64,000 nucleotides of DNA from assembly GCF_003334765.1 (NCBI RefSeq), contig NZ_QOWT01000008.1; one strand, written 5' to 3'. How positions within the stretch are numbered: the first letter of the stretch is position 1; each line of letters starts with the position of its first letter. The stretch comes from Escherichia coli. GTDB lineage: Bacteria > Pseudomonadota > Gammaproteobacteria > Enterobacterales > Enterobacteriaceae. The translations under genes were made by a program, and so were the position numbers. This document shows positions 1 to 64,000 of this stretch, piece by piece. The notes below the pieces were generated by a model that saw only the letters and a list, made by a program, of their open reading frames with translations, was not told where the DNA came from and ran no database searches.

Positions 1-89
1 CCCGTAAAAAGTGGGGTTAGCATCAGCAGAATCACGGCCTGTGCTAACGCAAAAATGACCAGATATCCGTCGCAAAGAGTTTGTCTCAT
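1..89 (-). CDS. hyfC: Hydrogenase-4 membrane subunit HyfC, N-terminal fragment (gene continues past window start)
   Basis: Reverse-strand ATG at 87-89, 10 nt downstream of the hyfB stop; translated start MRQTLCDGYLVIFALAQAVILLMLTPLF is hydrophobic and sits where hyfC is expected in hyfABC synteny. Confidence 0.6.
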   Translation of the reverse strand, partial: MRQTLCDGYLVIFALAQAVILLMLTPLFT

Positions 90-99
90 GGTGATTTCC

Positions 100-2118
100 T
101 TAGACGGCAATAGCGATTAGCAGCACAACCAGTGCGGCGACCACATACAGGCAATAGAGACGAAAGTCGCCGCTTTGCAGATGCTGTATTTCTTTGGCCA
201 GCCGTTGGGTGGCGCTCACGATGGGGCGGATCACCCGCTCATCCCAGAAGGGTTCTGTGCTCTGAGCCCTGGCGGTGACGTGCGCAAGACCTTTATTTAG
301 CCTCAGCGTAGGGTCGAGCTGTTGTCGTAGACGAAATAGCGCAGAAAAGACCACACGCAGCGGCTGCATCACGCCATTGCCTGACGGGGCCATCGCATTT
401 TCCCAGCCGTAGCCGCATGCCCAGGCATCTCCTGTGCGACGAAACGCTGCGCGGCGCGAACGACACCACAGCCAGTAAAGGCCAGGCAGCAAAGGCATCG
501 CCAGTAGTAACAGCAACAGTAATGAGGGGGTGACCTGTGTATGAAACGTGCCGGGTACAAGTGCTATTCCGCTGGCGACAGTGGCGGGAGGGGTATTGGT
601 AAACGCATGGGCAATATGCATTATCTTCGGTGCCAGCCAACTGGCACTAAGCGCAATTAATACGCAGAGTGCCGCGAGCAGTAGCATGGCGACGATCATC
701 GTATTTGGCACTTCCTGTGCCTCTTCAGCGTGTGTACTGCGCGGCGCACCACAGAAAGTAATACCGTACATTTTTACGAAGCACATTACTGCCAGCCCAC
801 CAGTGACTGCCAGCATTACCATAGCAATAGGACCCGCAAGTTGTAGCGCTACGGCTTCCACACGACTTAGTGAGAACAGCGACTGCCAGGTGTACCATTC
901 GCTGATAAAACCATTCAGCGGAGGAATGGCTGATATCGCGAGGCAACCAATCAGGCATGCTGCGGCTGTCCACGGCATCCGTTTCGCTAGTGCCCCCATT
1001 TTTTCCATGTCGTGGGTATGCAAACGCGAAATAATCGCTCCCGCGCCGAGAAATAGCAGCCCTTTGAACAGCGCATGGTTGAGCAGATGAAACAGTGCGC
1101 CGAGCAGTCCAACCACGGTGAGCAGCGGGTCGTGCAGTGACAGACCGACCATCGCCACACCGACTGCCAGCAAAATAATGCCGACGTTTTCGACGGTACT
1201 CCAGGCCAGCAGCCGTTTGATATCCTGTTCCGCCAGCGCATATAGCACGCCCAGGAGCGCGGAGATTGCGCCGATCGCCATCACCAGAATGCCCCACCAC
1301 AGAGGCAAACCCGTTTGCGCCAGCAGATCCATCGCTACTTTCAGGATGCCGAAAATACCTATTTTGACCATTACGCCAGACATCAACGCCGAAGCGTGCG
1401 ATGGTGCGGCAGGGTGAGCGCGCGGCAACCAGCTGTGCAACGGCATCATCCCGGCTTTCGCGCCAAAACCGAAAAAGGCCAGCAGGAACACCGCCGACGC
1501 CAGCCCCGGAGAAAGTGAAAGCGTGCGGAAACTGGCAAAATCGAGGCTGCCGCTTTCGCGCCCCATCAGCAAGAAGGCGATCATTATCAGCACCGATCCG
1601 GCGTGGGCGATAAAAAAGTAGAGCATGCCAGCGTTGATCGACGTTTTATCCTGCCTGGCAATGACCAGAAACCAGGAAGACAGCGACATCATTTCAAACA
1701 GCACGATGAACCAAAAAGCGTTGTCCATCACCAGCAGGGCAACCATCGATGCGATGAAAATATTCATAAAGAAGCCCATCGCCGCCGCGCCTTTGCCCTC
1801 GTATTCGCGCATATAAGTCAATGAATAGAGAGAACAAACCACCACCAGCAAGGAGATAACCAGCACCATAAATGCCGAGAGGCTATCCATTCGCAGGGTT
1901 AAATCGGCAAATTCAAAAGGGGTGGCAAAACGGGCGACTAAAGTTACACCAGCATGTAATTGCGTAATTCCGCTGATGATGCCAATCACGCCGCCCACCA
2001 GCGATGTGATGCCGGAAAGCTTAATAGCCAGTCTGTCCAGACCGAGTAAAAACAGCGAAGCCAGACTAGCAAACAGATAGAGAATCAGCGACCAGGTTAA
2101 TAATTGCAGGGCATCCAT
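100..2118 (-). CDS. hyfB: Hydrogenase-4 subunit B (NuoL/antiporter-like polytopic membrane subunit)
   Basis: 672-aa reverse ORF, highly hydrophobic, length and sequence recognised as HyfB; start codon overlaps hyfA stop (TAATG). Confidence 0.9.
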   Translation of the reverse strand: MDALQLLTWSLILYLFASLASLFLLGLDRLAIKLSGITSLVGGVIGIISGITQLHAGVTLVARFATPFEFADLTLRMDSLSAFMVLVISLLVVVCSLYSLTYMREYEGKGAAAMGFFMNIFIASMVALLVMDNAFWFIVLFEMMSLSSWFLVIARQDKTSINAGMLYFFIAHAGSVLIMIAFLLMGRESGSLDFASFRTLSLSPGLASAVFLLAFFGFGAKAGMMPLHSWLPRAHPAAPSHASALMSGVMVKIGIFGILKVAMDLLAQTGLPLWWGILVMAIGAISALLGVLYALAEQDIKRLLAWSTVENVGIILLAVGVAMVGLSLHDPLLTVVGLLGALFHLLNHALFKGLLFLGAGAIISRLHTHDMEKMGALAKRMPWTAAACLIGCLAISAIPPLNGFISEWYTWQSLFSLSRVEAVALQLAGPIAMVMLAVTGGLAVMCFVKMYGITFCGAPRSTHAEEAQEVPNTMIVAMLLLAALCVLIALSASWLAPKIMHIAHAFTNTPPATVASGIALVPGTFHTQVTPSLLLLLLLAMPLLPGLYWLWCRSRRAAFRRTGDAWACGYGWENAMAPSGNGVMQPLRVVFSALFRLRQQLDPTLRLNKGLAHVTARAQSTEPFWDERVIRPIVSATQRLAKEIQHLQSGDFRLYCLYVVAALVVLLIAIAV

Positions 2119-2735
2119 TAGCGTTGCTCCTGAGTGAGGGAAAGGGGATCCTCCCCGCCATTGGCAAACCAGCTTGCGGCAAGGCGCTGTTTTTCTTTCA
2201 TCTGACGTTGCAGGCTATCACCGGTGATCAGCCGTAACGCCTGATTCGGGCAAGCGCGAACGCAGGCCGGACCTTCTGGCAAGAAATCACACAGGTCGCA
2301 TTTCACCGCGACGGTCTGGACACCAGGTTCCCAGCGCAGCAAAGCATGTTGTGTTGGCGCGTTTTCTTCGCCGTCTTTGAGTGAGCCTTCAGCCTGAAAA
2401 ACATATTGCGCATGGGCATTCACCGGACGGCTTCCTGAAGCGCTGATTGCGCCAAATGGGCAGACCACGGCGCAAAGCTTGCAGCCAATACAGAGGCTTT
2501 CGTTGAGTTGGATCGCATCATCCCTCTGAGAGATGGCATTGACCGGGCAGACCTGCAGGCAAGGGGCTTCCTCACAGTGATGACACACGACAGGGGCAGT
2601 GATTGTTGACGTCTTCGCCAGGGCCAGGCGCGGGTGTTGCTGTAAACCTTGCGTTTTATGCACGTCCGAACAGGCAGCGAGACAGGTATTACATCCTGTA
2701 CACCACAGTGGTTCGGCCACCACAAAGCGGTTCAT
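2118..2735 (-). CDS. hyfA: Hydrogenase-4 component A, 4Fe-4S ferredoxin-type subunit
   Basis: 205 codons from ATG at 2733-2735 (GGAG 7 nt upstream); N-terminus MNRFVVAEP; repeated Cys clusters (CxxCxxCxxxC) typical of 4Fe-4S ferredoxins; ORF track gives a longer 218-aa in-frame ORF from 2774. Confidence 0.85.
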   Translation of the reverse strand: MNRFVVAEPLWCTGCNTCLAACSDVHKTQGLQQHPRLALAKTSTITAPVVCHHCEEAPCLQVCPVNAISQRDDAIQLNESLCIGCKLCAVVCPFGAISASGSRPVNAHAQYVFQAEGSLKDGEENAPTQHALLRWEPGVQTVAVKCDLCDFLPEGPACVRACPNQALRLITGDSLQRQMKEKQRLAASWFANGGEDPLSLTQEQR

Positions 2736-2775
2736 GTCGGCTCCTTGAAAATGATATGAAACATTGCATTTCATA

Positions 2776-2791
2776 TTGCATAAAGGATGCC
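2776..2791 (-). promoter_or_regulatory. Candidate sigma-54 (-24/-12) promoter for hyf operon
   Basis: Reverse strand reads TGGCATCCTTTATGCA, matching TGGCAC-N5-TTGCA spacing (GG and GC 11 nt apart), about 40 bp upstream of the hyfA ATG; hyf is known to be sigma-54 dependent. Confidence 0.45.
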
Positions 2792-2987
2792 ATTCTGATT
2801 AACTCAATATATTCAATAAGTTATGTATTAACTGGATTCTGAACGGTACAAAAATGATGGTCATTAACGTTCAGCAAAAAATGGATTCGACACCCGTGTC
2901 GCAGGGGAAAGCGAGAATGTGATCTTGATCACGAGAAGTGAGGTATGCTGGCCGCAAGCGCAGCCAGCACGGAATGGAGCAAAGTAA

Positions 2988-3458
2988 TCAGGCGTGTTCT
3001 TTCAGCCAGTTCAGCACAACGTCGTGGTGATTGCTGGTTTTGAAATCGTCAAAGACATGTTCGATTTTGCCATCAGCGTCAATCAGGAAGCTGATGCGAT
3101 GAATGCCATCGTAGGTTTTGCCCATGAAGGACTTTTCACCCCAGACGCCGAATTGTTCGCACACCTGGTGGTCCTCATCAGACAGGAGCGTAAAGTTAAG
3201 CAGCTCTTTTTCCGCAAAACGGGAGAGTTTTTCGGGTTTATCGGTGCTGATACCCAGCACATCAACGCCCGCTTTTTTCAACTCATCCATGTTATCGCGT
3301 AAGCCGCAGGCCTGTACGGTACAGCCGGGGGTCATGGCTTTCGGGTAGAAATAAACCAGAACACGCTGTCCCTGGAAGTCGGTCAAATTAACTTGTTCTC
3401 CGTCTTGATCCGGCAAGCTAAATTTCGGTGCGATATCACCGGCTTTCAGTGGATTCAT
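2988..3458 (-). CDS. bcp: Thiol peroxidase / peroxiredoxin Bcp
   Basis: 156-aa reverse ORF, peroxiredoxin active-site context (TPGCT), recognised as Bcp; start overlaps gcvR stop (TAATG). Confidence 0.9.
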   Translation of the reverse strand: MNPLKAGDIAPKFSLPDQDGEQVNLTDFQGQRVLVYFYPKAMTPGCTVQACGLRDNMDELKKAGVDVLGISTDKPEKLSRFAEKELLNFTLLSDEDHQVCEQFGVWGEKSFMGKTYDGIHRISFLIDADGKIEHVFDDFKTSNHHDVVLNWLKEHA

Positions 3459-4030
3459 TACTTAACTCCATCCTGTTCATCATGTTGGGAATAATTGACG
3501 ACGTTAATACTGCCTTGTGCATTGAGTTCTGTACATAGGGCTTTGAACGCTTGCTCAATATTTGCTGCGTCCGCAGATGCGGGGCTGTGGGCGGTTATCT
3601 GAATATGCAACTGCGCAGCCCGTTCATTTTCAGCAGGTTGCGTGCGCGACACCAGCTCCGCAATGTTCATATGATGCGCGTCGAAAAGTGCTGTGAAGCG
3701 TTCAATTAAATGCGGGGAGTCTGCCACATCGACCTGAACCCAGACAGATGCTGGCATTGGCGGACGCGGACGCGCCGTCGTGCGCTTCATCACGATTAAA
3801 AGATCCAGTTCGGCACCTTTCAACGGTAACGTTGATTCAATCAGAGTAATGGCATTCCATGAACCGGAAAGCAGCATAATAAACGTGAACTCTTCTCCCA
3901 GCATCGCCAGGCGACTGTCTTCAATATTACAGCCGCAACTACTGACATGACGGGTGATGGTGTTCACAATTCCAGGGCGATCGGCACCCAACGCAGTGAT
4001 CACCAGATAATGTTGCGATGACAGTGTCAA
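3458..4030 (-). CDS. gcvR: Glycine cleavage system transcriptional repressor GcvR (ACT-domain protein)
   Basis: Reverse ORF; 190 aa if initiated at TTG 4028-4030 (AAGGA Shine-Dalgarno upstream), giving MTLSSQHYLVITALGADRPGIV; the ORF track extends in frame to 4096 (212 aa). Confidence 0.8.
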   Translation of the reverse strand: MTLSSQHYLVITALGADRPGIVNTITRHVSSCGCNIEDSRLAMLGEEFTFIMLLSGSWNAITLIESTLPLKGAELDLLIVMKRTTARPRPPMPASVWVQVDVADSPHLIERFTALFDAHHMNIAELVSRTQPAENERAAQLHIQITAHSPASADAANIEQAFKALCTELNAQGSINVVNYSQHDEQDGVK

Positions 4031-4175
4031 ACTGGTTATTCCTTTAAGGGGTGAGTTGTTCTTAAGGAAAGCATAAAAAAAACATGCATACAACAATCAG
4101 AACGGTTCTGTCTGCTTGCTTTTAATGCCATACCAAACGTACCATTGAGACACTTGTTTGCACAGAGGATGGCCC

Positions 4176-5054
4176 ATGTTCACGGGAAGTATTGTCGCGA
4201 TTGTTACTCCGATGGATGAAAAAGGTAATGTCTGTCGGGCTAGCTTGAAAAAACTGATTGATTATCATGTCGCCAGCGGTACTTCGGCGATCGTTTCTGT
4301 TGGCACCACTGGCGAGTCCGCTACCTTAAATCATGACGAACATGCTGATGTGGTGATGATGACGCTGGATCTGGCTGATGGGCGCATTCCGGTAATTGCC
4401 GGGACCGGCGCTAACGCTACTGCGGAAGCCATTAGCCTGACGCAGCGCTTCAATGACAGTGGTATCGTCGGCTGCCTGACGGTAACCCCTTACTACAATC
4501 GTCCGTCGCAAGAAGGTTTGTATCAGCATTTCAAAGCCATCGCTGAGCATACTGACCTGCCGCAAATTCTGTATAATGTGCCGTCCCGTACTGGCTGCGA
4601 TCTGCTCCCGGAAACGGTGGGCCGTCTGGCGAAAGTAAAAAATATTATCGGAATCAAAGAGGCAACAGGGAACTTAACGCGTGTAAACCAGATCAAAGAG
4701 CTGGTTTCAGATGATTTTGTTCTGCTGAGCGGCGATGATGCGAGCGCGCTGGACTTCATGCAATTGGGCGGTCATGGGGTTATTTCCGTTACGGCTAACG
4801 TCGCAGCGCGTGATATGGCCCAGATGTGCAAACTGGCAGCAGAAGGGCATTTTGCCGAGGCACGCGTTATTAATCAGCGTCTGATGCCATTACACAACAA
4901 ACTATTTGTCGAACCCAATCCAATCCCGGTGAAATGGGCATGTAAGGAACTGGGTCTTGTGGCGACCGATACGCTGCGCCTGCCAATGACACCAATCACC
5001 GACAGTGGTCGTGAGACGGTCAGAGCGGCGCTTAAGCATGCCGGTTTGCTGTAA
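4176..5054 (+). CDS. dapA: 4-hydroxy-tetrahydrodipicolinate synthase
   Basis: 292 codons from ATG 4176 ([13 protein letters not shown]...); recognised DapA sequence; ORF track start 4158 is an upstream in-frame alternative. Confidence 0.9.
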
Positions 5055-5070
5055 AGTTTAGGGAGATTTG

Positions 5071-6105
5071 ATGGCTTACTCTGTTCAAAAGTCGCGCCTG
5101 GCAAAGGTTGCGGGTGTTTCGCTTGTTTTATTACTCGCTGCCTGTAGTTCTGACTCACGCTATAAGCGTCAGGTCAGTGGTGATGAAGCCTACCTGGAAG
5201 CGGCACCGCTTGCGGAGCTTCATGCCCCGGCTGGAATGATTTTGCCGGTGACCTCCGGTGATTATGCAATCCCGGTGACCAACGGTAGTGGTGCTGTCGG
5301 TAAGGCGCTGGACATTCGTCCACCAGCCCAGCCGCTGGCACTGGTTTCTGGCGCGCGTACCCAGTTCACGGGCGATACCGCTTCATTGCTGGTGGAAAAT
5401 GGTCGTGGCAATACTCTGTGGCCGCAGGTGGTTAGCGTGCTGCAGGCGAAAAACTACACCATCACCCAACGTGATGATGCTGGTCAGACACTGACCACCG
5501 ATTGGGTACAATGGAACCGTCTGGACGAAGACGAGCAGTATCGTGGTCGTTATCAAATCTCTGTTAAGCCGCAGGGTTATCAGCAGGCGGTTACGGTTAA
5601 ACTGCTGAACCTGGAACAGGCGGGCAAACCGGTTGCAGACGCGGCTTCCATGCAGCGTTACAGCACGGAGATGATGAACGTTATTTCCGCCGGTCTGGAT
5701 AAATCTGCCACTGACGCCGCGAACGCTGCGCAAAATCGTGCCTCCACCACTATGGACGTACAAAGTGCAGCTGATGACACCGGTTTACCAATGCTGGTCG
5801 TACGCGGGCCGTTCAATGTGGTTTGGCAACGTCTGCCAGCGGCGCTGGAAAAAGTGGGCATGAAAGTGACCGACAGCACCCGTTCGCAGGGCAACATGGC
5901 CGTAACTTATAAGCCGCTGTCTGACAGCGACTGGCAGGAACTGGGCGCGAGCGATCCAGGCCTGGCATCCGGTGACTATAAACTGCAGGTTGGCGATTTA
6001 GATAACCGCAGCAGCCTACAGTTCATCGATCCGAAAGGTCATACTCTGACTCAGAGTCAGAACGACGCGCTGGTAGCTGTCTTCCAGGCTGCGTTTAGCA
6101 AGTAA
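5071..6105 (+). CDS. bamC: Outer membrane protein assembly factor BamC (NlpB) lipoprotein
   Basis: 344 aa; signal peptide with lipobox LLAAC; recognised BamC; immediately downstream of dapA as in the known dapA-bamC arrangement. Confidence 0.9.
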
Positions 6106-6112
6106 AAATACA

Positions 6113-6138
6113 GGGCTGGAATCATCCGGCCCTTTTTT
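6113..6138 (+). terminator. Rho-independent terminator downstream of bamC
   Basis: Stem GGGCTGGA/TCCGGCCC (8 bp including one G-U pair), 4-nt loop, then TTTTTT; begins 8 nt after the bamC stop. Confidence 0.6.
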
Positions 6139-6148
6139 CTGATATGAT

Positions 6149-6164
6149 ACGCAAACGTGTGCGT
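6149..6164 (+). promoter_or_regulatory. Candidate PurR operator upstream of purC
   Basis: ACGCAAACGTGTGCGT is a near-perfect match to the PurR box palindrome (ACGCAAAC-GTTTGCGT), about 150 bp upstream of the purC ATG. Confidence 0.55.
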
Positions 6165-6206
6165 CTGCAGGAAAACGCGATTTTAGCGGTAATTCGCACG
6201 AAATTT

Positions 6207-6254
<48 letters not shown>

Positions 6255-6317
6255 ACATCCGGCACACCAGACAGCAAAAGATTTTAAAACGTTAATTCAC
6301 ACCCAGGAGTGATAAAG

Positions 6318-7031
6318 ATGCAAAAGCAAGCTGAGTTGTATCGTGGTAAAGCGAAAACCGTATACAGCACGGAAAACCCGGACCTGTTGGTGCTCGAATT
6401 CCGCAATGATACGTCAGCAGGGGATGGCGCGCGCATTGAGCAGTTTGATCGCAAAGGTATGGTGAACAACAAGTTCAACTACTTCATTATGAGCAAACTG
6501 GCTGAAGCGGGTATCCCGACTCAAATGGAGCGTCTGCTCTCCGATACCGAATGTCTGGTGAAAAAGCTGGATATGGTGCCGGTTGAGTGTGTCGTGCGTA
6601 ACCGTGCTGCTGGCTCTCTGGTGAAACGTCTTGGAATCGAAGAAGGTATTGAGCTGAACCCGCCGCTGTTCGATCTGTTCCTGAAAAACGACGCCATGCA
6701 CGATCCGATGGTCAACGAATCTTACTGCGAAACCTTTGGCTGGGTGAGCAAAGAGAACCTGGCGCGTATGAAAGAGCTGACCTACAAAGCGAACGACGTG
6801 CTGAAAAAACTGTTCGATGATGCTGGTCTGATTCTGGTCGACTTCAAGCTGGAATTTGGTCTGTACAAAGGCGAAGTGGTACTGGGTGATGAGTTCTCCC
6901 CGGACGGTAGCCGCCTGTGGGACAAAGAAACGCTGGAGAAAATGGACAAAGACCGTTTCCGCCAGAGCCTCGGTGGCCTGATCGAAGCCTATGAAGCCGT
7001 CGCCCGCCGCCTGGGTGTACAGCTGGACTGA
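6318..7031 (+). CDS. purC: Phosphoribosylaminoimidazole-succinocarboxamide (SAICAR) synthase
   Basis: 237 codons from ATG 6318 ([16 protein letters not shown]...), GGAG RBS upstream; recognised PurC. Confidence 0.9.
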
Positions 7032-7198
7032 TTTTTCTGTTCATCATCTTGCCGTGCAGCTGGCACGGCAAGACAACCGCTCTCGGAATATATGCATTGA
7101 ACGCTCATTCCTCCGCCATTTCATCCCGCTTTCCTGTGGTAATCTTCCTCTGAACCACCTACGATCATTTCTATAATGAATATATTGTTGAGGTATCT

Positions 7199-8062
7199 AT
7201 GCGTTGGCAAGGGCGACGTGAAAGTGACAATGTTGAAGACAGGCGCAACAGCTCTGGTGGTCCATCTATGGGCGGTCCCGGTTTTCGCCTGCCAAGCGGT
7301 AAAGGCGGGCTGATTTTACTGATAGTCGTGCTGGTTGCAGGCTACTATGGTGTTGATTTAACCGGGTTGATGACCGGGCAGCCGGTTTCCCAACAACAAT
7401 CAACGCGGTCAATTAGCCCAAATGAAGACGAAGCCGCAAAATTCACCTCGGTGATTCTGGCAACCACGGAAGACACCTGGGGACAACAGTTCGAGAAGAT
7501 GGGTAAGACCTATCAGCAACCGAAGCTGGTCATGTACCGTGGAATGACGCGTACCGGCTGCGGGGCGGGCCAGTCCATAATGGGGCCGTTCTATTGCCCG
7601 GCGGATGGCACGGTTTATATCGATCTCTCCTTCTATGATGACATGAAAGACAAACTTGGCGCGGATGGCGATTTTGCCCAGGGGTACGTTATCGCCCATG
7701 AAGTCGGTCATCATGTGCAGAAACTGTTAGGCATCGAGCCGAAAGTTCGTCAACTGCAACAAAACGCGACGCAGGCGGAAGTAAACCGCTTATCTGTGCG
7801 TATGGAACTCCAGGCCGACTGTTTTGCCGGTGTCTGGGGGCATAGTATGCAGCAGCAAGGCGTTCTGGAAACCGGCGATCTGGAAGAGGCGCTGAACGCG
7901 GCGCAGGCCATCGGCGATGACCGTTTACAACAGCAAAGTCAGGGGCGAGTAGTACCAGACAGTTTCACTCATGGCACTTCTCAGCAACGCTACAGCTGGT
8001 TTAAACGTGGTTTCGACAGCGGCGATCCGGCACAATGCAATACTTTTGGTAAAAGCATTTAA
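7199..8062 (+). CDS. ypfJ: Putative neutral zinc metallopeptidase YpfJ
   Basis: 287-aa ORF with N-terminal transmembrane segment and HExxH motif ([10 protein letters not shown]); recognised YpfJ. Confidence 0.85.
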
Positions 8063-8076
8063 CTTCCGGGGCAGGG

Positions 8077-10092
8077 ATGGCTGAACTGACTGCGCTTCAC
8101 ACATTAACAGCGCAAATGAAACGTGAAGGGATCCGCCGCTTGCTGGTGTTGAGCGGGGAAGAGGGTTGGTGTTTTGAGCATACTCTTAAGTTGCGTGATG
8201 CCTTACCTGGCGACTGGCTGTGGATTTCGCCGCGGCCAGATGCTGAAAACCACTGTTCTCCCTCGGCACTACAAACTTTACTTGGGCGCGAGTTCCGGCA
8301 TGCGGTATTCGACGCCCGCCACGGCTTTGATGCCGCTGCCTTTGCCGCACTTAGCGGAACGTTGAAAGCGGGAAGCTGGCTGGTTTTGTTACTCCCTGTA
8401 TGGGAAGAGTGGGAAAACCAACCTGATGCCGACTCGCTGCGCTGGAGTGATTGCCCTGACCCTATTGCGACGCCGCATTTTGTCCAGCATCTCAAACGCG
8501 TACTTACGGCGGATAACGAGGCTATCCTCTGGCGGCAAAACCAGCCATTCTCGTTGGCGCATTTTACTCCCCGTACTGACTGGTACCCCGCGACTGGCGC
8601 ACCACAACCAGAACAACAGCAACTCTTAAAGCAGCTAATGACCATGCCGCCGGGCGTGGCAGCGGTAACGGCTGCGCGTGGGCGCGGTAAGTCGGCGTTG
8701 GCAGGGCAACTCATTTCTCGTATTGCGGGCAGAGCGATTGTCACCGCGCCCGCAAAAGCGTCAACGGATGTACTGGCACAATTTGCGGGCGAGAAGTTTC
8801 GCTTTATTGCGCCGGATGCCTTGTTAGCCAGCGATGAGCAAGCCGACTGGCTGGTGGTCGATGAAGCCGCAGCCATACCTGCGCCATTGTTGCATCAACT
8901 GGTATCGCGTTTTCCTCGAACGTTGTTAACCACTACGGTGCAGGGCTACGAAGGCACCGGACGTGGTTTTTTGCTGAAATTTTGCGCTCGCTTTCCGCAT
9001 TTACACCGTTTTGAACTGCAACAGCCGATCCGCTGGGCGCAGGGATGCCCGCTGGAAAAAATGGTCAGCGAGGCACTGGTTTTTGACGATGAAAACTTCA
9101 CCCATACACCACAAGGCAATATTGTCATTTCCGCATTTGAACAGACGTTATGGCAAAGCGATCCAGAAACGCCGTTAAAGGTTTATCAGCTCTTGTCTGG
9201 TGCGCACTATCGGACTTCGCCGCTGGATTTACGCCGGATGATGGATGCACCAGGGCAACATTTTTTACAGGCGGCTGGCGAAAACGAGATTGCCGGGGCG
9301 CTGTGGCTGGTGGATGAGGGTGGATTATCTCAACAACTCAGTCAGGCGGTATGGGCAGGTTTTCGTCGCCCGCGGGGTAATCTGGTGGCCCAGTCGCTGG
9401 CGGCGCACGGCAACAATCCACTGGCGGCGACATTGCGTGGACGGCGGGTCAGCCGGATAGCAGTTCATCCGGCTCGTCAGCGGGAAGGCACAGGGCGGCA
9501 ACTTATTGCTGGTGCTTTGCAATATACGCAAGACCTCGACTATCTTTCGGTGAGTTTTGGTTACACCGGGGAGTTATGGCGTTTCTGGCAACGCTGCGGT
9601 TTTGTGCTGGTGCGGATGGGTAATCATCGGGAAGCCAGCAGCGGTTGCTATACGGCGATGGCGCTGTTACCGATGAGTGATGCGGGTAAACAGCTGGCTG
9701 AACGTGAGCATTACCGTTTACGTCGCGATGCGCAAGCTCTCGCGCAGTGGAATGGCGAAACGCTTCCTGTTGATCCACTAAACGATGCCGTCCTTTCTGA
9801 CGACGACTGGCTTGAACTGGCCGGTTTTGCTTTCGCTCATCGTCCGCTATTAACGTCGTTAGGTTGCTTATTGCGTCTGTTACAAACCAGTGAACTGGCA
9901 TTACCGGCGCTGCGTGGGCGTTTACAGAAAAACGCCAGTGATGCGCAGTTATGTACCACACTTAAACTTTCAGGCCGCAAGATGTTACTGGTCCGTCAGC
10001 GGGAAGAGGCCGCGCAGGCGCTGTTCGCACTTAATGATGTTCGCACTGAGCGTCTGCGCGATCGCATAACGCAATGGCAATTATTTCACTGA
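8077..10092 (+). CDS. tmcA: tRNA(Met) cytidine acetyltransferase TmcA
   Basis: 671-aa ORF; P-loop-like GRGKSA motif and C-terminal GNAT-like region; recognised TmcA (YpfI). Confidence 0.85.
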   Translation: MAELTALHTLTAQMKREGIRRLLVLSGEEGWCFEHTLKLRDALPGDWLWISPRPDAENHCSPSALQTLLGREFRHAVFDARHGFDAAAFAALSGTLKAGSWLVLLLPVWEEWENQPDADSLRWSDCPDPIATPHFVQHLKRVLTADNEAILWRQNQPFSLAHFTPRTDWYPATGAPQPEQQQLLKQLMTMPPGVAAVTAARGRGKSALAGQLISRIAGRAIVTAPAKASTDVLAQFAGEKFRFIAPDALLASDEQADWLVVDEAAAIPAPLLHQLVSRFPRTLLTTTVQGYEGTGRGFLLKFCARFPHLHRFELQQPIRWAQGCPLEKMVSEALVFDDENFTHTPQGNIVISAFEQTLWQSDPETPLKVYQLLSGAHYRTSPLDLRRMMDAPGQHFLQAAGENEIAGALWLVDEGGLSQQLSQAVWAGFRRPRGNLVAQSLAAHGNNPLAATLRGRRVSRIAVHPARQREGTGRQLIAGALQYTQDLDYLSVSFGYTGELWRFWQRCGFVLVRMGNHREASSGCYTAMALLPMSDAGKQLAEREHYRLRRDAQALAQWNGETLPVDPLNDAVLSDDDWLELAGFAFAHRPLLTSLGCLLRLLQTSELALPALRGRLQKNASDAQLCTTLKLSGRKMLLVRQREEAAQALFALNDVRTERLRDRITQWQLFH

Positions 10093-10165
10093 CTCCTTCA
10101 ATTTTATCTCATGGTCATTGTGAGTCAGCGGCGTAAAATTAATGACATCAGTTAAGGAGTTCGCC

Positions 10166-10864
10166 ATGAAACATGACCATTTTGTTGTTCAAAGCCCGGA
10201 TAAACCTGCGCAACAGTTGTTACTGCTTTTCCACGGTGTCGGGGATAACCCGGTGGCAATGGGGGAAATAGGCAACTGGTTTGCACCGCTGTTTCCTGAT
10301 GCGCTGGTGGTGAGTGTCGGTGGCGCGGAGCCGAGCGGTAATCCGGCGGGGCGTCAGTGGTTTTCGGTGCAGGGTATTACGGAAGATAATCGCCAGGCGC
10401 GTGTGGATGCGATCATGCCGACGTTTATTGAAACGGTGCGCTACTGGCAGAAACAGAGCGGAGTAGGGGCTAACGCCACGGCGCTCATCGGTTTCTCTCA
10501 AGGCGCGATTATGGTGCTGGAGAGCATTAAAGCCGAACCGGGCCTTGCTTCACGCGTCATTGCTTTTAACGGACGCTATGCGAGCCTGCCGGAAACTGCG
10601 TCTACAGCCACGACAATTCACCTGATTCATGGCGGTGAAGATCCGGTTATCGATCTGGCGCATGCGGTTGCTGCGCAGGAAGCGTTAATCAGTGCCGGTG
10701 GTGACGTGACGCTGGATATCGTGGAGGATTTAGGCCATGCGATCGACAATCGCAGTATGCAATTTGCCCTGGATCACTTGCGTTATACCATTCCGAAACA
10801 TTATTTCGACGAAGCGCTAAGTGGCGGTAAGCCTGGCGATGATGATGTGATTGAAATGATGTAA
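10166..10864 (+). CDS. ypfH: Esterase YpfH (phospholipase/carboxylesterase family hydrolase)
   Basis: 232 codons from ATG 10166 (MKHDHFVVQSP...); GFSQG nucleophile-elbow motif; recognised YpfH. Confidence 0.85.
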   Translation: MKHDHFVVQSPDKPAQQLLLLFHGVGDNPVAMGEIGNWFAPLFPDALVVSVGGAEPSGNPAGRQWFSVQGITEDNRQARVDAIMPTFIETVRYWQKQSGVGANATALIGFSQGAIMVLESIKAEPGLASRVIAFNGRYASLPETASTATTIHLIHGGEDPVIDLAHAVAAQEALISAGGDVTLDIVEDLGHAIDNRSMQFALDHLRYTIPKHYFDEALSGGKPGDDDVIEMM

Positions 10865-10879
10865 AAGACAGATTACCTG

Positions 10880-10958
10880 GCCTGATAAGACGCGTGAGCG
10901 TCGCATCAGGCATCGTTCACCATTGCCGGATGCGGCGTTAACGCCTTATCCGGCCTAC
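10880..10958. repeat. BIME (two REP elements)
   Basis: GCCTGATAAGACGCGTGAGCGTCGCATCAGGC followed by GCCGGATGCGGCGTTAACGCCTTATCCGGCCTAC between convergent ypfH and ypfN. Confidence 0.65.
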
Positions 10959-10973
10959 GGTTGAGCACTCAGC

Positions 10974-11174
10974 TTACTTCTTCGGTTGATCCTTTTTCGG
11001 CCAGTCGTCGTCATCGTCCCACTTATCGTTGAAATCACGATGCGGGGGAAGCTCCGGCTTGTTGGCGAGAAATTTCTTATGGTCGACGCGCTTGAGATCT
11101 TTAATCACGTTCAGCAGGACGCCTACCAAAAAGACAATCACCAGAATCCACCAATATTTAGCCAGCCAGTCCAT
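10974..11174 (-). CDS. ypfN: Small membrane protein YpfN (UPF0370)
   Basis: 66 codons from ATG 11172-11174 ([21 protein letters not shown]...), GAGGA RBS; single TM helix then acidic tail. Confidence 0.75.
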
Positions 11175-11201
11175 GCTTATTTCCTCTTGCAGAACCACTC
11201 A

Positions 11202-12329
11202 TCAGGCGACGAGCTGTTCCATGATACGTTGATACATACGGGCAAGTAGCTGCAGGTCGGCAGCGTTCACACATTCATTAATTTTATGAATAGTGGCATT
11301 GACCGGCCCGAGTTCCACCACCTGCGCCCCCATGCGGGCAATAAAGCGCCCGTCGGACGTTCCGCCTGTGGTCAGTAGCTGCGGTTTAATTTCATTATAG
11401 TGCTCAACCGCGTTAACGACCGCATCCACCAGTTTACCGCGCGCGGTCAAAAATGGCTGCCCGGAAAGCCACCAATCCACCGTATAGCGCAGTTGATGTT
11501 TTTCAAGCAGGGCAAGCACCTGCGCTTTGATCATCTCATCAGTCAGTTCGGTGCTGAAGCGGAAGTTAAACTGCACAAACAGTTCACCCGGAATAACGTT
11601 GTTACTGCCCGTTCCCGCCTGAATATTGGCAATCTGCATACTGGTCGCCGGGAAGAATTCATTGCCCTGATCCCACTCAATAGCCACTAATTCATTAAGG
11701 AAAGGTGCTGCGCGATGTACCGGATTGTCAGCCAGATGTGGGTAGGCAACATGCCCCTGAACGCCATGAATGGTAAGGTTGCAGGTTAATGATCCGCGAC
11801 GACCATTTTTCACCACATCACCTACCACTTCGATACTCGACGGTTCGCCAACCAGGCAGTAATCGAGACGCTCATTACGTGCCATTAACGCTTCGACGAC
11901 TTTTACCGTACCGTTGTGGGCACTGGCTTCTTCATCAGAGGTGATCAGAAATGCCAGTCGCCCCGTATGGTTGGGATGTTGTGCGACAAAACGTTCTGCC
12001 GCCACCACCATCGCCGCCAGCGAGCCTTTCATATCTGCCGCACCGCGCCCGAATAACATGCCGTCACGAATGGTGGGTTCAAACGGGGGATTGATCCAAC
12101 GATCGGCGTCGCCAGGCGGCACCACGTCGGTATGCCCGGCAAAGGCTAACGTTTCACCCTGCCCACGCCATGCCCAAAAATTCTGCGTATCGGCAAAGTC
12201 CATGCGTTCAACGGTAAAACCGATCGCCTGCAAACGTTCAATCAACAAAGCCTGGCATCCTGCATCATCAGGACTCAGGGAAGGGCGGCGAATAAGCTGT
12301 TGTGTCAGCTCAATAACCGGGCACGACAT
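11202..12329 (-). CDS. dapE: Succinyl-diaminopimelate desuccinylase
   Basis: 375-aa reverse ORF, M20 peptidase family; recognised DapE. Confidence 0.9.
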
Positions 12330-12332
12330 AGA

Positions 12333-12707
<375 letters not shown>

Positions 12708-13069
12708 TTATGAGAATAAATACTCATTTAAGGGTGAAAACATTTTGCCTGCAAATGATTATCAGGAAATATAACATTATCGAAGTATTCAAATTAACAA
12801 CTATTAAATAATATTAAACATTTTTAACGTAAACATTAAGAATATTCATCTTGTTATCTGTCTGTATTTTAACCAGAATTAAATCAGTATTAGATGCCGT
12901 ATGAATATCTCGAAATGTTGCTGTGTATCACATACAAATCATCACCGCAGGACCATAGTATTTACATAAGATTTGTCCCCCGGAGGTAGTCATCGCAGCA
13001 ATCGAGTAAATTAGCTTCACCACGGTATATTGTTTCCGTAGAATACCCATAATTATAAGAGAGGTTGTT

Positions 13070-13129
13070 ATGATTGAACGTGAACTGGGGAACTGGAAAG
13101 ACTTTATCGAAGTTATGCTTCGTAAGTAA
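13070..13129 (+). CDS. ypfM: Small protein YpfM (19 aa)
   Basis: ATG 13070 to TAA 13127-13129 encodes MIERELGNWKDFIEVMLRK, preceded by GAGAGG RBS; recognised as the small protein ypfM between yffB and acrD. Confidence 0.55.
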   Translation: MIERELGNWKDFIEVMLRK

Positions 13130-13190
13130 TTCCTGAGACAAAGTACAAACAGCAAGAACCCGCTGAGCAGGTTCTTAATCGGAAAGTTGA

Positions 13191-13226
13191 AAAAGGCGAC
13201 ACATTGGCATGTCGCCTTTTTTATTG
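13191..13226. terminator. Bidirectional rho-independent terminator (acrD / ypfM)
   Basis: Stem GGCGACA/TGTCGCC with 8-nt loop, flanked by AAAAA on one side and TTTTTT on the other; lies between convergent ypfM and acrD. Confidence 0.65.
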
Positions 13227-13227
13227 C

Positions 13228-16200
13228 TTATTCCGGGCGCGGCTTCAGCGGGAAGCGGCGGCGCACCAGCACAAAGAACAGCGGCACGAAGTAAATAGCC
13301 AGAATAGTGGCCGAAATCATCCCGCCCATTACGCCAGTACCCACCGCATGCTGACCACCGGAACCGGCACCCGTGCTGGTTGCCATTGGCAATACGCCGA
13401 AGATAAATGCCAGCGAGGTCATCAGAATCGGGCGTAAACGCTGACGGCAGGCGTGGAGCGTCGCTTCAAACAGGTCGTGGCCTTTTTGGTTCATCTCGTT
13501 AGCAAACTCGACGATCAGGATGGCGTTTTTCGCCGATAAACCAATGACCGTTAACAGGCCCACCTGGAAGTAAACGTCGTTTTCCAGCCCGCGCATCCAG
13601 GTTGCCAGCAGCGCGCCGATTACCCCCAGCGGCACGACCAGCATTACCGAGAACGGCACCGACCAGCTTTCATACAACGCAGCCAGACACAGGAATACCA
13701 CCAGCAAGGAAATGGCGTACAGCGCCGGAGCCTGCGCGCCGGAAAGCCGCTCCTGATACGACATCGCCGTCCACTCCAGACCAAAGCCGTTTGGCAGCTG
13801 CTTCACTAACGATTCCATAATATCCATCGCCGTACCGGTACTGACCCCCGGTGCGGCTTCCCCAACAATCTCAACCGCAGAATAACCGTTATAGCGTTCC
13901 AGACGCGGCGAGCCTGTTTCCCAGCGTGAGGTCGCGAAAGCAGAGAAGGGCACCATGCCGCCATCTTTATTTCGGACATACCAGAGATTGATGTCATCTG
14001 GCAGCATGCGATACGGCGCAGCTGCCTGCACATAGACTTTCTTCACGCGACCGCGATCCATAAAGTCATTCACATAGCTCGAACCCCAGGCGGTTTGCAG
14101 TGTGTCGTTAATATCGTCGATAGCAACGCCCAGCGCCTGAGCTTTACGCTGGTCGATATCAATCTGCAACTGCGGACTGTCGTCGAGGCCGTTATGGCGC
14201 ACACGGGTTAGCTCCGGGTTTTCCGCCGCCAGCGCCAGCAACTGATTACTTGCTGCCATCAGCGCATCGTGACCCGCTCCAGCGTGGTCCTGCAACTCCA
14301 TATCAAAACCTGCAGAACTACCAAGACCGCTAATTGCTGGCGGGCTGCTGGCGATAACGCGAGCTTCTTTAATTTGGTTAAACGCCTTCGTTGCACGCTC
14401 GATAATGGCAAACGAGGTGCCGGTCTTACTGTCGCGTTCGCTCCAGTCTTTCAGGCGGATAAACATTCGCGCCACGTTTTGCCCGTTACCCCCAGGGCCA
14501 GAACCAACGGTGGCAAACACCGACATGATGTTGTCTTTTTCATGGGTGAAGTAGTATTTCTCGATTTGCTCAACGACTTTCAGGGTCTGTTGTTGCGTTG
14601 AACCGCTGGGCAACTGTACCGAGGTAGTAAACATGCCACGGTCTTCCAGCGGTAAGAACGACGTCGGCAAACGCAGGAACAGGAACACCATGCCGCCAAG
14701 CAGCAGGACATAAATCACAATCCAGCGCAGGCTACGGTGGAGAATTTTCGCCACCCCTTTTTCGTAGCGTTCGGCGTTGCGGTTAAACATCTGGTTAAAC
14801 CAGGCAAAAAAGCCTTTTTGCCCATGATGCTCACCTTTTTTCAGTGGCTTAAGTAGTGTGGCACACAGAGCCGGAGTGAGGATCATCGCTACCAGTACTG
14901 ACAGCACCATCGCCGCAACAATGGTAATAGAGAACTGGCGATAGATGGCACCGGTGGTGCCGCCGAAGAAGGCCATTGGTACAAATACCGCCGAAAGAAC
15001 CATCGCAATCCCGACCAGTGCCCCCTGGATCTGCCCCATCGATTTACGTGTGGCTTCGCGAGGAGTGAGTCCTTCCTCACTCATAATACGTTCGACGTTT
15101 TCCACCACCACGATGGCGTCATCCACCAGCAGACCGATCGCCAGCACCATCGCGAACATGGTTAAGGTGTTGACGCTGTAACCGAAGGCGTAAAGTACGG
15201 AGAAGGTTCCCATCAACACCACCGGCACGGCGATAGTGGGTATCAGCGTGGCGCGGAAGTTTTGCAGGAACAGATACATAACGAGGAAAACCAGAGCGAT
15301 AGCTTCCAGCAGCGTTTTCACCACGTCTTCAATGGAGGCTTTAACAAACGAGGTGGTTTCATACGCCACCTTGTATTCCAGTCCATGCGGGAAATACTGC
15401 GCCAGCTCGTCGAGACGATTGAGCACCAGCTCCGCTGTCGCCATTTCGTTAGCGCCGGAGGCCAGTTTTACCCCCAGCCCGGAGGCTGGCTTACCATTGA
15501 AGCGGCTAAGATAATCGTATTTCTCCGCCCCCATTTCGACGGTGGCGACATCGCCCAGCCTTACCTCTGAGCCGTCCTGATTGACCCGCAAGGTGATATC
15601 GCGGAACTGTTCTGGTGTTTGCAGCAGTGACTGGGCGTTAATGGTGGCGTTGAGCGCCTGCTTATCGACGGAAGGTGTACCACCAAGTTGCCCAACCGCA
15701 ATCTGCGCGTTCTGTGACTCAATGGCATCAGTGACATCTTTAGCCGTCATCTGGAAACTGTTGAGTTTCGCCGGGTCCAGCCAGATACGCATGGAATATT
15801 GCGAACCATAGGCATCGATATCCCCGACGCCATTCACGCGGCTTAACGGGTCCTGAATATTACTGGCAACATAATCAGCAATATCCTGTTTATCCATCGA
15901 ACCATCGGTAGAGACGAAGGCAATGGTCAGAATGTTGGTATCGCCGGTTTTACGCACCGTCACGCCCTGATTTTGCACCGCCTGCGGTAACTTTCGCATG
16001 GCTGATTGCAGCTGGTTTTGTACTTGCTGCACGGCTTCGTCCGGATCGGTGCCTGCTTTAAAACTTAAAGTGACAGATGCCTGACCGGTGCCACTGCTCT
16101 GAGATGACATATACATGAGATTATCGAGGCCGGTCATATTTTGCTCGATAACCTGGGTCACGGTGTTTTCCAGCGTCTGGGCCGATGCGCCGGGATAGTT

Positions 16201-16341
16201 AGCGGTCACTCGCACATTCGGTGGCGCGAGATCGGGGTATTGTTCAACGGGCAATGAAAAAATCGCCAGGGTACCTGTCAGACACAACAGGATTGCCAGC
16301 ACCCAGGCAAAAATGGGGCGATCAATAAAGAAATTCGCCAT
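13228..16341 (-). CDS. acrD: RND-family aminoglycoside/multidrug efflux pump AcrD
   Basis: 1037-aa reverse ORF, 12-TM RND transporter; recognised AcrD. Confidence 0.9.
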
Positions 16342-16411
16342 TAAAAGAGGACCTCGTGTTTCTGCGTATCGTTGTAGGCTTGACTTGCTTCACTGTAGCG
16401 GCAAGGTACGA

Positions 16412-16429
16412 GCCAATCGTGGAGAAAAA
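16412..16429 (-). promoter_or_regulatory. Candidate BaeR binding box upstream of acrD
   Basis: Reverse strand reads TTTTTCTCCACGATTGGC, matching the BaeR consensus TTTTTCTCCATDATTGGC, about 70-90 bp upstream of the acrD ATG. Confidence 0.5.
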
Positions 16430-16504
16430 AAGGAGTTAATGTAAATTATCATGCCCTTTTATACTGAACCTTAAGTGCAAGTATTCTTTGGTCAGTAGGA
16501 GGCA

Positions 16505-18205
16505 TTACATTAACTGACTTTCCTCACCCTCCGCAGAGCGAAAGCTAATACTCACTAACGTGCCGCCGCCGGAAGGTTGTGAAAAAGTCAGCGTCCCACC
16601 TAGCCGTTCCGCGCGTTCGCGCATGATATTCAGACCATAATGACCTTCGGGTTCTTTCGGTTCACCGATACCAATCCCGTTATCACGGATATAAACCGTG
16701 TGATTGCCGTCCGGCGCGGTGACGCAACTGACGGCGATTTCGCTGGCGTTGGCGTGCTTCATCGCATTCAGCACCGCTTCGCGAATAATTTGCAACAAAT
16801 GCACCTGCATTTGCGCATCCAGTGCCAGGGTTGGCAGACGGCAGTCGAGGGTCAGTTTGGCGCTGGTTTGATTTTGTAACGTATCCAGCATTTCCCTCAA
16901 TGCGGAGGGGAGATCCGCCTGCTGCAGCGTCAGGCGGAAAGTAGTCAACAGCTCGCGTAACTGCCGATAAGCATCATTCAACGCCTGGGAAAAATCGGCC
17001 ATGATACTTTGTGCGGTGGCGTTATCTTCCGGTATCGAACGCTTCAGTAACGTCAACTGGATACGTAAGTAAGAAAGTACCTGAGCCAGCGAGTCGTGCA
17101 ATTCGCGGGCGATGGTCGCACGTTCTTCCATCAACAATAATTGCTGAAAATGCTTCTGCGCCTGATTAAAGTACAAACCGCGTCCCAGCATCGACGAAAC
17201 GCTGTTAAGCAGCGGTTCTGATGATGAAACGTGACTATTTTGCCAGTGCAGTTCGCCGTAAACCGTCTCTTGCATTGTCACCGGTAAAATCTGCATCGGC
17301 AATTCCGGGTTTGGTTGCCCTTCGCTAATCCGCCAGTTTTCACCGACATTTAACTCCAGATATTCAGCCGCTTCATTGTCGCGAACAATCTGCAAAATAT
17401 GGCGGAAACAATGCACATCAATCTGGCTAGTGTTCAGCGCCTGCGAACACTGATACAACACCTCCAGACGACGCTTGGCCTCGTGGAGATCGCGGGTCTT
17501 TTCTTCTACTGACGCTTCCAGCGAACGGTACAATTTATGCAGCTCGCTCGACATCTGGTTAAAGGTTTTTGCAAGCAGACCAAGCTCATTCGGCAGGTTG
17601 GTATCCAGCGGCGGCGAGTCGAACTGCCCGTGTTCAATACGCTGACTGGCGGTAACCAGCTGATTCAGCGGGGCAACCACCTGATGGCGTATGCGGCGCA
17701 AAGTAAAAAAGACCAGCGTGAAAATACCGATGCCGCCAGCCAGGGAAATCGCCACCACCAGCAGCATTTTGCGTTCAGCGTAGTGCTGTAAAGCCAGTAC
17801 GAACAGGTCTATCTGATTAACATAATTATTAATATTGGCCTGATACCACGGCAAATCGCCCTTGCTGAGCCGATTATTCATCTCCAGCCAGTTGGCATTC
17901 AGATGCGCATAGCGAGTTTTTACTGCTTCTGGCACATACCAGACGTTGAGGTTGGTTAATACCGGTGAATGCAGTGCCTGCTGAAATAACTGGCGATGTG
18001 CATTGAGTTGTGGACTGCCACTTTGCAAGTCGTAGCCCAGGCGGTAACTCTGCATACGCAGCGATCCGGCAATATTGATAGCCTCAGCGTCGCGCAAACT
18101 GCTCGCCAGAGTTAGCAGAGCGATACCCGTGGAAAGAATCGACAGCAGCACAATGTAAAAAAAGGCCCGGGCCAGACTGGCCGAGACGGGTCGTTTAACA
18201 ATCAC
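16505..18205 (-). CDS. narQ: Nitrate/nitrite sensor histidine kinase NarQ
   Basis: 566 codons if initiated at GTG 18203-18205 (MIVKRPVSASLARAFF...); an in-frame ATG at 18220 would add 5 residues; HAMP and HisKA_3/HATPase regions recognisable. Confidence 0.85.
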   Translation of the reverse strand: MIVKRPVSASLARAFFYIVLLSILSTGIALLTLASSLRDAEAINIAGSLRMQSYRLGYDLQSGSPQLNAHRQLFQQALHSPVLTNLNVWYVPEAVKTRYAHLNANWLEMNNRLSKGDLPWYQANINNYVNQIDLFVLALQHYAERKMLLVVAISLAGGIGIFTLVFFTLRRIRHQVVAPLNQLVTASQRIEHGQFDSPPLDTNLPNELGLLAKTFNQMSSELHKLYRSLEASVEEKTRDLHEAKRRLEVLYQCSQALNTSQIDVHCFRHILQIVRDNEAAEYLELNVGENWRISEGQPNPELPMQILPVTMQETVYGELHWQNSHVSSSEPLLNSVSSMLGRGLYFNQAQKHFQQLLLMEERATIARELHDSLAQVLSYLRIQLTLLKRSIPEDNATAQSIMADFSQALNDAYRQLRELLTTFRLTLQQADLPSALREMLDTLQNQTSAKLTLDCRLPTLALDAQMQVHLLQIIREAVLNAMKHANASEIAVSCVTAPDGNHTVYIRDNGIGIGEPKEPEGHYGLNIMRERAERLGGTLTFSQPSGGGTLVSISFRSAEGEESQLM

Positions 18206-18410
18206 ACGCGTCTTCTCCACAAAAAATCATTAATGTTCCAGTTCGCTGAAACGCAATTTAGTCAGTGATGGGATTATTTGATCTGCCACAGTTTATAGCG
18301 AAATAGTTACTTATTCTGGGCACATGAACATTGCCGATTCCCCTGTAAGTCGGGTAATAACAACACTCATATAAAGAATAAGGTTTTTACAACCAAAAAA
18401 GAAGGTCGTT

Positions 18411-20390
18411 ATGAATCGTTTTATTATGGCCAACAGTCAGCAATGTCTGGGTTGTCATGCTTGTGAAATCGCCTGTGTCATGGCTCACAATGATGAGCAA
18501 CATGTCCTGAGCCAACACCATTTTCATCCCCGAATTACGGTTATCAAACATCAACAGCAACGTAGTGCAGTGACCTGTCACCATTGTGAAGATGCGCCCT
18601 GCGCCCGTAGCTGCCCTAATGGCGCAATCAGCCACGTTGATGACAGCATTCAGGTCAATCAGCAAAAGTGTATTGGCTGTAAATCCTGCGTGGTGGCCTG
18701 TCCTTTTGGTACGATGCAAATCGTCCTGACACCCGTCGCGGCAGGAAAAGTAAAAGCCACGGCGCATAAATGCGACCTTTGTGCGGGGCGCGAAAACGGT
18801 CCTGCCTGTGTTGAGAATTGCCCGGCGGACGCGCTGCAACTGGTCACTGACGTCGCACTCTCCGGCATGGCGAAATCCCGCCGCTTGCGCACCGCGCGTC
18901 AGGAACATCAACCGTGGCATGCCAGTACCGCGGCGCAAGAAATGCCGGTAATGAGTAAAGTCGAACAAATGCAGGCAACGCCCGCGCGTGGCGAGCCGGA
19001 TAAACTGGCGATTGAAGCGCGCAAAACCGGTTTTGATGAAATTTATCTGCCATTTCGCGCCGACCAGGCACAACGGGAAGCCTCGCGCTGCCTTAAGTGC
19101 GGCGAGCACAGCGTTTGTGAATGGACCTGCCCGCTGCATAACCATATACCGCAGTGGATTGAACTGGTGAAAGCCGGAAACATCGACGCCGCCGTCGAGC
19201 TTTCTCACCAGACCAACACCCTGCCGGAAATTACCGGACGCGTTTGTCCGCAAGACCGTTTGTGTGAAGGTGCCTGTACTATTCGCGATGAGCACGGCGC
19301 GGTAACTATCGGCAACATTGAACGCTACATTTCAGATCAGGCGTTGGCGAAAGGTTGGCGTCCTGACTTAAGCCATGTCACCAAAGTGGACAAGCGGGTG
19401 GCGATTATCGGTGCAGGTCCGGCAGGGCTGGCCTGTGCGGATGTTCTGACCCGCAATGGCGTGGGGGTGACGGTGTACGATCGCCATCCAGAAATCGGTG
19501 GCTTGCTCACTTTCGGCATTCCTTCTTTCAAACTGGATAAATCCCTGCTGGCACGCCGTCGGGAAATCTTCAGCGCGATGGGGATTCACTTCGAACTCAA
19601 TTGTGAAGTGGGTAAAGATGTCTCTTTGGATTCGCTTTTGGAACAATACGACGCGGTCTTCGTTGGCGTAGGCACTTACCGTTCCATGAAAGCGGGTTTA
19701 CCCAATGAAGATGCGCCGGGCGTTTATGACGCGCTGCCGTTCCTCATTGCCAACACTAAACAGGTGATGGGGCTCGAAGAGCTACCGGAAGAGCCGTTTA
19801 TCAATACCGCCGGACTTAACGTCGTGGTACTGGGCGGCGGCGACACCGCGATGGACTGTGTGCGTACCGCACTGCGCCACGGCGCGAGTAACGTCACCTG
19901 CGCTTATCGTCGTGATGAAGCTAACATGCCAGGCTCGAAGAAAGAAGTGAAGAACGCCCGCGAAGAGGGGGCCAACTTCGAATTTAACGTCCAGCCGGTG
20001 GCGCTTGAGCTGAATGAACAAGGTCACGTCTGCGGGATTCGTTTCCTGCGCACGCGTCTTGGAGAGCCGGATGCCCAGGGGCGTCGGCGTCCAGTGCCGG
20101 TGGAAGGCAGTGAATTTGTCATGCCAGCCGACGCGGTGATTATGGCGTTTGGCTTCAATCCGCACGGGATGCCGTGGCTGGAGTCGCACGGTGTAACGGT
20201 AGACAAATGGGGCCGCATCATCGCGGATGTGGAAAGCCAGTACCGTTACCAGACCACCAATCCGAAAATCTTCGCTGGTGGTGACGCCGTGCGTGGTGCG
20301 GATCTGGTGGTTACCGCAATGGCAGAAGGACGTCATGCGGCACAGGGGATTATTGACTGGCTGGGGGTAAAATCAGTCAAATCTCACTGA
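18411..20390 (+). CDS. aegA: Putative Fe-S oxidoreductase AegA (ferredoxin domains plus GltD-like FAD/NAD(P) domain)
   Basis: 659-aa ORF; N-terminal multiple CxxCxxCxxxCP clusters and C-terminal dinucleotide-binding motif (IIGAGPAGLACA); divergent from narQ. Confidence 0.85.
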   Translation: MNRFIMANSQQCLGCHACEIACVMAHNDEQHVLSQHHFHPRITVIKHQQQRSAVTCHHCEDAPCARSCPNGAISHVDDSIQVNQQKCIGCKSCVVACPFGTMQIVLTPVAAGKVKATAHKCDLCAGRENGPACVENCPADALQLVTDVALSGMAKSRRLRTARQEHQPWHASTAAQEMPVMSKVEQMQATPARGEPDKLAIEARKTGFDEIYLPFRADQAQREASRCLKCGEHSVCEWTCPLHNHIPQWIELVKAGNIDAAVELSHQTNTLPEITGRVCPQDRLCEGACTIRDEHGAVTIGNIERYISDQALAKGWRPDLSHVTKVDKRVAIIGAGPAGLACADVLTRNGVGVTVYDRHPEIGGLLTFGIPSFKLDKSLLARRREIFSAMGIHFELNCEVGKDVSLDSLLEQYDAVFVGVGTYRSMKAGLPNEDAPGVYDALPFLIANTKQVMGLEELPEEPFINTAGLNVVVLGGGDTAMDCVRTALRHGASNVTCAYRRDEANMPGSKKEVKNAREEGANFEFNVQPVALELNEQGHVCGIRFLRTRLGEPDAQGRRRPVPVEGSEFVMPADAVIMAFGFNPHGMPWLESHGVTVDKWGRIIADVESQYRYQTTNPKIFAGGDAVRGADLVVTAMAEGRHAAQGIIDWLGVKSVKSH

Positions 20391-20457
20391 TAGCCTGCGC
20401 AGACAAACCCGACTTCACAGCGTAAGATAATTGTTCATTTCGCGCTGTGGAGTCGGT

Positions 20458-21033
20458 ATGACGCAACAAATCACCCTCATTAAAGACAAAATTCTCTCCG
20501 ATAACTATTTCACCCTGCACAACATTACTTACGATCTCACGCGCAAAGACGGCGAAGTTATCCGCCATAAACGTGAAGTGTACGATCGCGGCAATGGTGC
20601 GACGATCCTCCTGTACAACACGAAGAAAAAGACCGTGGTTCTGATTCGTCAGTTCCGTGTCGCTACCTGGGTTAATGGCAATGAAAGCGGGCAGCTGATT
20701 GAAAGCTGCGCCGGGCTGCTGGATAACGACGAACCGGAAGTGTGTATTCGCAAAGAAGCGATTGAAGAGACGGGCTATGAAGTGGGTGAAGTGCGCAAAT
20801 TATTTGAACTGTATATGTCGCCAGGCGGTGTGACTGAGCTAATCCACTTTTTTATCGCCGAATACAGTGACAATCAGCGCGCTAACGCCGGTGGCGGTGT
20901 CGAAGATGAAGATATTGAAGTGCTCGAGCTGCCGTTCAGCCAGGCGCTGGAGATGATCAAAACCGGCGAGATACGTGACGGTAAGACGGTGTTATTGCTT
21001 AACTATTTGCAAACGTCACATTTAATGGACTGA
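20458..21033 (+). CDS. nudK: GDP-mannose pyrophosphatase NudK (Nudix hydrolase)
   Basis: 191 codons from ATG 20458 ([13 protein letters not shown]...); Nudix box region ([13 protein letters not shown]). Confidence 0.85.
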
Positions 21034-21158
21034 AAAATAACAATAATATTTCGTTGTTTATTATTGGCTCAATCCGACAAATCCGATTGAGCCGCGCTAC
21101 CTGCGCAACGAAGATACGACTTGTGCTGTTTGTTTGAACTTCTGGGGTCGTACCGTCC

Positions 21159-22202
21159 ATGCGCTATCGCATTTTCCTTCTCTTTTTTTTCGCTTTGTTG
21201 CCGACGTCTTTGGTGTGGGCGGCACCAGCGCAACGGGCGTTTTCCGACTGGCAGGTCACCTGTAATAACCAAAATTTCTGCGTGGCGCGTAATACGGGCG
21301 ATCATAATGGACTGGTGATGACCCTGAGCCGCAGCGCCGGGGCGCATACCGATGCCGTTTTACGTATTGAGCGCGGCGGATTGAAGTCGCCGGAGGCGTC
21401 AGAAGGGGAGATAGCGCCACGGCTGCTGTTAGATGGCGAGCCGTTGGCGTTAAGTGGTGACAAGTGGCGGATTTCACCATGGTTATTAGTAACCGATGAT
21501 ACGGCAACCATCACCGCGTTTTTGCAGATGATTCAGGAAGGGAAGGCAATCACCTTACGCGATGGCGATCAGACCATTTCTCTGAGTGGCTTAAAAGCAG
21601 CGTTGTTGTTTATTGATGCTCAGCAAAAGCGCGTTGGCAGTGAAACCGCGTGGATCAAGAAAGGGGACGAACCGCCGCTCAGCGTACCGCCCGCGCCTGC
21701 GCTGAAAGAGGTCGCGGTGGTTAACCCAACGCCGACGCCACTCTCACTCGAAGAACGCAACGATTTGCTGGATTATGGAAACTGGCGGATGAATGGTCTG
21801 CGCTGCTCGCTTGATCCATTGCGTCGTGAGGTGAATGTCACTGCGCTGACTGATGATAAAGCGCTGATGATGATTAGCTGTGAGGCAGGGGCCTATAACA
21901 CCATTGATTTGGCATGGATTGTGTCGCGTAAAAAGCCACTAGCTTCGCGCCCGGTTCGGTTGCGTTTGCCGTTCAACAACGGTCAGGAGACGAATGAACT
22001 GGAACTGATGAACGCAACATTTGATGAGAAATCGCGTGAACTGGTGACCTTAGCGAAAGGGCGCGGATTAAGCGATTGTGGCATTCAGGCGCGCTGGCGC
22101 TTTGACGGTCAGCGTTTTCGCCTGGTGCGTTACGCCGCAGAACCCACCTGCGATAACTGGCATGGGCCAGACGCCTGGCCCACGTTGTGGATCACCCGTT
22201 AA
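21159..22202 (+). CDS. ypfG: DUF1176 protein YpfG (predicted periplasmic)
   Basis: 347-aa ORF with N-terminal signal peptide; recognised YpfG by sequence and position. Confidence 0.8.
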   Translation: MRYRIFLLFFFALLPTSLVWAAPAQRAFSDWQVTCNNQNFCVARNTGDHNGLVMTLSRSAGAHTDAVLRIERGGLKSPEASEGEIAPRLLLDGEPLALSGDKWRISPWLLVTDDTATITAFLQMIQEGKAITLRDGDQTISLSGLKAALLFIDAQQKRVGSETAWIKKGDEPPLSVPPAPALKEVAVVNPTPTPLSLEERNDLLDYGNWRMNGLRCSLDPLRREVNVTALTDDKALMMISCEAGAYNTIDLAWIVSRKKPLASRPVRLRLPFNNGQETNELELMNATFDEKSRELVTLAKGRGLSDCGIQARWRFDGQRFRLVRYAAEPTCDNWHGPDAWPTLWITR

Positions 22203-22209
22203 ACAAAAT

Positions 22210-22296
22210 GGCGGGACATGTAGGCCGGATAAGACGCTGTAGGCCGGATAAGACGCGTCAGCGTCGCATCCGGCAATCAGCATCCGGCAATCACCA
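22210..22296. repeat. REP/BIME cluster between ypfG and tktB
   Basis: Repeated GGCCGGATAAGACGC / GCGTCGCATCCGGCA REP-type palindromic units. Confidence 0.55.
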
Positions 22297-24300
22297 TCAG
22301 GCACCTTTCACTCCCAGCACCTTATGCGCTTTTGCCACAATATTCTCGGCGGTAAAGCCAAAGAACGGGAACAGCTTATCCGCCGGAGCAGATTCCCCGT
22401 AACCCGTCATCCCGACAATTGCCCCTTTCAGACCAACATACTTGTACCAGTAATCGGCAATACCTGCTTCCACCGCCACGCGAGCCGCAACGTTAGAAGG
22501 CAACACCGACTCCCGATATTCCTCATCCTGGGCGTCGAAAATATCGGTCGAGGGCAGGGAAACTACGCGTACATTGCGACCTTCTCCTGCTAATTTCTCT
22601 GCCGCTTGCAGGGTAATTTCCATCTCTGAACCGGTGGCAATCAGAATAATATCTGGCTTACCGCCGCTGTCTTTCAGCACATAACCGCCACGAGCAATCT
22701 CTTTAACCTGATCCGGCGTACGTTCCACCTGGGCCAGATTCTGCCTTGAGAGGATCAGTGCCGTCGGTCCGTTGTGGCGCTCAACCGCCAGCTTCCAGCC
22801 CACCGCCGCTTCCACCTGATCGCACGGTCGCCAGGTGCTGAAATTTGGCGTTAAGCGCAGGCTGGCCAGTTGCTCAACAGCCTGGTGCGTCGGACCATCT
22901 TCGCCCAGGCCAATTGAGTCGTGGGTATAAACCATAATCTGCCGCGCTTTCATCAGTGCCGCCATCCGCGCGGCGTTACGGGCGTATTCAACAAACATCA
23001 GGAACGTCGCGGTATACGGCACAAAGCCGCCGTGGTGCGCGATGCCGTTGGCGATAGCGGTCATGCCAAATTCACGCACCCCGTAGTGAATGTAGTTGCC
23101 CGCTGGATCTTCCTTCAGCGAAACAGAACCTTTCCAGATGGTCAGGTTGCTGGGAGCCAGATCCGCCGAACCGCCGAGCAACTCAGGCAGCATCGGCCCG
23201 TAAGCGTTAAGCGTATTTTGCGAAGCCTTACGGGTAGCGATTTTCGCCGGATTTGCCTGTAACTCATTGATATATTTCTGAGTCGTTTTCTCCCAGTCCT
23301 TCGGTAAACCACCGCTCATCCGTCGGGTAAACTCTTCTGCCAGTTGCGGATGAGCCTTTTTATAGGCGGCAAACTTCTCATTCCAGCTCTGCTGCGCTTT
23401 TTCGCCTTTTTCACGGGCATCCCAGGCGTGATAAATCTCTTTAGGGATCTCAAATGGCGGATGGTGCCAGCCCAGTTTTTGCCGTGCCAGCGCCACTTCT
23501 TCTTCCCCCAGTGGTGCGCCGTGCGCCTCTTCCTTACCTGCTTTATTCGGCGAACCAAAGCCAATCACCGTACGGCAGATAATCAGCGACGGCTTATCTT
23601 TCACGCTTTGCGCTTCAAGGATCGCTTCCTTCACCGCCTGCGGATCGTGACCGTCGATTTCATGGATCACATGCCAGTGATAGGCTTCAAAACGTTTTGC
23701 CGTATCGTCGGTAAACCAGCCTTCTGTTTCACCGTCGATGGAAATACCGTTGTGATCGTAAAAACCAATCAGCTTGCCCAGTCCCAGCGTGCCTGCCAGC
23801 GAACAGACTTCGTGGGAAATACCTTCCATCAGGCAGCCGTCGCCCATAAACACATAGGTGAAGTGATCGACGATCTCATGGTCTGGCTGGTTAAACTGCG
23901 CCGCCAGTGTACGCTCTGCTATCGCCAGCCCGACGGCGTTCGCCAAACCTTGTCCAAGCGGGCCGGTGGTGGTTTCAACGCCTGGCGTATAGCCAATCTC
24001 CGGGTGGCCTGGGGTTTTCGAATGCAACTGACGGAAGTTCTTCAGTTCTTCCAGCGGCAGGTCGTAACCGGTCAGATGTAGCAAACTGTAGAGCAGCATC
24101 GACGCGTGACCGTTGGAAAGAATAAAGCGGTCGCGATCATACCAGGTTGGGTCGGTAGGGTTATGTTTAAGAAAATCGTTCCACAGCACTTCGGCAATAT
24201 CAGCCATGCCCATCGGCGCGCCGGGATGACCAGAGTTGGCTTTTTGTACCGCATCCATACTGAGTGCGCGAATCGCATTGGCAAGGTCTTTTCGGGACAT
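22297..24300 (-). CDS. tktB: Transketolase 2
   Basis: 667 codons from ATG 24298-24300 ([31 protein letters not shown]...); ORF track start 24363 is an upstream in-frame alternative. Confidence 0.9.
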
Positions 24301-24319
24301 ATAACACTCCGTGGCTGGT

Positions 24320-25270
24320 TTATAGTTTGGCGGCAAGAAGATCTTCCAGTTTGCGTTGATCAACGGCGAACAGACGAATGCCTTCAGACAGTTTTTCTAC
24401 CGCCATCGCATCCTGATTGTGCTCCCAACGGAACTCCGCTTCGCTCATGGGAGCTGGGCGTGGGAACGTCTGAGAAGGTGGGATTAATTTACGTACCACT
24501 GGCGAAACTTTTTCCTGCAGCTCCTTCAGTAAATTCGGTGCGATAGTCAGTCGATCGCAGCCGGTTAAGGCGAGGATTTGTTCGGTGCGACGGAAGCTCG
24601 CGCCCATCACAATGGTTTCATAGTGGTGTTGCTTATAGTAGTCGTAGATATTGCGCACCGATTTAACGCCCGGATCTTCTTCCACCACATACGGGTCCAT
24701 CGGCTTGCGTGCCTGATACCAGTCATAAATACGCCCGACAAACGGCGAAATCAGAAAAACGCCTGCTTCCGCACAGGCCCGTGCCTGTGCAAAAGAAAAC
24801 AGCAGCGTCAGGTTGCAGTTAATACCTTCTTTTTCCAGCTCTTCTGCCGCGCGAATTCCTTCCCAGGTCGAAGCCAGCTTGATCAGAATGCGTGATTTCT
24901 CAACGCCTTGTTGCTGATACAAGTCCACCAGATGGCGCGCCTTCTCAATACTCTTTTCTTTATCAAAAGAGAGGCGTGCATCAACTTCTGTTGACACGCG
25001 ACCGGGTACGATTTTGAGGATTTCAGCACCGAAATTGACCGCCAGTTTGTCACACGCTGCGACCACCTGTTGTTCCTGGGTCTTGCCATTTTTTTTACCC
25101 CAGGCGATAGCATCGTCTATTAAATGCTCATATTGTGATAATCCGGCAGCTTTGAGTAACAGCGAAGGATTGGTGGTGGCATCCTGGGGATGATAATGGC
25201 GAATGGACTCAATATCGCCGCTGTCTGCCACGACAGTGGTGAACTGTTTGATGCCGTCTAACTCGTTCAT
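24320..25270 (-). CDS. talA: Transaldolase A
   Basis: 316-aa reverse ORF; recognised TalA; forms talA-tktB operon (19-nt spacer). Confidence 0.9.
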
Positions 25271-25558
25271 AGGAAATACTCCTTGAAAAGTAAAGTGTTA
25301 GATGAGTGCGTTAATTCACACTTCTGAGAAATTTCGCTAAACGCATCAAAAAAGCATAGCAGACAGGCATGGTATTGCTGGATTAAGCAGGTAACATCAG
25401 TGTTATAGGATTATTACCAAAACATTATATTAATGGTGAGAGTTTGGACTTGCTCAAAGTCTGTAGACTCCGGCAGGGTAATAATGTGCGCCACGTTGTG
25501 GGCAGGGGCTGTTGCCCACACACTTTATTTGTGAACGTTACGTGAAAGGAACAACCAA

Positions 25559-27838
25559 ATGGATGACCAGTTAAAACAAAGTGCACTTGATTTCCATGAA
25601 TTTCCAGTTCCAGGGAAAATCCAGGTTTCTCCAACCAAGCCTCTGGCAACACAGCGCGATCTGGCGCTGGCCTACTCACCAGGCGTTGCCGCACCTTGTC
25701 TTGAAATCGAAAAAGACCCGTTAAAAGCCTACAAATATACCGCCCGCGGTAACCTGGTGGCGGTGATCTCTAACGGTACGGCGGTGCTGGGGTTAGGCAA
25801 CATTGGCGCGCTGGCAGGCAAACCGGTGATGGAAGGCAAGGGCGTTCTGTTTAAGAAATTCGCCGGGATTGATGTATTTGACATTGAAGTTGACGAACTC
25901 GACCCGGACAAATTTATTGAAGTTGTCGCCGCGCTCGAACCAACCTTCGGCGGCATCAACCTCGAAGACATTAAAGCGCCAGAATGTTTCTATATTGAAC
26001 AGAAACTGCGCGAGCGGATGAATATTCCGGTATTCCACGACGATCAGCACGGCACGGCAATTATCAGCACTGCCGCCATCCTCAACGGCTTGCGCGTGGT
26101 GGAGAAAAACATCTCCGACGTGCGGATGGTGGTTTCCGGCGCGGGTGCCGCAGCAATCGCCTGTATGAACCTGCTGGTAGCGCTGGGTCTGCAAAAACAT
26201 AACATCGTGGTTTGCGATTCAAAAGGCGTTATCTATCAGGGCCGTGAGCCAAACATGGCGGAAACCAAAGCCGCATATGCGGTGGTGGATGACGGCAAAC
26301 GTACCCTCGATGATGTGATTGAAGGCGCGGATATTTTCCTGGGCTGTTCCGGCCCGAAAGTGCTGACCCAGGAAATGGTGAAGAAAATGGCTCGTGCGCC
26401 AATGATCCTGGCGCTGGCGAACCCGGAACCGGAAATTCTGCCGCCGCTGGCGAAAGAAGTGCGTCCGGATGCCATCATTTGCACCGGTCGTTCTGACTAT
26501 CCGAACCAGGTGAACAACGTCCTGTGCTTCCCGTTCATCTTCCGTGGCGCGCTGGACGTTGGCGCAACCGCCATCAACGAAGAGATGAAACTGGCGGCGG
26601 TACGTGCGATTGCAGAACTCGCCCATGCGGAACAGAGCGAAGTGGTGGCTTCAGCGTATGGCGATCAGGATCTGAGCTTTGGTCCGGAATACATCATTCC
26701 AAAACCGTTTGATCCGCGCTTGATCGTTAAGATCGCTCCTGCGGTCGCTAAAGCCGCGATGGAGTCGGGCGTGGCGACTCGTCCGATTGCTGATTTCGAC
26801 GTCTACATCGACAAGCTGACTGAGTTCGTTTACAAAACCAACCTGTTTATGAAGCCGATTTTCTCCCAGGCTCGCAAAGCGCCGAAGCGCGTTGTTCTGC
26901 CGGAAGGGGAAGAGGCGCGCGTTCTGCATGCCACTCAGGAACTGGTAACGCTGGGACTGGCGAAACCGATCCTTATCGGTCGTCCGAACGTGATCGAAAT
27001 GCGCATTCAGAAACTGGGCTTGCAGATCAAAGCGGGCGTTGATTTTGAGATCGTCAATAACGAATCCGATCCGCGCTTTAAAGAGTACTGGACCGAATAC
27101 TTCCAGATCATGAAGCGTCGCGGCGTCACTCAGGAACAGGCGCAGCGGGCGCTGATCAGTAACCCGACAGTGATCGGCGCGATCATGGTTCAGCGTGGGG
27201 AAGCCGATGCAATGATTTGCGGTACGGTGGGTGATTATCATGAACATTTTAGCGTGGTGAAAAATGTCTTTGGTTATCGCGATGGCGTTCACACCGCAGG
27301 TGCCATGAACGCGCTGCTGCTGCCGAGTGGTAACACCTTTATTGCCGATACATATGTTAATGATGAACCGGATGCAGAAGAGCTGGCGGAGATCACCTTG
27401 ATGGCGGCAGAAACTGTCCGTCGTTTTGGTATTGAGCCGCGCGTTGCTTTGTTGTCGCACTCCAACTTTGGTTCTTCTGACTGCCCGTCGTCGAGCAAAA
27501 TGCGTCAGGCGCTGGAACTGGTCAGGGAACGTGCACCAGAACTGATGATTGATGGTGAAATGCACGGCGATGCAGCGCTGGTGGAAGCGATTCGCAACGA
27601 CCGTATGCCGGACAGCTCTTTGAAAGGTTCCGCCAATATTCTGGTGATGCCGAACATGGAAGCTGCCCGCATTAGTTACAACTTACTGCGTGTTTCCAGC
27701 TCGGAAGGTGTGACTGTCGGCCCGGTGCTGATGGGTGTGGCGAAACCGGTTCACGTGTTAACGCCGATCGCATCGGTGCGTCGTATCGTCAACATGGTGG
27801 CGCTGGCCGTGGTAGAAGCGCAAACCCAACCGCTGTAA
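25559..27838 (+). CDS. maeB: NADP-dependent malic enzyme (malic enzyme fused to PTA-like domain)
   Basis: 759-aa ORF; N-terminal malic enzyme domain plus C-terminal phosphotransacetylase-like domain; recognised MaeB. Confidence 0.9.
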
Positions 27839-27880
27839 TTTTTTTAACTCTCACGCTTACCCTGAATATTCAGGGTAAGC

Positions 27881-28129
27881 AGTTTAGCTGCAATATATTA
27901 GTAAAGCTTATTACTGAGTTTGCGAATAATAAAAAAAAGCAGTCTATATAATATCTCGATATTATTTTATTTATATTCATGCGTTGCATATGAAAGTTTA
28001 TGCACCACAGCGAATATCTCTCCATTCTTAGTGATCTACCTCACCTTTTAAACGCGCTTGCCGAATTTTGTTATTTACTCTGACGAAAAATTGTCACGAT
28101 ACACGAAAGTTTTTCACAGGCGGCGACTC
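27881..28129 (+). promoter_or_regulatory. AT-rich eut operon promoter region
   Basis: About 250 bp AT-rich non-coding stretch immediately upstream of eutS; expected location of the main eut promoter; no motif mapped with confidence. Confidence 0.35.
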
Positions 28130-28465
28130 ATGGATAAAGAACGCATCATTCAGGAATTTGTGCCCGGCAAACAGGTCACACTGGCGCATCTCATCGCGCA
28201 TCCCGGTGAGGAACTGGCGAAGAAAATCGGCGTTCCGGATGCGGGCGCAATTGGCATTATGACGCTAACTCCCGGCGAAACGGCGATGATCGCCGGTGAT
28301 TTAGCGCTGAAAGCCGCTGATGTGCATATCGGTTTTCTCGACCGATTCAGCGGTGCATTGGTGATTTATGGCTCGGTGGGCGCAGTAGAAGAAGCGTTAT
28401 CACAAACCGTCAGCGGTTTAGGTCGCTTATTAAATTATACGCTTTGTGAAATGACCAAAAGTTAA
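28130..28465 (+). CDS. eutS: Ethanolamine utilization microcompartment shell protein EutS
   Basis: 111 codons from ATG 28130 ([21 protein letters not shown]...); BMC-domain shell protein; first gene of eut operon. Confidence 0.85.
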
Positions 28466-28477
28466 TACGAGGCATTC

Positions 28478-28957
28478 ATGAAACGAATTGCGTTTGTGGG
28501 TAGCGTCGGGGCAGGAAAAACAACGTTATTTAATGCGTTGCAGGGGAATTATACCCTCGCCAGAAAAACACAGGCCGTGGAATTTAATGATAAGGGCGAT
28601 ATTGATACGCCGGGTGAATATTTTAACCATCCCCGCTGGTATCACGCCTTAATTACCACGCTACAGGATGTAGACATGCTGATCTATGTCCATGGCGCAA
28701 ATGACCCGGAAAGTCGGTTGCCTGCCGGGTTGCTGGATATTGGCGTCAGCAAACGGCAAATCGCCGTCATCAGTAAAACGGACATGCCAGATGCTGACGT
28801 CGCCGCAACGCGAAAGTTATTGCTTGAGACGGGCTTCGAAGAGCCGATTTTCGAGCTAAACAGCCACGACCCGCAAAGCGTGCAGCAACTGGTGGATTAT
28901 CTGGCATCTCTCACCAAACAGGAGGAAGCAGGTGAAAAAACTCATCACAGCGAATGA
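28478..28957 (+). CDS. eutP: Ethanolamine utilization protein EutP (P-loop GTPase-like)
   Basis: 159-aa ORF with Walker A GSVGAGKTT. Confidence 0.85.
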   Translation: MKRIAFVGSVGAGKTTLFNALQGNYTLARKTQAVEFNDKGDIDTPGEYFNHPRWYHALITTLQDVDMLIYVHGANDPESRLPAGLLDIGVSKRQIAVISKTDMPDADVAATRKLLLETGFEEPIFELNSHDPQSVQQLVDYLASLTKQEEAGEKTHHSE

Positions 28958-29633
28958 TATTCGTGAAGCACACGCGCGCGGCGAACAGGCAATGTCCGTG
29001 GTTCTGCGCGCCAGCATTATTACCCCGGAAGCCCGTGAAGTGGCGGATCTACTGGGTTTTACCATCACCGAATGTGATGAATCGATCCCGGTAACGGCGT
29101 CCGTGCCCGCCAGCGTGCCAGCCGACAAAACCGAAAGCCAGCGCATCCGCGAAACCATCATTGCCCAGCTGCCGGAAGGCCAGTTTACCGAAAGCCTGGT
29201 CGCACAGCTGATGGAAAAAGTGATGAAGGAAAAACAGTCGCTGGAGCAGGGCGCAATGCAGCCGAGCTTCAAATCGGTGACCGGCAAAGGCGGCATCAAA
29301 GTGATTGATGGCAGTAGCGTCAAGTTTGGTCGTTTCGACGGCGCAGAGCCGCATTGCGTGGGCTTGACTGATCTTGTGACCGGAGACGACGGCAGCAGCA
29401 TGGCCGCCGGTTTTATGCAGTGGGAGAACGCATTCTTCCCGTGGACCCTGAACTACGACGAAATCGACATGGTGCTGGAAGGGGAGCTGCATGTTCGCCA
29501 CGAAGGCCAAACCATGATCGCCAAAGCAGGCGACGTGATGTTTATCCCGAAAGGCTCCAGCATCGAATTTGGTACGACATCCAGCGTGAAATTCCTGTAT
29601 GTCGCCTGGCCGGCTAACTGGCAATCCCTATGA
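28932..29633 (+). CDS. eutQ: Ethanolamine utilization protein EutQ (cupin fold)
   Basis: 233-aa ORF starting at GTG 28932 (GGAGG RBS), overlapping the eutP 3' end by 26 nt. Confidence 0.85.
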   Translation: MKKLITANDIREAHARGEQAMSVVLRASIITPEAREVADLLGFTITECDESIPVTASVPASVPADKTESQRIRETIIAQLPEGQFTESLVAQLMEKVMKEKQSLEQGAMQPSFKSVTGKGGIKVIDGSSVKFGRFDGAEPHCVGLTDLVTGDDGSSMAAGFMQWENAFFPWTLNYDEIDMVLEGELHVRHEGQTMIAKAGDVMFIPKGSSIEFGTTSSVKFLYVAWPANWQSL

Positions 29634-30433
29634 AAGATTTCATCACCGAAGCATGGCTAAGAGCGAACCATACGCTCAGCGAAGGCGCAGAGATCCATCT
29701 CCCTGCGGACAGTCGCCTGACGCCCTCTGCCCGGGAGTTGCTGGAAAGCCGCCATCTGCGCATCAAGTTTATTGACGAGCAGGGCCGCCTGTTTGTTGAC
29801 GATGAACAGCAGCAGCCGCAGCCCGTTCATGGGCTGACCAGTAGCGATGAACATCCGCAGGCGTGCTGCGAACTGTGTCGCCAGCCGGTGGCAAAAAAGC
29901 CGGATACGCTGACTCACCTGTCGGCGGAAAAAATGGTCGCCAAAAGCGATCCGCGTCTGGGTTTTCGCGCGGTTCTCGACAGCACCATTGCGCTGGCAGT
30001 GTGGCTGCAAATTGAACTGGCGGAACCGTGGCAGCCGTGGCTGGCGGATATCCGTTCGCGTCTTGGCAACATTATGCGCGCCGATGCGCTGGGGGAACCG
30101 CTGGGCTGCCAGGCGATTGTCGGGCTTTCTGACGAAGATCTGCATCGGCTTTCTCATCAGCCGCTGCGCTATCTCGACCACGATCATCTGGTGCCGGAAG
30201 CCAGCCACGGGCGCGATGCTGCGTTGCTCAATCTGCTACGCACCAAAGTGCGGGAAACCGAAACCGTAGCGGCGCAGGTCTTTATCACCCGCAGCTTTGA
30301 AGTATTACGCCCGGACATTTTGCAGGCGCTGAACCGCCTTTCGAGCACGGTCTACGTGATGATGATCCTGAGCGTAACGAAGCAGCCGCTAACGGTGAAG
30401 CAGATCCAACAACGACTGGGGGAAACGCAATGA
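29630..30433 (+). CDS. eutT: Corrinoid (cobalamin) adenosyltransferase EutT
   Basis: 267-aa ORF; ATG overlaps eutQ stop (ATGA); recognised EutT. Confidence 0.85.
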
Positions 30434-31446
30434 TTATTGAACGTTGTCGTGAACTGGCGTTGCGAGCGCCCGCCAGAGTGGTTTTTCCGGATGCGTTAGA
30501 CCAACGTGTGCTGAAAGCCGCGCAATATTTACATCAACAAGGTCTGGCAACGCCCATTCTGGTCGCCAATCCGTTTGAACTTCGTCAGTTTGCGCTCAGT
30601 CACGGCGTGGCGATGGACGGGCTACAGGTGATTGATCCGCATGGCAACCTCGCAATGCGGGAAGAATTTGCTCATCGCTGGCTGGCCCGCGCGGGCGAAA
30701 AAACGCCGCCGGATGCGCTGGAAAAACTTACCGACCCTCTGATGTTCGCCGCAGCAATGGTCAGCGCCGGTAAAGCGGATGTCTGTATCGCGGGCAACCT
30801 CTCTTCCACGGCAAATGTGCTGCGTGCCGGATTACGCATTATCGGCTTGCAGCCAGGCTGTAAAACGCTCTCTTCCATTTTCCTGATGTTGCCACAGTAC
30901 AGCGGCCCGGCGTTGGGCTTTGCCGATTGCAGCGTGGTGCCACAGCCGACGGCGGCGCAGCTGGCGGATATCGCGCTTGCCAGTGCCGAAACCTGGCGCG
31001 CCATCACCGGAGAAGAGCCGCGCGTGGCGATGCTGTCGTTTTCCAGCAATGGTAGCGCCCGTCACCCCTGTGTTGCTAACGTCCAGCAGGCGACAGAAAT
31101 CGTCCGTGAGCGCGCACCAAAGCTGGTGGTGGATGGCGAGTTACAGTTTGACGCCGCCTTCGTGCCGGAAGTGGCGGCGCAAAAAGCGCCTGCCAGCCCG
31201 CTACAGGGCAAGGCCAATGTGATGGTTTTTCCGTCGCTGGAAGCCGGAAATATTGGTTACAAAATCGCACAACGACTCGGCGGATATCGTGCCGTCGGGC
31301 CACTGATACAAGGACTTGCCGCGCCGATGCACGATCTCTCTCGTGGTTGTAGCGTGCAGGAAATTATCGAGCTGGCGCTGGTGGCAGCTGTGCCGCGTCA
31401 GACAGAAGTGAACCGCGAAAGCAGTTTACAAACACTGGTTGAATGA
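30430..31446 (+). CDS. eutD: Phosphotransacetylase EutD
   Basis: 338-aa PTA-family ORF; ATG overlaps eutT stop (ATGA). Confidence 0.9.
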
Positions 31447-31484
31447 ACGGTCCCGTTCTGGACCCTGATAAAGAGGAAAGCACA

Positions 31485-31778
31485 ATGGAAGCATTAGGAA
31501 TGATCGAAACCCGGGGCCTGGTTGCACTGATTGAGGCTTCTGACGCGATGGTGAAAGCTGCGCGCGTCAAGCTGGTTGGTGTTAAGCAGATTGGCGGCGG
31601 CCTGTGTACTGCCATGGTTCGTGGTGATGTTGCAGCCTGTAAAGCCGCGACCGATGCAGGTGCCGCAGCGGCACAGCGTATCGGCGAGCTGGTATCTGTA
31701 CACGTTATCCCGCGTCCGCACGGCGACCTGGAAGAAGTCTTCCCGATCGGCCTGAAAGGCGATAGCAGCAACCTGTAA
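31485..31778 (+). CDS. eutM: Microcompartment major shell protein EutM (BMC-H)
   Basis: 97 codons from ATG 31485 ([28 protein letters not shown]...); canonical BMC hexamer domain. Confidence 0.9.
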
Positions 31779-31884
31779 TCACCCTGTGTGACGTCGATTC
31801 GGGCGTCACGCTCTCTCCTTTTTCATTTTACCTTCTGCGGAGGGTAGGGGGAGCTTTTACCTGAAATACGCCACGGAGGCGGGT

Positions 31885-32172
31885 ATGAAACTGGCAGTCG
31901 TCACTGGACAAATTGTTTGTACCGTACGCCATCACGGACTGGCGCATGACAAATTGCTGATGGTGGAAATGATTGATCCACAAGGTAATCCTGACGGGCA
32001 ATGCGCCGTCGCCATCGACAATATTGGCGCGGGAACCGGGGAGTGGGTGTTACTGGTGAGTGGCAGTTCCGCCCGCCAGGCGCATAAAAGCGAAACGTCA
32101 CCGGTCGATCTGTGCGTGATTGGCATTGTCGATGAGGTGGTGTCTGGCGGTCAGGTAATTTTCCACAAATAA
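31885..32172 (+). CDS. eutN: Microcompartment vertex protein EutN (BMC-V)
   Basis: 95-aa ORF (MKLAVVTGQIVCTVRHHGL...), EutN/CcmL family; GGAGG RBS. Confidence 0.9.
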   Translation: MKLAVVTGQIVCTVRHHGLAHDKLLMVEMIDPQGNPDGQCAVAIDNIGAGTGEWVLLVSGSSARQAHKSETSPVDLCVIGIVDEVVSGGQVIFHK

Positions 32173-32183
32173 GGCAGAACATC

Positions 32184-33587
32184 ATGAATCAACAGGATAT
32201 TGAACAGGTGGTGAAAGCGGTACTGCTGAAAATGCAAAGCAGTGACACGCCGTCCGCCGCCGTTCATGAGATGGGCGTTTTCGCGTCCCTGGATGACGCC
32301 GTTGCGGCAGCCAAAGTCGCCCAGCAAGGGTTAAAAAGCGTGGCAATGCGCCAGTTAGCCATTGCTGCCATTCGTGAAGCAGGCGAAAAACACGCCAGAG
32401 ATTTAGCGGAACTTGCCGTCAGTGAAACCGGCATGGGGCGCGTTGAAGATAAATTTGCAAAAAACGTCGCTCAGGCGCGCGGCACACCAGGCGTTGAGTG
32501 CCTCTCTCCGCAAGTGCTGACTGGCGACAACGGCCTGACCCTAATTGAAAACGCACCCTGGGGCGTGGTGGCTTCGGTGACGCCTTCCACTAACCCGGCG
32601 GCAACCGTAATTAACAACGCCATCAGCCTGATTGCCGCGGGCAACAGCGTCATTTTTGCCCCGCATCCGGCGGCGAAAAAAGTCTCCCAGCGGGCGATTA
32701 CGCTGCTCAACCAGGCGATTGTTGCCGCAGGTGGGCCGGAAAACTTACTGGTTACTGTGGCAAATCCGGATATCGAAACCGCGCAACGCTTGTTCAAGTT
32801 TCCGGGTATCGGCCTGCTGGTGGTAACCGGCGGCGAAGCGGTAGTAGAAGCGGCGCGTAAACACACCAATAAACGTCTGATTGCCGCAGGCGCTGGCAAC
32901 CCGCCGGTAGTGGTGGATGAAACCGCCGACCTCGCCCGTGCCGCTCAGTCCATCGTCAAAGGCGCTTCTTTCGATAACAACATCATTTGTGCCGACGAAA
33001 AGGTACTGATTGTTGTTGATAGCGTAGCCGATGAACTGATGCGTCTGATGGAAGGCCAGCACGCGGTGAAACTGACCGCAGAACAGGCGCAGCAGCTGCA
33101 ACCGGTGTTGCTGAAAAATATCGACGAGCGCGGAAAAGGCACCGTCAGCCGTGACTGGGTTGGTCGCGACGCAGGCAAAATCGCGGCGGCAATCGGCCTT
33201 AAAGTTCCGCAAGAAACGCGCCTGCTGTTTGTGGAAACCACCGCAGAACATCCGTTTGCCGTGACTGAACTGATGATGCCGGTGTTGCCCGTCGTGCGCG
33301 TCGCCAACGTGGCGGATGCCATTGCGCTAGCGGTGAAACTGGAAGGCGGTTGCCACCACACGGCGGCAATGCACTCGCGCAACATCGAAAACATGAACCA
33401 GATGGCGAATGCTATTGATACCAGCATTTTCGTTAAGAACGGACCGTGCATTGCCGGGCTGGGGCTGGGCGGGGAAGGCTGGACCACCATGACCATCACC
33501 ACGCCAACCGGTGAAGGGGTAACCAGCGCGCGTACGTTTGTCCGTCTGCGTCGCTGTGTATTAGTCGATGCGTTTCGCATTGTTTAA
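32184..33587 (+). CDS. eutE: CoA-acylating acetaldehyde dehydrogenase EutE
   Basis: 467-aa aldehyde dehydrogenase-family ORF with N-terminal encapsulation-peptide-like region. Confidence 0.9.
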   Translation: MNQQDIEQVVKAVLLKMQSSDTPSAAVHEMGVFASLDDAVAAAKVAQQGLKSVAMRQLAIAAIREAGEKHARDLAELAVSETGMGRVEDKFAKNVAQARGTPGVECLSPQVLTGDNGLTLIENAPWGVVASVTPSTNPAATVINNAISLIAAGNSVIFAPHPAAKKVSQRAITLLNQAIVAAGGPENLLVTVANPDIETAQRLFKFPGIGLLVVTGGEAVVEAARKHTNKRLIAAGAGNPPVVVDETADLARAAQSIVKGASFDNNIICADEKVLIVVDSVADELMRLMEGQHAVKLTAEQAQQLQPVLLKNIDERGKGTVSRDWVGRDAGKIAAAIGLKVPQETRLLFVETTAEHPFAVTELMMPVLPVVRVANVADAIALAVKLEGGCHHTAAMHSRNIENMNQMANAIDTSIFVKNGPCIAGLGLGGEGWTTMTITTPTGEGVTSARTFVRLRRCVLVDAFRIV

Positions 33588-33597
33588 GGAGTAACAG

Positions 33598-34434
33598 ATG
33601 GCGCACGACGAACAATGGCTCACCCCACGTCTGCAAACGGCGGCAACGCTGTGTAACCAGACGCCCGCCGCGACGGAATCTCCGCTGTGGCTGGGGGTGG
33701 ATCTGGGCACCTGCGATGTGGTGTCGATGGTTGTCGACCGCGACGGTCAGCCAGTGGCGGTATGCCTCGACTGGGCCGATGTGGTTCGCGACGGCATCGT
33801 CTGGGATTTCTTCGGCGCTGTCACCATTGTTCGTCGCCATCTCGACACGCTCGAGCAGCAATTCGGTCGTCGTTTTAGCCATGCGGCGACTTCATTTCCT
33901 CCAGGTACGGACCCGCGTATTTCCATCAACGTGCTGGAATCTGCCGGACTGGAAGTGAGCCATGTGCTGGATGAGCCAACCGCAGTTGCGGATCTGCTGC
34001 AACTGGACAACGCCGGTGTAGTGGATATCGGCGGCGGCACTACCGGCATTGCCATCGTGAAAAAGGGCAAGGTGACGTACTCGGCGGATGAAGCCACCGG
34101 CGGACATCACATCTCTCTGACTCTCGCCGGAAATCGCCGTATTTCGCTGGAAGAGGCGGAGCAGTACAAGCGCGGTCACGGTGAAGAGATTTGGCCTGCG
34201 GTGAAACCGGTGTACGAAAAAATGGCGGACATTGTCGCCCGGCATATTGAAGGGCAGGGCATTACTGATTTATGGCTGGCGGGCGGCTCTTGTATGCAAC
34301 CGGGCGTGGCGGAACTGTTTCGCAAACAATTCCCGGCGTTACAGGTGCATTTACCGCAGCACAGTTTGTTTATGACCCCGCTGGCGATCGCCAGTAGTGG
34401 GCGAGAGAAAGCGGAGGGGCTATATGCAAAATGA
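33598..34434 (+). CDS. eutJ: Ethanolamine utilization chaperone-like protein EutJ (actin/Hsp70 fold)
   Basis: 278-aa ORF with DxG-type ATPase motifs (VDLGT, DIGGGTTG). Confidence 0.85.
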   Translation: MAHDEQWLTPRLQTAATLCNQTPAATESPLWLGVDLGTCDVVSMVVDRDGQPVAVCLDWADVVRDGIVWDFFGAVTIVRRHLDTLEQQFGRRFSHAATSFPPGTDPRISINVLESAGLEVSHVLDEPTAVADLLQLDNAGVVDIGGGTTGIAIVKKGKVTYSADEATGGHHISLTLAGNRRISLEEAEQYKRGHGEEIWPAVKPVYEKMADIVARHIEGQGITDLWLAGGSCMQPGVAELFRKQFPALQVHLPQHSLFMTPLAIASSGREKAEGLYAK

Positions 34435-35611
34435 ATTGCAGACCGCGCTCTTTCAGGCGTTCGATACCCTGAATCTGCAACGGGTAAAAACATTTAGCGT
34501 TCCACCGGTGACGCTTTGCGGTCCGGGCTCGGTGAGCAGTTGCGGACAGCAAGCGCAAACGCGTGGGCTGAAACATCTGTTCGTGATGGCAGACAGCTTT
34601 TTGCATCAGGCAGGGATGACCGCCGGGCTGACGCGTAGCCTGACCGTTAAAGGTATCGCCATGACGCTCTGGCCATGTCCGGTGGGCGAACCGTGCATTA
34701 CCGACGTGTGTGCAGCCGTGGCGCAGTTGCGTGAGTCAGGCTGTGATGGGGTGATCGCGTTTGGCGGCGGCTCGGTGCTGGATGCGGCGAAAGCCGTGAC
34801 GTTGCTGGTGACGAACCCGGATAGCACGCTGGCAGAGATGTCAGAAACCAGCGTTCTGCAACCGCGCTTGCCGCTGATTGCCATTCCAACTACCGCCGGA
34901 ACCGGCTCTGAAACCACCAATGTAACGGTGATTATCGACGCGGTGAGCGGGCGCAAGCAGGTGTTAGCCCATGCCTCGCTGATGCCGGATGTGGCGATCC
35001 TCGACGCCGCATTGACCGAAGGTGTGCCGTCGCATGTCACGGCGATGACCGGCATTGATGCGTTAACCCATGCCATTGAAGCATACAGCGCCCTGAACGC
35101 TACACCGTTTACCGACAGTCTGGCGATTGGTGCCATTGCGATGATTGGCAAATCGCTGCCGAAAGCGGTGGGCTACGGTCACGACCTTGCCGCGCGCGAG
35201 AGCATGTTGCTGGCTTCATGTATGGCGGGAATGGCGTTTTCCAGTGCGGGTCTTGGGTTGTGCCACGCGATGGCGCATCAGCCGGGCGCGGCGCTGCATA
35301 TTCCGCACGGTCTCGCGAACGCCATGTTGCTGCCAACGGTGATGGAATTTAACCGGATGGTTTGTCGTGAACGCTTTAGTCAGATTGGTCGGGCACTGCG
35401 AACTAAAAAATCCGACGATCGTGACGCTATTAACGCGGTAAGTGAGCTGATTGCGGAAGTTGGGATTGGTAAACGACTGGGCGATGTTGGTGCGACATCT
35501 GCGCATTACGGCGCATGGGCGCAGGCCGCGCTGGAAGATATTTGTCTGCGCAGTAACCCGCGTACCGCCAGCCTGGAGCAGATTGTCGGCCTGTACGCAG
35601 CGGCGCAATAA
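34424..35611 (+). CDS. eutG: Iron-containing alcohol dehydrogenase EutG
   Basis: 395 codons from ATG 34424 (MQNELQTALFQAF...), overlapping the eutJ 3' end by 11 nt; Fe-ADH family. Confidence 0.85.
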   Translation: MQNELQTALFQAFDTLNLQRVKTFSVPPVTLCGPGSVSSCGQQAQTRGLKHLFVMADSFLHQAGMTAGLTRSLTVKGIAMTLWPCPVGEPCITDVCAAVAQLRESGCDGVIAFGGGSVLDAAKAVTLLVTNPDSTLAEMSETSVLQPRLPLIAIPTTAGTGSETTNVTVIIDAVSGRKQVLAHASLMPDVAILDAALTEGVPSHVTAMTGIDALTHAIEAYSALNATPFTDSLAIGAIAMIGKSLPKAVGYGHDLAARESMLLASCMAGMAFSSAGLGLCHAMAHQPGAALHIPHGLANAMLLPTVMEFNRMVCRERFSQIGRALRTKKSDDRDAINAVSELIAEVGIGKRLGDVGATSAHYGAWAQAALEDICLRSNPRTASLEQIVGLYAAAQ

Positions 35612-35612
35612 A

Positions 35613-35797
<185 letters not shown>

Positions 35798-35827
35798 ATA
35801 AATAACAACTAACAGGGAGTAAAGGCG

Positions 35828-37054
35828 ATGGGAATTAACGAAATCATCATGTACATCATGATGTTCTTTATGCTGATAGCTGCCGTAGACAGGATCCTGT
35901 CGCAGTTCGGCGGTTCTGCTCGTTTCCTCGGTAAGTTCGGTAAAAGTATCGAAGGATCAGGCGGTCAGTTCGAAGAAGGCTTTATGGCAATGGGCGCACT
36001 GGGCCTGGCGATGGTCGGTATGACCGCGCTGGCACCGGTACTGGCTCACGTTCTCGGGCCGGTAATTATTCCGGTTTACGAAATGCTCGGCGCTAACCCA
36101 TCGATGTTCGCCGGAACACTGCTGGCGTGCGATATGGGCGGCTTCTTCCTCGCCAAAGAGCTGGCGGGCGGCGACGTAGCCGCGTGGCTATACTCTGGGT
36201 TAATTCTCGGGTCGATGATGGGGCCAACGATTGTGTTTTCCATTCCGGTGGCGCTCGGCATTATCGAACCTTCTGACCGTCGTTATCTGGCGCTCGGCGT
36301 GCTGGCGGGCATTGTGACCATTCCGATTGGTTGTATCGCTGGTGGTCTGGTTGCTATGTACTCCGGTGTGCAGATCAACGGCCAGCCGGTGGAATTCACT
36401 TTCGCCCTGATCCTGATGAACATGATCCCGGTGATCATTGTTGCGATTCTGGTGGCGCTGGGGCTGAAATTCATCCCGGAAAAAATGATCAACGGCTTCC
36501 AGATCTTCGCCAAATTCCTCGTTGCATTGATCACCCTCGGTCTTGCCGCTGCGGTAGTGAAATTCCTGCTTGGCTGGGAACTGATCCCCGGTCTGGATCC
36601 TATCTTTATGGCCCCTGGCGATAAACCCGGTGAGGTGATGCGCGCCATTGAAGTTATCGGTTCTATCTCCTGCGTTCTGTTAGGGGCGTATCCGATGGTG
36701 CTGCTGCTGACTCGCTGGTTTGAAAAACCGCTGATGAGCGTCGGTAAAGTACTGAATATGAACAACATCGCGGCAGCCGGCATGGTGGCAACGCTTGCCA
36801 ACAACATCCCGATGTTCGGCATGATGAAGCAGATGGATACCCGCGGCAAAGTCATCAACTGCGCCTTCGCCGTTTCCGCTGCTTTCGCCCTGGGCGACCA
36901 CTTAGGCTTCGCCGCTGCCAACATGAACGCCATGATCTTCCCGATGATTGTCGGCAAGTTGATCGGCGGCGTAACGGCGATTGGCGTGGCGATGATGCTG
37001 GTGCCAAAAGAAGACGCGACCGCGACTAAAACCGAAGCGGAGGCACAATCGTGA
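35828..37054 (+). CDS. eutH: Ethanolamine permease EutH
   Basis: 408-aa polytopic membrane ORF; recognised EutH. Confidence 0.9.
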   Translation: MGINEIIMYIMMFFMLIAAVDRILSQFGGSARFLGKFGKSIEGSGGQFEEGFMAMGALGLAMVGMTALAPVLAHVLGPVIIPVYEMLGANPSMFAGTLLACDMGGFFLAKELAGGDVAAWLYSGLILGSMMGPTIVFSIPVALGIIEPSDRRYLALGVLAGIVTIPIGCIAGGLVAMYSGVQINGQPVEFTFALILMNMIPVIIVAILVALGLKFIPEKMINGFQIFAKFLVALITLGLAAAVVKFLLGWELIPGLDPIFMAPGDKPGEVMRAIEVIGSISCVLLGAYPMVLLLTRWFEKPLMSVGKVLNMNNIAAAGMVATLANNIPMFGMMKQMDTRGKVINCAFAVSAAFALGDHLGFAAANMNAMIFPMIVGKLIGGVTAIGVAMMLVPKEDATATKTEAEAQS

Positions 37055-38454
37055 ACACTCGCCAGCTATTGAGCGTCGGTATCGATATCGGCACCACCAC
37101 CACCCAGGTGATTTTCTCCCGGCTGGAGCTGGTTAACCGTGCGGCGGTGTCGCAGGTGCCGCGCTACGAATTCATTAAACGCGAAATTAGCTGGCAAAGT
37201 CCGGTGTTCTTTACCCCTGTCGATAAACAGGGCGGTTTAAAAGAAGCGGAACTGAAAACCTTAATACTCGAGCAATATCATGCTGCGGGTATTGAGCCGG
37301 AAAGCGTTGATTCTGGTGCCATCATCATCACCGGTGAAAGCGCGAAAACCCGCAATGCTCGCCCGGCGGTGATGGCGCTCTCTCAGTCGCTGGGCGATTT
37401 TGTCGTTGCCAGCGCCGGGCCGCACCTCGAATCCGTGATCGCCGGTCACGGAGCCGGGGCACAAACCCTTTCTGAACAACGGCTGTGTCGGGTACTGAAT
37501 ATCGACATCGGCGGTGGCACCGCGAACTACGCCCTGTTCGATGCCGGAAAAATCAGCGGCACTGCCTGCCTCAACGTCGGTGGTCGCCTGCTGGAAACCG
37601 ACAGCCACGGGCGCGTGGTTTACGCTCATAAACCGGGGCAGATGATTGTGGATGAGTGCTTCGGTGCAGGCACCGACGCCCGTTCGCTGACCGGCGCGCA
37701 GCTGGTGCAGGTGACCCGGCGGATGGCAGAACTGATTGTCGAAGTGATTGACGGAACGCTCTCACCGCTCGCGCAGGCATTGATGCAAACCGGTTTGCTG
37801 CCCGCAGGTGTTACGCCCGAAATCATTACGCTTTCTGGCGGCGTGGGCGAATGTTATCGCCACCAGCCCGCCGACCCGTTCTGTTTTGCCGATATTGGCC
37901 CGCTGCTGGCAACTGCGCTGCATGACCATCCGCGCCTGCGTGAGATGAACGTACAGTTTCCGGCGCAAACCGTGCGCGCCACGGTGATTGGCGCGGGCGC
38001 GCATGCCCTTTCGCTCTCTGGCAGCACAATCTGGCTTGAGGGCGTACAACTGCCGCTGCGCAATTTGCCGGTGGCGATCCCGATTGATGAAACGGATCTG
38101 GTGGGGGCCTGGCAACAGGCGCTGATTCAGCTGGATCTTGATCCCAAAACTGACGCGTACGTGCTGGCGCTTCCCGCCTCGCTGCCTGTGCGTTACGCCG
38201 CGGTACTGACGGTCATCAACGCGTTGGTCGATTTCGTCGCGCGTTTTCCGAATCCGCATCCCCTGCTGGTGGTGGCCGGGCAGGACTTTGGTAAAGCTCT
38301 GGGCATGTTGTTGCGCCCACAGCTACAACAACTCCCGTTGGCAGTCATTGACGAAGTGATTGTCCGCGCGGGGGACTATATCGACATTGGTACGCCTCTT
38401 TTTGGCGGATCGGTTGTGCCGGTGACGGTGAAATCACTCGCATTTCCTTCCTGA
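37051..38454 (+). CDS. eutA: Ethanolamine ammonia-lyase reactivase EutA
   Basis: 467-aa ORF starting at GTG 37051 overlapping eutH stop (GTGA); recognised EutA. Confidence 0.9.
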   Translation: MNTRQLLSVGIDIGTTTTQVIFSRLELVNRAAVSQVPRYEFIKREISWQSPVFFTPVDKQGGLKEAELKTLILEQYHAAGIEPESVDSGAIIITGESAKTRNARPAVMALSQSLGDFVVASAGPHLESVIAGHGAGAQTLSEQRLCRVLNIDIGGGTANYALFDAGKISGTACLNVGGRLLETDSHGRVVYAHKPGQMIVDECFGAGTDARSLTGAQLVQVTRRMAELIVEVIDGTLSPLAQALMQTGLLPAGVTPEIITLSGGVGECYRHQPADPFCFADIGPLLATALHDHPRLREMNVQFPAQTVRATVIGAGAHALSLSGSTIWLEGVQLPLRNLPVAIPIDETDLVGAWQQALIQLDLDPKTDAYVLALPASLPVRYAAVLTVINALVDFVARFPNPHPLLVVAGQDFGKALGMLLRPQLQQLPLAVIDEVIVRAGDYIDIGTPLFGGSVVPVTVKSLAFPS

Positions 38455-38465
38455 GGGAACGACTT

Positions 38466-39827
38466 ATGAAACTAAAGACCACATTGTTCGGCAATGTATA
38501 TCAGTTTAAGGATGTAAAAGAGGTGCTGGCTAAAGCCAACGAACTGCGTTCGGGGGATGTGCTGGCGGGCGTCGCAGCGGCAAGCTCACAGGAGCGCGTG
38601 GCGGCAAAGCAGGTGTTGTCGGAAATGACCGTAGCGGACATCCGCAATAATCCGGTGATTGCCTATGAAGATGACTGCGTGACGCGGCTGATTCAGGACG
38701 ATGTTAACGAAACGGCCTACAACCAGATTAAAAACTGGAGCATCAGCGAACTGCGTGAGTATGTGCTGAGCGATGAAACCAGCGTGGACGACATTGCCTT
38801 TACCCGCAAAGGGCTGACCTCGGAAGTGGTCGCGGCGGTAGCGAAGATTTGCTCCAACGCGGACCTGATCTACGGCGCGAAGAAAATGCCGGTAATCAAA
38901 AAGGCCAATACCACCATCGGTATTCCGGGCACCTTTAGCGCCCGTTTGCAGCCAAATGACACCCGTGACGACGTGCAAAGTATCGCCGCGCAAATCTACG
39001 AAGGGCTTTCCTTCGGGGTGGGCGATGCGGTGATCGGCGTTAACCCGGTGACTGACGACGTGGAAAACTTAAGCCGCGTGTTGGATACCATCTATGGCGT
39101 GATCGACAAATTCAACATCCCAACTCAGGGCTGTGTACTGGCGCACGTCACCACCCAGATCGAAGCGATCCGTCGTGGCGCACCGGGCGGGCTGATTTTC
39201 CAGAGTATCTGTGGCAGCGAAAAAGGGCTGAAAGAGTTTGGCGTGGAGCTGGCGATGCTCGACGAAGCGCGCGCAGTGGGCGCGGAGTTCAACCGTATCG
39301 CCGGGGAAAACTGCCTCTACTTCGAAACCGGACAAGGCTCTGCGCTATCCGCTGGCGCTAACTTCGGCGCAGACCAGGTAACGATGGAAGCACGTAACTA
39401 CGGGCTGGCGCGTCATTACGATCCGTTTATCGTCAACACCGTGGTCGGCTTTATTGGGCCGGAGTATCTCTACAACGACCGCCAGATTATCCGTGCTGGC
39501 TTAGAAGATCACTTTATGGGCAAGCTGAGCGGCATCTCTATGGGCTGTGACTGCTGTTATACCAACCACGCTGACGCTGACCAGAACCTCAACGAAAACC
39601 TGATGATCCTGCTCGCCACCGCAGGCTGCAACTACATCATGGGGATGCCGCTGGGTGATGACATCATGCTCAACTACCAGACCACCGCATTCCACGATAC
39701 CGCCACTGTGCGTCAGTTACTCAACCTGCGCCCGTCACCGGAGTTTGAACGCTGGCTGGAAAGCATGGGCATTATGGCAAACGGTCGCCTGACCAAACGG
39801 GCGGGCGATCCGTCACTGTTCTTCTGA
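38466..39827 (+). CDS. eutB: Ethanolamine ammonia-lyase large subunit EutB
   Basis: 453-aa ORF; recognised EutB; begins 11 nt after the eutA stop. Confidence 0.9.
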   Translation: MKLKTTLFGNVYQFKDVKEVLAKANELRSGDVLAGVAAASSQERVAAKQVLSEMTVADIRNNPVIAYEDDCVTRLIQDDVNETAYNQIKNWSISELREYVLSDETSVDDIAFTRKGLTSEVVAAVAKICSNADLIYGAKKMPVIKKANTTIGIPGTFSARLQPNDTRDDVQSIAAQIYEGLSFGVGDAVIGVNPVTDDVENLSRVLDTIYGVIDKFNIPTQGCVLAHVTTQIEAIRRGAPGGLIFQSICGSEKGLKEFGVELAMLDEARAVGAEFNRIAGENCLYFETGQGSALSAGANFGADQVTMEARNYGLARHYDPFIVNTVVGFIGPEYLYNDRQIIRAGLEDHFMGKLSGISMGCDCCYTNHADADQNLNENLMILLATAGCNYIMGMPLGDDIMLNYQTTAFHDTATVRQLLNLRPSPEFERWLESMGIMANGRLTKRAGDPSLFF

Positions 39828-39847
39828 TGACGCGGAGATAACATATC

Positions 39848-40735
39848 ATGGATCAAAAACAGATTGAAGAAATTGTACGCAGCGTGATGGCGTCAATGGG
39901 ACAAGCGGCCCCCGCGCCGTCAGAAGCAAAGTGCGCCACCACCAACTGTGCGGCACCGGTGACCTCGGAAAGCTGTGCGCTGGATTTAGGTTCCGCTGAA
40001 GCAAAAGCGTGGATTGGTGTTGAAAATCCGCATCGCGCAGACGTATTAACAGAACTGCGCCGCAGCACCGTGGCCCGCGTTTGTACCGGTCGTGCCGGTC
40101 CGCGTCCACGTACGCAGGCGCTGCTGCGTTTCCTGGCCGATCACTCTCGTTCGAAAGATACCGTACTGAAAGAAGTGCCGGAAGAGTGGGTGAAAGCGCA
40201 GGGCTTGCTGGAAGTACGCTCTGAAATTAGCGACAAAAATCTCTACCTGACTCGCCCGGATATGGGCCGCCGCCTGTGTGCAGAAGCTGTTGAAGCGCTG
40301 AAAGCGCAGTGTGTTGCCAATCCGGACGTACAGGTCGTTATTTCTGATGGCCTGTCAACTGATGCGATCACCGTGAACTACGAAGAGATCCTGCCACCGC
40401 TGATGGCGGGCCTGAAACAGGCCGGGCTGAAAGTCGGTACACCATTCTTTGTTCGTTATGGTCGCGTGAAGATTGAAGATCAGATCGGTGAGATCCTCGG
40501 CGCGAAAGTAGTGATCCTGCTGGTGGGCGAACGTCCGGGGTTGGGTCAGTCAGAAAGCCTCTCCTGCTACGCCGTTTACTCGCCGCGTATGGCGACCACC
40601 GTTGAGGCCGATCGCACCTGTATCTCTAACATTCACCAGGGCGGCACGCCGCCGGTTGAAGCCGCAGCCGTCATTGTGGATTTGGCGAAACGTATGCTGG
40701 AGCAGAAAGCATCCGGCATCAACATGACCCGATAA
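39848..40735 (+). CDS. eutC: Ethanolamine ammonia-lyase small subunit EutC
   Basis: 295-aa ORF; recognised EutC. Confidence 0.9.
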
Positions 40736-40744
40736 GGAGGCATC

Positions 40745-41404
40745 ATGCCAGCTTTAGATTTGATTCGACCGTCTGTCACCGCTATGCGGGTGATTGCCTC
40801 CGTTAACGCCGATTTTGCGCGTGAACTGAAATTGCCGCCGCATATTCGTAGCCTCGGTCTGATTTCTGCCGACTCCGATGACGTCACCTACATTGCCGCT
40901 GATGAAGCGACCAAGCAGGCGATGGTGGAAGTGGTGTATGGCCGCTCGCTATATGCGGGCGCTGCACACGGCCCGTCACCGACTGCCGGTGAAGTGCTGA
41001 TTATGCTTGGTGGGCCAAACCCGGCGGAAGTGCGTGCAGGTCTGGATGCGATGATTGCGCATATTGAAAATGGCGCAGCTTTCCAGTGGGCTAATGACGC
41101 GCAAGATACGGCATTCCTGGCACATGTAGTTTCGCGTACCGGTTCTTATCTCTCATCAACCGCCGGGATCACGCTTGGCGATCCGATGGCGTATCTGGTG
41201 GCACCGCCGCTGGAAGCGACCTATGGCATTGATGCAGCCCTGAAGTCTGCCGACGTACAGCTGGCGACCTATGTCCCGCCACCGTCTGAAACCAACTACT
41301 CGGCAGCATTTTTAACCGGTAGCCAGGCAGCGTGTAAAGCAGCCTGTAACGCCTTTACCGATGCAGTGCTGGAAATCGCGCGTAATCCAATCCAGCGTGC
41401 GTAA
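40745..41404 (+). CDS. eutL: Microcompartment shell protein EutL (tandem BMC domain, BMC-T)
   Basis: 219-aa ORF; recognised EutL. Confidence 0.9.
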
Positions 41405-41416
41405 CGGAGGTTGCCG

Positions 41417-41917
41417 ATGATCAATGCACTGGGATTGCTGGAAGTGGACGGCATGGTCGCCGCGATAGATGCAGCGGATGCCATGCTCAAAGCAGCTAAC
41501 GTTCGTCTGCTCAGTCACGAAGTGCTTGACCCTGGTCGCTTAACGCTGGTGGTGGAAGGCGATCTGGCGGCGTGTCGTGCGGCGCTGGACGCAGGTTGTG
41601 CTGCCGCGATGCGTACCGGGCGTGTCATCAGCCGCAAGGAGATCGGTCGGCCAGACGATGACACCCAGTGGCTGGTTACTGGCTTTAACCGCCAGCCGAA
41701 GCAACCCGTAAGGGAACCCGACGCGCCAGTTATCGTCGCGGAATCTGCTGACGAGTTGTTGGCGCTGTTAACATCAGTACGTCAGGGAATGACGGCAGGA
41801 GAAGTGGCTGCCCACTTTGGCTGGCCGCTGGAAAAAGCCAGAAATGCGCTCGAACAGCTCTTTTCTGCCGGGACGTTACGTAAACGCAGTAGTCGTTATC
41901 GTCTCAAGCCCCATTAA
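41417..41917 (+). CDS. eutK: Microcompartment shell protein EutK (BMC domain plus C-terminal helix-turn-helix-like tail)
   Basis: 166 codons from ATG 41417 (MINALGLLEVDGMVAAIDAADAMLKAANV...). Confidence 0.85.
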   Translation: MINALGLLEVDGMVAAIDAADAMLKAANVRLLSHEVLDPGRLTLVVEGDLAACRAALDAGCAAAMRTGRVISRKEIGRPDDDTQWLVTGFNRQPKQPVREPDAPVIVAESADELLALLTSVRQGMTAGEVAAHFGWPLEKARNALEQLFSAGTLRKRSSRYRLKPH

Positions 41918-41962
41918 CCTGTCGGAGGTGCCGGGTGTCCTACAACACCCGGCATTAACATC

Positions 41963-43015
41963 ATGAAAAAGACCCGTACAGCCAATTTGCACCATCTTTA
42001 TCATGAACCCTTACCCGAAAACCTGAAGCTCACGCCGAAGGTCGAAGTGGATAATGTTCATCAACGACAGACAACGGATGTCTATGAACATGCTTTAACG
42101 ATTACCGCCTGGCAGCAGATTTACGATCAGCTGCATCCGGGCAAGTTTCATGGTGAATTTACGGAAATTCTACTCGATGATATTCAGGTTTTTCGTGAAT
42201 ACACCGGTCTGGCGCTGCGTCAGTCGTGCCTGGTCTGGCCGAACTCGTTCTGGTTTGGCATTCCGGCGACGCGCGGTGAGCAGGGATTTATCGGTTCGCA
42301 ATGTCTGGGAAGCGCGGAAATCGCCACCCGCCCTGGTGGCACTGAATTTGAACTGAGCACGCCGGATGATTACACGATCCTGGGCGTGGTGCTTTCTGAA
42401 GATGTCATCACCCGGCAGGCTAACTTTTTGCATAACCCGGATCGGGTATTACATATGTTGCGTAACCAGTCGGCGCTGGAAGTGAAAGAGCAGCATAAAG
42501 CCGCGCTGTGGGGCTTTGTCCAACAGGCGCTGGCGACGTTTTGCGAGAATCCGGAAAATCTCCATCAGCCTGCAGTGCGAAAAGTGCTGGGGGATAATTT
42601 GCTAATGGCGATGGGGGCCATGCTGGAAGAAGCGCAACCAATGGTGACGGCGGAAAGCATCAGTCATCAGAGTTACCGTCGATTGCTTTCCCGCGCCCGT
42701 GAATATGTGCTGGAAAACATGTCCGAACCGGTGACGGTGCTGGATTTGTGTAATCAACTGCATGTCAGCCGCCGCACGCTACAAAACGCGTTTCACGCTA
42801 TTTTAGGCATTGGCCCGAACGCGTGGCTGAAACGCATTCGCCTGAACGCCGTACGCCGCGAACTGATAAGTCCGTGGTCGCAAAGTATGACGGTAAAAGA
42901 CGCCGCCATGCAGTGGGGATTCTGGCATCTGGGGCAATTTGCCACGGATTACCAGCAGCTGTTTTCCGAGAAGCCGTCACTGACGCTGCATCAGCGGATG
43001 CGGGAGTGGGGGTGA
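41963..43015 (+). CDS. eutR: AraC-family transcriptional activator EutR
   Basis: 350-aa ORF with C-terminal AraC-type HTH; last gene of eut operon. Confidence 0.9.
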
Positions 43016-43020
43016 GGGAG

Positions 43021-43923
<903 letters not shown>

Positions 43924-44793
43924 TTATCGCTTTTTCGAATGTGCTTTCTGGTTGTCGAACCAGTGGAAATAACTGATCACGCCTTCAGCAATCGCTGTGG
44001 CGATTTTCTGACGAAACGCCGCCGTGCCTAACAGCCGTTCTTCTTCCGGGTTGGTGATAAACGAGGTTTCCACCAGCACCGAAGGAACCGACGGTGATTT
44101 CAACACCACAAATGCCGCTTGTTCGGTGTTGCGGCTGTGCAGTTTATGCACCGGCTTAATCTTCTTCAGAATATGCGAGCCGAGCGTCAGACTATTTTTA
44201 ATGGTATCTGTTTGCACCAGATCAAACAGCACTTGTTGCAATAGGTGATCCTTGTCAGTCGCCTTTTTACCGGCAACTTCATCGGCGCGGTTTTCGCGTT
44301 CAGACAGGTATTTCGCCATTGCGCTACTTGCCCCACGGTTAGAGAGGGCAAATACCGAAGCACCGGCAGCTTTCGGGTTGGTAAAGCCATCGGCATGAAT
44401 TGACATAAACAGATCTGCGCCATGTTTATGGGCGATTTCAACGCGATCGTAAAGTGGGATAAACGTATCGCCAGAACGCGTTAAACGCGCATCAATCCCA
44501 TGATTACGCAAAATGGAACGGACGTTTTTAGCAATCGCCAGCACCACATGTTTTTCTTTCGAACCGTTGCGTCCGATCGCTCCGGTATCAATTCCGCCGT
44601 GACCTGGATCGAGAACAACGACACGTTTGCCGCCAGATTTTTTGGCTTTCGGCTTGCTGTGTCCGTTGCTGGTTTTTAAAAGTTCGTCTTTGGCGATGGC
44701 TTGCGACATTCCTGACAACGTCAGGGCAGCCAAACCGGCTTTCAGCACCTGGCGGCGCGAAGTGAGTGTTTTTAGTGGTTTAAAAGTGCTCAT
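43924..44793 (-). CDS. amiA: N-acetylmuramoyl-L-alanine amidase AmiA
   Basis: 289-aa reverse ORF with twin-arginine signal (SRRQVLKAGLAALTL) and Amidase_3 domain. Confidence 0.9.
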   Translation of the reverse strand: MSTFKPLKTLTSRRQVLKAGLAALTLSGMSQAIAKDELLKTSNGHSKPKAKKSGGKRVVVLDPGHGGIDTGAIGRNGSKEKHVVLAIAKNVRSILRNHGIDARLTRSGDTFIPLYDRVEIAHKHGADLFMSIHADGFTNPKAAGASVFALSNRGASSAMAKYLSERENRADEVAGKKATDKDHLLQQVLFDLVQTDTIKNSLTLGSHILKKIKPVHKLHSRNTEQAAFVVLKSPSVPSVLVETSFITNPEEERLLGTAAFRQKIATAIAEGVISYFHWFDNQKAHSKKR

Positions 44794-45006
44794 ACGGCCT
44801 GAGTTGTAATAATAAAGTTCCAGATGTTATATCGTATCGCGTAATCCGTTACGACGGTTTGCTGTTGAGAATTGTTTTACTTTTCATTTCAATAGTTGAC
44901 AACTCCCCATTATGCCACTTTTTCAACCGATTTTCGTCAGATATTGGCTAATTCGACCGTTCACGCCATAATCAGCCTTTTAACCCGCAAAAAGGTAACG
45001 AATACC

Positions 45007-45432
45007 ATGGAGATACGCGTATTTCGCCAGGAAGATTTCGAAGAGGTCATCACCCTTTGGGAGCGTTGCGACTTGCTGCGTCCGTGGAACGATCCGGAAA
45101 TGGACATCGAGCGTAAGATGAACCATGACGTCAGTTTGTTTTTGGTCGCTGAGGTAAACGGTGACGTGGTCGGAACGGTGATGGGCGGTTATGACGGGCA
45201 TCGCGGGTCTGCTTATTATCTTGGCGTGCATCCAGAGTTTCGTGGGCGTGGGATTGCCAATGCGTTGCTTAATCGGCTGGAGAAAAAGCTGATTGCTCGT
45301 GGCTGCCCGAAAATTCAGATCAATGTGCCGGAAGATAACGACATGGTGCTCGGAATGTATGAACGCCTGGGATATGAACACGCCGACGTGCTGAGTCTGG
45401 GTAAGCGTTTGATTGAAGATGAAGAGTACTGA
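45007..45432 (+). CDS. ypeA: GNAT-family acetyltransferase YpeA
   Basis: 141 codons from ATG 45007 ([18 protein letters not shown]...); GNAT motif region; ORF track start 44896 is an upstream in-frame alternative. Confidence 0.85.
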
Positions 45433-45868
45433 GTTTCATCCTGTCCATTATGATGCGCACGGTCGCCTGCGTTTACCCTTGCTCTTCTGGCTTGTGCTAT
45501 TGCTTCAGGCGCGAACCTGGGTGCTGTTTGTCATTGCCGGTGCGTCGCGCGAGCAGGGTACTGCGCTGCTAAATCTGTTTTATCCCGATCACGATAATTT
45601 CTGGCTGGGGCTGATTCCTGGCATTCCGGCGGTGCTGGCGTTTTTGTTGAGCGGTCGGCGGGCTACGTTTCCTCGCACCTGGCGTGTACTCTATTTTCTG
45701 TTGCTGTTGGCGCAGGTGGTTTTACTTTGCTGGCAACCGTGGCTGTGGCTGAACGGTGAATCCGTTAGCGGTATCGGTCTGGCGCTGGTAGTGGCGGATA
45801 TTGTGGCGTTAATCTGGCTGCTGACCAATCGACGTTTACGCGCTTGTTTTAATGAAGTAAAAGAATAA
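45419..45868 (+). CDS. yfeZ: Inner membrane protein YfeZ
   Basis: 149 codons from ATG 45419 ([15 protein letters not shown]...); multiple TM helices; overlaps ypeA 3' end by 14 nt. Confidence 0.8.
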
Positions 45869-45928
45869 CGGCACTTTTTGGTGAATTTGCACTCCAAGCA
45901 ACGTTATTGAATAACCAAAGGAAGTGAC

Positions 45929-46504
45929 ATGAAATCGCTGCGTTTAATGTTATGCGCTATGCCATTGATGCTGACCGGCTGTTCCACGATGTCGTCAGTT
46001 AACTGGTCTGCCGCTAACCCGTGGAACTGGTTTGGGTCGTCCACCAAAGTGAGCGAGCAGGGCGTGGGTGAATTAACGGCGTCCACACCACTGCAAGAAC
46101 AAGCCATTGCCGATGCGCTTGATGGCGATTATCGCCTGCGCAGCGGAATGAAAACCGCGAACGGCAACGTGGTGCGCTTTTTTGAAGTGATGAAGGGCGA
46201 CAACGTGGCGATGGTGATTAACGGCGATCAAGGCACGATCAGTCGCATTGACGTGCTGGATAGCGATATTCCTGCTGACACCGGTGTTAAAATCGGTACA
46301 CCGTTTAGCGACCTTTACAGCAAAGCATTTGGCAATTGCCAAAAAGCTGATGGTGATGATAATCGTGCCGTCGAATGTAAAGCCGAAGGCAGTCAACATA
46401 TTAGCTACCAGTTCAGCGGGGAATGGCGTGGTCCTGAAGGGTTAATGCCTTCGGACGATACCCTGAAAAACTGGAAAGTCAGTAAAATTATCTGGCGGCG
46501 TTAA
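45929..46504 (+). CDS. yfeY: Lipoprotein YfeY (DUF1131)
   Basis: 191-aa ORF with signal peptide and lipobox LTGC. Confidence 0.8.
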   Translation: MKSLRLMLCAMPLMLTGCSTMSSVNWSAANPWNWFGSSTKVSEQGVGELTASTPLQEQAIADALDGDYRLRSGMKTANGNVVRFFEVMKGDNVAMVINGDQGTISRIDVLDSDIPADTGVKIGTPFSDLYSKAFGNCQKADGDDNRAVECKAEGSQHISYQFSGEWRGPEGLMPSDDTLKNWKVSKIIWRR

Positions 46505-46515
46505 TTTGCGTCTGA

Positions 46516-47499
<984 letters not shown>

Positions 47500-47580
47500 G
47501 CGTTTCTGATTCATTGATTAAAGGCCAGGCAGTAACATTACTGACTGGCCTCAGATTGTTGACCAAGTGCGCGTTGTACA

Positions 47581-47697
47581 CGCCGGATGCGGCGTGAACG
47601 CCTTATCCGGCCTACGAAATCGTGCTAATTCAATATATTGTGGGCTCCACGTAGGCCTGATAAGCGTAGCGCATCAGGCAGTTTTGCGTTTGTCAGC
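47581..47697. repeat. BIME (REP pair) between yfeX and yfeW
   Basis: GCCGGATGCGGCGTGAACGCCTTATCCGGCCTAC and GTAGGCCTGATAAGCGTAGCGCATCAGGC REP units; an inverted near-copy lies at 58491-58609. Confidence 0.75.
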
Positions 47698-47738
47698 ACT
47701 CTCAGACCAGCCAGTAACATTACTGACTGGCCTTTTTA

Positions 47739-49043
47739 TTACTTCTGCTTTAACGCCGCATACACCTGATCAACTACCCAACCATAAGTTGCAATCGGCA
47801 ACTGACCGCTTTCGAACATATTGGGATTCTTTTGCGGATCGGCAACCGGCGAATGTGGCTTGTTGCTTAACATCACAATCGTCATATGATTCACCGGATC
47901 GATAACGGTCACCGTTCCGGTCCAGCCAGTGTGACCGTAGGTTTGCGGGCTTGCCAGCGTGCCAAACGTCGGCGTCATGGTGGCATTACCATTCACGCGC
48001 CAGCCGAGGCCAAAAGTGGCATCTTCCTTAGAGCTGGTGGTGAACATCTTCACCGTTTCCGCATTGAACAGCTGCACATCACCATAGCCCCCGCCGTTCA
48101 GCATCGTTTGCATTAACACCGCAATATCGCCGGTATTGGAAAACAAACCTGCGTGCCCGGAAACGCCGCCCATCGAATAAAAGGCTTTTTCATCGTGCAC
48201 CTGACCCCAGAGAGTGGAGGTGCGGATATTCGGGAAATGGATCACGCCATCGCGGGTATTGCCGTTCAATTCCGTGGCGGCAATTTGTTGCGGTTTAAAG
48301 CCTTTCAGCAGCGGGTTAAATACCGTATGTGTCAGGCCGAGCGGGCGATAAATCGACTCTTCAACATAGCGGTCAAGCGGCTGACCGGTAACCGACTCGA
48401 CGATAAATCCAAGCAGCATATAATCGACATCGCTGTAGATATGTTTGCTGCCGGGCTGATATTCCAGCGGCGTGCGCTTGATCATCTCCAGCGTCTGGCC
48501 TTTATCCTGGGAATATAACGCGCCCGCGACCGCTTTATTCGGGTATTGCGGATCTGCCGGGAAACCGCCGCTGTGATGCAGCAGGTCAGAAATCCGCAGG
48601 GTGTTTTTGCCTTTAATGGTGTCATTTGGACTATCGGCAAACCCCGGAATATATTTCGCAATCCGATCGTCAGGATGCAGTTTGCCTTCGCTCATCAGCT
48701 TTTGCAGGGCGAAGTTCGTGGCGTACATTTTGGTGTTTGAGGCCAGGTCATACAGCGTCCCGGTGGTGGCTTTGACAGGCTGTTCCATCAACACGCTGCC
48801 ATCGTACTTTTTCGCCGCTCCCCAGGCTTTGCGATACACAATCTGATTATCTTTAATGATCAGCAGGTTTACGCTGGGATAACCGACATCAACTTGCTGG
48901 CTAATCCAGCGATCCATCTGGTTAAGCCGTTCGACGTTAAACCCTGCTTTCTCTGGCGAGCTTTCTGTCAGAACAGGGTATTTTGCGGCGCTGACGCTAC
49001 AACTAACAGCCAGCAGAGAAAGATAGAGCATTGTCCGTTTCAT
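47739..49043 (-). CDS. yfeW: Penicillin-binding protein 4B (class C beta-lactamase-like) YfeW
   Basis: 434 codons from ATG 49041-49043 (MKRTMLYLSLLAVSCSVSAA... signal peptide); ORF track extends in frame to 49130. Confidence 0.85.
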   Translation of the reverse strand: MKRTMLYLSLLAVSCSVSAAKYPVLTESSPEKAGFNVERLNQMDRWISQQVDVGYPSVNLLIIKDNQIVYRKAWGAAKKYDGSVLMEQPVKATTGTLYDLASNTKMYATNFALQKLMSEGKLHPDDRIAKYIPGFADSPNDTIKGKNTLRISDLLHHSGGFPADPQYPNKAVAGALYSQDKGQTLEMIKRTPLEYQPGSKHIYSDVDYMLLGFIVESVTGQPLDRYVEESIYRPLGLTHTVFNPLLKGFKPQQIAATELNGNTRDGVIHFPNIRTSTLWGQVHDEKAFYSMGGVSGHAGLFSNTGDIAVLMQTMLNGGGYGDVQLFNAETVKMFTTSSKEDATFGLGWRVNGNATMTPTFGTLASPQTYGHTGWTGTVTVIDPVNHMTIVMLSNKPHSPVADPQKNPNMFESGQLPIATYGWVVDQVYAALKQK

Positions 49044-49047
49044 GATA

Positions 49048-50472
<1,425 letters not shown>

Positions 50473-50475
50473 GGG

Positions 50476-51372
50476 TTATTCCTTGTCTAAAACCTGACGA
50501 ATAAAGCCGCCGTGTTGATCCAGGCGTTTTTTAGCTTCTGCGGCATCGAGATTTTTCAGCACCATCACAATGGCCGTTTTACAGTTGCGCTCGCAAGCAA
50601 TTAACGCCGCTTCCGCTTGCTCTGCGCTACATCCGGTGGCGTTTTTAACAATATTGACCTGTCGCACATGCAGTTTTTCGTTGGTGGCGACCACATCGAC
50701 CATCAGGTTGCCGAACACTTTGCCGGATTTAATCATCAGCCCGGTGGAAAGCATATTGAGCACCAGTTTCTGCGCTGTACCTGCTTTCATCCGCGAAGAA
50801 CCGGTAACAACTTCGGCACCTACAATCGGTGTAATGGCAAACTCAGCGGTGGTTGAAACGGCGCTCCCCGGATTACAGGAAATTCCCACTGTGCGGCAGC
50901 CGAGCTGGCGTGCGTATTCCAGTCCGGCAATCACATACGGCGTGCGACCGCTGGCAGCAATGCCAACCACCACATCCTGTGCCGTTAAATTAATATTTTT
51001 CAGATCATTAACACCGCCTTCCCGGCTATCTTCCGCGCCTTCCACCGCGTGCTGAATGGCATATTCGCCGCCAGCAATCAAACCAACCACCAGACCCGGT
51101 TTCACGCCGTAGGTGGGCGGACATTCGCTGGCATCCAGAATCCCCAGACGACCGGATGTTCCCGCACCGAGGTAAATCAGACGCCCGCCGCCGCTTACCT
51201 GGGCGTGGATAACATCGATCGCCGCGGCGATATCCGGCAGTACGCGCTCAACGGCAAGCGGTACGGTTTTATCTTCATCGTTGATAATCCGGCACATTTC
51301 CAGCGTCGATACGCGGTCAATTTCAGCCGAGGCGGTGTTCGAGCCTTCAGTAATCATCTTTTCAAATTGCAT
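50476..51372 (-). CDS. murQ: N-acetylmuramic acid 6-phosphate etherase MurQ
   Basis: 298-aa reverse ORF, SIS domain; recognised MurQ. Confidence 0.9.
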
Positions 51373-51535
51373 CGGTGGTGACCTTACTATTTACGATCAA
51401 ATAATTGCAGATGTATGGAATCATATATCCCGAATTGACAGGCTTAAAGGAATCATTGAGTCTACACTCGCAGAGTGTGAAGAGCGTCATAAGAACTTAA
51501 GCGGAATTTATGCTGCCAGCCCAGGAGAGTGGAAG
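51373..51535. promoter_or_regulatory. Divergent murQ / murR promoter-operator region
   Basis: 163-bp intergenic region between divergently transcribed murQ and murR; expected site of MurR operators; no motif mapped. Confidence 0.4.
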
Positions 51536-52393
51536 ATGTTGTACCTGACGAAAATAAGCAATGCGGGGAGTGAATTCACCGAAAACGAGCAAAAAATCGC
51601 TGACTTTCTGCAGGCCAACGTGAGTGAGCTGCAATCCGTTTCTTCACGGCAGATGGCGAAACAGCTCGGCATTAGCCAGTCGAGCATAGTGAAATTTGCC
51701 CAAAAACTCGGCGCGCAAGGATTTACTGAATTGCGTATGGCGTTAATAGGCGAATACAGTGCCAGCCGGGAGAAAACGAATGCCACGGCACTGCACCTGC
51801 ACAGTTCGATTACCAGTGATGATTCGCTGGAAGTGATCGCGCGCAAACTGAATCGCGAAAAAGAGCTGGCGCTGGAGCAAACCTGCGCGTTGCTCGATTA
51901 CGCGCGGCTGCAAAAAATCATTGAGGTCATCAGTAAAGCACCGTTTATCCAGATAACGGGCCTGGGCGGATCGGCGCTGGTGGGGCGCGATCTGTCGTTC
52001 AAACTGATGAAAATTGGCTATCGCGTGGCCTGCGAAGCCGACACGCACGTACAAGCCACCGTTTCCCAGGCGTTGAAAAAAGGCGATGTACAAATCGCTA
52101 TCTCTTACAGCGGCAGTAAAAAAGAGATTGTCTTGTGCGCAGAAGCGGCACGAAAGCAGGGGGCAACGGTGATTGCCATTACTTCTCTGACTGACTCTCC
52201 GCTGCGGCGGCTGGCGCATTTCACCCTCGATACCGTTTCCGGAGAAACCGAATGGCGTAGCTCGTCGATGTCTACCCGCACGGCGCAAAATTCTGTTACC
52301 GATTTACTGTTTGTTGGCCTTGTGCAACTCAATGATGTGGAGTCATTGAAAATGATTCAGCGCAGCAGTGAGCTAACACAACGCCTGAAATGA
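51536..52393 (+). CDS. murR: RpiR-family transcriptional repressor MurR
   Basis: 285 codons from ATG 51536 ([25 protein letters not shown]...), N-terminal HTH and C-terminal SIS domain; ORF track start 51281 is upstream in frame. Confidence 0.85.
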
Positions 52394-52521
52394 TGCATAA
52401 AGCAGCGACTGGATTGAGATTTTCCTGAATTAGTGAGCTGATCCGCAGCAATATTTTGTTTATCCTGTATTTTCAGAGGGAATGGAGTGTAACGCTCTGT
52501 ATTAACAAGGAGAGCATTAAA

Positions 52522-53313
52522 ATGGGTAAACTCACGGGCAAGACAGCACTGATTACGGGCGCATTGCAGGGAATTGGCGAAGGAATTGCCAGAACTTTTG
52601 CACGTCATGGCGCGAACCTAATCTTGCTGGATATCTCCCCTGAGATCGAAAAGCTGGCGGACGAACTGTGTGGTCGTGGTCATCGCTGTACGGCGGTTGT
52701 CGCCGATGTGCGTGACCCGGCGTCGGTAGCCGCAGCTATCAAACGCGCGAAGGAAAAAGAAGGGCGCATTGATATCCTGGTGAATAACGCAGGCGTTTGT
52801 CGTCTGGGCAGTTTCCTCGATATGAGCGATGACGATCGCGATTTCCATATTGACATCAATATTAAAGGCGTATGGAACGTCACGAAGGCGGTGCTGCCGG
52901 AGATGATTGCCCGCAAAGATGGTCGCATTGTGATGATGTCTTCAGTCACTGGTGATATGGTGGCCGATCCTGGCGAAACGGCGTACGCCTTAACGAAAGC
53001 GGCGATTGTTGGCCTGACAAAATCGCTGGCGGTGGAGTACGCGCAGTCTGGTATTCGCGTTAACGCCATTTGCCCGGGATACGTGCGCACACCAATGGCG
53101 GAAAGCATTGCCCGCCAGTCGAACCCGGAAGATCCAGAGTCGGTGCTGACTGAAATGGCGAAAGCAATCCCGATGCGTCGCCTCGCCGATCCGCTGGAAG
53201 TCGGCGAACTGGCGGCCTTCCTCGCATCGGATGAATCCAGCTATTTAACTGGTACACAGAATGTGATTGATGGCGGCAGCACACTGCCGGAGACGGTTAG
53301 CGTCGGTATCTGA
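52522..53313 (+). CDS. ucpA: Short-chain dehydrogenase/reductase UcpA
   Basis: 263 codons from ATG 52522 (MGKLTGKTALITGALQGIGEGIA...), Rossmann TGxxxGxG motif. Confidence 0.85.
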   Translation: MGKLTGKTALITGALQGIGEGIARTFARHGANLILLDISPEIEKLADELCGRGHRCTAVVADVRDPASVAAAIKRAKEKEGRIDILVNNAGVCRLGSFLDMSDDDRDFHIDINIKGVWNVTKAVLPEMIARKDGRIVMMSSVTGDMVADPGETAYALTKAAIVGLTKSLAVEYAQSGIRVNAICPGYVRTPMAESIARQSNPEDPESVLTEMAKAIPMRRLADPLEVGELAAFLASDESSYLTGTQNVIDGGSTLPETVSVGI

Positions 53314-53325
53314 TTCACCTCTGTT

Positions 53326-53358
53326 TCCTCCCTGCATTTGTGGGGAGGATTTCGTCTT
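53326..53358 (+). terminator. Probable rho-independent terminator downstream of ucpA
   Basis: Stem TCCTCCC/GGGAGGA (7 bp) with 9-nt loop followed by T-rich tract TTTCGTCTT. Confidence 0.45.
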
Positions 53359-53616
53359 GAACTAAGTTCACCAGGCTATTTTATTTGTCATTTTGGCCCC
53401 GGGCAGTGCTCGAAATCCTCACGTACTATGTGTACGCTCCGGTTTCTCCGCGCTGTTCGTGTCCAAACTGACTGCAACAATTACGCCTGTTGAACCAAGT
53501 TCTTATTCCCTTTTCAACTTCCAAATCACCAAACGGTATATAAAACCGTTACTCCTTTCACGTCCGTTATAAATATGATGGCTATTAGAAAGTCATTAAA
53601 TTTATAAGGGTGCGCA
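53359..53616 (+). promoter_or_regulatory. cysP promoter region (expected CysB-dependent)
   Basis: About 260 bp non-coding region upstream of cysP; no motif mapped. Confidence 0.35.
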
Positions 53617-54633
53617 ATGGCCGTTAACTTACTGAAAAAGAACTCACTCGCGCTGGTCGCTTCTCTGCTGCTGGCGGGCCATGTACAGGCAACGGAACTG
53701 CTGAACAGTTCTTATGACGTCTCCCGCGAGCTGTTTGCCGCCCTGAATCCGCCGTTTGAGCAACAATGGGCAAAAGATAACGGCGGCGACAAACTGACGA
53801 TAAAACAATCTCATGCCGGGTCATCAAAACAGGCGCTGGCGATTTTACAGGGCTTAAAAGCCGACGTTGTCACTTATAACCAGGTGACCGACGTACAAAT
53901 CCTGCACGATAAAGGCAAGCTGATCCCGGCCGACTGGCAGTCGCGCCTGCCGAATAATAGCTCGCCGTTCTACTCCACCATGGGCTTCCTGGTGCGTAAG
54001 GGTAACCCGAAGAATATCCACGATTGGAACGACCTGGTGCGCTCCGACGTGAAGCTGATTTTCCCGAACCCGAAAACGTCGGGTAACGCGCGTTATACCT
54101 ATCTGGCGGCATGGGGCGCAGCGGATAAAGCTGACGGTGGTGACAAAGGCAAAACCGAACAGTTTATGACCCAGTTCCTGAAAAACGTTGAAGTGTTCGA
54201 TACTGGCGGTCGTGGCGCGACCACCACTTTTGCCGAGCGCGGCCTGGGCGATGTGCTGATTAGCTTCGAATCGGAAGTGAACAACATCCGTAAACAGTAT
54301 GAAGCGCAGGGCTTTGAAGTGGTGATTCCGAAAACCAACATTCTGGCGGAATTCCCGGTGGCGTGGGTTGATAAAAACGTGCAGGCCAACGGTACGGAAA
54401 AAGCCGCCAAAGCCTATCTGAACTGGCTCTATAGCCCGCAGGCGCAAACCATCATCACCGACTATTACTACCGCGTGAATAACCCGGAGGTGATGGACAA
54501 ACTGAAAGACAAATTCCCGCAGACCGAGCTGTTCCGCGTGGAAGACAAATTTGGCTCCTGGCCGGAAGTGATGAAAACCCACTTCACCAGCGGCGGCGAG
54601 TTAGACAAGCTGTTAGCGGCGGGGCGTAACTGA
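53617..54633 (+). CDS. cysP: Thiosulfate/sulfate-binding periplasmic protein CysP
   Basis: 338-aa ORF with signal peptide; recognised CysP. Confidence 0.9.
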
Positions 54634-55466
54634 TGTTTGCTGTCTCCTCCAGACGCGTGCTGCCGGGCTTTACCTTAAGCCTCGGCACCAGTCTGCTGTT
54701 TGTGTGCCTGATTTTGCTGCTGCCGCTCTCCGCGCTGGTGATGCAACTGGCCCAGATGAGCTGGGCGCAGTACTGGGAGGTGATCACCAACCCGCAGGTG
54801 GTCGCGGCCTACAAAGTAACGCTGCTGTCGGCGTTTGTGGCATCGATTTTTAACGGCGTTTTCGGTCTGCTGATGGCGTGGATCCTAACCCGCTATCGCT
54901 TCCCAGGCCGCACGCTGCTTGATGCGCTGATGGATTTACCCTTTGCGCTGCCAACGGCTGTCGCCGGTTTAACGCTGGCCTCGCTCTTTTCCGTAAACGG
55001 TTTTTACGGTGAATGGCTGGCGAAGTTTGATATCAAAGTCACCTATACATGGCTGGGGATTGCGGTGGCTATGGCCTTTACCAGCATTCCGTTTGTGGTG
55101 CGTACCGTGCAGCCGGTGCTGGAAGAGTTAGGCCCGGAATATGAAGAAGCGGCGGAAACGCTTGGTGCAACGCGCTGGCAGAGTTTCTGCAAAGTGGTGC
55201 TGCCGGAGCTTTCTCCGGCGCTGGTGGCGGGCGTGGCGCTGTCGTTTACCCGTAGTCTTGGTGAATTTGGCGCGGTGATTTTTATCGCCGGAAATATCGC
55301 GTGGAAGACGGAAGTGACGTCGCTGATGATTTTTGTGCGCTTACAGGAGTTTGATTACCCGGCAGCGAGCGCGATTGCTTCGGTGATCCTCGCGGCATCT
55401 CTGCTGCTGCTGTTCTCAATTAACACTCTGCAAAGTCGCTTTGGTCGGCGTGTGGTAGGTCATTAA
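54633..55466 (+). CDS. cysU: Sulfate/thiosulfate ABC transporter permease CysU (CysT)
   Basis: 277-aa membrane ORF; start overlaps cysP stop (TGATG). Confidence 0.9.
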   Translation: MFAVSSRRVLPGFTLSLGTSLLFVCLILLLPLSALVMQLAQMSWAQYWEVITNPQVVAAYKVTLLSAFVASIFNGVFGLLMAWILTRYRFPGRTLLDALMDLPFALPTAVAGLTLASLFSVNGFYGEWLAKFDIKVTYTWLGIAVAMAFTSIPFVVRTVQPVLEELGPEYEEAAETLGATRWQSFCKVVLPELSPALVAGVALSFTRSLGEFGAVIFIAGNIAWKTEVTSLMIFVRLQEFDYPAASAIASVILAASLLLLFSINTLQSRFGRRVVGH

Positions 55467-56341
55467 TGGCGGAAGTTACCCAATTGAAGCGTTATGACGC
55501 GCGCCCGATTAACTGGGGCAAATGGTTTCTGATTGGCATCGGGATGCTGGTTTCGGCGTTCATCCTGCTGGTGCCGATGATTTACATCTTCGTGCAGGCA
55601 TTCAGCAAGGGGCTGATGCCGGTTTTACAGAATCTGGCCGATCCGGACATGCTGCACGCCATCTGGCTGACGGTGATGATCGCGCTGATTGCCGTACCGG
55701 TAAACCTGGTGTTCGGCATTCTGCTGGCCTGGCTGGTGACGCGCTTTAACTTCCCTGGACGCCAGTTACTGCTGACGCTACTGGACATTCCGTTTGCCGT
55801 ATCGCCGGTGGTTGCCGGTCTGGTGTATTTGCTGTTCTACGGCTCTAACGGCCCGCTCGGCGGTTGGCTCGACGAGCATAACCTGCAAATTATGTTCTCC
55901 TGGCCGGGAATGGTGCTGGTCACCATCTTCGTGACGTGTCCGTTTGTGGTGCGCGAACTGGTGCCGGTGATGTTAAGCCAGGGCAGCCAGGAAGACGAAG
56001 CGGCGATTTTGCTTGGCGCGTCCGGCTGGCAGATGTTCCGTCGCGTCACATTACCGAACATCCGCTGGGCGCTGCTTTATGGCGTGGTGTTGACCAACGC
56101 CCGCGCAATTGGCGAGTTTGGCGCGGTGTCGGTGGTTTCCGGCTCGATTCGCGGCGAAACCCTGTCGCTGCCGTTACAGATTGAATTGCTGGAGCAGGAC
56201 TACAACACCGTCGGCTCCTTTACCGCTGCGGCGCTGTTAACGCTGATGGCGATTATCACCCTGTTTTTAAAAAGTATGTTGCAGTGGCGCCTGGAGAATC
56301 AGGAAAAACGCGCACAGCAGGAGGAACATCATGAGCATTGA
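55466..56341 (+). CDS. cysW: Sulfate/thiosulfate ABC transporter permease CysW
   Basis: 291-aa membrane ORF; start overlaps cysU stop (TAATG). Confidence 0.9.
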
Positions 56342-57428
56342 GATTGCCAATATTAAGAAGTCGTTTGGTCGCACCCAGGTGCTGAACGATATCTCACTGG
56401 ATATTCCTTCAGGTCAGATGGTCGCGTTGCTGGGGCCGTCCGGTTCCGGGAAAACCACGCTGCTGCGCATTATCGCCGGGCTGGAGCATCAAACCAGCGG
56501 GCATATTCGCTTCCACGGCACCGACGTGAGCCGCCTGCACGCACGTGATCGTAAAGTCGGTTTCGTGTTCCAGCATTACGCGCTGTTCCGCCATATGACG
56601 GTGTTCGACAATATCGCTTTTGGCCTGACGGTGCTGCCGCGTCGCGAGCGCCCGAATGCCGCAGCCATCAAAGCGAAAGTGACAAAATTGCTGGAAATGG
56701 TCCAGCTTGCCCATCTGGCGGATCGTTATCCGGCGCAGCTTTCCGGCGGCCAGAAACAGCGCGTGGCGCTGGCGCGCGCGCTGGCTGTGGAACCGCAAAT
56801 TCTGCTGCTTGATGAACCGTTTGGCGCGCTGGATGCGCAGGTGCGTAAAGAGCTGCGTCGCTGGCTGCGTCAACTCCATGAAGAACTAAAATTCACCAGC
56901 GTTTTTGTGACCCACGATCAGGAAGAAGCGACCGAAGTAGCTGATCGTGTAGTTGTGATGAGCCAGGGCAATATTGAACAGGCTGACGCGCCGGATCAGG
57001 TATGGCGCGAACCGGCGACCCGTTTTGTGCTCGAATTTATGGGCGAAGTGAACCGCCTGCAGGGAACCATTCGCGGCGGGCAGTTCCATGTTGGCGCGCA
57101 TCGCTGGCCGCTGGGCTACACACCTGCGTATCAGGGGCCGGTGGATCTCTTCCTGCGCCCTTGGGAAGTGGATATCAGCCGCCGTACCAGCCTCGATTCG
57201 CCGCTGCCGGTACAGGTACTGGAAGCCAGCCCGAAAGGTCACTACACCCAATTAGTGGTGCAGCCGCTGGGGTGGTACAACGAACCGCTGACGGTCGTGA
57301 TGCATGGCGACGATGCCCCGCAGCGTGGCGAGCGTTTATTCGTTGGTCTGCAACATGCGCGGCTGTATAACGGCGACGAGCGTATCGAAACCCGCGATGA
57401 GGAACTTGCTCTCGCACAAAGCGCCTGA
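56331..57428 (+). CDS. cysA: Sulfate/thiosulfate ABC transporter ATP-binding protein CysA
   Basis: 365-aa ORF with Walker [10 protein letters not shown] and ABC signature LSGGQKQR; overlaps cysW 3' end by 11 nt. Confidence 0.9.
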
Positions 57429-57449
57429 TAGGTTGAGTGAATGTTAAAC

Positions 57450-57482
57450 GCCCGGAGGCGCTTCCCGCGATCCGGGCTTTTT
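57450..57482 (+). terminator. Rho-independent terminator downstream of cysA
   Basis: Stem GCCCGGA/TCCGGGC with 14-nt loop followed by TTTTT. Confidence 0.55.
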
Positions 57483-57506
57483 AATGGCAAGGTTTGTAAC
57501 CTGTAG

Positions 57507-57539
57507 ACCTGATAAGACGCGCAAGCGTCGCATCAGGCA
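57507..57539. repeat. REP element between cysA and cysM
   Basis: GACCTGATAAGACGCGCAAGCGTCGCATCAGGC palindromic REP unit. Confidence 0.6.
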
Positions 57540-57561
57540 ACACCACGTATGGATAGAGATC

Positions 57562-58473
57562 GTGAGTACATTAGAACAAACAATAGGCAATACGCCTCTG
57601 GTGAAGTTGCAGCGAATGGGGCCGGATAACGGCAGTGAAGTGTGGTTAAAACTGGAAGGCAATAACCCGGCAGGTTCGGTGAAAGATCGTGCGGCACTTT
57701 CGATGATCGTCGAGGCGGAAAAGCGCGGGGAAATTAAACCGGGTGATGTCTTAATCGAAGCCACCAGTGGTAACACCGGCATTGCGCTGGCAATGATTGC
57801 CGCGCTGAAAGGCTATCGCATGAAATTGCTGATGCCCGACAACATGAGCCAGGAACGCCGTGCGGCGATGCGTGCTTATGGTGCGGAACTGATTCTTGTC
57901 ACCAAAGAGCAGGGCATGGAAGGTGCGCGCGATCTGGCGCTGGAGATGGCGAATCGTGGCGAAGGAAAGCTGCTCGATCAGTTCAATAATCCCGATAACC
58001 CTTATGCGCATTACACCACCACTGGGCCGGAAATCTGGCAGCAAACCGGCGGGCGCATCACTCATTTTGTCTCCAGCATGGGGACGACCGGCACTATCAC
58101 CGGCGTCTCACGCTTTATGCGCGAACAATCCAAACCGGTGACCATTGTCGGCCTGCAACCGGAAGAGGGCAGCAGCATTCCCGGCATTCGCCGCTGGCCT
58201 ACGGAATATCTGCCGGGGATTTTCAACGCTTCTCTGGTGGATGAGGTGCTGGATATTCATCAGCGCGATGCGGAAAACACCATGCGCGAACTGGCGGTGC
58301 GGGAAGGAATATTCTGTGGCGTCAGCTCCGGCGGCGCGGTTGCCGGAGCACTGCGGGTGGCAAAAGCTAACCCTGACGCGGTGGTGGTGGCGATCATCTG
58401 CGATCGTGGCGATCGCTACCTTTCTACCGGGGTGTTTGGGGAAGAGCATTTTAGCCAGGGGGCGGGGATTTAA
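57562..58473 (+). CDS. cysM: Cysteine synthase B (O-acetylserine sulfhydrylase B)
   Basis: 303 codons from GTG 57562 (MSTLEQTIGNTPLVKLQRMGP...), PLP-lysine context SVKDR; ORF track start 57484 is an upstream in-frame alternative. Confidence 0.85.
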   Translation: MSTLEQTIGNTPLVKLQRMGPDNGSEVWLKLEGNNPAGSVKDRAALSMIVEAEKRGEIKPGDVLIEATSGNTGIALAMIAALKGYRMKLLMPDNMSQERRAAMRAYGAELILVTKEQGMEGARDLALEMANRGEGKLLDQFNNPDNPYAHYTTTGPEIWQQTGGRITHFVSSMGTTGTITGVSRFMREQSKPVTIVGLQPEEGSSIPGIRRWPTEYLPGIFNASLVDEVLDIHQRDAENTMRELAVREGIFCGVSSGGAVAGALRVAKANPDAVVVAIICDRGDRYLSTGVFGEEHFSQGAGI

Positions 58474-58490
58474 GGATTAATAGCATCGGA

Positions 58491-58610
<120 letters not shown>

Positions 58611-58661
58611 ATAAACAAAGCGCACTTTTTTAACAGTTGTTGCTGCCGACAAATGCAGTAT

Positions 58662-59396
58662 TTAATTTTCGTGAGGAAACGCCGTAAGGTCATCAATCAT
58701 TTTTTGAAGTATTGGTGAGTCCTGACCGTCACCCCATTGAAGAATTTTTGCGGTAAGCTGATGACGCGCTAGTGCATTGAGTCCCATCTTTTTAAGTTTA
58801 TGGGAGATTTTACCCATGACTTTAATCTGACCGAATGCAGTTGCGTAGGTAATCATATTGCTCTGGATAGTGCTCATTTCATCGACTAGTAATTGCGCAC
58901 GAACATCCTCTTCAAGAATACTGTCCATAGCGATGTATTTCATACCCCACATAGTTTCAATTAACATTTGAGGGAAATCAGCACAGTCCAGATCCGGCTC
59001 TTTACGGAGGCTATTTTCAAGAACGTTTAGAGCATCAGCACCTTCATCGCTGCCAAAAGGAGATTCTTCATCCCAGCAACACATATAAAGTGGATCAGTA
59101 AAATGGCACTGGAAGTTTGGGTGTGACGTTTTAACATGTAACCCAATTTCTTCATCATCAAAATAGTAGCGATCCATGAAGTTAAACTTTGGATCTTCTT
59201 GATAGCCTTTCTTCATTTTTGCGGCAATCAATTTACTGGCTTCTTTCAGACACTGTTCTTCATTATCGAACTCTTTTGTCTGGAATTTACCAATACTACC
59301 TACCTTGCCATAGTTGACAGCTAAACTATCCCCTTCGTAATCTATCCACCAAAATTTATTCGATTTTTCATCGTGATAAATAAAGCGTTTTTTCAT
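58662..59396 (-). CDS. yfeS: WGR-domain protein YfeS
   Basis: 244-aa reverse ORF with N-terminal WGR-like region (SNKFWWIDYEGDSLAVNYGKVGSIGKFQTKEF). Confidence 0.8.
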   Translation of the reverse strand: MKKRFIYHDEKSNKFWWIDYEGDSLAVNYGKVGSIGKFQTKEFDNEEQCLKEASKLIAAKMKKGYQEDPKFNFMDRYYFDDEEIGLHVKTSHPNFQCHFTDPLYMCCWDEESPFGSDEGADALNVLENSLRKEPDLDCADFPQMLIETMWGMKYIAMDSILEEDVRAQLLVDEMSTIQSNMITYATAFGQIKVMGKISHKLKKMGLNALARHQLTAKILQWGDGQDSPILQKMIDDLTAFPHEN

Positions 59397-59428
59397 GTTA
59401 CCTCCTGTAAATGCCTTCCCAAAGCGGA

Positions 59429-59803
59429 TTAATTTCCTTCCGCAGGCACCGTTTTATCCGTCTGCGCAATTAACGCATGTAAAAAAGGCTGTGCGTTCTC
59501 ATCGCTCTTACCGGGGATCTTCACAATATACGGCTTCCCAGTAATCGATGACGACGAAGCAACCTTATCAATAAACTGCTCGGCAGTGTCAATGCGGTTA
59601 CGGGTATTGCCGAGCTTCAGACGCAGATGAGAAACCGCTTCATAGCAGGTATGTTCATCACCGTTGCGCACAAATATCAAATCCTTTTTCTGTGCTAATC
59701 CCTCCAGCATGGCGTTGATGCGGGCTTCTTCATGGGCAGTTAACTTCGCGTAAACGGGGAGTGTCATTAGTAGTGTAATGACCAGACAAATGATTTTCTT
59801 CAT
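59429..59803 (-). CDS. yfeK: Uncharacterized secreted protein YfeK
   Basis: 124-aa reverse ORF with N-terminal signal peptide ([19 protein letters not shown]). Confidence 0.75.
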
Positions 59804-59828
59804 TGAATTACCTTATCCTTGTTTTGTG

Positions 59829-59871
<43 letters not shown>

Positions 59872-59907
59872 TTACGATGAGGATCATCGGCAAGGAGAAA
59901 AAATTAA

Positions 59908-60759
59908 ATGAGTAGTTTGTTGTTGTTTAACGATAAGAGTAGGGCACTGCAGGCGGATATCGTCGCCGTGCAGTCGCAGGTGGTTTACGGCAGCGTGGGC
60001 AACAGCATTGCCGTGCCTGCTATCAAACAGAACGGCCTGAATGTCTTTGCCGTGCCGACGGTATTGCTGAGCAATACGCCGCATTATGACACTTTCTACG
60101 GTGGTGCGATTCCGGACGAATGGTTTAGCGGCTATTTGCGTGCGCTTCAGGAGCGTGATGCGCTGCGCCAACTTCGTGCTGTAACCACGGGCTATATGGG
60201 AACGGCATCGCAAATCAAAATCCTTGCCGAGTGGCTGACTGCGCTACGCAAAGACCATCCTGACCTATTGATCATGGTCGATCCGGTGATTGGCGATATT
60301 GATAGCGGAATTTATGTCAAACCTGACCTTCCCGAAGCGTATCGACAATATTTACTGCCGCTGGCGCAGGGAATTACCCCCAATATCTTTGAGTTGGAAA
60401 TCCTGACCGGTAAAAATTGCCGCGATCTCGACAGTGCCATTGCTGCCGCAAAAAGTCTGCTTTCAGACACATTAAAATGGGTGGTGGTTACCAGCGCCTC
60501 CGGTAATGAAGAAAATCAGGAGATGCAGGTTGTGGTGGTCACTGCCGACAGCGTGAATGTCATTTCCCATTCACGGGTAAAAACCGACCTGAAAGGGACT
60601 GGCGACCTGTTTTGTGCTCAGCTCATCAGTGGCTTGCTGAAAGGGAAGGCGTTAACCGATGCAGTGCACCGAGCGGGGTTGCGCGTACTGGAAGTGATGC
60701 GCTACACCCAGCAGCATGAGAGCGATGAATTGATTTTGCCGCCGCTGGCGGAAGCATAA
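59908..60759 (+). CDS. pdxK: Pyridoxal/pyridoxine/pyridoxamine kinase PdxK
   Basis: 283-aa ribokinase-superfamily ORF; recognised PdxK. Confidence 0.9.
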
Positions 60760-60787
60760 AAAAATGGCGCCGATGGGCGCCATTTTT
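60757..60787. terminator. Bidirectional rho-independent terminator (pdxK / crr)
   Basis: Stem TGGCGCC/GGCGCCA with 4-nt loop, flanked by AAAAAAA and TTTTT; lies between convergent pdxK and crr. Confidence 0.65.
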
Positions 60788-60801
60788 CACTGCGGCAAGA
60801 A

Positions 60802-61311
60802 TTACTTCTTGATGCGGATAACCGGGGTTTCACCCACGGTTACGCTACCGGACAGTTTGATCAGTTCTTTGATTTCGTCCATGTTGGAGATAACAACCGG
60901 AGTCAGGGTAGACTTGGCTTTCTCTTCCAGCAGCGGCAGATCAAATTCAATGACAGTATCGCCAACTTTCACGCGCTGACCTTCTTCAGCAATACGCTTG
61001 AAGCCTTCGCCTTTCAGTTCAACGGTGTCGATACCGAAGTGGACGAACAGTTCAACGCCGCTATCAGATTCGATAGAGAATGCGTGGTTGGTTTCAAAGA
61101 TTTTACCAATGGTGCCGTCTACTGGCGCGACCATTTTGTTACCCGTTGGTTTGATAGCAATACCATCACCAACGATTTTTTCCGCAAAAACGACATCCGG
61201 CACGTCTTCGATATTGACGATCTCGCCAGAGAGCGGAGCAATGATCTCAATAGTTCCGGTATCCTTCTTGTCGTCGGAAACCAGAGATTTCAGTTTATCG
61301 AACAAACCCAT
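60802..61311 (-). CDS. crr: PTS glucose-specific enzyme IIA component (EIIA-Glc)
   Basis: 169-aa reverse ORF ([39 protein letters not shown]...); recognised Crr. Confidence 0.95.
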
Positions 61312-61351
61312 GATCTTCTCCTAAGCAGTAAATTGGGCCGCATCTCGTGGA

Positions 61352-63079
61352 TTAGCAGATTGTTTTTTCTTCAATGAACTTGTTAACCAGCGTCATTAAC
61401 TCGTCCGTTGTCGGTTGAGCAAGAGCCTGCTCTGCTAACACCTTCGCATCTTCGAAGTTCGTGTTACGGATAATCTTCTTAATGCGCGGGATAGAAATGG
61501 CGCTCATAGAGAATTCGTCCAGACCCATCCCCAGCAACAGAAGTGTAGCACGTTCATCGCCAGCAAGCTCACCACACATGCCAGTCCATTTGCCTTCAGC
61601 ATGAGAAGCATCAATAACTTGCTTGATCAAGTTCAGCACGGACGGTGACATTGGCTGGTAAAGGTGTGAAATCATATCATTACCACGGTCAACTGCCAGA
61701 GTGTACTGCGTTAAATCATTGGTGCCGATACTAAAGAAATCAACTTCTTTGGCTAAATGACGTGCAATTGTTGCGGCAGCCGGTGTTTCCACCATTACGC
61801 CGATTTCAATTGACTCGTCAAACGCTTTACCTTCGTCGCGCAGTTCCTGTTTGTAGATTTCGATCTCTTTGCGCAGTGCACGCACTTCTTCAACAGAGAT
61901 GATCATCGGGAACATAATGCGCAATTTACCGAAAGCCGAGGCACGCAGGATAGCGCGGAGCTGATCGCGCAGGATCTCTCTACGATCCATCGCGATACGG
62001 ATAGCGCGCCAGCCGAGGAACGGGTTCTCTTCTTTCGGGAAGTTCATGTATGGCAGCTCTTTGTCGCCGCCGATGTCCATGGTACGAACGATAACCGCTT
62101 GCGAGCCACACGCTTCAGCCACTGCTTTGTAAGCAGCAAACTGTTCTTCTTCAGTGGGCAGTGCGTCGCGGTCCATGAACAGGAACTCAGTACGATACAG
62201 ACCAACGCCTTCAGCGCCGTTACGCTCTGCACCTTCAACGTCACGAACCGTACCAATGTTAGCGCATACTTCTACCTGGTGACCGTCCAGCGTAATAGCT
62301 GGCAGATCTTTCAGTTTAGCAAGCTCTGCTTTTTCAGAAGCCACTTGCTCCTGAACAGCGCGCATTTTATCAATAACTTCGTTGGTTGGATTGACGTAAA
62401 CCTGATTATTTACGGCATCCAGAATCAGATAGTCGTCATTTTTCACCTGAGAGGTGACGCTACCGGTACCCACGATAGCAGGTAGTTCCAGAGAACGCGC
62501 CATGATAGAGGTGTGGGAAGTACGGCCACCCGCGTCGGTGATGAAACCCAGCACCTTCTTCAGGTTCAGCTGTGCGGTTTCGGACGGCGTCAGGTCAGCG
62601 GCAACCAGAATGACTTCATCCTGAATGGCGCTCAGGTCGATAATCTTCAGGCCCAGGATGTTGCGCAGCAGGCGCTTACCGATATCACGTACGTCAGCCG
62701 CACGTTCTTTCAGGTATTCATCATCCAGCTCTTCCAGGGCAGAAGCCTGACCTTCGATAACTTCATGAGCAGCTGCGTCAGCTGTCATGTGCTTATCTTT
62801 AATCAGGGCTATGATTTCCTGCTCCAGCTCCTCATCTTCGAGCAGCATAATATGCCCTTCAAAGATGGCTTCTTTTTCTTCACCGAACGTTTCACCAGCT
62901 TTCGTTTTGATCGTTTCCAGCTGGGCTGATGCCTTGGCACGACCGCTCAGAAAACGTTCAACTTCCTGATCAACCTGGTCGGCAGAAATTTTTTTCCGGT
63001 CAATGACAATTTCGTCTTCTTTCAGAAGCAGAGCTTTACCGAAAGCGATACCCGGGGATGCTAAAATGCCTGAAATCAT
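61352..63079 (-). CDS. ptsI: PTS enzyme I (phosphoenolpyruvate-protein phosphotransferase)
   Basis: 575-aa reverse ORF; recognised PtsI. Confidence 0.95.
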
Positions 63080-63123
63080 AACCCTACCTTACTTGTGACT
63101 GATTTTTAAAAGAACCCGGGAAA

Positions 63124-63381
63124 TTACTCGAGTTCCGCCATCAGTTTAACCAGATGTTCAACCGCTTTCTGCTCGTCTTCGCCTTCTGCGGAGATAGTCA
63201 CAACGGTACCTTGAGTCAGGCCCAGAGTCTGCAGTTTAAACAGGCTTTTCGCGCTGGCGCTTTTGCCGTTGGAAGTCACAGTAATTTCAGAAGTGAAGCC
63301 CTTAGCTTCTTTTACAAACTGGGCAGCAGGGCGGGTGTGCAGACCGTTCGGAGCGGTAATGGTAACTTCTTGCTGGAACAT
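63124..63381 (-). CDS. ptsH: PTS phosphocarrier protein HPr
   Basis: 85-aa reverse [32 protein letters not shown]... with the His15 phosphorylation-site context. Confidence 0.95.
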
Positions 63382-63712
63382 TGTATTTCCCCAACTTATA
63401 GGTTTAGTGTTGTGGAACTAAAGTCTAGCCTGGCGGTTCGACTTTAGCCTGTATTGTTAGCGCCAGTTTTTAACAGACGCGACGCACGAAGAGCGCAATA
63501 CAGTCCATTGCTGGCGGGTGTTGACCGCTGACGTTTCGTACGTCATTAAACATTATGCCGCTAAAGGAAGAATTGAACCAAATCATAAAATCGATTCAGC
63601 TTTGGCTTTTCCTGTAACGATTAATTTCGCGCATCAAAATAATTAGTCTGGTTAAATACCAGTTCCGACAGGCTGAATCAATGCCAGGAGGGGCGAAAGT
63701 TTGAAGCAGGCC
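63382..63712 (-). promoter_or_regulatory. ptsH upstream promoter region
   Basis: About 330-bp non-coding region upstream of ptsH, the expected location of the ptsHI promoters; individual sites not mapped. Confidence 0.4.
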
Positions 63713-63744
63713 ACAAAAAAGCACCTAAAAAGGTGCTTTTTTAC
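63713..63744 (-). terminator. Rho-independent terminator downstream of cysK
   Basis: Stem AGCACCT/AGGTGCT with AAAA loop, flanked by A-tract and T-tract; 20 nt beyond the cysK stop on the reverse strand. Confidence 0.6.
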
Positions 63745-63764
63745 GCATTTTTAACAAGCTGGCA

Positions 63765-64000
63765 TTACTGTTGCAATTCTTTCTCAGTGAAGAGATCGGC
63801 AAACAATGCGGTGCTTAAATAACGCTCACCCGATGATGGTAGAATAACCACAATATTCTTGTTGGTAAAGCTTTCATCTTCTTGTAGTTTCAACGCCGCG
63901 GCAACAGCTGCTCCAGAAGAGATACCTGCAAGAATACCTTCTTCTTCCATCAGACGACGCGCGGTAGAAATCGCTTCTTCATTGGTGATGCCAATGACTT
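63765..64000 (-). CDS. cysK: Cysteine synthase A (O-acetylserine sulfhydrylase A), C-terminal fragment running off the window end
   Basis: Reverse-strand reading frame ending at stop 63765-63767 with C-terminus ...[26 protein letters not shown]; upstream part lies beyond position 64000. Confidence 0.85.

Follow-up and report, generated by a model that had tools for sequence, protein, structure and literature searches.

In Escherichia coli, the FhlA-dependent promoters of fdhF, hydN-hypF, hycA and hypA consist of a -24/-12 element and an activating sequence further upstream, as does that of the hydrogenase-4 (hyfABCDEFGHIJR-focB) operon, and all of them, like hyf, are sigma-54 ChIP-seq sites (PMC4591121). 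What sets the hyf promoter apart from the others is an additional activator, HyfR, together with a CRP-like site. This promoter has been known since work of 2002-2004, which also described its dependence on sigma-54 and its activators; genome-wide studies of 2015 and 2021 confirmed that sigma-54 binds there. In their title, Skibinski et al. 2002 (J Bacteriol 184:6642) identify the sigma-54-dependent activators of the operon as FhlA and HyfR. Regulation of E. coli hyf by FhlA is also stated in PMC7658346, and for the hyf promoter of Proteus the dependence on FhlA and RpoN has been shown experimentally (PMC7658346).

The DNA analyzed here (the window) is a stretch of 64,000 nucleotides of E. coli, in which bcp (2988-3458), a 252-nt spacer (2736-2987), hyfA (2118-2735) and hyfB (100-2118) follow one another on the minus strand. 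Every base of the bcp-hyfA spacer is identical to that of K-12 MG1655 (100% identity), and window positions were converted to those of NC_000913.3 as 2601201 + (2735 - window position). Using megablast, we matched the region with annotated bcp and hyfA in 5425 of 5426 complete E. coli genomes. In about 1128 of the 5426, the match was limited to the bcp end of the query and hyf was missing altogether; homology in these hyf-less strains ends just downstream of the bcp hairpin, with the boundary within 2934-2987. In ATCC 25922, for example, yfgO and bepA come directly after bcp, and the whole hyf operon is absent together with its promoter. The features of the locus are listed in Table 1.

Table 1. 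Features of the bcp-hyfA region on the minus strand, in window coordinates.
Feature	Position	Strand	Basis
hyfA start codon ATG	2733..2735	-	RefSeq NP_416976.4 start, NC_000913.3 position 2601201, maps here
Ribosome-binding region AAGGAGCC, Shine-Dalgarno AGGAG at 2740-2744	2739..2746	-	Sequence; near-invariant in 9-genome alignment
Predicted transcription start region (CAA)	2764..2766	-	ChIP-derived start 2766; A2765 and A2764 invariant in 9-genome alignment
Sigma-54 (RpoN) -24/-12 element TGGCATCCTTTATGCA (16-mer)	2777..2792	-	GG 2791-2790, GC 2779-2778
IHF-like site TAACTTATTGAAT, centre ~-52	2811..2823	-	Conserved block in 9-genome alignment; consensus
Conserved block TGACCATCATTTTTG, centre ~-91	2849..2863	-	14/15 positions invariant in nine genomes
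Candidate FhlA/HyfR upstream activating sequence GCGACACGGGTGTCGA, GCGACA-CGGG-TGTCGA, centre ~-128	2887..2902	-	Conservation
CRP-like palindrome CGTGATCAAGATCACA, centre ~-160	2918..2933	-	One mismatch to TGTGA-N6-TCACA
GC-rich hairpin 3' of bcp stop codon	2945..2970	-	RNA fold; no clear T-run
bcp stop codon TGA	2988-2990	-	

The initial annotation had placed a candidate sigma-54 promoter upstream of hyfA at 2776-2791. The motif and its location on the hyfA strand were confirmed, whereas the coordinates were one base off and should read 2777-2792. Its register is TGGCAT-CCTTT-ATGCA, as compared with the canonical TGGCAC-N5-TTGCW, and the spacing GG-N10-GC is indeed exact. We counted 41 nt between the element and the ATG of hyfA (2735), in line with the distance of about 40 bp given earlier. 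Relative to the strict consensus TGGCACGNNNNTTGCW there are 3 mismatches, namely T for C at -22, C for G at -21 and A for T at -15.

The position weight matrix scan that the initial annotation had suggested as a check was run with an RpoN count matrix from 186 promoters (PMC7658346, Table 2; maximum 21 bits). Judged by its sequence alone, the hyfA motif is not exceptional, because its 12.2 of 21 bits place it 5th among ~128,000 window positions; four other sites in the window score equal to or above it. Seen in its context the motif is exceptional: on the hyfA strand of the spacer it is the sole site with a positive score, the next best reaching -0.9 bits. After dinucleotide shuffling of the spacer, 52 of 5000 sequences (~1%) attained the same score, and the expectation under an i.i.d. 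model is 0.004-0.007. A looser pattern, TGGCAYNNNNNWTGCW, occurs twice in the 64 kb, against 0.52 expected. A further site, AGGCGCGGGTGTTGCT at 2626-2641 (+), antisense inside hyfA, scores 13.0 bits with the same matrix.

The identical sequence has been reported as a binding site of sigma-54. In Table 1 of Bonocora et al. 2015 (PMC4591121), ChIP-seq peak OS23 is assigned to hyfA on the K-12 plus strand with the 17-mer motif ATGGCATCCTTTATGCA; its peak centre is 2599175, its motif centre 2599173 (U00096.2) and its fold-above-threshold (FAT) value 16. The distance from the predicted start to the gene is 31, the start having been set 19 bp from the motif centre, and OS23 is marked C in the EcoCyc column (PMC4591121). 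We read this C as 'experimentally confirmed', because the text of the same paper counts 18 of 20 EcoCyc confirmed promoters and 15 predicted ones in the table. By gSELEX with RpoN, the bcp>hyfA spacer gave a peak of 92% with the holoenzyme alone and the highest peak (100%) in the presence of NtrC (Shimada et al. 2021, PMC8743547). The motif thus has the sequence, strand and mapped coordinates of the known K-12 hyfA promoter, with no difference; a subset of the O157:H7 lineage has GA in place of the GG at -24. The agreement with an established sigma-54 dependence that the initial annotation had noted holds, as far as the title of Skibinski et al. 2002 goes. The promoter is real, and it is no longer a candidate, being established knowledge: the hyfA motif is almost certainly the published sigma-54 promoter of the hydrogenase-4 operon. 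As this check shows, a real sigma-54 promoter could be recognized from the letters of the DNA.

When OS23 was converted to window coordinates, its motif centre fell on 2785, the exact centre of 2793-2777, and its predicted start on 2766. Primer extension reportedly placed the start 30 nt before the hyfA ATG, in a position matching the -24/-12 boxes, and hyf expression is said to have been sigma-54 dependent. Such a start would correspond to window position 2765, and the C in the EcoCyc column lends indirect support to it and to the dependence on rpoN. A transcription start near 2765 had been expected, and both the ChIP-derived position and the invariant A residues at 2765-2764 are consistent with it. 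An in-frame ATG at 2772-2774 (-) precedes the annotated hyfA start by 13 codons, coming shortly after the -12 element, and lengthens the mechanical open reading frame (MKCNVSYHFQGAD...). This ATG cannot be the real start codon of hyfA, because it lies upstream of the predicted transcription start at 2765/2766.

Employing a DNA pattern for the HyfA N-terminus, MNRFV(V/I)A(E/D)P, we scanned a collection of species-representative genomes; the search was blind to the promoter and found 120 loci, of which 61 encode a homologue of HyfB next after one of HyfA. At 47 of these 61, all from other species, a sense-strand RpoN site scoring 11 bits or more was present within 200 nt upstream of hyfA, as compared with 1 antisense and 0 shuffled sites in the controls. 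At least half of the 14 hyfA-hyfB loci without such a site belong to Alphaproteobacteria. Motif and ATG are separated by a median of 45 nt across species and by 41 nt in E. coli. In other hyf (FHL-2) promoters of Enterobacterales and Aeromonas, for example that of Proteus mirabilis, the RpoN site is located 38-90 nt before hyfA, as in E. coli, but most relatives have stronger -24/-12 matches (14-19 bits versus 12.2 in E. coli). The upstream neighbour is bcp only in the group of Escherichia, Citrobacter, Kosakonia and Phytobacter, whereas in other relatives the neighbour differs.

We aligned the E. coli region with those of eight relatives (two Citrobacter, Kosakonia, Phytobacter, two uncultured enterics, Enterobacter sp. 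Bisph1 and Klebsiella indica), of which seven have bcp upstream of hyfA, the exception being Klebsiella indica. The mean column identity of the spacer is 64% in these nine genomes, and invariant columns are clustered in discrete blocks: TGGCA and TT.TGC of the promoter, AA at 2765-2764, the Shine-Dalgarno region and four blocks further upstream. A second enteric group (Pluralibacter, Enterobacter sp. CC120223-11 and Enterobacteriaceae RIT691; loci L030, L051, L068 and L118) differs in the upstream neighbour of hyfA; its -24/-12 element is far stronger (17.6-19.3 bits), and in place of a single palindrome it carries CGTCA/TGACG words in arrays.

The match to the -24/-12 consensus could in principle be due to chance, or could represent an inert sigma-54 binding site like many intragenic ones, with hyf expressed by read-through from bcp. 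Two intragenic sigma-54 ChIP-seq sites lie within this same window, the hairpin downstream of bcp has no T-run, and hyf is reportedly nearly silent in wild-type K-12. The hyfA site, however, is intergenic and correctly oriented, 41 nt from the ATG, it is kept at the same distance across many genera, and it is accompanied at a typical distance by a conserved palindrome of the enhancer type. It is also marked C in the EcoCyc column of Table 1 of PMC4591121. As to read-through, a stable hairpin (-20.9 kcal/mol, z = -4.1; 0 of 200 shuffles folded equally well) stands between bcp and the promoter, and GC-rich inverted repeats were seen by eye at the matching position in relatives; this hairpin is probably the terminator of bcp. 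We consider a chance or inert site highly improbable.

Hexamer counts were taken over the 200 nt that precede the -24 element of the 47 hyf promoters. TCGACA (42/47 regions), CGACAC (35/47) and TCGTCA (34/47) came out on top, against an expectation of ~3.5, and they are arranged as a palindrome, TCGWCA-N4-TGWCGA, between -90 and -170. With at most 1 mismatch, this palindrome was found in 41 of the 47 regions versus 0.002 per shuffled region; its median centre across species, -128, coincides with the centre of the E. coli copy at 2887-2902, which has one mismatch, and other hyf (FHL-2) promoters likewise carry it near -128. In the window there are 2 matches to the pattern against 0.44 expected. 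The same palindrome is present upstream of E. coli hydN (0 mismatches, TCGACACTAGTGACGA) and fdhF (1 mismatch, TCGTCAGTTTTGACGT), both of the type common to hyf. The distance from operator to TGGC is ~95 nt in hyf, as compared with roughly 70 in hydN and fdhF (judged by eye), so that the hyf operator lies further upstream. In the hyc-hyp intergenic region, no copy of the palindrome was found within 2 mismatches, only arrays of CGACA/TGTCG words. A perfect 6+6 palindrome with spacers of 0-6 is expected ~0.4 times per 252 nt by estimate and is not significant by itself, so the case for the operator is made by conservation only. On this basis, the palindrome is most likely the binding site of FhlA/HyfR, and its position agrees with the expectation of the initial annotation that activator sites lie within 2800-2987.

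Scored with a strict matrix built from the operator-block sequences of the eight relatives, the hyf site of E. coli reached no more than 4.2 bits, an effect of over-fitting to eight sequences, and the palindrome pattern was used instead. We also considered fewer operator copies as a cause of the 'silence' of hyf in E. coli and rejected this idea: exactly one copy is present in 36 of the 47 regions, that of E. coli included.

Alternatively, FhlA/HyfR may act at the palindrome GTGATCAAGATCAC (2919-2932), within the CRP-like element, rather than at the CGACAC palindrome. The best match of the spacer to a published 13-site FhlA matrix is TGATCAAGATCACA at 2918-2931, with 9.9 bits versus 5.0 bits for the CGACAC palindrome; all of its GTGATCAAGATCAC bases have non-zero counts in that matrix, and it may even be a training site. 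Against this, the region fits the CRP consensus TGTGA-N6-TCACA with one mismatch, and the bases kept there in relatives are those of the CRP type, TGA...TCACA. The cAMP-CRP dependence that hyf is said to show also speaks for CRP. The unbiased word count in the 47 hyf promoters ranked TCGACA, CGACAC and TCGTCA first, and it is the TCGWCA-N4-TGWCGA palindrome that the E. coli hydN and fdhF regions carry. We thus set TGATCAAGATCACA aside as an activator site and left it to CRP on account of the consensus match, the conservation pattern and the word enrichment; that it should be the FhlA/HyfR site is unlikely, and the CGACAC palindrome remains our preferred operator.

In 7 of the 8 relatives, the CRP-like site is kept in the form T(G/T)TGA-N6-TCACA, its conservation being poor in Klebsiella indica. 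The window contains 4 such sites with at most 1 mismatch, versus 2.0 expected. Conservation and consensus point to CRP, but the assignment is not certain, because the same site is the best match of the 13-site FhlA matrix.

Between the operator and the promoter, the IHF-like site has one mismatch to YAANNNNTTGATW, the reverse complement of WATCAANNNNTTR, and the consensus is matched perfectly at this site in both Citrobacter genomes and in Klebsiella indica. Exact matches to WATCAANNNNTTR occur in the window at chance level (3 versus 2.26 expected), so it is position and conservation that carry the argument. The site sits where the bend is usually located in sigma-54 promoters. From its consensus and its position, it would be a binding site for IHF. 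An IHF-like sequence, AACTTATTGAAT, is exactly common to E. coli and locus L051 of the second enteric group.

The conserved block at ~-91 bears on the question whether hyf is transcribed wholly or partly from an upstream sigma-70 promoter. Such a promoter would consist of ATGACC (2864-2859) and CAGAAT (2841-2836) with a spacing of 17 nt, and the block would represent its -35 region. Shimada et al. 2014 found a gSELEX peak of the RpoD holoenzyme in the bcp>hyfA spacer and proposed exactly this hexamer pair (PMC3946193); a minor-sigma holoenzyme also binds the spacer in vitro, with its peak at the same coordinate as that of RpoD (PMC5493296). The -35-like TGACC is invariant in the nine genomes. 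However, the pair agrees with the consensus at no more than 8 of 12 positions, and no sigma-70-like promoter, the proposed pair included, passed our scan of 2600-3100. The resolution of gSELEX is coarse, and the hexamers had been chosen by best match (PMC3946193). The -10 hexamer CAGAAT is conserved in 0 of 8 relatives (1-2 of 6 matches), and because of this the proposed promoter does not explain the conserved block, which at 15 nt extends well past a -35 hexamer. The operon is also described as sigma-54 dependent, at least in the title of Skibinski et al. 2002. We regard transcription of hyf from this pair as decidedly unlikely; at most, it is a weak, E. coli-specific extra promoter next to the sigma-54 promoter. 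In E. coli, the block is flanked by a 10-nt inverted repeat (2839-2848 / 2865-2874).

Taken as a working model, the control region may operate as follows. Sigma-54 RNA polymerase binds TGGCAT-N5-ATGCA (2792-2777), as has been published, in a closed complex that is unable to open the DNA unaided and needs an enhancer-binding ATPase. This role would most likely fall to the formate-responsive FhlA or its paralogue HyfR on GCGACACGGGTGTCGA, ~128 nt upstream. HyfR, for its part, reportedly binds the hyf promoter region. The DNA would be looped between operator and promoter, probably with the help of IHF near -52, and ATP hydrolysis by the activator would open the promoter for a start at 2765/2766, ~30 nt before the hyfA ATG. 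The CRP-like site near -160 probably adds a dependence on cAMP-CRP.

A natural variant of the -24 element was found in O157:H7 strain Z866, in which the near-invariant GG is changed to GA at window position 2790, giving TGACAT for TGGCAT (TGACATCCTTTATGCA). With this substitution, the site scores 2.8 bits instead of 12.2 with the RpoN matrix. An exact 55-mer with the GA allele is present in 139 of 5426 complete E. coli genomes; among the matches listed were O157:H7 strains including 86-24, TW14588 and 493/89, and GG is kept in O55:H7 RM12579 and in O157:H7 FRIK2069. As predicted from the loss of score, the substitution would disable the promoter, which seems to be knocked out naturally in those members of the O157:H7 lineage that carry GA. 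If so, hyf would be fully silent in them. We advance two ideas tentatively, as possible but rather doubtful: that the block TGACCATCA(Y)TTTTG at ~-91 is the site of a yet-unassigned regulator of hydrogenase-4, and, separately, that the GA allele is a natural knock-out leaving hyf fully silent.

What is added here to the published promoter is a conservation-based map (operator at -128, IHF-like site at -52, CRP-like site at -160 and block at -91) and the O157:H7 allele mutated at -24. Together, the map and the allele could help to explain the poor expression of E. coli hydrogenase-4.

Elsewhere in the window, the best match to the RpoN matrix (15.7 bits) is CTGGCATTACTGTTGCA at 63759-63775 (+); it is identical to IA18, one of the intragenic sigma-54 ChIP-seq sites of Bonocora et al. 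2015 (PMC4591121), which is antisense within cysK. Nearby, Shimada et al. 2021 (PMC8743547) report an RpoN gSELEX peak, attributed to the spacer cysK>ptsH. Similarly, ACGGTACAATTTATGCA at 17525-17541 (+) is the published intragenic site IA19, antisense within narQ (PMC4591121). The sigma-54 motifs of hyfA (2785) and cysK (63767) are 60,982 nt apart here as compared with 67,773 nt in K-12, according to the coordinates of Bonocora et al. 2015. Consequently, ~6.8 kb of K-12 must be missing from the source strain. CPZ-55, a prophage located in the eut region, is of this size. A scan of the whole window with Rfam gave no match in 2700-3000; above the gathering score, it identified naRNA4 (CssrE) at two places, one of them on both strands, and ES036 (CssrF) at one, the three regions being 10879-10955, 35666-35747 and 58534-58576.

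Follow-up and report, generated by a model that had tools for sequence, protein, structure and literature searches.

The core Bae regulon consists of spy, mdtA, and acrD. According to the literature, acrD is induced by BaeR, and a sequence upstream of this gene is listed as one of four reported BaeR sites. Passages in PMC3915751 and PMC3799227 attribute the BaeR box 5'-TTTTTCTCCATDATTGGC-3' to Nishino et al. 2005, and the second of these papers also attributes a shorter alternative box, TCTNCANAA, to Yamamoto et al. 2008. In Erwinia amylovora, BaeR shifts an acrD upstream fragment in EMSA, and BaeR overexpression raises acrD by approximately 4-fold. The main contrary datum to a BaeR operator at acrD comes from a ChIP-exo and RNA-seq study of E. 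coli MG1655 in 5% ethanol, which found BaeR peaks at spy and mdtA and none at acrD; acrD also lay outside the BaeR iModulon, and the authors call its regulation indirect. We give this negative result limited weight because a single inducer, ethanol, was used and because acrD is the weakest member of the regulon. Induction of AcrD and MdtABC by BaeSR contributes to resistance, both intrinsic and adaptive, against beta-lactams, novobiocin, aminoglycosides, bile salts, and metals. The acrD operator thus belongs to a clinically relevant circuit, and both this circuit and the site have already been described.

BaeR (PDB code: 4b09) is a regulator of the OmpR/PhoB family with a winged-helix DNA-binding domain, which matches those of PhoB, AdeR, CpxR, and OmpR and is nearest to PhoB and AdeR among solved structures. 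Over the whole protein, AdeR is not the closest homologue of BaeR, as MtrA and RegX3 score higher. Two regulators of this family are of particular use for comparison. AdeR of Acinetobacter binds AAGTGTGGAG-N-AAGTGTGGAG, of which the complementary strand reads CTCCACACTT-N-CTCCACACTT. The footprint of DzrR (Dickeya/Burkholderia) is TTCTCCATCATATCTCCATATT, also given as CGGTTCTCCATCATATCTCCATATT, with the units TTCTCCATCAT-ATCTCCATATT. Both are activators of RND pumps, and both sites are CTCCA direct repeats with an 11-bp period. A further point of reference is PhoB, which acts at its pho boxes by the class II mode of the OmpR/PhoB family, in which tandem direct repeats take the place of the -35 element.

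The locus examined here lies in a window of 64,000 nucleotides of E. coli DNA, by which we mean the whole stretch that was analysed. Three features define its setting:

13228-16341, reverse strand: acrD coding sequence, an RND permease and the regulated gene, placed from the open reading frame list and from the RefSeq annotation of identical E. coli DNA.
16352-16355, reverse strand: GAGG, the Shine-Dalgarno sequence of acrD, read directly.
16505-18220, reverse strand: narQ open reading frame, the upstream neighbour of acrD on the same strand, with the annotated start inside the frame.

The ATG of acrD stands at 16341 in the open reading frame list, and the narQ-acrD intergenic region is exactly 16342-16504, or 163 bp. 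Its sequence is the same as that of E. coli K-12 MG1655. A 563-nt query over the region found matches, annotated as narQ and acrD, in 5425 of 5426 complete E. coli genomes. The GAGGT that includes the Shine-Dalgarno sequence is kept in the Enterobacteriaceae acrD upstream regions that were compared.

A first-pass annotation, made from the sequence alone, had proposed a BaeR box in this region, and its reading could be reproduced letter by letter:

16412-16429, reverse strand: TTTTTCTCCACGATTGGC, the published 18-mer BaeR box of the Nishino-type consensus, at approximately -44 to -27 of the putative promoter described below.

Its edges are 70 nt (proximal) and 88 nt (distal) from the ATG, in agreement with the proposed distance of 70-90 bp upstream of acrD. 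The consensus given in that annotation, TTTTTCTCCATDATTGGC, was also correct, being quoted verbatim in PMC3915751 and PMC3799227. The box agrees with this consensus at 17 of 18 positions, the sole mismatch being a C for T at position 11. The "near-perfect" match is partly circular because TTTTTCTCCATDATTGGC is the column-wise majority of three E. coli sites, namely spy, mdtA, and acrD itself. It is the same locus and the same 18 nucleotides as the published acrD site. The comparison with the spy and mdtA boxes that had been proposed as a check was carried out on the K-12 promoters, which were read directly and give TTTTTCTCCATAATTGGC for spy and TTTTTCTCCCTTATTGGC for mdtA; a core is common to the spy, mdtA, and acrD promoters. 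Within this set, acrD and spy agree at 16 of 18 positions. When the spy 18-mer was searched in the 64-kb window with at most two mismatches, the acrD box was the sole match, and none of 100 shuffled sequences gave a match. The agreement with spy alone is far beyond chance. With the consensus and at most three mismatches, the acrD box was again the sole match in the window, for which 0.19 matches are expected by chance. The alternative that T-rich intergenic sequence happens to resemble a short and degenerate consensus could draw on this expectation of 0.19 and on the partial derivation of the consensus from the acrD site, but it is refuted by the empty spy shuffles and, above all, by the conservation over 57 species inside unconserved DNA described in the following.

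For a phylogenetic footprint, we gathered 80 loci, with one genome per species, whose products are related to the N-terminal 400 residues of AcrD. Of these, 57 are acrD orthologues with 75-100% identity, extending from Escherichia to Yersinia, Serratia, Erwinia, Pectobacterium, Hafnia, and Rahnella, and the remaining 23, AcrB-like paralogues with 62-65% identity, served as controls. The upstream regions were registered without gaps on TTCTCC. The registration brought out a conserved segment:

16415-16445, reverse strand: TTTACATTAACTCCTTTTTTTCTCCACGATT, a 31-bp block with the consensus TTTACAyTwTCTCCTnnnTTTCTCCACGwTT.

This block is nearly invariant among the 57 Enterobacterales orthologues, in upstream DNA that otherwise cannot be aligned. 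In 56 of 58 regions upstream of acrD, no more than three of its 28 specified positions are mismatched, whereas all 23 upstream regions of the AcrB-like paralogues have at least 11 mismatches, that is, the block is absent from them. The core TTTCTCCACGwTT follows the same distribution, occurring upstream of acrD in about 55 of the 57 species and missing upstream of the paralogues. The information content is approximately 2 bits per column in the block and 0.1-0.3 bits in the flanks. Mean pairwise identity falls from 0.86 within the block to 0.37 over the 17 nt that follow, and to 0.28-0.29 at greater distance. Conservation at the orthologous targets, together with the listing of the acrD site in the literature, supports the link from BaeSR to acrD that the first-pass annotation had drawn; the induction itself is taken from the literature.

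The core of the block is a direct repeat, TCTCC-N6-TCTCCA, with a period of 11 bp, as would be expected where a dimer of the OmpR/PhoB family overlaps a weak -35 element. With the E. coli variant included, the repeat is written (A/T)CTCC-N6-TCTCCA, and both units are conserved among the species compared. Together with a third element upstream, the parts of the block are as follows:

16420-16425, reverse strand: TCTCCA, the proximal half-site, at approximately -40 to -35.
16431-16436, reverse strand: ACTCCT, the distal half-site, 11 bp upstream of the proximal one, at approximately -51 to -46.
16440-16445, reverse strand: TTTACA, at approximately -60 to -55, found in 54 of 57 species and the most conserved element.

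The proximal half-site reads TCTCCA in 50 of the 57 species and TCTTCA in four. The same hexamer occurs in the spy box and is the positional equivalent of the conserved CCTCCA of mdtA. The shorter box of the Yamamoto type, TCTNCANAA, fits the acrD proximal unit, TCTCCACGA, with one mismatch. The distal half-site reads TCTCC in 45 species and TCTTC in ten, and takes the form TCTCCT in other genera. Its first position, 16436, is T in 56 of 57 species, and the window and K-12 have an A on the reverse strand, giving ACTCC. This A allele is present in 5337 of 5402 E. coli genomes, and the T is found at the equivalent position in the GTDB representative E. coli and in E. albertii; the A at 16436 is a derived allele carried by nearly all E. 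coli genomes. This departure of the E. coli distal unit from the TCTCC seen across genera counts against the operator model. As a hypothesis only, the derived A could weaken the occupancy of the site by BaeR and explain the missing acrD peak in ChIP-exo, which would offer a testable reason for the older reports of binding versus the negative ChIP-exo result.

The TTTACA element is separated from the distal unit by 9 bp, not 11 bp, and is not explained by a model of two units. Candidate roles for it are those of a third BaeR-type unit, of a lone CpxR half-site (GTAAA) on the other strand, or of an A/T-rich upstream contact of RNA polymerase. A second factor, such as CpxR, may bind this invariant element.

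Compared with the whole block, the published 18-mer takes in the T-rich spacer, the proximal unit, and the 9 nt that follow this unit, and it leaves out the distal repeat and the TTTACA block. Its first 15 nt are conserved across genera, and its 3' GGC occurs in only five of the 57 species. The 18-mer is the right site, but it appears to be part of the operator only, the functional unit judged from the alignment being larger and shifted upstream. The acrD BaeR site was already known, and nothing in the feature itself is new. The added value is modest and lies in a more precise placement of the operator, with two half-sites, a conserved upstream block, and a -10 element at a fixed distance. The comparative data also distinguish the bases under selection in the published 18-mer, which make up only part of it.

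A BaeR motif for acrD of E. amylovora, TTCTTCACGATTACTGGC, was given in PMC3915751, where it seems to have been aligned to the E. coli 18-mer in a register shifted by 3 nt. The alignment across genera matches TTCTyCACGATT to positions 4-15 of the E. coli box, and this is the same physical site as the E. amylovora motif. Four Erwinia species in the sample, among which E. amylovora is not included, have the full TTTACA...TCTCCACGATT block, at approximately 173-320 nt upstream of acrD.

Downstream of the block, a second element stands at a constant distance:

16392-16397, reverse strand: TACAGT, a putative -10 element of the TAnAGT type, 17 nt after the block.

A TAnAGT-type hexamer follows the block after exactly 17 variable nucleotides in 55 of the 57 species, as TAAAGT (21 species), TACAGT (19, including the window), TAGAGT (9), TACATT (3), or TAAGGT (3). 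Between this hexamer and the ATG, the spacing ranges over 44-313 nt among the species. A rigid module of block and hexamer combined with a freely varying leader is characteristic of an activator site joined to a -10 element. It would imply a start site near 16385 and a 5' UTR of approximately 44 nt. The hexamer at the -35 position, ACGATT, is unlike TTGACA. A consensus scan for sigma-70 promoters over 16200-16700 found none, and a TSS atlas compiled under non-inducing conditions places no start between narQ and acrD. These two negative results fit a silent, activator-dependent promoter and give no positive support to the one proposed here. The -10 element, the start site, and the dimer geometry at acrD are put forward from conservation and by analogy with the regulator family.

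Taking these data together, we consider that BaeR controls the acrD promoter through the 31-bp block, which we infer to represent the operator in full, and that a dimer of phosphorylated BaeR on the two units activates acrD, with a probability of roughly 0.88. Members of the OmpR/PhoB family bind tandem direct repeats head-to-tail. The mechanism would begin with the sensing of envelope stress, such as indole, copper, zinc, tungstate, or flavonoids, by BaeS. Phosphorylated BaeR, as a winged-helix regulator of this family, would then occupy the two units as a head-to-tail dimer, whose centre would fall near -43 and which would overlap the position where a -35 hexamer would lie. In this position it could stand in for the -35 element and, in the manner of PhoB at pho boxes, recruit sigma-70 RNA polymerase to the TACAGT -10 element of a promoter that is otherwise silent. 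The outcome would be induction of AcrD, a pump whose partners are AcrA and TolC. The likeness to PhoB-type promoters includes the two direct units with an 11-bp period, and it would extend to their end at the putative -35 position and to the conserved, putative -10 element that is not accompanied by a -35 consensus. The half-sites differ, being of the CTGTCAT type for PhoB and TCTCCA at acrD, and the acrD geometry is deduced rather than observed. The resemblance to the AdeR and DzrR sites, which belong to other regulators in other organisms, supports the tandem model by analogy and does not establish membership.

The other promoters of the core regulon were compared in the same way. For mdtA, eight MdtA-like loci were examined, seven of which are orthologues with 59-88% protein identity. 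The eighth, with 62% identity, lacks the mdtA promoter block and was left out as a probable paralogue. In K-12 and the seven orthologue loci, the conserved elements of the mdtA promoter are TTyCATAwTT-CCTCCATTTTT, comprising two units 11 bp apart. The proximal CCTCCA is followed after exactly 22 nt by TAAACT(AGTATCATT), and the spacing is the same as at acrD, where TCTCCA is followed after exactly 22 nt by TAnAGT. The E. coli mdtA 18-mer, TTTTTCTCCCTTATTGGC, sits within the 22-nt spacer (positions 446-463 of the K-12 locus, L001). At this position other genera have CCGCTG..., ACGGCC..., or CCACTG..., and TTTTTCTCCCTTATTGGC is not conserved among the loci compared. Conserved sequence is found on both sides of it, as TTyCATAwTT-CCTCCATTTTT lies directly upstream and TAAACTAGTATCATT begins exactly 22 nt past CCTCCA. 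From this arrangement, the register of the textbook mdtA box may differ by about 10 bp from that of the conserved operator.

The spy footprint covers three genera only, Escherichia, Salmonella, and Citrobacter, and its homologue list is dominated by Salmonella. The spy box is conserved in these genera as TTTTTCT(C/T)CA(T/C)AATTGGC. A second TCTCCA unit lies 22 bp upstream, its Citrobacter form, TCTCCACGATT, being the same as the acrD proximal unit, and a further pair, TCTTCATAATC-TCTGCAAAATC, is found still further upstream. In all three genera the TCTyCA units have 11- and 22-bp spacing. The recurring element of the acrD, mdtA, and spy promoters, as read from these alignments, is the TCTyCA half-site with an 11-bp period, and the Yamamoto-type box corresponds to this repeated half-site. 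It is possible, although we propose it only tentatively, that in the natural BaeR operator TCTyCA units are repeated in tandem every 11 bp, placed 22 nt before a -10 element TAnA(G/C)T at acrD and mdtA, and that the 18-mer is specific to E. coli and partly mis-registered. Bearing on this are the mdtA 18-mer, which lies in a non-conserved spacer, the acrD 18-mer, which misses the distal unit and TTTACA, and the derived A at 16436 in the E. coli distal unit. Full-text literature searches on a BaeR direct repeat, the BaeR box, and the start site returned nothing relevant to this arrangement, and publication in journals outside the search is possible.

Among the alternatives to a BaeR operator at acrD, the one that survives best, although we regard it as improbable, is that BaeR acts on acrD only indirectly in E. 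coli and that CpxR or another OmpR-family regulator binds the block, whose resemblance to the spy and mdtA boxes would then be no sign of BaeR occupancy. It would account for the ChIP-exo study, with neither a peak nor iModulon membership for acrD, although that study used one inducer. CpxR has been reported to influence acrD, but its effect on acrD and mdt is described as strictly BaeR-dependent, with overexpression of CpxR alone reported to be ineffective, and in E. amylovora CpxR changes acrD expression 1.5-fold versus 3.8-fold for BaeR. The block does contain a CpxR half-site, GTAAA, at 16441-16445 on the forward strand; it is the complement of TTTAC in the conserved TTTACA element and the only GTAAA in the intergenic region. 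A tandem CpxR box, GTAAA-N5-GTAAA with at most two mismatches, was not found in 16342-16504. The shift of E. amylovora acrD upstream DNA by BaeR also stands against this alternative, as does the recurrence of TCTyCA units and of the 22-nt spacing to the -10 element at mdtA, in the autoregulated bae operon. Over the whole window, the tandem CpxR pattern at the same threshold has 60 matches against 41.5 expected, a number reached by one of 100 shuffled sequences.

Still less probable is the alternative that the block is primarily a 3' element of narQ, consisting of a terminator hairpin and a U-tract, and that its similarity to a BaeR box is incidental. The RNA from 16525 to 16410 is predicted to fold into a long hairpin (-28.1 kcal/mol, z = -2.9), in which the stop-codon region of narQ (GUUAAUGUAAUGCC) is paired to GGCAU...UACAUUAAC, located about 45 nt further downstream, and a U7 tract between the two half-sites comes after the hairpin. 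The block, however, is near-universal, while no more than about 15 of the 57 species have narQ directly next to acrD; because it is retained with acrD whichever gene lies upstream, it is not a narQ 3' element. Moreover, conservation falls on the TCTCC units and TTTACA and not on the stem partners, and a terminator scan over 16200-16700 found none. This alternative is largely refuted, and the BaeR operator of the acrD promoter is retained as the explanation of the block. The hairpin at 16410-16525 on the reverse strand may be a narQ terminator that overlaps the acrD operator in E. coli. A scan of 16250-16600 against Rfam at E <= 1 gave no match to any family.

Two minor observations concern the remainder of the window. 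A search for the tandem TCTCC-N6-TCTCCA with at most one mismatch gave one extra match, TCTCCTGATTTTCTTCA, at 60507-60523 on the reverse strand with one mismatch. It falls within coding sequence (the cysP region, by mapping to K-12 coordinates), and we judge it to be probably a chance occurrence, as 0.54 matches are expected per window. The sole entry for acrD in the TSS tables of Kim et al. 2012 is a weak start with three reads that lies inside narQ, 624 nt upstream of the acrD ATG, corresponding to approximately 16965 on the reverse strand of the window. It suggests low-level read-through or internal initiation under non-inducing conditions.

Follow-up and report, generated by a model that had tools for sequence, protein, structure and literature searches.

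Organization of the maeB-eutS spacer

The window analyzed here, i.e. the whole stretch of 64,000 nucleotides of Escherichia coli DNA, contains maeB, which codes for the NADP-dependent malic enzyme, with eutS of the ethanolamine (eut) operon downstream of it. A 361-bp query from this locus is 100% identical to the corresponding segment of DH5alpha (E. coli K-12), where the RefSeq annotation places maeB on one side and eutS on the other. The window is K-12 sequence, yet it differs from MG1655 in the length of a T run in the short spacer after maeB (27839-27845): seven T are present in the window and in DH5alpha and eight in MG1655 (NC_000913.3), while other E. coli have TTCTTTTTT or TTCATTCTT there.

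The spacer is marked by the palindrome GCTTACCCTGAATATTCAGGGTAAGC, with two 13-nt arms that are 100% complementary and have 0 nt between them, which in MG1655 occupies NC_000913.3 2576055-2576080. An earlier note on this DNA had described it as a perfect 26-bp palindrome lying 17 bp after the maeB stop and about 250 bp upstream of eutS, and each of these statements is correct: 16 bases intervene, so that base 17 past the stop is the first of the palindrome, and the eutS ATG at 28130 is 250 nt past its last base. The tail that follows, AGTTTAGC, is as weak as had been claimed. The further remark that TTTTT precedes the palindrome holds in part: the run exists, with seven T, but it is not adjacent and ends 9 nt before the palindrome. 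The features of the spacer are collected in Table 1.

Table 1. Features of maeB and the maeB-eutS spacer in window coordinates
Feature	Position	Strand	Basis and remarks
maeB CDS (NADP-dependent malic enzyme)	25559..27838	+	ORF list and RefSeq annotation of the identical DH5alpha segment; stop TAA 27836-27838
Stop-to-hairpin spacer, 16 nt, with T run	27839..27854	+	polymorphic within E. coli
Palindrome/hairpin	27855..27880	+	5' arm 27855-27865, AUAU loop 27866-27869, 3' arm 27870-27880
Weak interrupted U tract AGUUUAGC, polymorphic hot spot	27881..27888	+	tail comparison
C-rich, G-poor untranslated stretch, candidate rut region	28000..28060	+	composition: C16/G5 in 28006-28055
Published Rho termination region coordinate	28075	+	Adams et al. 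2021, PMC7815308, mapped from MG1655 NC_000913.3 2575860 (minus strand)

Alignment across genera places a conserved block of ~105 nt directly upstream of eutS (~28020-28129), and the hairpin therefore sits at a terminator position, outside the conserved eutS control region. Between the hairpin and this block lies an AT-rich segment of ~100-140 nt (27885-28020), which is specific to Escherichia; in Citrobacter, Klebsiella, Yokenella and Pseudocitrobacter it is missing, and the entire maeB-eutS spacer spans just ~160 nt there. The eutS block contains a CRP-like GTGA-N6-TCAC motif at 28031-28044 and a direct repeat, ACGAAAAATTGTCAC / ACGAAAGTTTTTCAC, at 28083-28097 and 28103-28117, which, more speculatively, is possibly a candidate site for EutR, a regulator of the AraC type.

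The palindrome at the DNA and RNA levels

This is the longest perfect palindrome of the 64-kb window, the runner-up having 16 bp. Arms of more than 11 nt were seen in none of 200 first-order Markov shuffles of the window, and 30 shuffles produced a single case of a perfect 11-bp stem with a 4-nt loop; the length of the palindrome is far beyond chance. Palindromy beyond the perfect stem requires just a self-complementary 4-nt loop, which is a 1-in-16 event. Neither a second copy nor half-sites above chance were detected elsewhere in the window. The only other perfect palindrome in it with arms of at least 8 nt is the 16-bp TTTGGCAATTGCCAAA at 46328-46343.

In RNA form the palindrome gives an 11-bp stem (6 G-C pairs) with a 4-nt AUAU loop and a folding energy of -18 kcal/mol (z = -6.7), and this fold is available from either strand. 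Across the forms found in E. coli the stem has 11-12 bp with 6-7 G-C pairs, and the energies run from -18 to -20.4 kcal/mol. It is the most stable local structure of the intergenic RNA, and is recovered in both the MFE and the centroid folds of the whole intergenic RNA. Perfect-stem hairpins just 3' of ORFs are common in the window, and the palindrome is in this respect an ordinary feature. Thus, a perfect 11-bp stem of ~-19 kcal/mol without a U tract (7047-7073) starts 16 nt past the stop of the ORF at 6309-7031, and a perfect 10-bp stem of similar energy (~-19 kcal/mol), again without a U tract (41929-41954), lies between the ORFs 41411-41917 and 41963-43015 of the late eut operon. Perfect 12-bp stems at 13190-13221, 60760-60787 and 63715-63742 have A runs upstream and T runs downstream, and by sequence have the look of bidirectional intrinsic terminators.

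As a terminator, the maeB hairpin combines a stable G+C-containing stem-loop on the sense strand, 17 nt after the stop codon, with a deficient tail: the U-rich tract of ~7-8 nt expected after the stem is missing, there being 3 U in the 8 nt of AGUUUAGC. A consensus scan of 27600-28300 called neither a promoter nor a terminator, the latter because only three of the eight bases past the stem are T. With a d'Aubenton-Carafa-type terminator score, which was combined with modern folding energies and serves as a relative index only, the K-12 hairpin scores -33 as against +40 to +60 for the hairpins of Citrobacter and Klebsiella at the matching position, and every E. coli tail variant is likewise negative (-10 to -36). 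The description of the element as a poor canonical terminator is thereby upheld. A terminator read from the minus strand was ruled out: the minus-strand tail is GUGAGAGUUAAAAAAA, and K-12 has no convergent transcription here. Scanning 27600-28300 against Rfam 15 (E up to 10) returned chance-level matches only (E of at least 1.6), none of them at the gathering score.

An invariant stem with a variable tail in E. coli

Searched with 32 nt centred on the palindrome, 5,410 of 5,426 complete E. coli genomes gave 5,411 records, 5,400 of which (99.8%) have at most one mismatch. The element is present in a single copy per genome, the two places reported for each being the two strands of one site, and no other copies were found across the 5,426 genomes. 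Since there are no further copies in these genomes or in the window, the palindrome is not a member of a repeat family or a regulon motif. The commonest mismatch falls at 27881, where most strains have G, which adds a C-G pair (27854/27881) and results in a 28-bp palindrome; K-12 and ~1,200 other E. coli genomes have A at this position.

The tail behaves differently. A 36-nt query comprising the invariant 3' arm and 23 nt of tail matched 5,404 E. coli genomes: 1,334 without mismatch, 1,866 with one, 1,796 with two or three and 408 with four or more, such that 2,204 of the 5,404 differ at two or more positions. The tails directly 3' of the stem include GTTTAGC, GTTTGGC, GTCCAGC, GTTTTCC and GTTTTGC. 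Across lineages there are zero variable sites in the 26-28 bp of the palindrome against ~28% of the flanking sites within 25 nt (rough P ~2e-4, treating sites as independent). To judge from these counts, purifying selection acts on the stem when compared with the flanks next to it, and not on the U tract. The combination of an invariant stem and a freely varying tail is not predicted for a pure intrinsic terminator, and recognition of the stem by its sequence would fit it as well.

Two kinds of rearrangement affect the locus. E. coli 19AR0656 (locus L007, 3060-3830) has an IS1 element directly after the maeB stop and lacks the hairpin together with eutS and the 5' portion of eutP. The variant stem of seven E. 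coli genomes is parted from eutS by an insertion of 1.7 kb, within which a family-4 glycosyltransferase gene runs convergently; eutS is displaced by ~2 kb, and the hairpin is still found 17 nt after maeB. One of these strains, MSB1_4I (locus L090, 9050-12150), has in addition to the 1.7-kb insertion an IS1 between eutS and eutP.

Terminator turnover in Enterobacteriaceae

The 3' flanks of maeB were collected from 80 Enterobacteriaceae species, and 79 loci were scored for terminators, with 48 of the 79 receiving a positive score. In 24 of the 79 eutS lies downstream of maeB, and a hairpin with a positive score and a T run is present in 21 of these 24, usually of the form GGCGCGGG-loop-CCCGCGCC followed by TTTTTTAT. 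In most of the 21, including Citrobacter, Klebsiella, Yokenella and Pseudocitrobacter, the hairpin starts 19-21 nt past the maeB stop and the spacer is ~160 nt long; a terminator of this kind occupies the corresponding position past maeB in Salmonella as well. The remaining three of the 24 are Escherichia lineages with a CGCTTACCC...GGGTAAGCG hairpin from nt 18, scores of -3.5 to -25.5 and spacers of 237-292 nt. Taking the Escherichia forms together, the hairpin starts at nt 17-18 past the maeB stop. Other elements occupy the flank in some species: copies of a CCCTCTCCC-loop-GGGAGAGGG repeat occur within the first 100 nt past maeB in Enterobacter, Leclercia, Pluralibacter and relatives, and REP-like GCCGGATAAG... 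elements stand in place of a simple terminator in others (loci bearing one or the other are L036, L045, L050, L059, L064, L066, L068, L080, L081 and L085).

Within Escherichia, the hairpin has diverged in ways that break the DNA palindrome, as seen in Escherichia sp. MOD1-EC7003 (CGCTTACTCTGGATTATTCGGGGTAAGCG), E. whittamii (CGCTTACCCTGAGTAATTCGGGGTAAGCG) and the rare MSB1_4I-type variant of seven E. coli genomes (CGCTTACCCTGTTTATTCGGGGTAAGCG). Seven Escherichia sequences could be compared, in which 97.6% of the stem cells pair on the plus strand. All three variable stem pairs have changed on one side only, giving a G.U pair on the plus strand and an A.C mismatch on the minus strand. Folded as plus-strand RNA, the variants gain 4-9 kcal/mol in stability over the minus-strand RNA (-16.3 vs -7.5, -19.6 vs -15.6 and -18.6 vs -14.1). 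The loop, of 3-6 nt in the predicted folds, is variable in sequence and is self-complementary in E. coli only. Conservation of the palindrome across enterobacteria, proposed earlier as a check, thus turned out negative: with loops differing and substitutions being one-sided, neither the symmetry nor the spacing of half-sites is kept outside E. coli. The stem is followed by ATTTTTAT in E. whittamii and GTTTTATT in Escherichia sp. MOD1-EC7003, and the U tracts of these sister lineages are better (AUUUUUAU and GUUUUAUU, respectively).

No compensatory double change is seen among the seven Escherichia sequences; ~3 wobble events that arose independently are opposed by a single contrary one, the C.A closing pair of K-12. 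That the set is small and free of compensatory pairs follows from the absence of E. albertii and E. fergusonii from the 80 genome loci and from the members of the MaeB 90% cluster. A metagenome scan for diverged variants of the hairpin gave three matches, all of them identical to the MSB1_4I-type variant.

Published data on Rho termination and on 3' ends

A Rho termination region of the class 'orphan' has been reported at MG1655 2575860 on the minus strand, with upstream/downstream reads in 800-nt windows of 161/21 without and 195/140 with bicyclomycin, a Rho score of 5.5 and a p of 1.5e-13 (Adams et al. 2021 eLife, PMC7815308, Supplementary file 2). The downstream/upstream ratio from these counts is 0.13 without and 0.72 with bicyclomycin. 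In the window the coordinate lies on the same strand as the hairpin, just past the C-rich part of the spacer (C16/G5 in 28006-28055); the palindrome ends 195 nt upstream of it and eutS begins 55 nt downstream. Rho prefers C over G, and the stretch 28000-28060 is, by its composition, a candidate region for Rho loading (rut). The locus has three attributes in common with Rho-dependent terminators that carry a protective 3' stem-loop: a stem-loop without a U tract, C-rich and G-poor RNA downstream of it, and bicyclomycin-sensitive read-through downstream on the same strand in the published data (PMC7815308). The bicyclomycin effect could stem from transcripts started within the spacer, such as a eutS leader, instead of from maeB read-through, as 800-nt windows fit both.

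The curated Term-seq tables of the same work (Adams et al. 2021, PMC7815308) contain no entry for maeB or for 25759xx-25761xx, hence no 3' end at the hairpin, which may merely reflect modest expression. The TERMITe supplements likewise contain no mapped maeB 3' end. In E. coli, Rho-terminated mRNAs are known to end at stable stem-loops without a U tract after trimming by PNPase and RNase II (Dar & Sorek 2018, PMC6061677). The same study indicated that terminators can switch type through their U content, and suggested cases with weak U tracts to be transition states between termination modes (PMC6061677).

Protein binding in the spacer

The only ChIP peak that we found in the maeB-eutS spacer is that of Nac, reported by ChIP-seq at U00096.2 2573898-2574145 with its centre at 2574048, i.e. 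-221 from eutS (Aquino et al. 2017, PMC5217608). On Nac induction eutS went up 3.8-fold and maeB was unchanged (PMC5217608). The peak centre corresponds to 27909 in the window, which is 29 nt beyond the end of the palindrome and 42 nt from its midpoint, within the Escherichia-specific AT-rich DNA. Matches to ATA-N9-TAT are present at 27948-27962 and 27951-27965, with a one-mismatch site at 27897-27911, and none fall inside the palindrome, which, given also the 42-nt distance of the peak centre, is ruled out as a Nac site. The peak and the eutS induction suggest nitrogen control of the eut operon by Nac. Published genomic SELEX lists eutS or the maeB-eutS spacer, at low resolution, for the RpoS holoenzyme and CRP.

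A mechanistic interpretation of the maeB hairpin

We propose that the palindrome acts as plus-strand RNA and forms the stem-loop with which the maeB mRNA ends: a leaky intrinsic terminator, poor in K-12 and of better quality in some relatives, and a barrier to 3' exonucleases, with Rho probably completing termination. To this reading we assign a probability of about 0.72. It draws on the structure, position, conservation pattern and strand bias of substitutions observed here, along with the Rho-sensitive region from the literature. From these we infer partial intrinsic termination, the rut site, exonuclease trimming and the identity of the Rho-sensitive RNA with maeB read-through. RNA polymerase proceeding past maeB would transcribe the 11-12-bp hairpin 17 nt after the stop, and, with just 3-4 interrupted U following the stem, the hairpin would be expected to free only a fraction of the polymerases. 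The others would enter ~250 nt of untranslated RNA, on which Rho may load at ~28000-28060 and terminate transcription near 28075, before eutS. The 3'-to-5' exonucleases PNPase and RNase II would then trim the tails back to the hairpin, thereby setting and protecting the mature 3' end of maeB. Jointly, the hairpin and Rho would insulate the eut operon from maeB transcription.

The earlier note had left the choice between an RNA stabilising hairpin and a dimeric regulator operator. The former finds support in the G.U substitutions on the plus strand, the terminators at this position in sister genera and the Rho region downstream. The latter would have a homodimer binding the two 13-bp half-sites, and regulating eut from ~-250 or acting as a roadblock to maeB read-through. 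Such an operator would account for a perfect dyad that is invariant in ~5,400 E. coli genomes between two variable flanks, and the spacer does bind proteins at the low resolution of the Nac ChIP-seq peak and of genomic SELEX for CRP and the RpoS holoenzyme. Yet neither symmetry nor half-site spacing survives in Escherichia sp. MOD1-EC7003, E. whittamii or the MSB1_4I-type strains, where pairing is kept in the plus-strand RNA alone. Moreover, sister genera have an unrelated GC-rich terminator stem at the same position, and the block upstream of eutS that is conserved across genera lies elsewhere (~28020-28129); the element stays 17 nt after maeB when an insertion moves eutS by ~2 kb, which links it to maeB and not to eutS. 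An operator is also at odds with the single copy per E. coli genome, the want of half-sites above chance in the window, the absence of a cognate regulator gene nearby and the position of the Nac peak, whose centre is 42 nt from that of the palindrome with all ATA-N9-TAT-type sites outside it. Among established operator consensuses (ARG box, Cra, RcsB, NarL 7-2-7, LexA, CRP, MqsA and HipB), none is known to fit the spacing of the palindrome, and a full-text search found CCCTGAATATTCAGGG in none of the papers covered. The plus-strand G.U changes, loop variation, U tracts of the sister lineages and linkage to maeB thus favor an RNA element of the maeB transcript over a dimeric operator, which we regard as very improbable. 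Equally faint is the chance that the invariance of the stem in ~5,400 E. coli genomes stems from sequence-specific recognition, for which a dimeric DNA-binding protein or an RNA-binding protein using the maeB hairpin would be candidates; if true, an RNA-binding protein on the hairpin would couple the fate of the malic-enzyme mRNA, or read-through, to expression of the ethanolamine operon.

Two other accounts may be considered. The long stem might offset the short U tract such that, for the most part, maeB transcription ends factor-independently at 27881-27888, the Rho signal belonging to other transcripts. Canonical terminators at the same position in sister genera, the better U tracts of E. 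whittamii and MOD1-EC7003 and the stability of the hairpin (z = -6.7) are in keeping with this, as is the fact that the RNA downstream cannot be traced to maeB from the bicyclomycin data. However, the K-12 tail has 3 U in 8 nt, the consensus scan is negative and E. coli tails score -10 to -36; one E. coli lineage has GUCCAGC, with the U tract essentially absent and the stem unchanged; and with Rho inhibited, the coverage downstream reaches 72% of that upstream. We therefore consider a self-sufficient intrinsic terminator unlikely. Rather unlikelier still would be a neutral relic, i.e. a stem that is the remnant of an ancestral terminator, or that arose through turnover of the local sequence, and that is without a function in E. 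coli today. The decayed and freely varying U tract, the remodelling of the Escherichia spacer by the extra ~100-140-nt AT-rich segment and the loss of the hairpin to an IS1 insertion in at least one strain point that way. Zero variable sites in 26-28 bp between flanks that are ~28% variable (the P of ~2e-4 is rough, sites being taken as independent) speak against it, as do the changes in other Escherichia, which preserve pairing.

Relationship to known systems

A protective role for the stem-loops of Rho-terminated mRNAs is reportedly a hypothesis of Peters et al. 2012. The maeB hairpin resembles the stem-loops of such mRNAs (PMC6061677) in its location just past the ORF, the lack of a U-rich tail, the excess of C over G downstream and the bicyclomycin-sensitive region. 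It differs from typical examples in that the stem is unusually perfect and the loop self-complementary, and the match to the class rests on sequence-level criteria. With the canonical terminators that follow maeB in Citrobacter, Klebsiella and Salmonella it shares place, strand, a similar stem energy and a TTTAA-type motif in the preceding spacer. Compared with those genera, E. coli has a stem that is unrelated in sequence, longer and richer in A-U, followed by a short, interrupted run of U, and most of the termination in the spacer is sensitive to Rho. REP/BIME elements and other repeated palindromes, which stabilise the mRNA upstream of them, are comparable as extragenic palindromes at gene 3' ends that are able to block 3' exonucleases, but the maeB palindrome is single-copy in each E. 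coli genome and has no REP consensus. The perfect dyad symmetry of 26-28 bp recalls operators of dimeric helix-turn-helix proteins; unlike these, the maeB palindrome has no promoter link, cognate regulator or second site, and its symmetry and spacing are not conserved across species.

The kind of hairpin is well known, and the maeB example itself was previously undescribed, with little weight beyond annotation; a possible use lies in engineering the eut microcompartment locus and in measuring read-through into eut. In E. coli, the hairpin probably marks where the maeB transcription unit ends and acts as an insulator between maeB and the eut operon. More generally, the locus illustrates the turnover of terminators: the sister genera have a canonical intrinsic terminator here, and Escherichia a long stem with a decaying U tract and a Rho region downstream. 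The Escherichia state is the kind of transition between termination modes that was proposed by Dar & Sorek (PMC6061677).

Follow-up and report, generated by a model that had tools for sequence, protein, structure and literature searches.

The 64,000-nucleotide stretch of E. coli DNA analysed here (the window) carries, at positions 28130-43015 of the plus strand, 17 clean open reading frames (ORFs) in the order eutS-P-Q-T-D-M-N-E-J-G-H-A-B-C-L-K-R, as read from the ORF list and the mapped RefSeq annotation of strain H3. This locus is almost certainly the ethanolamine-utilisation operon of E. coli, of the canonical enterobacterial type regulated by EutR, in an undisrupted form, and no sequence evidence against that assignment was found in the window. 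The eut system is already known and nothing in or around the operon is new; the window consists of ordinary core chromosome of E. coli and counts as a true negative for novel systems. With its intact reading frames, the eut operon of the source strain is presumably functional, which sets this strain apart from K-12 laboratory strains.

Content and identity of the operon

The window is E. coli chromosome from end to end, running from a truncated hyfC to a truncated cysK, and is collinear throughout with the chromosome of E. coli strain H3, from which it differs by one mismatch. Strain H3 is a wild isolate from human faeces in Mexico. Compared with K-12 MG1655, the window shows 99.97-99.98% identity and is collinear apart from CPZ-55; outside the overlap at the attachment site, there are 12 substitutions and a single 1-base indel between the two, located in hyfB, ypfH, acrD, maeB, eutP, eutA, yfeZ, yfeX, murR and ucpA. 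Only three of these substitutions fall in the eut interval, two in eutP (28834 and 28849) and one in eutA. The 14,886 bp of the operon match many natural E. coli chromosomes at 100% identity, with all 17 eut genes annotated there, and isolates from pig, chicken, donkey, water and soil carry an identical or near-identical operon. Its G+C content of 56-58% is mildly above that of the flanks, and the composition is unremarkable.

The genes are listed below with the score of the NCBIfam match and the curated cut-off of that family.

eutS, 28130-28465, plus strand: shell protein, 111 aa; NF012012, 247 bits against 123, residues 1-111 on model positions 1-111
eutP, 28478-28957, plus strand: EutP/PduV-family GTPase-like acetate kinase, 159 aa; NF012011, 350 bits against 258
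eutQ, 28932-29633, plus strand: cupin-type acetate kinase, 233 aa, GTG start; NF012001, 502 bits against 193
eutT, 29630-30433, plus strand: cob(I)alamin adenosyltransferase, 267 aa; NF011595, 571 bits against 226
eutD/pta, 30430-31446, plus strand: phosphotransacetylase, 338 aa; NF007233, 411 bits against 310, and TIGR00651, 331 against 311
eutM, 31485-31778, plus strand: major hexameric BMC-H shell protein, 97 aa; NF012018, 213 bits against 133
eutN, 31885-32172, plus strand: pentameric BMC-P vertex protein, 95 aa; NF011992, 210 bits against 118
eutE, 32184-33587, plus strand: CoA-acylating acetaldehyde dehydrogenase, 467 aa; NF011927, 738 bits against 403
eutJ, 33598-34434, plus strand: DnaK/actin-fold chaperone-like protein, 278 aa; NF011660, 402 bits against 182
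eutG, 34424-35611, plus strand: iron-type alcohol dehydrogenase, 395 aa; NF011998, 888 bits against 556
eutH, 35828-37054, plus strand: ethanolamine permease or facilitator, 408 aa; NF011665, 874 bits against 574
eutA, 37051-38454, plus strand: ethanolamine ammonia-lyase reactivase, 467 aa; NF007991, 1066 bits against 799
eutB, 38466-39827, plus strand: ethanolamine ammonia-lyase large subunit, 453 aa; NF011649, 665 bits against 554
eutC, 39848-40735, plus strand: ethanolamine ammonia-lyase small subunit, 295 aa; NF003971, 340 bits against 230
eutL, 40745-41404, plus strand: pseudohexameric (tandem-domain, BMC-T) shell protein, 219 aa; NF011934, 400 bits against 198
eutK, 41417-41917, plus strand: BMC-H shell protein with a C-terminal extension, 166 aa; NF012010, 362 bits against 218
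eutR, 41963-43015, plus strand: AraC-family operon activator, 350 aa; NF007522, 789 bits against 319

All 17 products exceeded the curated cut-offs with end-to-end matches, except that the match of EutC begins at residue 52, about 50 N-terminal residues lying outside the catalytic model NF003971 as an N-terminal extension. We take this extension and that of EutE, whose N-terminus reads MNQQDIEQVVKAVLLKMQSS, to be putative encapsulation peptides for the cargo enzymes. The set comprises both subunits of the signature enzyme (EutB and EutC), the aldehyde-processing and cofactor-recycling core (EutE, EutD and EutG), the B12 support functions (the reactivase EutA and the adenosyltransferase EutT), and all five shell proteins, matched from end to end: hexamer-type EutM, EutK and EutS, tandem-domain EutL and the pentamer vertex protein EutN. 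EutL additionally gave a strong full-length match to the E. coli EutL crystal structures 3GFH and 3I82 (residues 1-219, E 3.4e-140). Every frame is intact on one strand, in the order of the K-12 annotation, with the regulator gene eutR in last place. The initial annotation, which had described 17 complete genes of full length bounded by positions 28130 and 43015, was thus accurate, the two positions being exactly the ATG of eutS and the stop codon of eutR.

Intergenic regions

The successive gaps from eutS to eutR measure 12, -26, -4, -4, 38, 106, 11, 10, -11, 216, -4, 11, 20, 9, 12 and 45 nt, negative values being overlaps, such as the 26 nt shared by eutP and eutQ. The tight or overlapping spacing claimed in the initial annotation therefore applies to 14 of the 16 junctions but not to eutM-eutN and eutG-eutH. 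Three spacers deserve description:

maeB-eutS spacer, 27839-28129, plus strand: 291 nt, AT-rich, with a hairpin directly after the maeB stop codon
eutM-eutN spacer, 31779-31884, plus strand: 106 nt, two RNA hairpins followed by the eutN Shine-Dalgarno sequence GGAGG
eutG-eutH spacer, 35612-35827, plus strand: 216 nt, a BIME whose two 100-bp direct units consist of paired REP elements

The EutR-dependent main promoter PI, which has been assigned to the region upstream of eutS, would be expected in the maeB-eutS spacer, and a weak constitutive internal promoter, PII, has been assigned to eutR (PMC7617246), which in the window is preceded by a 45-nt spacer. No sigma-70 consensus was found in the maeB-eutS spacer, and a simple scan of 27700-43300 identified no promoter; this fits an activator-dependent promoter before eutS.

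Within the eutG-eutH spacer, the BIME units at 35610-35697 and 35710-35797 form an 88-bp direct repeat of 96.6% identity. Like the known REP/BIME class, including the REP325-derived naRNA4 (RF02564), the spacer is composed of REP palindromes arranged in pairs, and its Rfam naRNA4 match (35666-35747, 71.8 bits against a threshold of 59.5) marks membership of that class, not production of a nucleoid-associated RNA by this copy. The number of units varies by strain: strain 3908 carries three, and in many genomes the record spans are 100 bp shorter. BLAST counts based on single-place coverage consequently underestimate the number of genomes with a contiguous operon at this polymorphic 100-bp repeat.

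The hairpins of the eutM-eutN spacer consist of a 10-bp stem at 31786-31811, also picked up by a terminator-like scan, and a nested stem at approximately 31813-31853. The minimum free energy of the spacer RNA is -43.5 kcal/mol (z -2.86), and none of 200 shuffled sequences was equally stable. A hairpin was found in all 20 further enterobacterial eutM-eutN spacers recovered, and it was strong 3′ of eutM in every enterobacterial species sampled, being lineage-specific in some and a REP element in others. We tentatively suggest, while regarding it as rather doubtful, that the stem-loop directly downstream of eutM is a selected regulatory element, which as a stabiliser of the upstream mRNA or as a partial terminator might set a high ratio of EutM (and upstream products) to EutN, a need that lineages may have met with unrelated sequences, either their own hairpin or a captured REP. 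No description of such a role in eut was found in the literature searched; if true, the reading would slightly extend what is known of the control of microcompartment stoichiometry and would not amount to a new system.

The eutA-eutB junction and alternative readings

In K-12 MG1655, the 6790-bp cryptic prophage CPZ-55 (intZ, yffL-yffS) lies between eutA and eutB; in the window these genes are separated by only 11 nt, in agreement with the earlier description of the operon as uninterrupted. Where the two K-12 alignment blocks overlap, the following feature was located:

Unoccupied attachment site for integrative elements of the IntZ type, 38432-38454, plus strand: imperfect 23-bp stretch at the eutA stop codon

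Its exact core, CTTCCTGA (38447-38454), includes the eutA stop codon and occurs once in the window, whereas it is duplicated at both insert ends in K-12 and ETEC1749. Inserts observed at this position are CPZ-55 and an unrelated 10.3 kb IntZ island; no intZ integrase with cargo flanked by duplicated CTTCCTGA is present between eutA and eutB in the window. The site is therefore an unoccupied attB, and CPZ-55 is absent. An intact eut operon is the norm in E. coli: among 5426 complete genomes of the species, 4965 show an unbroken eutA-eutB junction. Nissle 1917 and similar strains with an intact operon produce microcompartments and grow on ethanolamine in the presence of B12, and CPZ-55-bearing BW25113 does neither (PMC7617246). 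Because its junction is intact, the source strain would be expected to be Eut+, unlike K-12 BW25113, and we infer that it could express the operon, assemble the shell and grow on ethanolamine.

The near-identity of the flanks to MG1655, together with at least one K-12 record (AG100, H21) in which the eutA-eutB junction is nearly closed, could also be read as a K-12 laboratory derivative that had been cured or deleted of CPZ-55, rather than a lineage that never carried it. We consider this very improbable: the differences from MG1655 given above were judged too many for a K-12 derivative, the window has a single mismatch to the wild isolate H3, animal, water and soil isolates carry the operon in identical or near-identical form, and the junction is a clean native attB with no scar. 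The use to which an undisrupted operon is put is another matter. It might serve mainly for nitrogen scavenging, or be weakly expressed, without full growth on ethanolamine as a carbon source through the microcompartment, and we give this only a little less than an even chance. In the literature as summarised in PMC7617246, ethanolamine served most of 35 commensal E. coli as a source of nitrogen, but just three of them as a source of carbon, so that, on that summary, an intact operon does not guarantee the same phenotype; the window is also closest to phylogroup-A-like commensal and animal isolates. However, the two phenotypes cannot be told apart by any sequence feature here, and the shell and enzyme genes are all of full length.

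That an undescribed gene system, mobile element or RNA gene has been overlooked in this stretch might be suspected from the two structured spacers inside the operon and from several neighbours of unknown function, namely ypfG (DUF1176, 347 aa), ypfJ, yfeK, yfeS (WGR), yfeY and yfeZ (DUF2919), yet we hold it to be extremely unlikely. Every base of the window aligns to ordinary E. coli chromosomes and its composition is unremarkable. No free-standing ORF of at least 100 aa lies outside known E. coli genes, because every annotated gene is a clean ORF and no unannotated gap exceeds 383 bp. Rfam returned REP-derived families only, with no tRNAs in the window, and PADLOC gave no meaningful match to a defence system for ten poorly characterised neighbours, the sole match being a weak metallopeptidase-type one to YpfJ (E 7e-4). 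The nucleotide match and the ORF check, the two tests proposed with the initial annotation, thus bear out the earlier view that the window holds a known system and no novel one. Its statement that no long ORF is unassigned stands in that all have E. coli homologues, but not in that several y-genes are functionally uncharacterised, and its view of eut as the only organised multi-gene system was mistaken, as cysPUWAM, murQP-pbp4b, ptsHI-crr, hyfAB(C), talA-tktB and dapA-bamC are also present.

Predicted working and comparison with known systems

Applied to this locus, the established Salmonella and E. coli model predicts the following. EutR, present at a low constitutive level, would sense ethanolamine together with adenosylcobalamin and switch on the promoter upstream of eutS, so that the 17 genes would be transcribed as one unit. 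Ethanolamine would enter the cell via EutH, and EutS, EutM, EutN, EutL and EutK would form a polyhedral protein shell. Within it, the B12-dependent ammonia-lyase EutBC would convert ethanolamine to ammonia and acetaldehyde, the latter, volatile and toxic, being retained by the shell. EutE would convert acetaldehyde to acetyl-CoA, EutG would reduce part of it to ethanol and thereby recycle NAD+, and EutD would make acetyl-phosphate with recycling of CoA, from which EutP and EutQ could yield acetate and ATP. EutA would reactivate the lyase, EutT would adenylate cobalamin and EutJ would act as a chaperone-like helper. Other E. coli with an intact operon have been shown to respond to ethanolamine plus B12 by induction, to assemble the shell and to grow on ethanolamine (PMC7617246, PMC6652756).

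The eut locus of K-12 MG1655 (b2437-b2462) has the same 17 genes in the same order and with the same protein lengths, as its annotation corresponds one-to-one with the window coordinates; it differs in the CPZ-55 insertion, which in BW25113 prevents eutB from being induced and microcompartments from forming (PMC7617246). The eutSPQTDMNEJGHABCLKR operon of Salmonella enterica, the experimental model of the Eut microcompartment, with EutR-dependent regulation by ethanolamine plus B12 (PMC6652756, PMC7617246), has the 17-gene content and order of the window and is orthologous but not identical to it. In S. enterica subsp. diarizonae, the C-terminal region of EutM and the N-terminus of EutN are conserved with the window, whereas the spacer between them holds REP-like palindromes in place of the Escherichia-type hairpin pair. 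In Firmicute-type eut loci (Enterococcus faecalis, Listeria and Clostridioides difficile), control lies with the EutV/EutW two-component system and a small RNA with an AdoCbl riboswitch, whereas the window encodes the AraC-type EutR, gave no Rfam match to any riboswitch family, cobalamin riboswitches included, at the gathering threshold, and has no two-component genes annotated within the operon (H3 annotation), and gene order and content differ as well. Common to the Firmicute-type loci and the window are EutBC, the BMC shell proteins, cofactor recycling of the EutE/EutD/EutG type and the logic of a metabolosome.

The 17-gene eut operon

Based on the ORF list covering 27000-44500, an unbroken run of plus-strand reading frames was observed from 28130 to 43015, and the operon limits are exact, as 28130 is the ATG of eutS and 43015 is the end of the eutR stop codon. 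By mapping the annotation of H3, a wild E. coli isolate from human faeces that is the top match to the operon interval, all 17 eut genes were recovered as clean ORFs in the order eutS, P, Q, T, pta (= eutD), M, N, E, J, G, H, A, B, C, L, K and R. Using 28130-43015 as the megablast query, matches were obtained in all complete E. coli genomes (5,426/5,426), the best being 100% over 14,886 bases. The ORF list, the mapped H3 annotation and the 100% nucleotide matches thus confirmed the complete and uninterrupted 17-gene operon claimed by the initial annotation. The K-12 annotation coordinates also match the 17 genes of the window one-to-one, and therefore the Eut protein lengths are identical to those of K-12.

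Table. Genes of the eut operon (plus strand), product length and distance to the next gene.
eutS: 111 aa; 12 nt
eutP: 159 aa; -26 nt
eutQ: 233 aa; -4 nt
eutT: 267 aa; -4 nt
eutD: 338 aa; 38 nt
eutM: 97 aa; 106 nt
eutN: 95 aa; 11 nt
eutE: 467 aa; 10 nt
eutJ: 278 aa; -11 nt
eutG: 395 aa; 216 nt
eutH: 408 aa; -4 nt
eutA: 467 aa; 11 nt
eutB: 453 aa; 20 nt
eutC: 295 aa; 9 nt
eutL: 219 aa; 12 nt
eutK: 166 aa; 45 nt
eutR: 350 aa; last gene

The tight or overlapping spacing that had been described holds for 14 of the 16 junctions, but not for the other two, eutM-eutN (106 nt) and eutG-eutH (216 nt). In the NCBIfam scan, each of the 17 products matched its own equivalog or subfamily Eut model over essentially the full length and scored well above the curated cut-off, such as EutA (1066 bits vs. 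799), EutG (888 vs. 556) and EutR (789 vs. 319). Furthermore, the crystal structures of E. coli EutL, 3GFH and 3I82, gave a strong full-length match to the EutL of the window (E 3.4e-140), and EutC and EutE carry N-terminal extensions, which we take to be putative encapsulation peptides.

No consensus sigma-70 promoter was found upstream of eutS or eutR, and the two sigma-70 sites inside the operon are below the number expected from shuffles. A search for compositional islands across the window found none; G+C is modestly higher in the eut operon (28000-43000), at 56-58%, than on either side, where most 2-kb bins have roughly 47-55%. This higher G+C fits the statement that horizontal transfer brought the operon to Enterobacterales (PMC6652756).

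The eutA-eutB junction among E. coli genomes

The H3 alignment, comprising the operon match and the fetched flanks, runs collinearly through the entire 64,000 bases with 1 mismatch. K-12 MG1655 is 99.97-99.98% identical to the window; outside the att overlap, the two differ by 12 substitutions and a single 1-base indel, and K-12 has between its eutA and eutB the cryptic prophage CPZ-55 (6790 bp), which the window lacks. An origin of the window from a cured K-12 was rejected, given that its differences from MG1655 are scattered and that the wild isolate H3 is almost identical in sequence.

The alignment to K-12 falls into two blocks that share window positions 38432-38454, and by reading the junctions directly, this overlap was found to be an imperfect repeat with the exact core CTTCCTGA at 38447-38454, which includes the eutA stop codon. 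The core lies at both ends of CPZ-55 in K-12 (L004, the K-12 copy, 27192-33981), and an unrelated IntZ island of 10.3 kb in ETEC1749 (L007, 1668-11979) is bordered by it as well. Since the repeat core flanks inserts in both strains, the window holds the unoccupied site, and the eutA stop codon region is the empty attachment site for IntZ-type islands. The ETEC1749 island contains intZ, an IS1, a murI copy and gadC/decarboxylase pseudogenes, and eutH is frameshifted in this strain.

To count uninterrupted operons, a 500-bp query centred on eutA-eutB was used, which is the valid measure of the uninterrupted state. Of the 5,426 complete genomes, 4,965 cover this query in a single piece, and K-12 derivatives are among the split-junction genomes listed; with the junction unbroken at this frequency, the uninterrupted eut operon is the norm and K-12 the exception. 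In the record of the K-12 substrain AG100 (NZ_LN832404.1, 2561329-2561918), the query matched as two separate pieces inside a 590-bp stretch, and CPZ-55 appears from this alignment to be absent, with ~90 extra bases at the junction.

A second statistic, at least 80% of the whole operon in one place (4,294/5,426 genomes), is not a count of intact operons, and was rejected as the share of uninterrupted ones because strain 3908 counts as split though its operon is contiguous. Many matches end at query base 7668, i.e. window 35797, which is the end of a REP repeat, and a second insertion hot spot at this position was considered. It was likewise rejected, as the operon of strain 3908 is contiguous and has three REP units in place of the two in the window. 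In this part of the eutG-eutH spacer (35610-35797), paired REPs form two direct 100-bp units, a BIME that matches Rfam naRNA4, and the spacer is 316 nt in strain 3908 vs. 216 nt in the window. The number of REP units varies among E. coli: some genomes, such as strain 3908, have a third unit, and in many others the record span is 100 bp shorter. The matches break at 35797 because overlapping alignment pieces across the copy-variable repeat are not joined into one place, so that the varying unit number makes this statistic undercount contiguous operons.

Hairpins in the eutM-eutN spacer

The eutM-eutN spacer (31779-31884, 106 nt) contains two stable RNA hairpins, the first starting 8 nt past the eutM stop, with an MFE of -43.5 kcal/mol (z = -2.86; 0/200 shuffles equally stable). 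By scanning species-representative genomes with an EutN N-terminus pattern, 22 loci were obtained, nearly all from Enterobacteriaceae, and the spacer could be extracted from 20. All 20 spacers (52-144 nt) carry a strong stem-loop, and their sequences are of two unrelated kinds; the distinct sequences are too few for a covariation test, and most z-scores are from mononucleotide shuffles. A lineage-specific GTGACGTC/GACGTCAC-like hairpin is found in Escherichia species, three Citrobacter strains, Entomohabitans and Yokenella. The second hairpin is also present in Escherichia, three Citrobacter strains and Entomohabitans, with its inner stem ACCTTC/GAGGGT in E. coli vs. GTTCTC/GAGAGC in Citrobacter and the pairing preserved. 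REP-type palindromes occupy the spacer in Salmonella diarizonae, C. sedlakii, C. koseri, C. amalonaticus, Klebsiella michiganensis, Pluralibacter and Pseudocitrobacter.

Intercistronic REP and hairpin elements shield upstream mRNA from 3′ exonucleases, and by analogy the eutM-eutN hairpin may favour expression of the major shell protein over that of the vertex protein. No description of this stem-loop was found in the literature searched. An enterobacterial-type eutN start was also present in a 446-bp contig (JACBYF010000082.1, coverage 0.78) of the Gram-positive Gemelliphila palaticanis assembly, most likely from contaminating reads rather than a genuine eut gene of this species.

The remaining window and the expected Eut phenotype

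Upstream of eut lie hyfC (cut), hyfB, hyfA, bcp, gcvR, dapA, bamC, purC, ypfJ, tmcA, ypfH, ypfN, dapE, yffB, ypfM, acrD, narQ, aegA, nudK, ypfG, tktB, talA and maeB, and downstream hemF, amiA, ypeA, yfeZ, yfeY, yfeX, pbp4b, murP, murQ, murR, ucpA, cysPUWAM, yfeS, yfeK, pdxK, crr, ptsI, ptsH and cysK (cut). Every segment aligned to E. coli, collinear with H3 and with K-12 MG1655 also aligned, leaving none without a nucleotide match. Annotated genes are separated by 383 bp at most, too little to accommodate an independent ORF of at least 100 aa, and no ORF above 100 aa lacking an E. coli homolog was found. The initial annotation had called eut the only organised multi-gene system, which does not stand, as several other operons are present; its statement that no long ORF is unassigned is right in that the y-genes are conserved in E. 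coli, but several are without known function:

7199-8062, ypfJ, putative zinc metallopeptidase
21159-22202, ypfG, DUF1176
45419-46504, yfeZ and yfeY, DUF2919 and DUF1131
58662-59803, yfeS and yfeK, WGR-domain protein and DUF5329

Among ten poorly characterised neighbours, a PADLOC search for defence proteins gave no meaningful match; YpfJ matched capP only weakly (metallopeptidase-type, E 7e-4). No tRNAs were found in the window, and the Rfam search for RNA genes and riboswitches at gathering thresholds returned only REP-derived families:

10879-10955, naRNA4, 92.7 bits on the minus and 61.5 bits on the plus strand; REP/BIME between convergent ypfH and ypfN
35666-35747, naRNA4, eutG-eutH spacer
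58534-58576, ES036 (CssrF), within the second of two ~140-bp elements

These two elements, at 47565-47703 (yfeX-pbp4b spacer) and 58486-58627 (cysM-yfeS spacer), are 89% identical and inverted, each with two opposed REP palindromes round an AT-rich centre, and presumably resemble a BIME-1/RIP-type element with an IHF site. Collectively, the window holds the known eut operon and ordinary E. coli sequence throughout, supporting the earlier view that it contains no novel system.

The mechanism is taken from established work (PMC6652756, PMC7617246), and the window itself shows that the parts are present, in order, intact and members of their families. Together with ethanolamine and adenosylcobalamin, EutR would switch on the promoter upstream of eutS, and ethanolamine would enter via EutH. 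The shell proteins EutS, M, N, L and K would enclose EutBC, EutE, EutD and EutG, so that acetaldehyde would be confined and NAD+ and CoA recycled internally, while EutA and EutT would maintain the B12 cofactor. Microcompartments form in Nissle 1917, whose operon is intact, and this strain grows on ethanolamine plus B12, whereas in BW25113, which carries CPZ-55, eutS and eutR are induced, eutB is not, and compartments are absent (PMC7617246). From the phenotypes of these two strains, we infer that the source strain is probably Eut+. The observation is therefore confirmed and its interpretation supported: nothing in the operon departs from the textbook Eut model, and the system is a known one, present here in the intact form that is common.

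Follow-up and report, generated by a model that had tools for sequence, protein, structure and literature searches.

Among the general causes of unequal decay along an operon mRNA are protective 3' hairpins (Dar and Sorek, 2018). REP elements have been reported to block 3' exonucleases, to stabilise the mRNA upstream of them and to act as leaky terminators, with effects that depend on the context, and for tandem gene pairs containing a REP the median log2 ratio of upstream to downstream expression was given as 0.96 (vs. -0.09). The intercistronic stem-loop of pufBA-pufLMX in Rhodobacter is reportedly a protective hairpin of the same sort as the non-repetitive ones. Leaky intrinsic terminators or attenuators within operons are exemplified by rplL-rpoB and by the one after papA. 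ANTAR sites carry a pair of hexaloops, each with A as its first and G as its fourth base. Microcompartment shells contain thousands of hexamer subunits and about 60 pentamer subunits, all encoded in one operon; to our knowledge, the setting of the hexamer:pentamer ratio has rarely been addressed for the eut system.

The comparisons described below indicate that the spacer between eutM and eutN of Escherichia coli is a real, conserved and unannotated structured element, and that a link between this element and shell stoichiometry is plausible.

Results

The eutM-eutN spacer in the eut operon

The window, by which we mean the whole 64-kb stretch of DNA that was analysed, is a segment of the E. 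coli chromosome, in which the stretch 31443-32172 matches many E. coli genomes at 100% identity. It contains an intact eut operon of 17 genes on the + strand, without the CPZ-55 prophage between eutA and eutB. From the list of open reading frames and the RefSeq annotation of identical E. coli sequence, eutM, encoding the major hexameric shell protein (97 aa), was placed at 31485-31778 (+ strand, TAA stop codon at 31776-31778), and eutN, encoding the pentameric vertex protein (95 aa), at 31885-32172 (+ strand, ATG at 31885). The intercistronic spacer (31779-31884, + strand) is 106 nt long. The earlier note had called this spacing unusual, and the operon as a whole bears this out: 13 of the 16 eut junctions overlap or measure at most 20 nt. 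Longer junctions are also found at eutD-eutM (38 nt), eutK-eutR (45 nt) and eutG-eutH (216 nt). The eutG-eutH gap, which exceeds the eutM-eutN gap and is filled with REPs, was absent from the earlier description.

A small hairpin (GGUCC-CGUUCU-GGACC, 31449-31464, + strand) is located 2 nt past the eutD stop codon and 20 nt before the eutM AUG. Its motif is nearly unchanged in Escherichia, Citrobacter, Salmonella, Klebsiella and Yokenella, and a relative, GGUC..GACC, was seen in a Rhodocyclaceae locus. Tentatively, this hairpin may bracket a stable eutM segment at its 5' end.

Copy number was determined by blastn (word size 11, E-value limit 10). The spacer was single-copy and without annotated feature in 5408 of 5426 complete E. 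coli genomes. A dispersed repeat of the REP, ERIC or box C type was excluded by the presence of one copy per genome in these 5408 genomes. A REP/BIME was likewise excluded: the spacer is not dispersed and does not contain the consensus palindrome of the GCCGGATG...TTATCCGGC type.

Two tandem hairpins are predicted in the spacer

RNA folding, which had been suggested as a check, predicted two stable hairpins (HP1 and HP2), together spanning 7-75 nt past the eutM stop codon. The sequence elements noted earlier were all found at the positions given for them: the inverted repeat GTGACG (31788-31793) and CGTCAC (31804-31809), the T-rich tract CTCTCTCCTTTTTCATTTT (31811-31829) and the GGAGG of eutN (31875-31879), which sits 5 nt ahead of the ATG. 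The inverted repeat is only the core of a longer stem. In HP1 (31786-31811, + strand), identified by RNAfold and by a terminator scan, a 10-bp stem (GUGUGACGUC / GGGCGUCACG C) closes a 6-nt loop, GAUUCG, and starts 7 nt past the eutM stop. Six of the ten pairs are G-C, and the predicted stability is -16.2 kcal/mol. The T-rich tract is also real, but it is not a free tail: it forms the 5' arm of the second conserved hairpin, HP2. This composite structure (31813-31853, + strand), derived from folding and from the alignment, consists of an outer stem (CUCUCCU, 31813-31819, with AGGGGAG, 31847-31853), a 9-nt internal loop and an inner stem (UACCUUC, 31829-31835, with GAGGGUA, 31840-31846) closed by the loop UGCG, with a predicted stability of -16.8 kcal/mol.

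HP1 and HP2 persisted when 60 nt of flanking sequence was added on each side. The predicted fold of the spacer (-43.0 kcal/mol) was more stable than that of dinucleotide shuffles (-32.3 +/- 3.4 kcal/mol; z = -3.17), only 2 of the 200 shuffles being as good. On the + strand HP1 belongs to the most stable 0.12% of 30-nt windows, and just 23 sites in the 64 kb are as stable or more so. Several of these comparably stable sites are REPs or terminator-like hairpins.

The segment UUUUACCUGAAAUA (31855-31868, + strand) comprises a run of four U residues, 1 nt past HP2, and then a near-invariant leader motif. Within this segment GC|UUU fits the loose RNase E consensus, RN|WUU. The sequence TTTTACCT recurs at 31826-31833, so that TTTTACCT and CGGAGG..GGTA are each present twice, and with this duplication the inner hairpin of HP2 resembles a tighter copy of the leader hairpin.

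The eutN leader and ribosome-binding site

A third, weak hairpin (HP3, 31858-31885, + strand, -6.6 kcal/mol) was predicted in the eutN leader. Here UACC pairs with GGUA and CGCC with GGCG, and the structure encloses the GGAGG at 31875-31879, part of the SD being paired, together with the A of the AUG. In an alignment of 16 sequences (see below) the inner stem of HP3 was kept in all 16, the outer stem was mismatched in four, and the nucleotides that pair with the eutN SD or AUG differ between genera. The predicted probability of being unpaired was 0.09 for the eutN SD region, the lowest among 12 eut genes. The predictions for the initiation region also put eutN below eutM in accessibility in 38 of 43 loci and below eutE in 33 of 39, these loci not being independent; the low accessibility is strong only in Escherichia and is a weak trend in the other genera.

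Conservation of sequence and structure

The main alignment comprised 16 sequences from three genera (Escherichia, Citrobacter and Klebsiella, the last represented by K. spallanzanii). Between E. coli and either Citrobacter or K. spallanzanii, aligned spacer positions showed 81-86% identity, compared with 54-72% for the four-fold degenerate sites of eutM and eutN. The most conserved part of the spacer was its last 53 nt (83-98% identical). Twelve of the 14 positions of 31855-31868 were invariant in the 16 sequences, the other two varying only in two Citrobacter R56-type sequences, and the near-invariant stretch of the leader can be written as UUUUACCUGAAAUA(C/U)GCCACGGAGGCGGGU. The sequence UACCUGAA was found in Buttiauxella and Entomohabitans as well.

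The consensus structure contains 27 pairs, and 98.8% of the cells (16 sequences) were paired, as against 49-67% for slid registers. Compensatory double changes were detected at three pairs, every one in HP2, for example CCUUC/GAGGG to UUCUC/GAGAG or GCCCUC/GAGGGC. The stem sequence of HP1 was invariant in this alignment. Beyond it, HP1 is kept in six genera (Escherichia, Citrobacter, K. spallanzanii, Buttiauxella, Entomohabitans and Yokenella), in which it starts 5-9 nt past the eutM stop, has a loop of 4-23 nt and a predicted stability of -13 to -19 kcal/mol. One HP1 pair is U.G, C-G or U-A, depending on the species, and in Yokenella a G-C pair has become A-U by a double change. The constant position of HP1, combined with a loop varying from 4 to 23 nt, fits an RNA stem and not a protein operator.

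Among four E. coli and Escherichia variants, five of seven substitutions fell on unpaired positions. The remaining two each break one pair of the HP2 outer stem, leaving a single mismatch in O157:H7 EDL933 and in strain TUM13867. An IS911 insertion inside the spacer is tolerated in one strain. The 16 aligned sequences also served to build a covariance model, which found one match in the 64-kb window and full-length but weak matches in Buttiauxella and Entomohabitans, and had no match in spacers of the REP type described in the next section.

Judged from these comparisons, the support from covariation is real but modest, HP1 being invariant in the main alignment and the sequences being related. 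Stronger arguments are given by how slowly the spacer evolves, by the constant position and by the other hairpins that take its place. The hairpin is under purifying selection.

The same gap in other species

One genome per species was scanned with EutN, which yielded 42 loci holding both eutM and eutN. The eutM-eutN gap measured 52-144 nt throughout the sampled Enterobacteriaceae and was 131-211 nt long in one Pseudomonas and two Rhodocyclaceae; the eutN-eutE gap of the sampled loci was always 10-15 nt. Three kinds of occupant were distinguished: an HP1-type hairpin with the core UGACGYC...GRCGUCA (24 loci), REP elements (14 loci) and unrelated GC-rich hairpins (4 loci). The HP1 type was found in Escherichia, the C. 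freundii complex, three other Citrobacter species, Klebsiella spallanzanii, Buttiauxella, Entomohabitans and Yokenella. The REP type was found in Salmonella, K. pneumoniae, K. oxytoca, K. michiganensis, K. grimontii, C. koseri, C. amalonaticus, C. sedlakii, Pseudocitrobacter and Pluralibacter. In K. spallanzanii both the 3' end of eutM and the spacer are E. coli-like.

Each of the 14 REP-type spacers contains 2-4 REP core motifs, compared with none in the window and in all HP1-type loci, and three of the 14 gave sub-threshold matches to naRNA4. The first REP begins 6-13 nt past the eutM stop in most REP-type species and about 27 nt past it in C. koseri. All 14 orthologous spacers tested folded better than their own shuffles (z -1.3 to -4.0). 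By analogy, the REPs in the eutM-eutN gap of other enterobacteria would do the same job as HP1 and HP2, but they may also have landed there merely because the gap tolerates insertions.

Expression of eutM and eutN in published data

Relative protein amounts in E. coli W3110 with ethanolamine and B12 are EutQ 100, EutM 96, EutL 39, EutB 37, EutE 27, EutC 24, EutD 10 and EutN 1, the iBAQ quantification being imprecise for EutN, a protein of 95 aa (PMC11334477). The EutM:EutN ratio is thus about 100:1. For E. coli LF82 the RPKM values with bile salts are eutT 83, eutD 357, eutM 177, eutN 62, eutE 149 and eutJ 147, and without bile salts eutT 13, eutD 108, eutM 55, eutN 5, eutE 14 and eutJ 13; these come from one table of per-gene values, which scatter from 76 to 514 across the operon, and eutN is a short gene (PMC6379400).

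The drop in abundance from eutM to eutN that the earlier note had anticipated is present in these numbers as a 3- to 11-fold decrease in mRNA, but eutE rebounds to 149 and 14, respectively. eutN lies below both of its neighbours, in mRNA (62 vs. 177 and 149, induced) and in protein (1 vs. 96 and 27). Induced eutE mRNA amounts to 84% of eutM mRNA, and the EutE, EutB and EutL proteins to 27-39% of EutM. Because eutE largely recovers upon induction, strong termination is not the cause of the 100:1 ratio of EutM to EutN. The data point to a ratio that is set mainly by an eutN-specific effect: weak translation, faster decay of the segment, or both.

Other functions considered for the spacer

Rfam 15 gave no family match up to E = 10 in 31740-31930, nor in the spacer when 27000-37000 was scanned. 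An ANTAR/EutV site was rejected: the loops GAUUCG and UGCG do not fit, and neither eutV nor eutW is annotated in the operon or its flanks. No sigma-70-like promoter site was detected in the spacer on either strand. An internal promoter was dismissed on this ground and because eutN mRNA is less abundant than eutE mRNA, contrary to what a promoter in the spacer would give. The palindrome TGACG..CGTCA and the CRP-like TGTGA could have belonged to a protein operator in the DNA; this was rejected as unlikely from the spacing of the half-sites, which ranges from 4 to 23 nt across species, and from the lack of a CRP-type right half at N6.

Three small ORFs cross the spacer: one of 19 codons starting with the GTG at 31788 (+ strand, noticed by eye), one of 34 aa at 31705-31809 (- strand), whose preceding AGGAG is a mere complement of the CU tract, and one of 57 aa at 31828-32001 (- strand). 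They were discarded, as loop lengths differ between species by numbers not divisible by three, and in Citrobacter the reading frames stop early and their sequence is unrelated. Long-range pairing between the 5' arm of HP1 and CGUCAC in eutN codons 5-7 was also rejected, since this eutN sequence is equally conserved in REP-type species without HP1. A d'Aubenton-Carafa-type terminator score was put aside as uncalibrated; control hairpins in the window were negative as well.

A search of the literature found no paper describing the eutM-eutN spacer and no Term-seq or 3'-end mapping of eut under inducing conditions. The eut genes are not mentioned by Dar and Sorek (2018).

Discussion

Possible role of the spacer

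We favour, with tentative confidence, a reading in which the spacer may well be a cis-acting RNA element that serves as an intercistronic decay barrier and a weak attenuator, and that also uncouples and restrains the translation of eutN. From the hairpins, their conservation and position, their substitution by REPs and the expression asymmetry in published data we infer the steps of the decay barrier and of the uncoupling as follows. An endonucleolytic cut would occur downstream, plausibly in the single-stranded U-rich leader after HP2 or in the eutN segment, itself poorly translated. The tandem HP1 and HP2 would then block 3'-to-5' exonucleases and protect the upstream (eutD-)eutM segment. 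Slight termination at HP2 and the UUUU may contribute. The structured gap of 106 nt would separate eutN from the heavily translated eutM and thereby prevent translational coupling, so that eutN would have to initiate alone at a partly base-paired ribosome-binding site. As a net outcome, the EutM hexamer would be plentiful and the EutN pentamer very scarce. In line with a decay barrier, a stable stem-loop lies directly downstream of the more abundant cistron, and the structure is conserved in relatives beyond neutral expectation. The position of HP1, only 7 nt past the stop, speaks against such a barrier, as every terminating ribosome must melt it, and so do the HP2 mismatches of EDL933 and TUM13867 and the tolerated IS911 insertion.

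The earlier note had suggested that the spacer might be a partial terminator or stabiliser raising EutM over the genes downstream. The excess of EutM over EutN holds for both protein and mRNA, and a stabiliser is plausible; the terminator half of the proposal does not agree with the pairing of the T-rich tract or with the recovery of eutE. A leaky Rho-independent terminator, or a partly Rho-dependent attenuator, at HP1 and the CU tract or at HP2 and the UUUU, from which eutN onward would be transcribed less than eutS to eutM, is in our opinion unlikely as the main function. In a consensus scan of 10 kb HP1 did rank first among the terminator-like sites (10 pairs, including 6 G-C), and its stem-loop is G+C-rich, but there is no uninterrupted free U-tail within about 2 nt of the stem: the first 8 nt past HP1 are UCUCUCCU and the tail reads UCUCUCCUUUUU. 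In E. coli the U run begins 7 nt past HP1 and in Citrobacter 11 nt past it, Yokenella has none, and the tract is paired into HP2; Buttiauxella, for its part, has CUUCUUUUA directly after HP1. HP2 is followed after 1 nt by the invariant UUUU, but these are just four U residues and the lower stem is rich in G.U pairs. The C-rich, G-poor 5' arm of HP2 is reminiscent of rut sites, and REP325 has been reported to attenuate transcription, partly via Rho; the REPs that replace the element have no U tracts. Terminator-like sites are not enriched in the region (14 found vs. 12.9 expected). Uninduced mRNA does decrease 4-fold from eutM to eutE (55 to 14), but with the induced eutE mRNA and the EutE, EutB and EutL proteins at the levels given above, termination cannot explain a 100-fold excess of EutM over EutN. 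At best, the spacer is a weak terminator. It is similarly doubtful that the spacer acts mainly as a translational governor of eutN, the gap ending the coupling, and the UUUUACCU-GGUA pairing of the leader (HP3), together with the inner hairpin of HP2 that copies the ribosome-binding module (UUUUACCU...CGGAGGGUA), keeping EutN low, with the low level of eutN mRNA being secondary to poor protection by ribosomes. Such a governor would account for eutN lying below both neighbours in mRNA and protein, which only an eutN-specific effect explains, although the imprecise iBAQ value for this 95-aa protein weakens the protein side. It would also suit the lowest SD accessibility (0.09, and below that of eutM in 38/43 and of eutE in 33/39 loci), the high conservation of the last 53 nt (83-98%) and the doubling of TTTTACCT and CGGAGG..GGTA in the spacer, and low ribosome density has been linked to faster decay of mRNA segments (Dar and Sorek, 2018). 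HP3 is weak, however (-6.6 kcal/mol), with an outer stem mismatched in 4 of 16 sequences and with SD and AUG partners that differ by genus, and a GGAGG spaced 5 nt from the start codon already makes a strong ribosome-binding site. Translational control of this kind also leaves unexplained the stable hairpin right past the eutM stop in every genus and its substitution by REPs.

An absence of any adaptive role, with a tolerated non-coding gap that collects hairpins and REPs and owes its conservation to shared ancestry or recombination, is improbable. The diversity of occupants by lineage (REPs, an IS911 copy, unrelated GC-rich hairpins) and the stem mismatches in two E. coli lineages would be expected of such a gap, and the E. 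coli-like eutM 3' end and spacer of K. spallanzanii suggest horizontal exchange. The spacer diverges less than the four-fold sites of the same loci, however, the hairpin keeps its distance from the stop in six genera despite a variable loop and a variable sequence before the stem, and pairing in HP2 is maintained by compensatory changes. Moreover, other short junctions stay short, and the eutM-eutN junction is long in every species sampled, including beta-proteobacteria. Still less credible is a brake on the termination of eutM translation, by which a stable hairpin no more than 15 nt from the stop would stall the ribosome and lower EutM. A ribosome-stalling mechanism is said to have been proposed for REPs near stop codons by Liang, Rudd and Deutscher in 2015, and the distances from the stop would suit it (HP1 at 5-9 nt in all HP1-type species, the first REP at 6-13 nt in most REP-type species). 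EutM is nevertheless among the two most abundant Eut proteins (96, with the top at 100), contrary to the expectation for a brake; the first REP of C. koseri is about 27 nt past the stop, and a 10-bp stem is a small obstacle to the helicase activity of the ribosome.

A more far-reaching reading can be formulated, but we consider it unlikely. The unit of HP1, HP2 and leader would be a dedicated, undescribed cis-regulatory RNA of enterobacterial eut operons, a motif of three hairpins and roughly 110 nt. Together with the conserved hairpin at 31449-31464 it would delimit a stable eutM message and actively repress the translation of eutN, perhaps via a factor binding GGA-rich hairpins. In this way it would determine the ratio of hexamers to pentamers in the shell, and the REPs would be an independently recruited substitute. 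The strands of the three-hairpin motif include the SD-like GGAGGG and GGGGGAG and the anti-SD-like CUCUCUCC, UACCUUC and UACCU.

A conserved post-transcriptional element at eutM-eutN, exchangeable for REPs between genera, would be a concrete, mutable handle on shell stoichiometry. In the engineering of Eut shells from cloned operon fragments, keeping or dropping the spacer may change the EutM:EutN ratio. The locus would also be a natural example of REPs and a unique hairpin in the same functional slot. The principle that an intercistronic hairpin gives differential expression has been known for decades and would not surprise a specialist.

Comparison with known systems

The ANTAR/EutV antiterminator sites of Firmicute eut operons likewise consist of two tandem hairpins in a non-coding gap of eut. 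Unlike these, HP1 and HP2 have the loops GAUUCG and UGCG, the operon and its flanks are without annotated eutV or eutW, and the Rfam search gave no match. With the leaky terminators and attenuators within operons the spacer shares a G+C-rich hairpin and U-rich sequence past the gene of the most abundant structural subunit, but the U tract after HP1 is interrupted, paired into HP2 and not conserved, and expression recovers downstream.

The resemblance to non-repetitive protective 3' hairpins, such as the galE 3' hairpin and those described by Dar and Sorek (2018), lies in a conserved stem-loop at the boundary between high and low abundance within one transcript, which in eut would serve the subunit ratio of a protein assembly. 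The structures of Dar and Sorek are mostly inside the downstream coding sequence, whereas the eut hairpins occupy a dedicated gap of 106 nt. REP/BIME elements in operons (malE-malF, hisJ-hisQ, REP325 in yjdMN) are, like the hairpins of the spacer, stable stem-loops just past a more highly expressed upstream gene. The E. coli element differs from them in being single-copy, in having no GCC(G/T)GAT / ATC(C/A)GGC core and in being conserved as orthologous sequence across genera.

Repeats and natural variants of the spacer

The octamer TTTTACCT occurs as an exact direct repeat at 31826-31833 and 31855-31862, and the arrangement CGGAGG..GGTA is also found twice, at 31838-31847 and 31873-31885. Because of these two duplications the inner hairpin of HP2 (31813-31853), the second of the two stable hairpins predicted in the eutM-eutN spacer, looks like a smaller second version of the hairpin at the eutN ribosome-binding site.

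In E.coli strain 90-1 (positions 2580-3850 of its eut locus) the spacer is interrupted by a copy of IS911. The insertion site, equivalent to about 31857 in the window, lies within the U run directly 3' of HP2, so that eutM and the hairpins behind it are on one side of the element and the eutN leader is on the other. This strain is a natural mutant.

Klebsiella spallanzanii (locus L041, 1380-1500) carries a spacer with HP1 (31786-31811 in the window) and HP2 downstream of an E.coli-like EutM C-terminus (..DSSNL); in its sister species K.oxytoca, K.michiganensis and K.grimontii EutM ends in ..DSNI and the spacer contains REP elements. Since the EutM end and the spacer of K.spallanzanii are E.coli-like whereas its EutN is Klebsiella-like, the sequence comparison suggests a recombination breakpoint close to the spacer.

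Enterobacterial eutN genes (87-100% identity) were also encountered on short contigs assigned to unrelated bacteria, namely Gemelliphila palaticanis (L018, 446 bp, with a spacer of the C.koseri REP type), Prolixibacteraceae (L032, 466 bp) and Caballeronia (L043, 269 bp). These contigs most likely represent assembly contamination.

Other junctions of the operon

In K-12 strains such as NCM3722 the 6.8-kb prophage CPZ-55 (intZ, yffL-yffS) occupies the eutA-eutB junction. In the window eutA directly adjoins eutB (38432-38462), indicating that the DNA is not from K-12 and that the operon is intact.

The 216-nt gap between eutG and eutH (35612-35827) is filled with REP/BIME copies. The segment 35666-35747 matched the Rfam family naRNA4 with 71.8 bits, above the gathering score, and weaker copies lie alongside. 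In strain ESBL 15 the gap is just 116 nt, which shows that REP copy number differs among strains. In an RNA-seq study of E.coli LF82 the RPKM value was higher for eutH (514) than for eutG (168) (PMC6379400), which is opposite to the usual REP polarity.

The upstream border of eutM

The RefSeq start of eutM is at 31485. Initiation at the in-frame ATG at 31443, which would overlap the stop codon of eutD, would give EutM 14 additional residues (31443-31484). In the LF82 study the length of eutM is given as 335 bp (PMC6379400). In Citrobacter the stretch upstream of eutM is non-coding and contains in-frame stop codons.

The stop codon of eutD is followed after 2 nt by a small hairpin (GGUCC-CGUUCU-GGACC, 31449-31464), which lies 20 nt ahead of the eutM AUG. 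Sequence comparison found it nearly identical in Escherichia, Citrobacter, Salmonella, Klebsiella and Yokenella; in a Rhodocyclaceae locus there is a related hairpin (GGUC..GACC). Together with the hairpins that follow the gene, it provides eutM with conserved hairpins on both sides, a bracketing in which eutM resembles the papA segment.

Follow-up and report, generated by a model that had tools for sequence, protein, structure and literature searches.

The eutA-eutB junction of an Escherichia coli chromosome closely related to K-12 as a probable empty attachment site of CPZ-55/IntZ-type islands

Several features of the cryptic prophage CPZ-55 of E. coli K-12 are already published, namely its position, an 8-bp repeat, its prevalence, its loss in several K-12 lines and the presence of another prophage at the same site. 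An 8-bp duplication, 5'-TCAGGAAG-3', was described at the eutA stop codon by Ramisetty and Sudhakari in 2019, in a study that also gives a prevalence of about 8% (PMC6379469). Excision of the prophage occurs at a low but measurable rate (PMC3105296), and a precise excision was recorded in strain ER2796 (PMC4444293). CPZ-55 has also been lost from W3110 and EMG2 (PMC9997739), with a second source reporting its absence from W3110 (PMC9431181). A different, novel prophage was found at the eutA-eutB site of the uropathogenic strain U71 (PMC6652756), and the eut operon is functionally disrupted in BW25113 compared with strains carrying an intact operon (PMC7617246). The closest described systems are the lambda/P4-type reactions between attP and attB at the 3' ends of host genes, such as e14 at icd or P4-like elements at tRNA genes. 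CPZ-55 is comparable to these elements in its tyrosine integrase, its short identical core and the putative arm-type repeats flanking its attP, and in entering the 3' end of a gene whose coding sequence stays intact. It differs from them in the length of the block of identity, only 8 bp, and in entering an operon at the end of a protein-coding gene, where integration would be polar on the downstream genes rather than neutral.

We analyzed a 64-kb stretch of an E. coli chromosome (hereafter the window), in which the complete 17-gene eut operon eutS P Q T D M N E J G H A B C L K R is encoded on the plus strand at about 28130-43015. All 17 genes are open and colinear, as in the enterobacterial 17-gene operon, and their order and sizes agree with the annotation of strain H3. 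The same genes in the same order form the uninterrupted operon of most E. coli, including Nissle 1917 and uropathogenic strains, and of Salmonella enterica. In these operons, as in the window, eutA and eutB are adjacent and separated by a short spacer containing the eutB ribosome-binding site, and no difference was found between them and the window. The eutA gene (37051..38454, plus strand, GTG start) encodes the ethanolamine ammonia-lyase reactivating factor of 467 aa (NCBIfam NF007991, 1066.5 bits against a cut-off of 799) and terminates with a TGA codon at 38452-38454. It is followed by eutB (38466..39827, plus strand, ATG start), encoding the 453-aa large subunit of ethanolamine ammonia-lyase (NF011649, 664.7 bits against a cut-off of 554). 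EutH, EutC, EutL and EutR were likewise confirmed with NCBIfam models. The original prediction placed the end of eutA at 38454, the start of eutB at 38466 and an 11-nt spacer between them, in agreement with the open reading frame list, the NCBIfam matches and the sequence.

The spacer, GGGAACGACTT (38455..38465, plus strand), is all that lies between the two genes, where neither the open reading frame list nor the sequence revealed any integrase or phage gene. A Shine-Dalgarno motif for eutB, GAGG (38453-38456), precedes the ATG by 9 nt; its GA belongs to the stop codon of eutA and its GG to the spacer. The 32-nt sequence of the junction occurs once in the 64-kb window, and no match is expected from shuffled sequences. 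Scans for tRNA genes and Rfam families gave no match at the junction. Elsewhere in the window, REP-type elements of the Rfam family naRNA4 (RF02564) were detected at 35666-35747 (plus strand) and 10879-10955, with scores of 71.8 and 92.7 bits; that at 35666-35747 sits in the 216-nt eutG-eutH spacer, within the eut operon. A match to the small RNA ES036 (CssrF) was found on the minus strand at 58534-58576 (40.9 bits, gathering score 37.6).

The presence of CPZ-55 between eutA and eutB in K-12 MG1655, stated in the original prediction, was seen both in an MG1655-labelled record and in BW25113. The order in K-12 is eutA, then yffS, R, Q, P, O, N, M and L together with intZ on the opposite strand, then eutB. 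In MG1655, the prophage spans intZ/b2442 to yffS/b2450. K-12 contains 6,790 extra bp at this position, corresponding to an element of 6,782 bp and one additional copy of the core. A base-by-base alignment showed that the left arm of K-12 matches the window through 38454 and that the right arm matches it from 38447, which defines a common core, CTTCCTGA, at 38447..38454 on the plus strand. This core covers the final 8 nt of eutA with its TGA, and is the published duplication TCAGGAAG read on the opposite strand (PMC6379469).

The window reads exactly as the left arm of the K-12 attL, one core and the right arm of the K-12 attR. Its site is thus that of K-12 minus CPZ-55 and one core copy; the site itself is no different, and the surrounding chromosome differs by 8 SNPs and one indel in 41 kb. 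The junction is also identical to that of a CPZ-55-free genome labelled W3110 over the 90 nt compared. Alignment of the junction with MG1655, other E. coli genomes and the CPZ-55 attachment site supported the presence of an empty site. The original prediction had equated this site with the 11-nt spacer; an unoccupied site does exist here, but its core adjoins the spacer and lies outside it. The core stops where the spacer begins; the spacer represents the flanking arm left on the eutB side and is found unchanged beside eutB at the attR of every occupied genome examined. From these alignments, the full empty attB would extend approximately from 38434 to 38465 (plus strand), with the 3' end of eutA as left arm, the core, and the spacer as right arm. 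By eye, the left arm of attB resembles the left arm of attP in islands of 13 kb and 10 kb found at the same site (TCACTC.....T.CTTCCTGA).

Integration leaves two copies of the core and thereby spares both the stop codon of eutA and the ribosome-binding site of eutB: the K-12 attL keeps the stop codon, while the attR keeps the Shine-Dalgarno motif, which straddles the joint. At the K-12 attL, the joint places TGA directly before ATG, and a 41-aa open reading frame annotated in RefSeq (WP_001270762.1) begins there (13230-13355 of the retrieved K-12 locus). The other two element types described below have ATA in place of this ATG, and the open reading frame is therefore not conserved.

Three genomes occupied by elements other than CPZ-55 were examined (strains BMH-17-0027, YJ6 and Z1323CEC0016). 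The insert of BMH-17-0027 is 12,992 bp long and carries a tape-measure fragment, a small-terminase-like gene and an HNH endonuclease gene. YJ6 and Z1323CEC0016 have in common a 10,303-bp island with IS1, a gadC-like antiporter gene, a glutamate racemase gene and a decarboxylase pseudogene. The intZ region of both inserts shares roughly 86-90% DNA identity with that of CPZ-55. In all three strains, the insertion occurred at the identical nucleotide, with identical joints and an identical core. Their attL reads TTTCCTTCCTGA joined to AT(G/A)CGGTA, and their attR reads TTCTTCCTGA joined to GGGAACGACTTATG. Across CPZ-55 and these two other element types, CTTCCTGA is the only block common to attL and attR, and a tyrosine integrase gene adjoins attR in each. 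The use of one site by three diverged element types indicates site specificity. The U71 prophage and the 13.0-kb and 10.3-kb islands use the attB seen in the window, with the same joints, and have a related integrase; the window carries none of them. The cargo of the 10.3-kb island (11082-21376 in both retrieved loci) is metabolic rather than phage-like, and its glutamate racemase gene is a second copy. Among the matches listed, this island may be the commonest occupant outside K-12. In the occupied strain Z1323CEC0016, the annotation shows a frameshift in eutR (locus positions 24893-25869), which may reflect decay of the interrupted operon in this single case.

Taken together, these comparisons support the view, to which we assign a probability of roughly 0.9, that the last 8 nt of eutA and the 11-nt spacer constitute the empty attB of CPZ-55/IntZ-type islands in an uninterrupted eut operon. 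In the empty state, eutA and eutB would be co-transcribed, with the predicted eutB ribosome-binding site GAGG overlapping the eutA stop codon. In MG1655, the integrase would have recombined a phage-borne attP with attB inside the 8-bp CTTCCTGA. This attP would contain the same 8-bp core between GTATCCGG repeats with a putative arm-type role, and strand exchange would take place somewhere within the core. As a result, eutA and eutB of MG1655 are separated by 6.8 kb of prophage genes running in the opposite orientation.

To assess the frequency of the empty site, complete E. coli genomes were searched with a 1,015-bp sequence that has the junction at its middle, and a contiguous match was scored as an intact junction. 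Of the 5,424 genomes having the locus, 4,965 (91.5%) gave such a match, which makes this configuration the norm in E. coli and the window an ordinary, typical member. Full CPZ-55 was present in 213 genomes, nearly all of them K-12 laboratory derivatives among the matches listed, and appears to be essentially confined to K-12. About 200 further genomes had only an intZ-like gene (80-90% DNA identity), associated with other cargo. Among non-K-12 genomes, about 4% were occupied by diverse islands.

The window most likely represents the common, never-occupied form of the site. An alternative is that the site once held CPZ-55 or a relative that was lost by precise IntZ-mediated excision, in which case the lineage would be cured rather than naive. 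Excision is detectable (PMC3105296), precise loss of CPZ-55 recurs in the K-12 lines W3110 and EMG2 (PMC9997739) and ER2796 (PMC4444293), and the window flanks are 99.98% identical to K-12, placing the two lineages very close at this locus. As excision leaves a clean attB without any scar, the sequence reads the same for a naive and a restored site. We nevertheless consider prior occupancy unlikely, given the 91.5% of complete genomes with an intact junction and the 213 genomes with full CPZ-55, among whose listed matches nearly all are K-12 laboratory strains. With the prophage nearly confined to K-12, a gain in the K-12 lineage is more parsimonious.

A related reading, which we regard as quite improbable, is that the attB works as a reversible switch of the type known as active lysogeny, where the inserted island would turn ethanolamine catabolism off and its precise excision would turn it on. 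If so, selection in the gut would favour the excised state, and the window would show such a polymorphic switch in its 'on' position instead of a merely naive site. Hints in this direction are the repeated precise loss of CPZ-55 in K-12 lines, the occupancy of about 4% of non-K-12 genomes, an O16:H48 mouse-gut isolate combining a K-12 eutA allele with an intact junction, and the one occupied strain with a decayed eutR.

The preferred reading, an attB used by IntZ-type integrases, was further examined from the side of the element. IntZ is a tyrosine integrase (phrog_1, E=1e-67; NF007246), and some RefSeq records annotate an arm-type DNA-binding domain on it. A search of 50,697 phage records gave a best identity to IntZ of at most 44%, so that none of them offered a free phage from which this attP could be read; it was instead rebuilt from attR and attL. 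When the nine CPZ-55 proteins were compared with PHROGs, only the integrase and the small-terminase-like YffO gave matches, and the other seven had no PHROGs function. The octamer GTATCCGG/CCGGATAC flanks the reconstructed attP core at offsets -157 or -167, -118 or -128, +58 and +70. Each of the three element types has 3-4 copies, whose offsets are conserved. The four copies of CPZ-55 are all found no more than 160 bp from the element ends (13230-13377 and 19853-20011 of the retrieved K-12 locus). For comparison, GTATCCGG occurs once in the 64 kb of the window and is absent within 300 bp of attB. These octamers are probably arm-type integrase binding sites; we found no mention of them in the literature cited here. 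Inspection by eye for a palindromic core-binding pair around CTTCCTGA gave only a weak TTCC/GGAA symmetry, on which we make no claim.

The use of an identical site by diverged elements, together with measurable and precise excision, indicates a classical site-specific reaction between attP and attB, and the conserved arm repeats argue for the same mechanism over a 'transposon-like' insertion. The latter wording (PMC6379469) implies that CPZ-55 arrived with an 8-bp target-site duplication and that 38447-38454 is a mere past target. The repeat is indeed short (8 bp) and is termed a target-site duplication in that study. This scenario is very hard to reconcile, however, with three diverged element types inserted at one nucleotide with the same 8 bp, a tyrosine integrase gene beside attR in each, conserved putative arm-type repeats at the element ends and precise excision. 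In addition, CPZ-55 has no annotated transposase, the family matches among its nine proteins being an integrase and a small terminase subunit.

The lack of CPZ-55 between eutA and eutB distinguishes the window from MG1655-type K-12, which is what the original prediction had concluded. W3110, EMG2 and ER2796 are K-12 strains without CPZ-55, so the absence of the prophage alone is insufficient to exclude a K-12 origin. A W3110-labelled genome indeed combines the K-12 EutA allele with an intact junction. The flanking sequence was compared with K-12 over 41 kb of the 64-kb window. Eight SNPs and one 1-nt indel separate the window from the W3110-labelled genome, at positions 25747, 27838 (indel), 28834, 28849, 38005, 45851, 47179, 52066 and 53250. 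The indel at 27838 lies just after maeB, and 38005 is the single eutA SNP relative to K-12. BW25113 shows the same differences from the window over the region shared, and the flanking sequence thus sets the window apart from K-12, the W3110 substrain included. Several isolates outside K-12, H3 and BS74R-D among them, match the window at 100% identity (26 kb tested), and the EutA, EutP, YfeZ and YfeX protein alleles of H3 differ from those of K-12. Descent from a CPZ-55-free K-12 of the W3110, EMG2 or ER2796 type can be dismissed with near certainty: such strains exist, their junction is identical over the 90 nt compared and local identity reaches 99.98%, but the same nine positions differ from both K-12 genomes, which excludes a K-12 origin, the four H3 alleles are unlike those of K-12, and the window is fully identical to several non-K-12 isolates. 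As judged from this 64-kb window, the source is very closely related to K-12 at the locus (about 99.98% identity) but is not K-12 itself.

To what was published, this analysis adds where precisely the core sits with respect to the stop codon of eutA and the ribosome-binding site of eutB, the conserved GTATCCGG repeats as candidate arm sites, and an updated frequency of the intact junction, 91.5% of 5,424 complete genomes. Its significance outside strain typing is small. The intact junction marks the source as unlike MG1655 and predicts, from sequence, a functional and co-transcribed eut operon. The locus could serve as a quick discriminator of K-12 pedigrees, being occupied in MG1655 and BW25113 versus empty in W3110, EMG2 and ER2796; it is unsuited to telling K-12 from non-K-12. 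Among the genomes with an intact junction, strain PG20180170 (NZ_CP043187.1), of serotype O16:H48 and from mouse gut, has a K-12-like serotype and the K-12 EutA allele, and could be a K-12 strain cured of CPZ-55.
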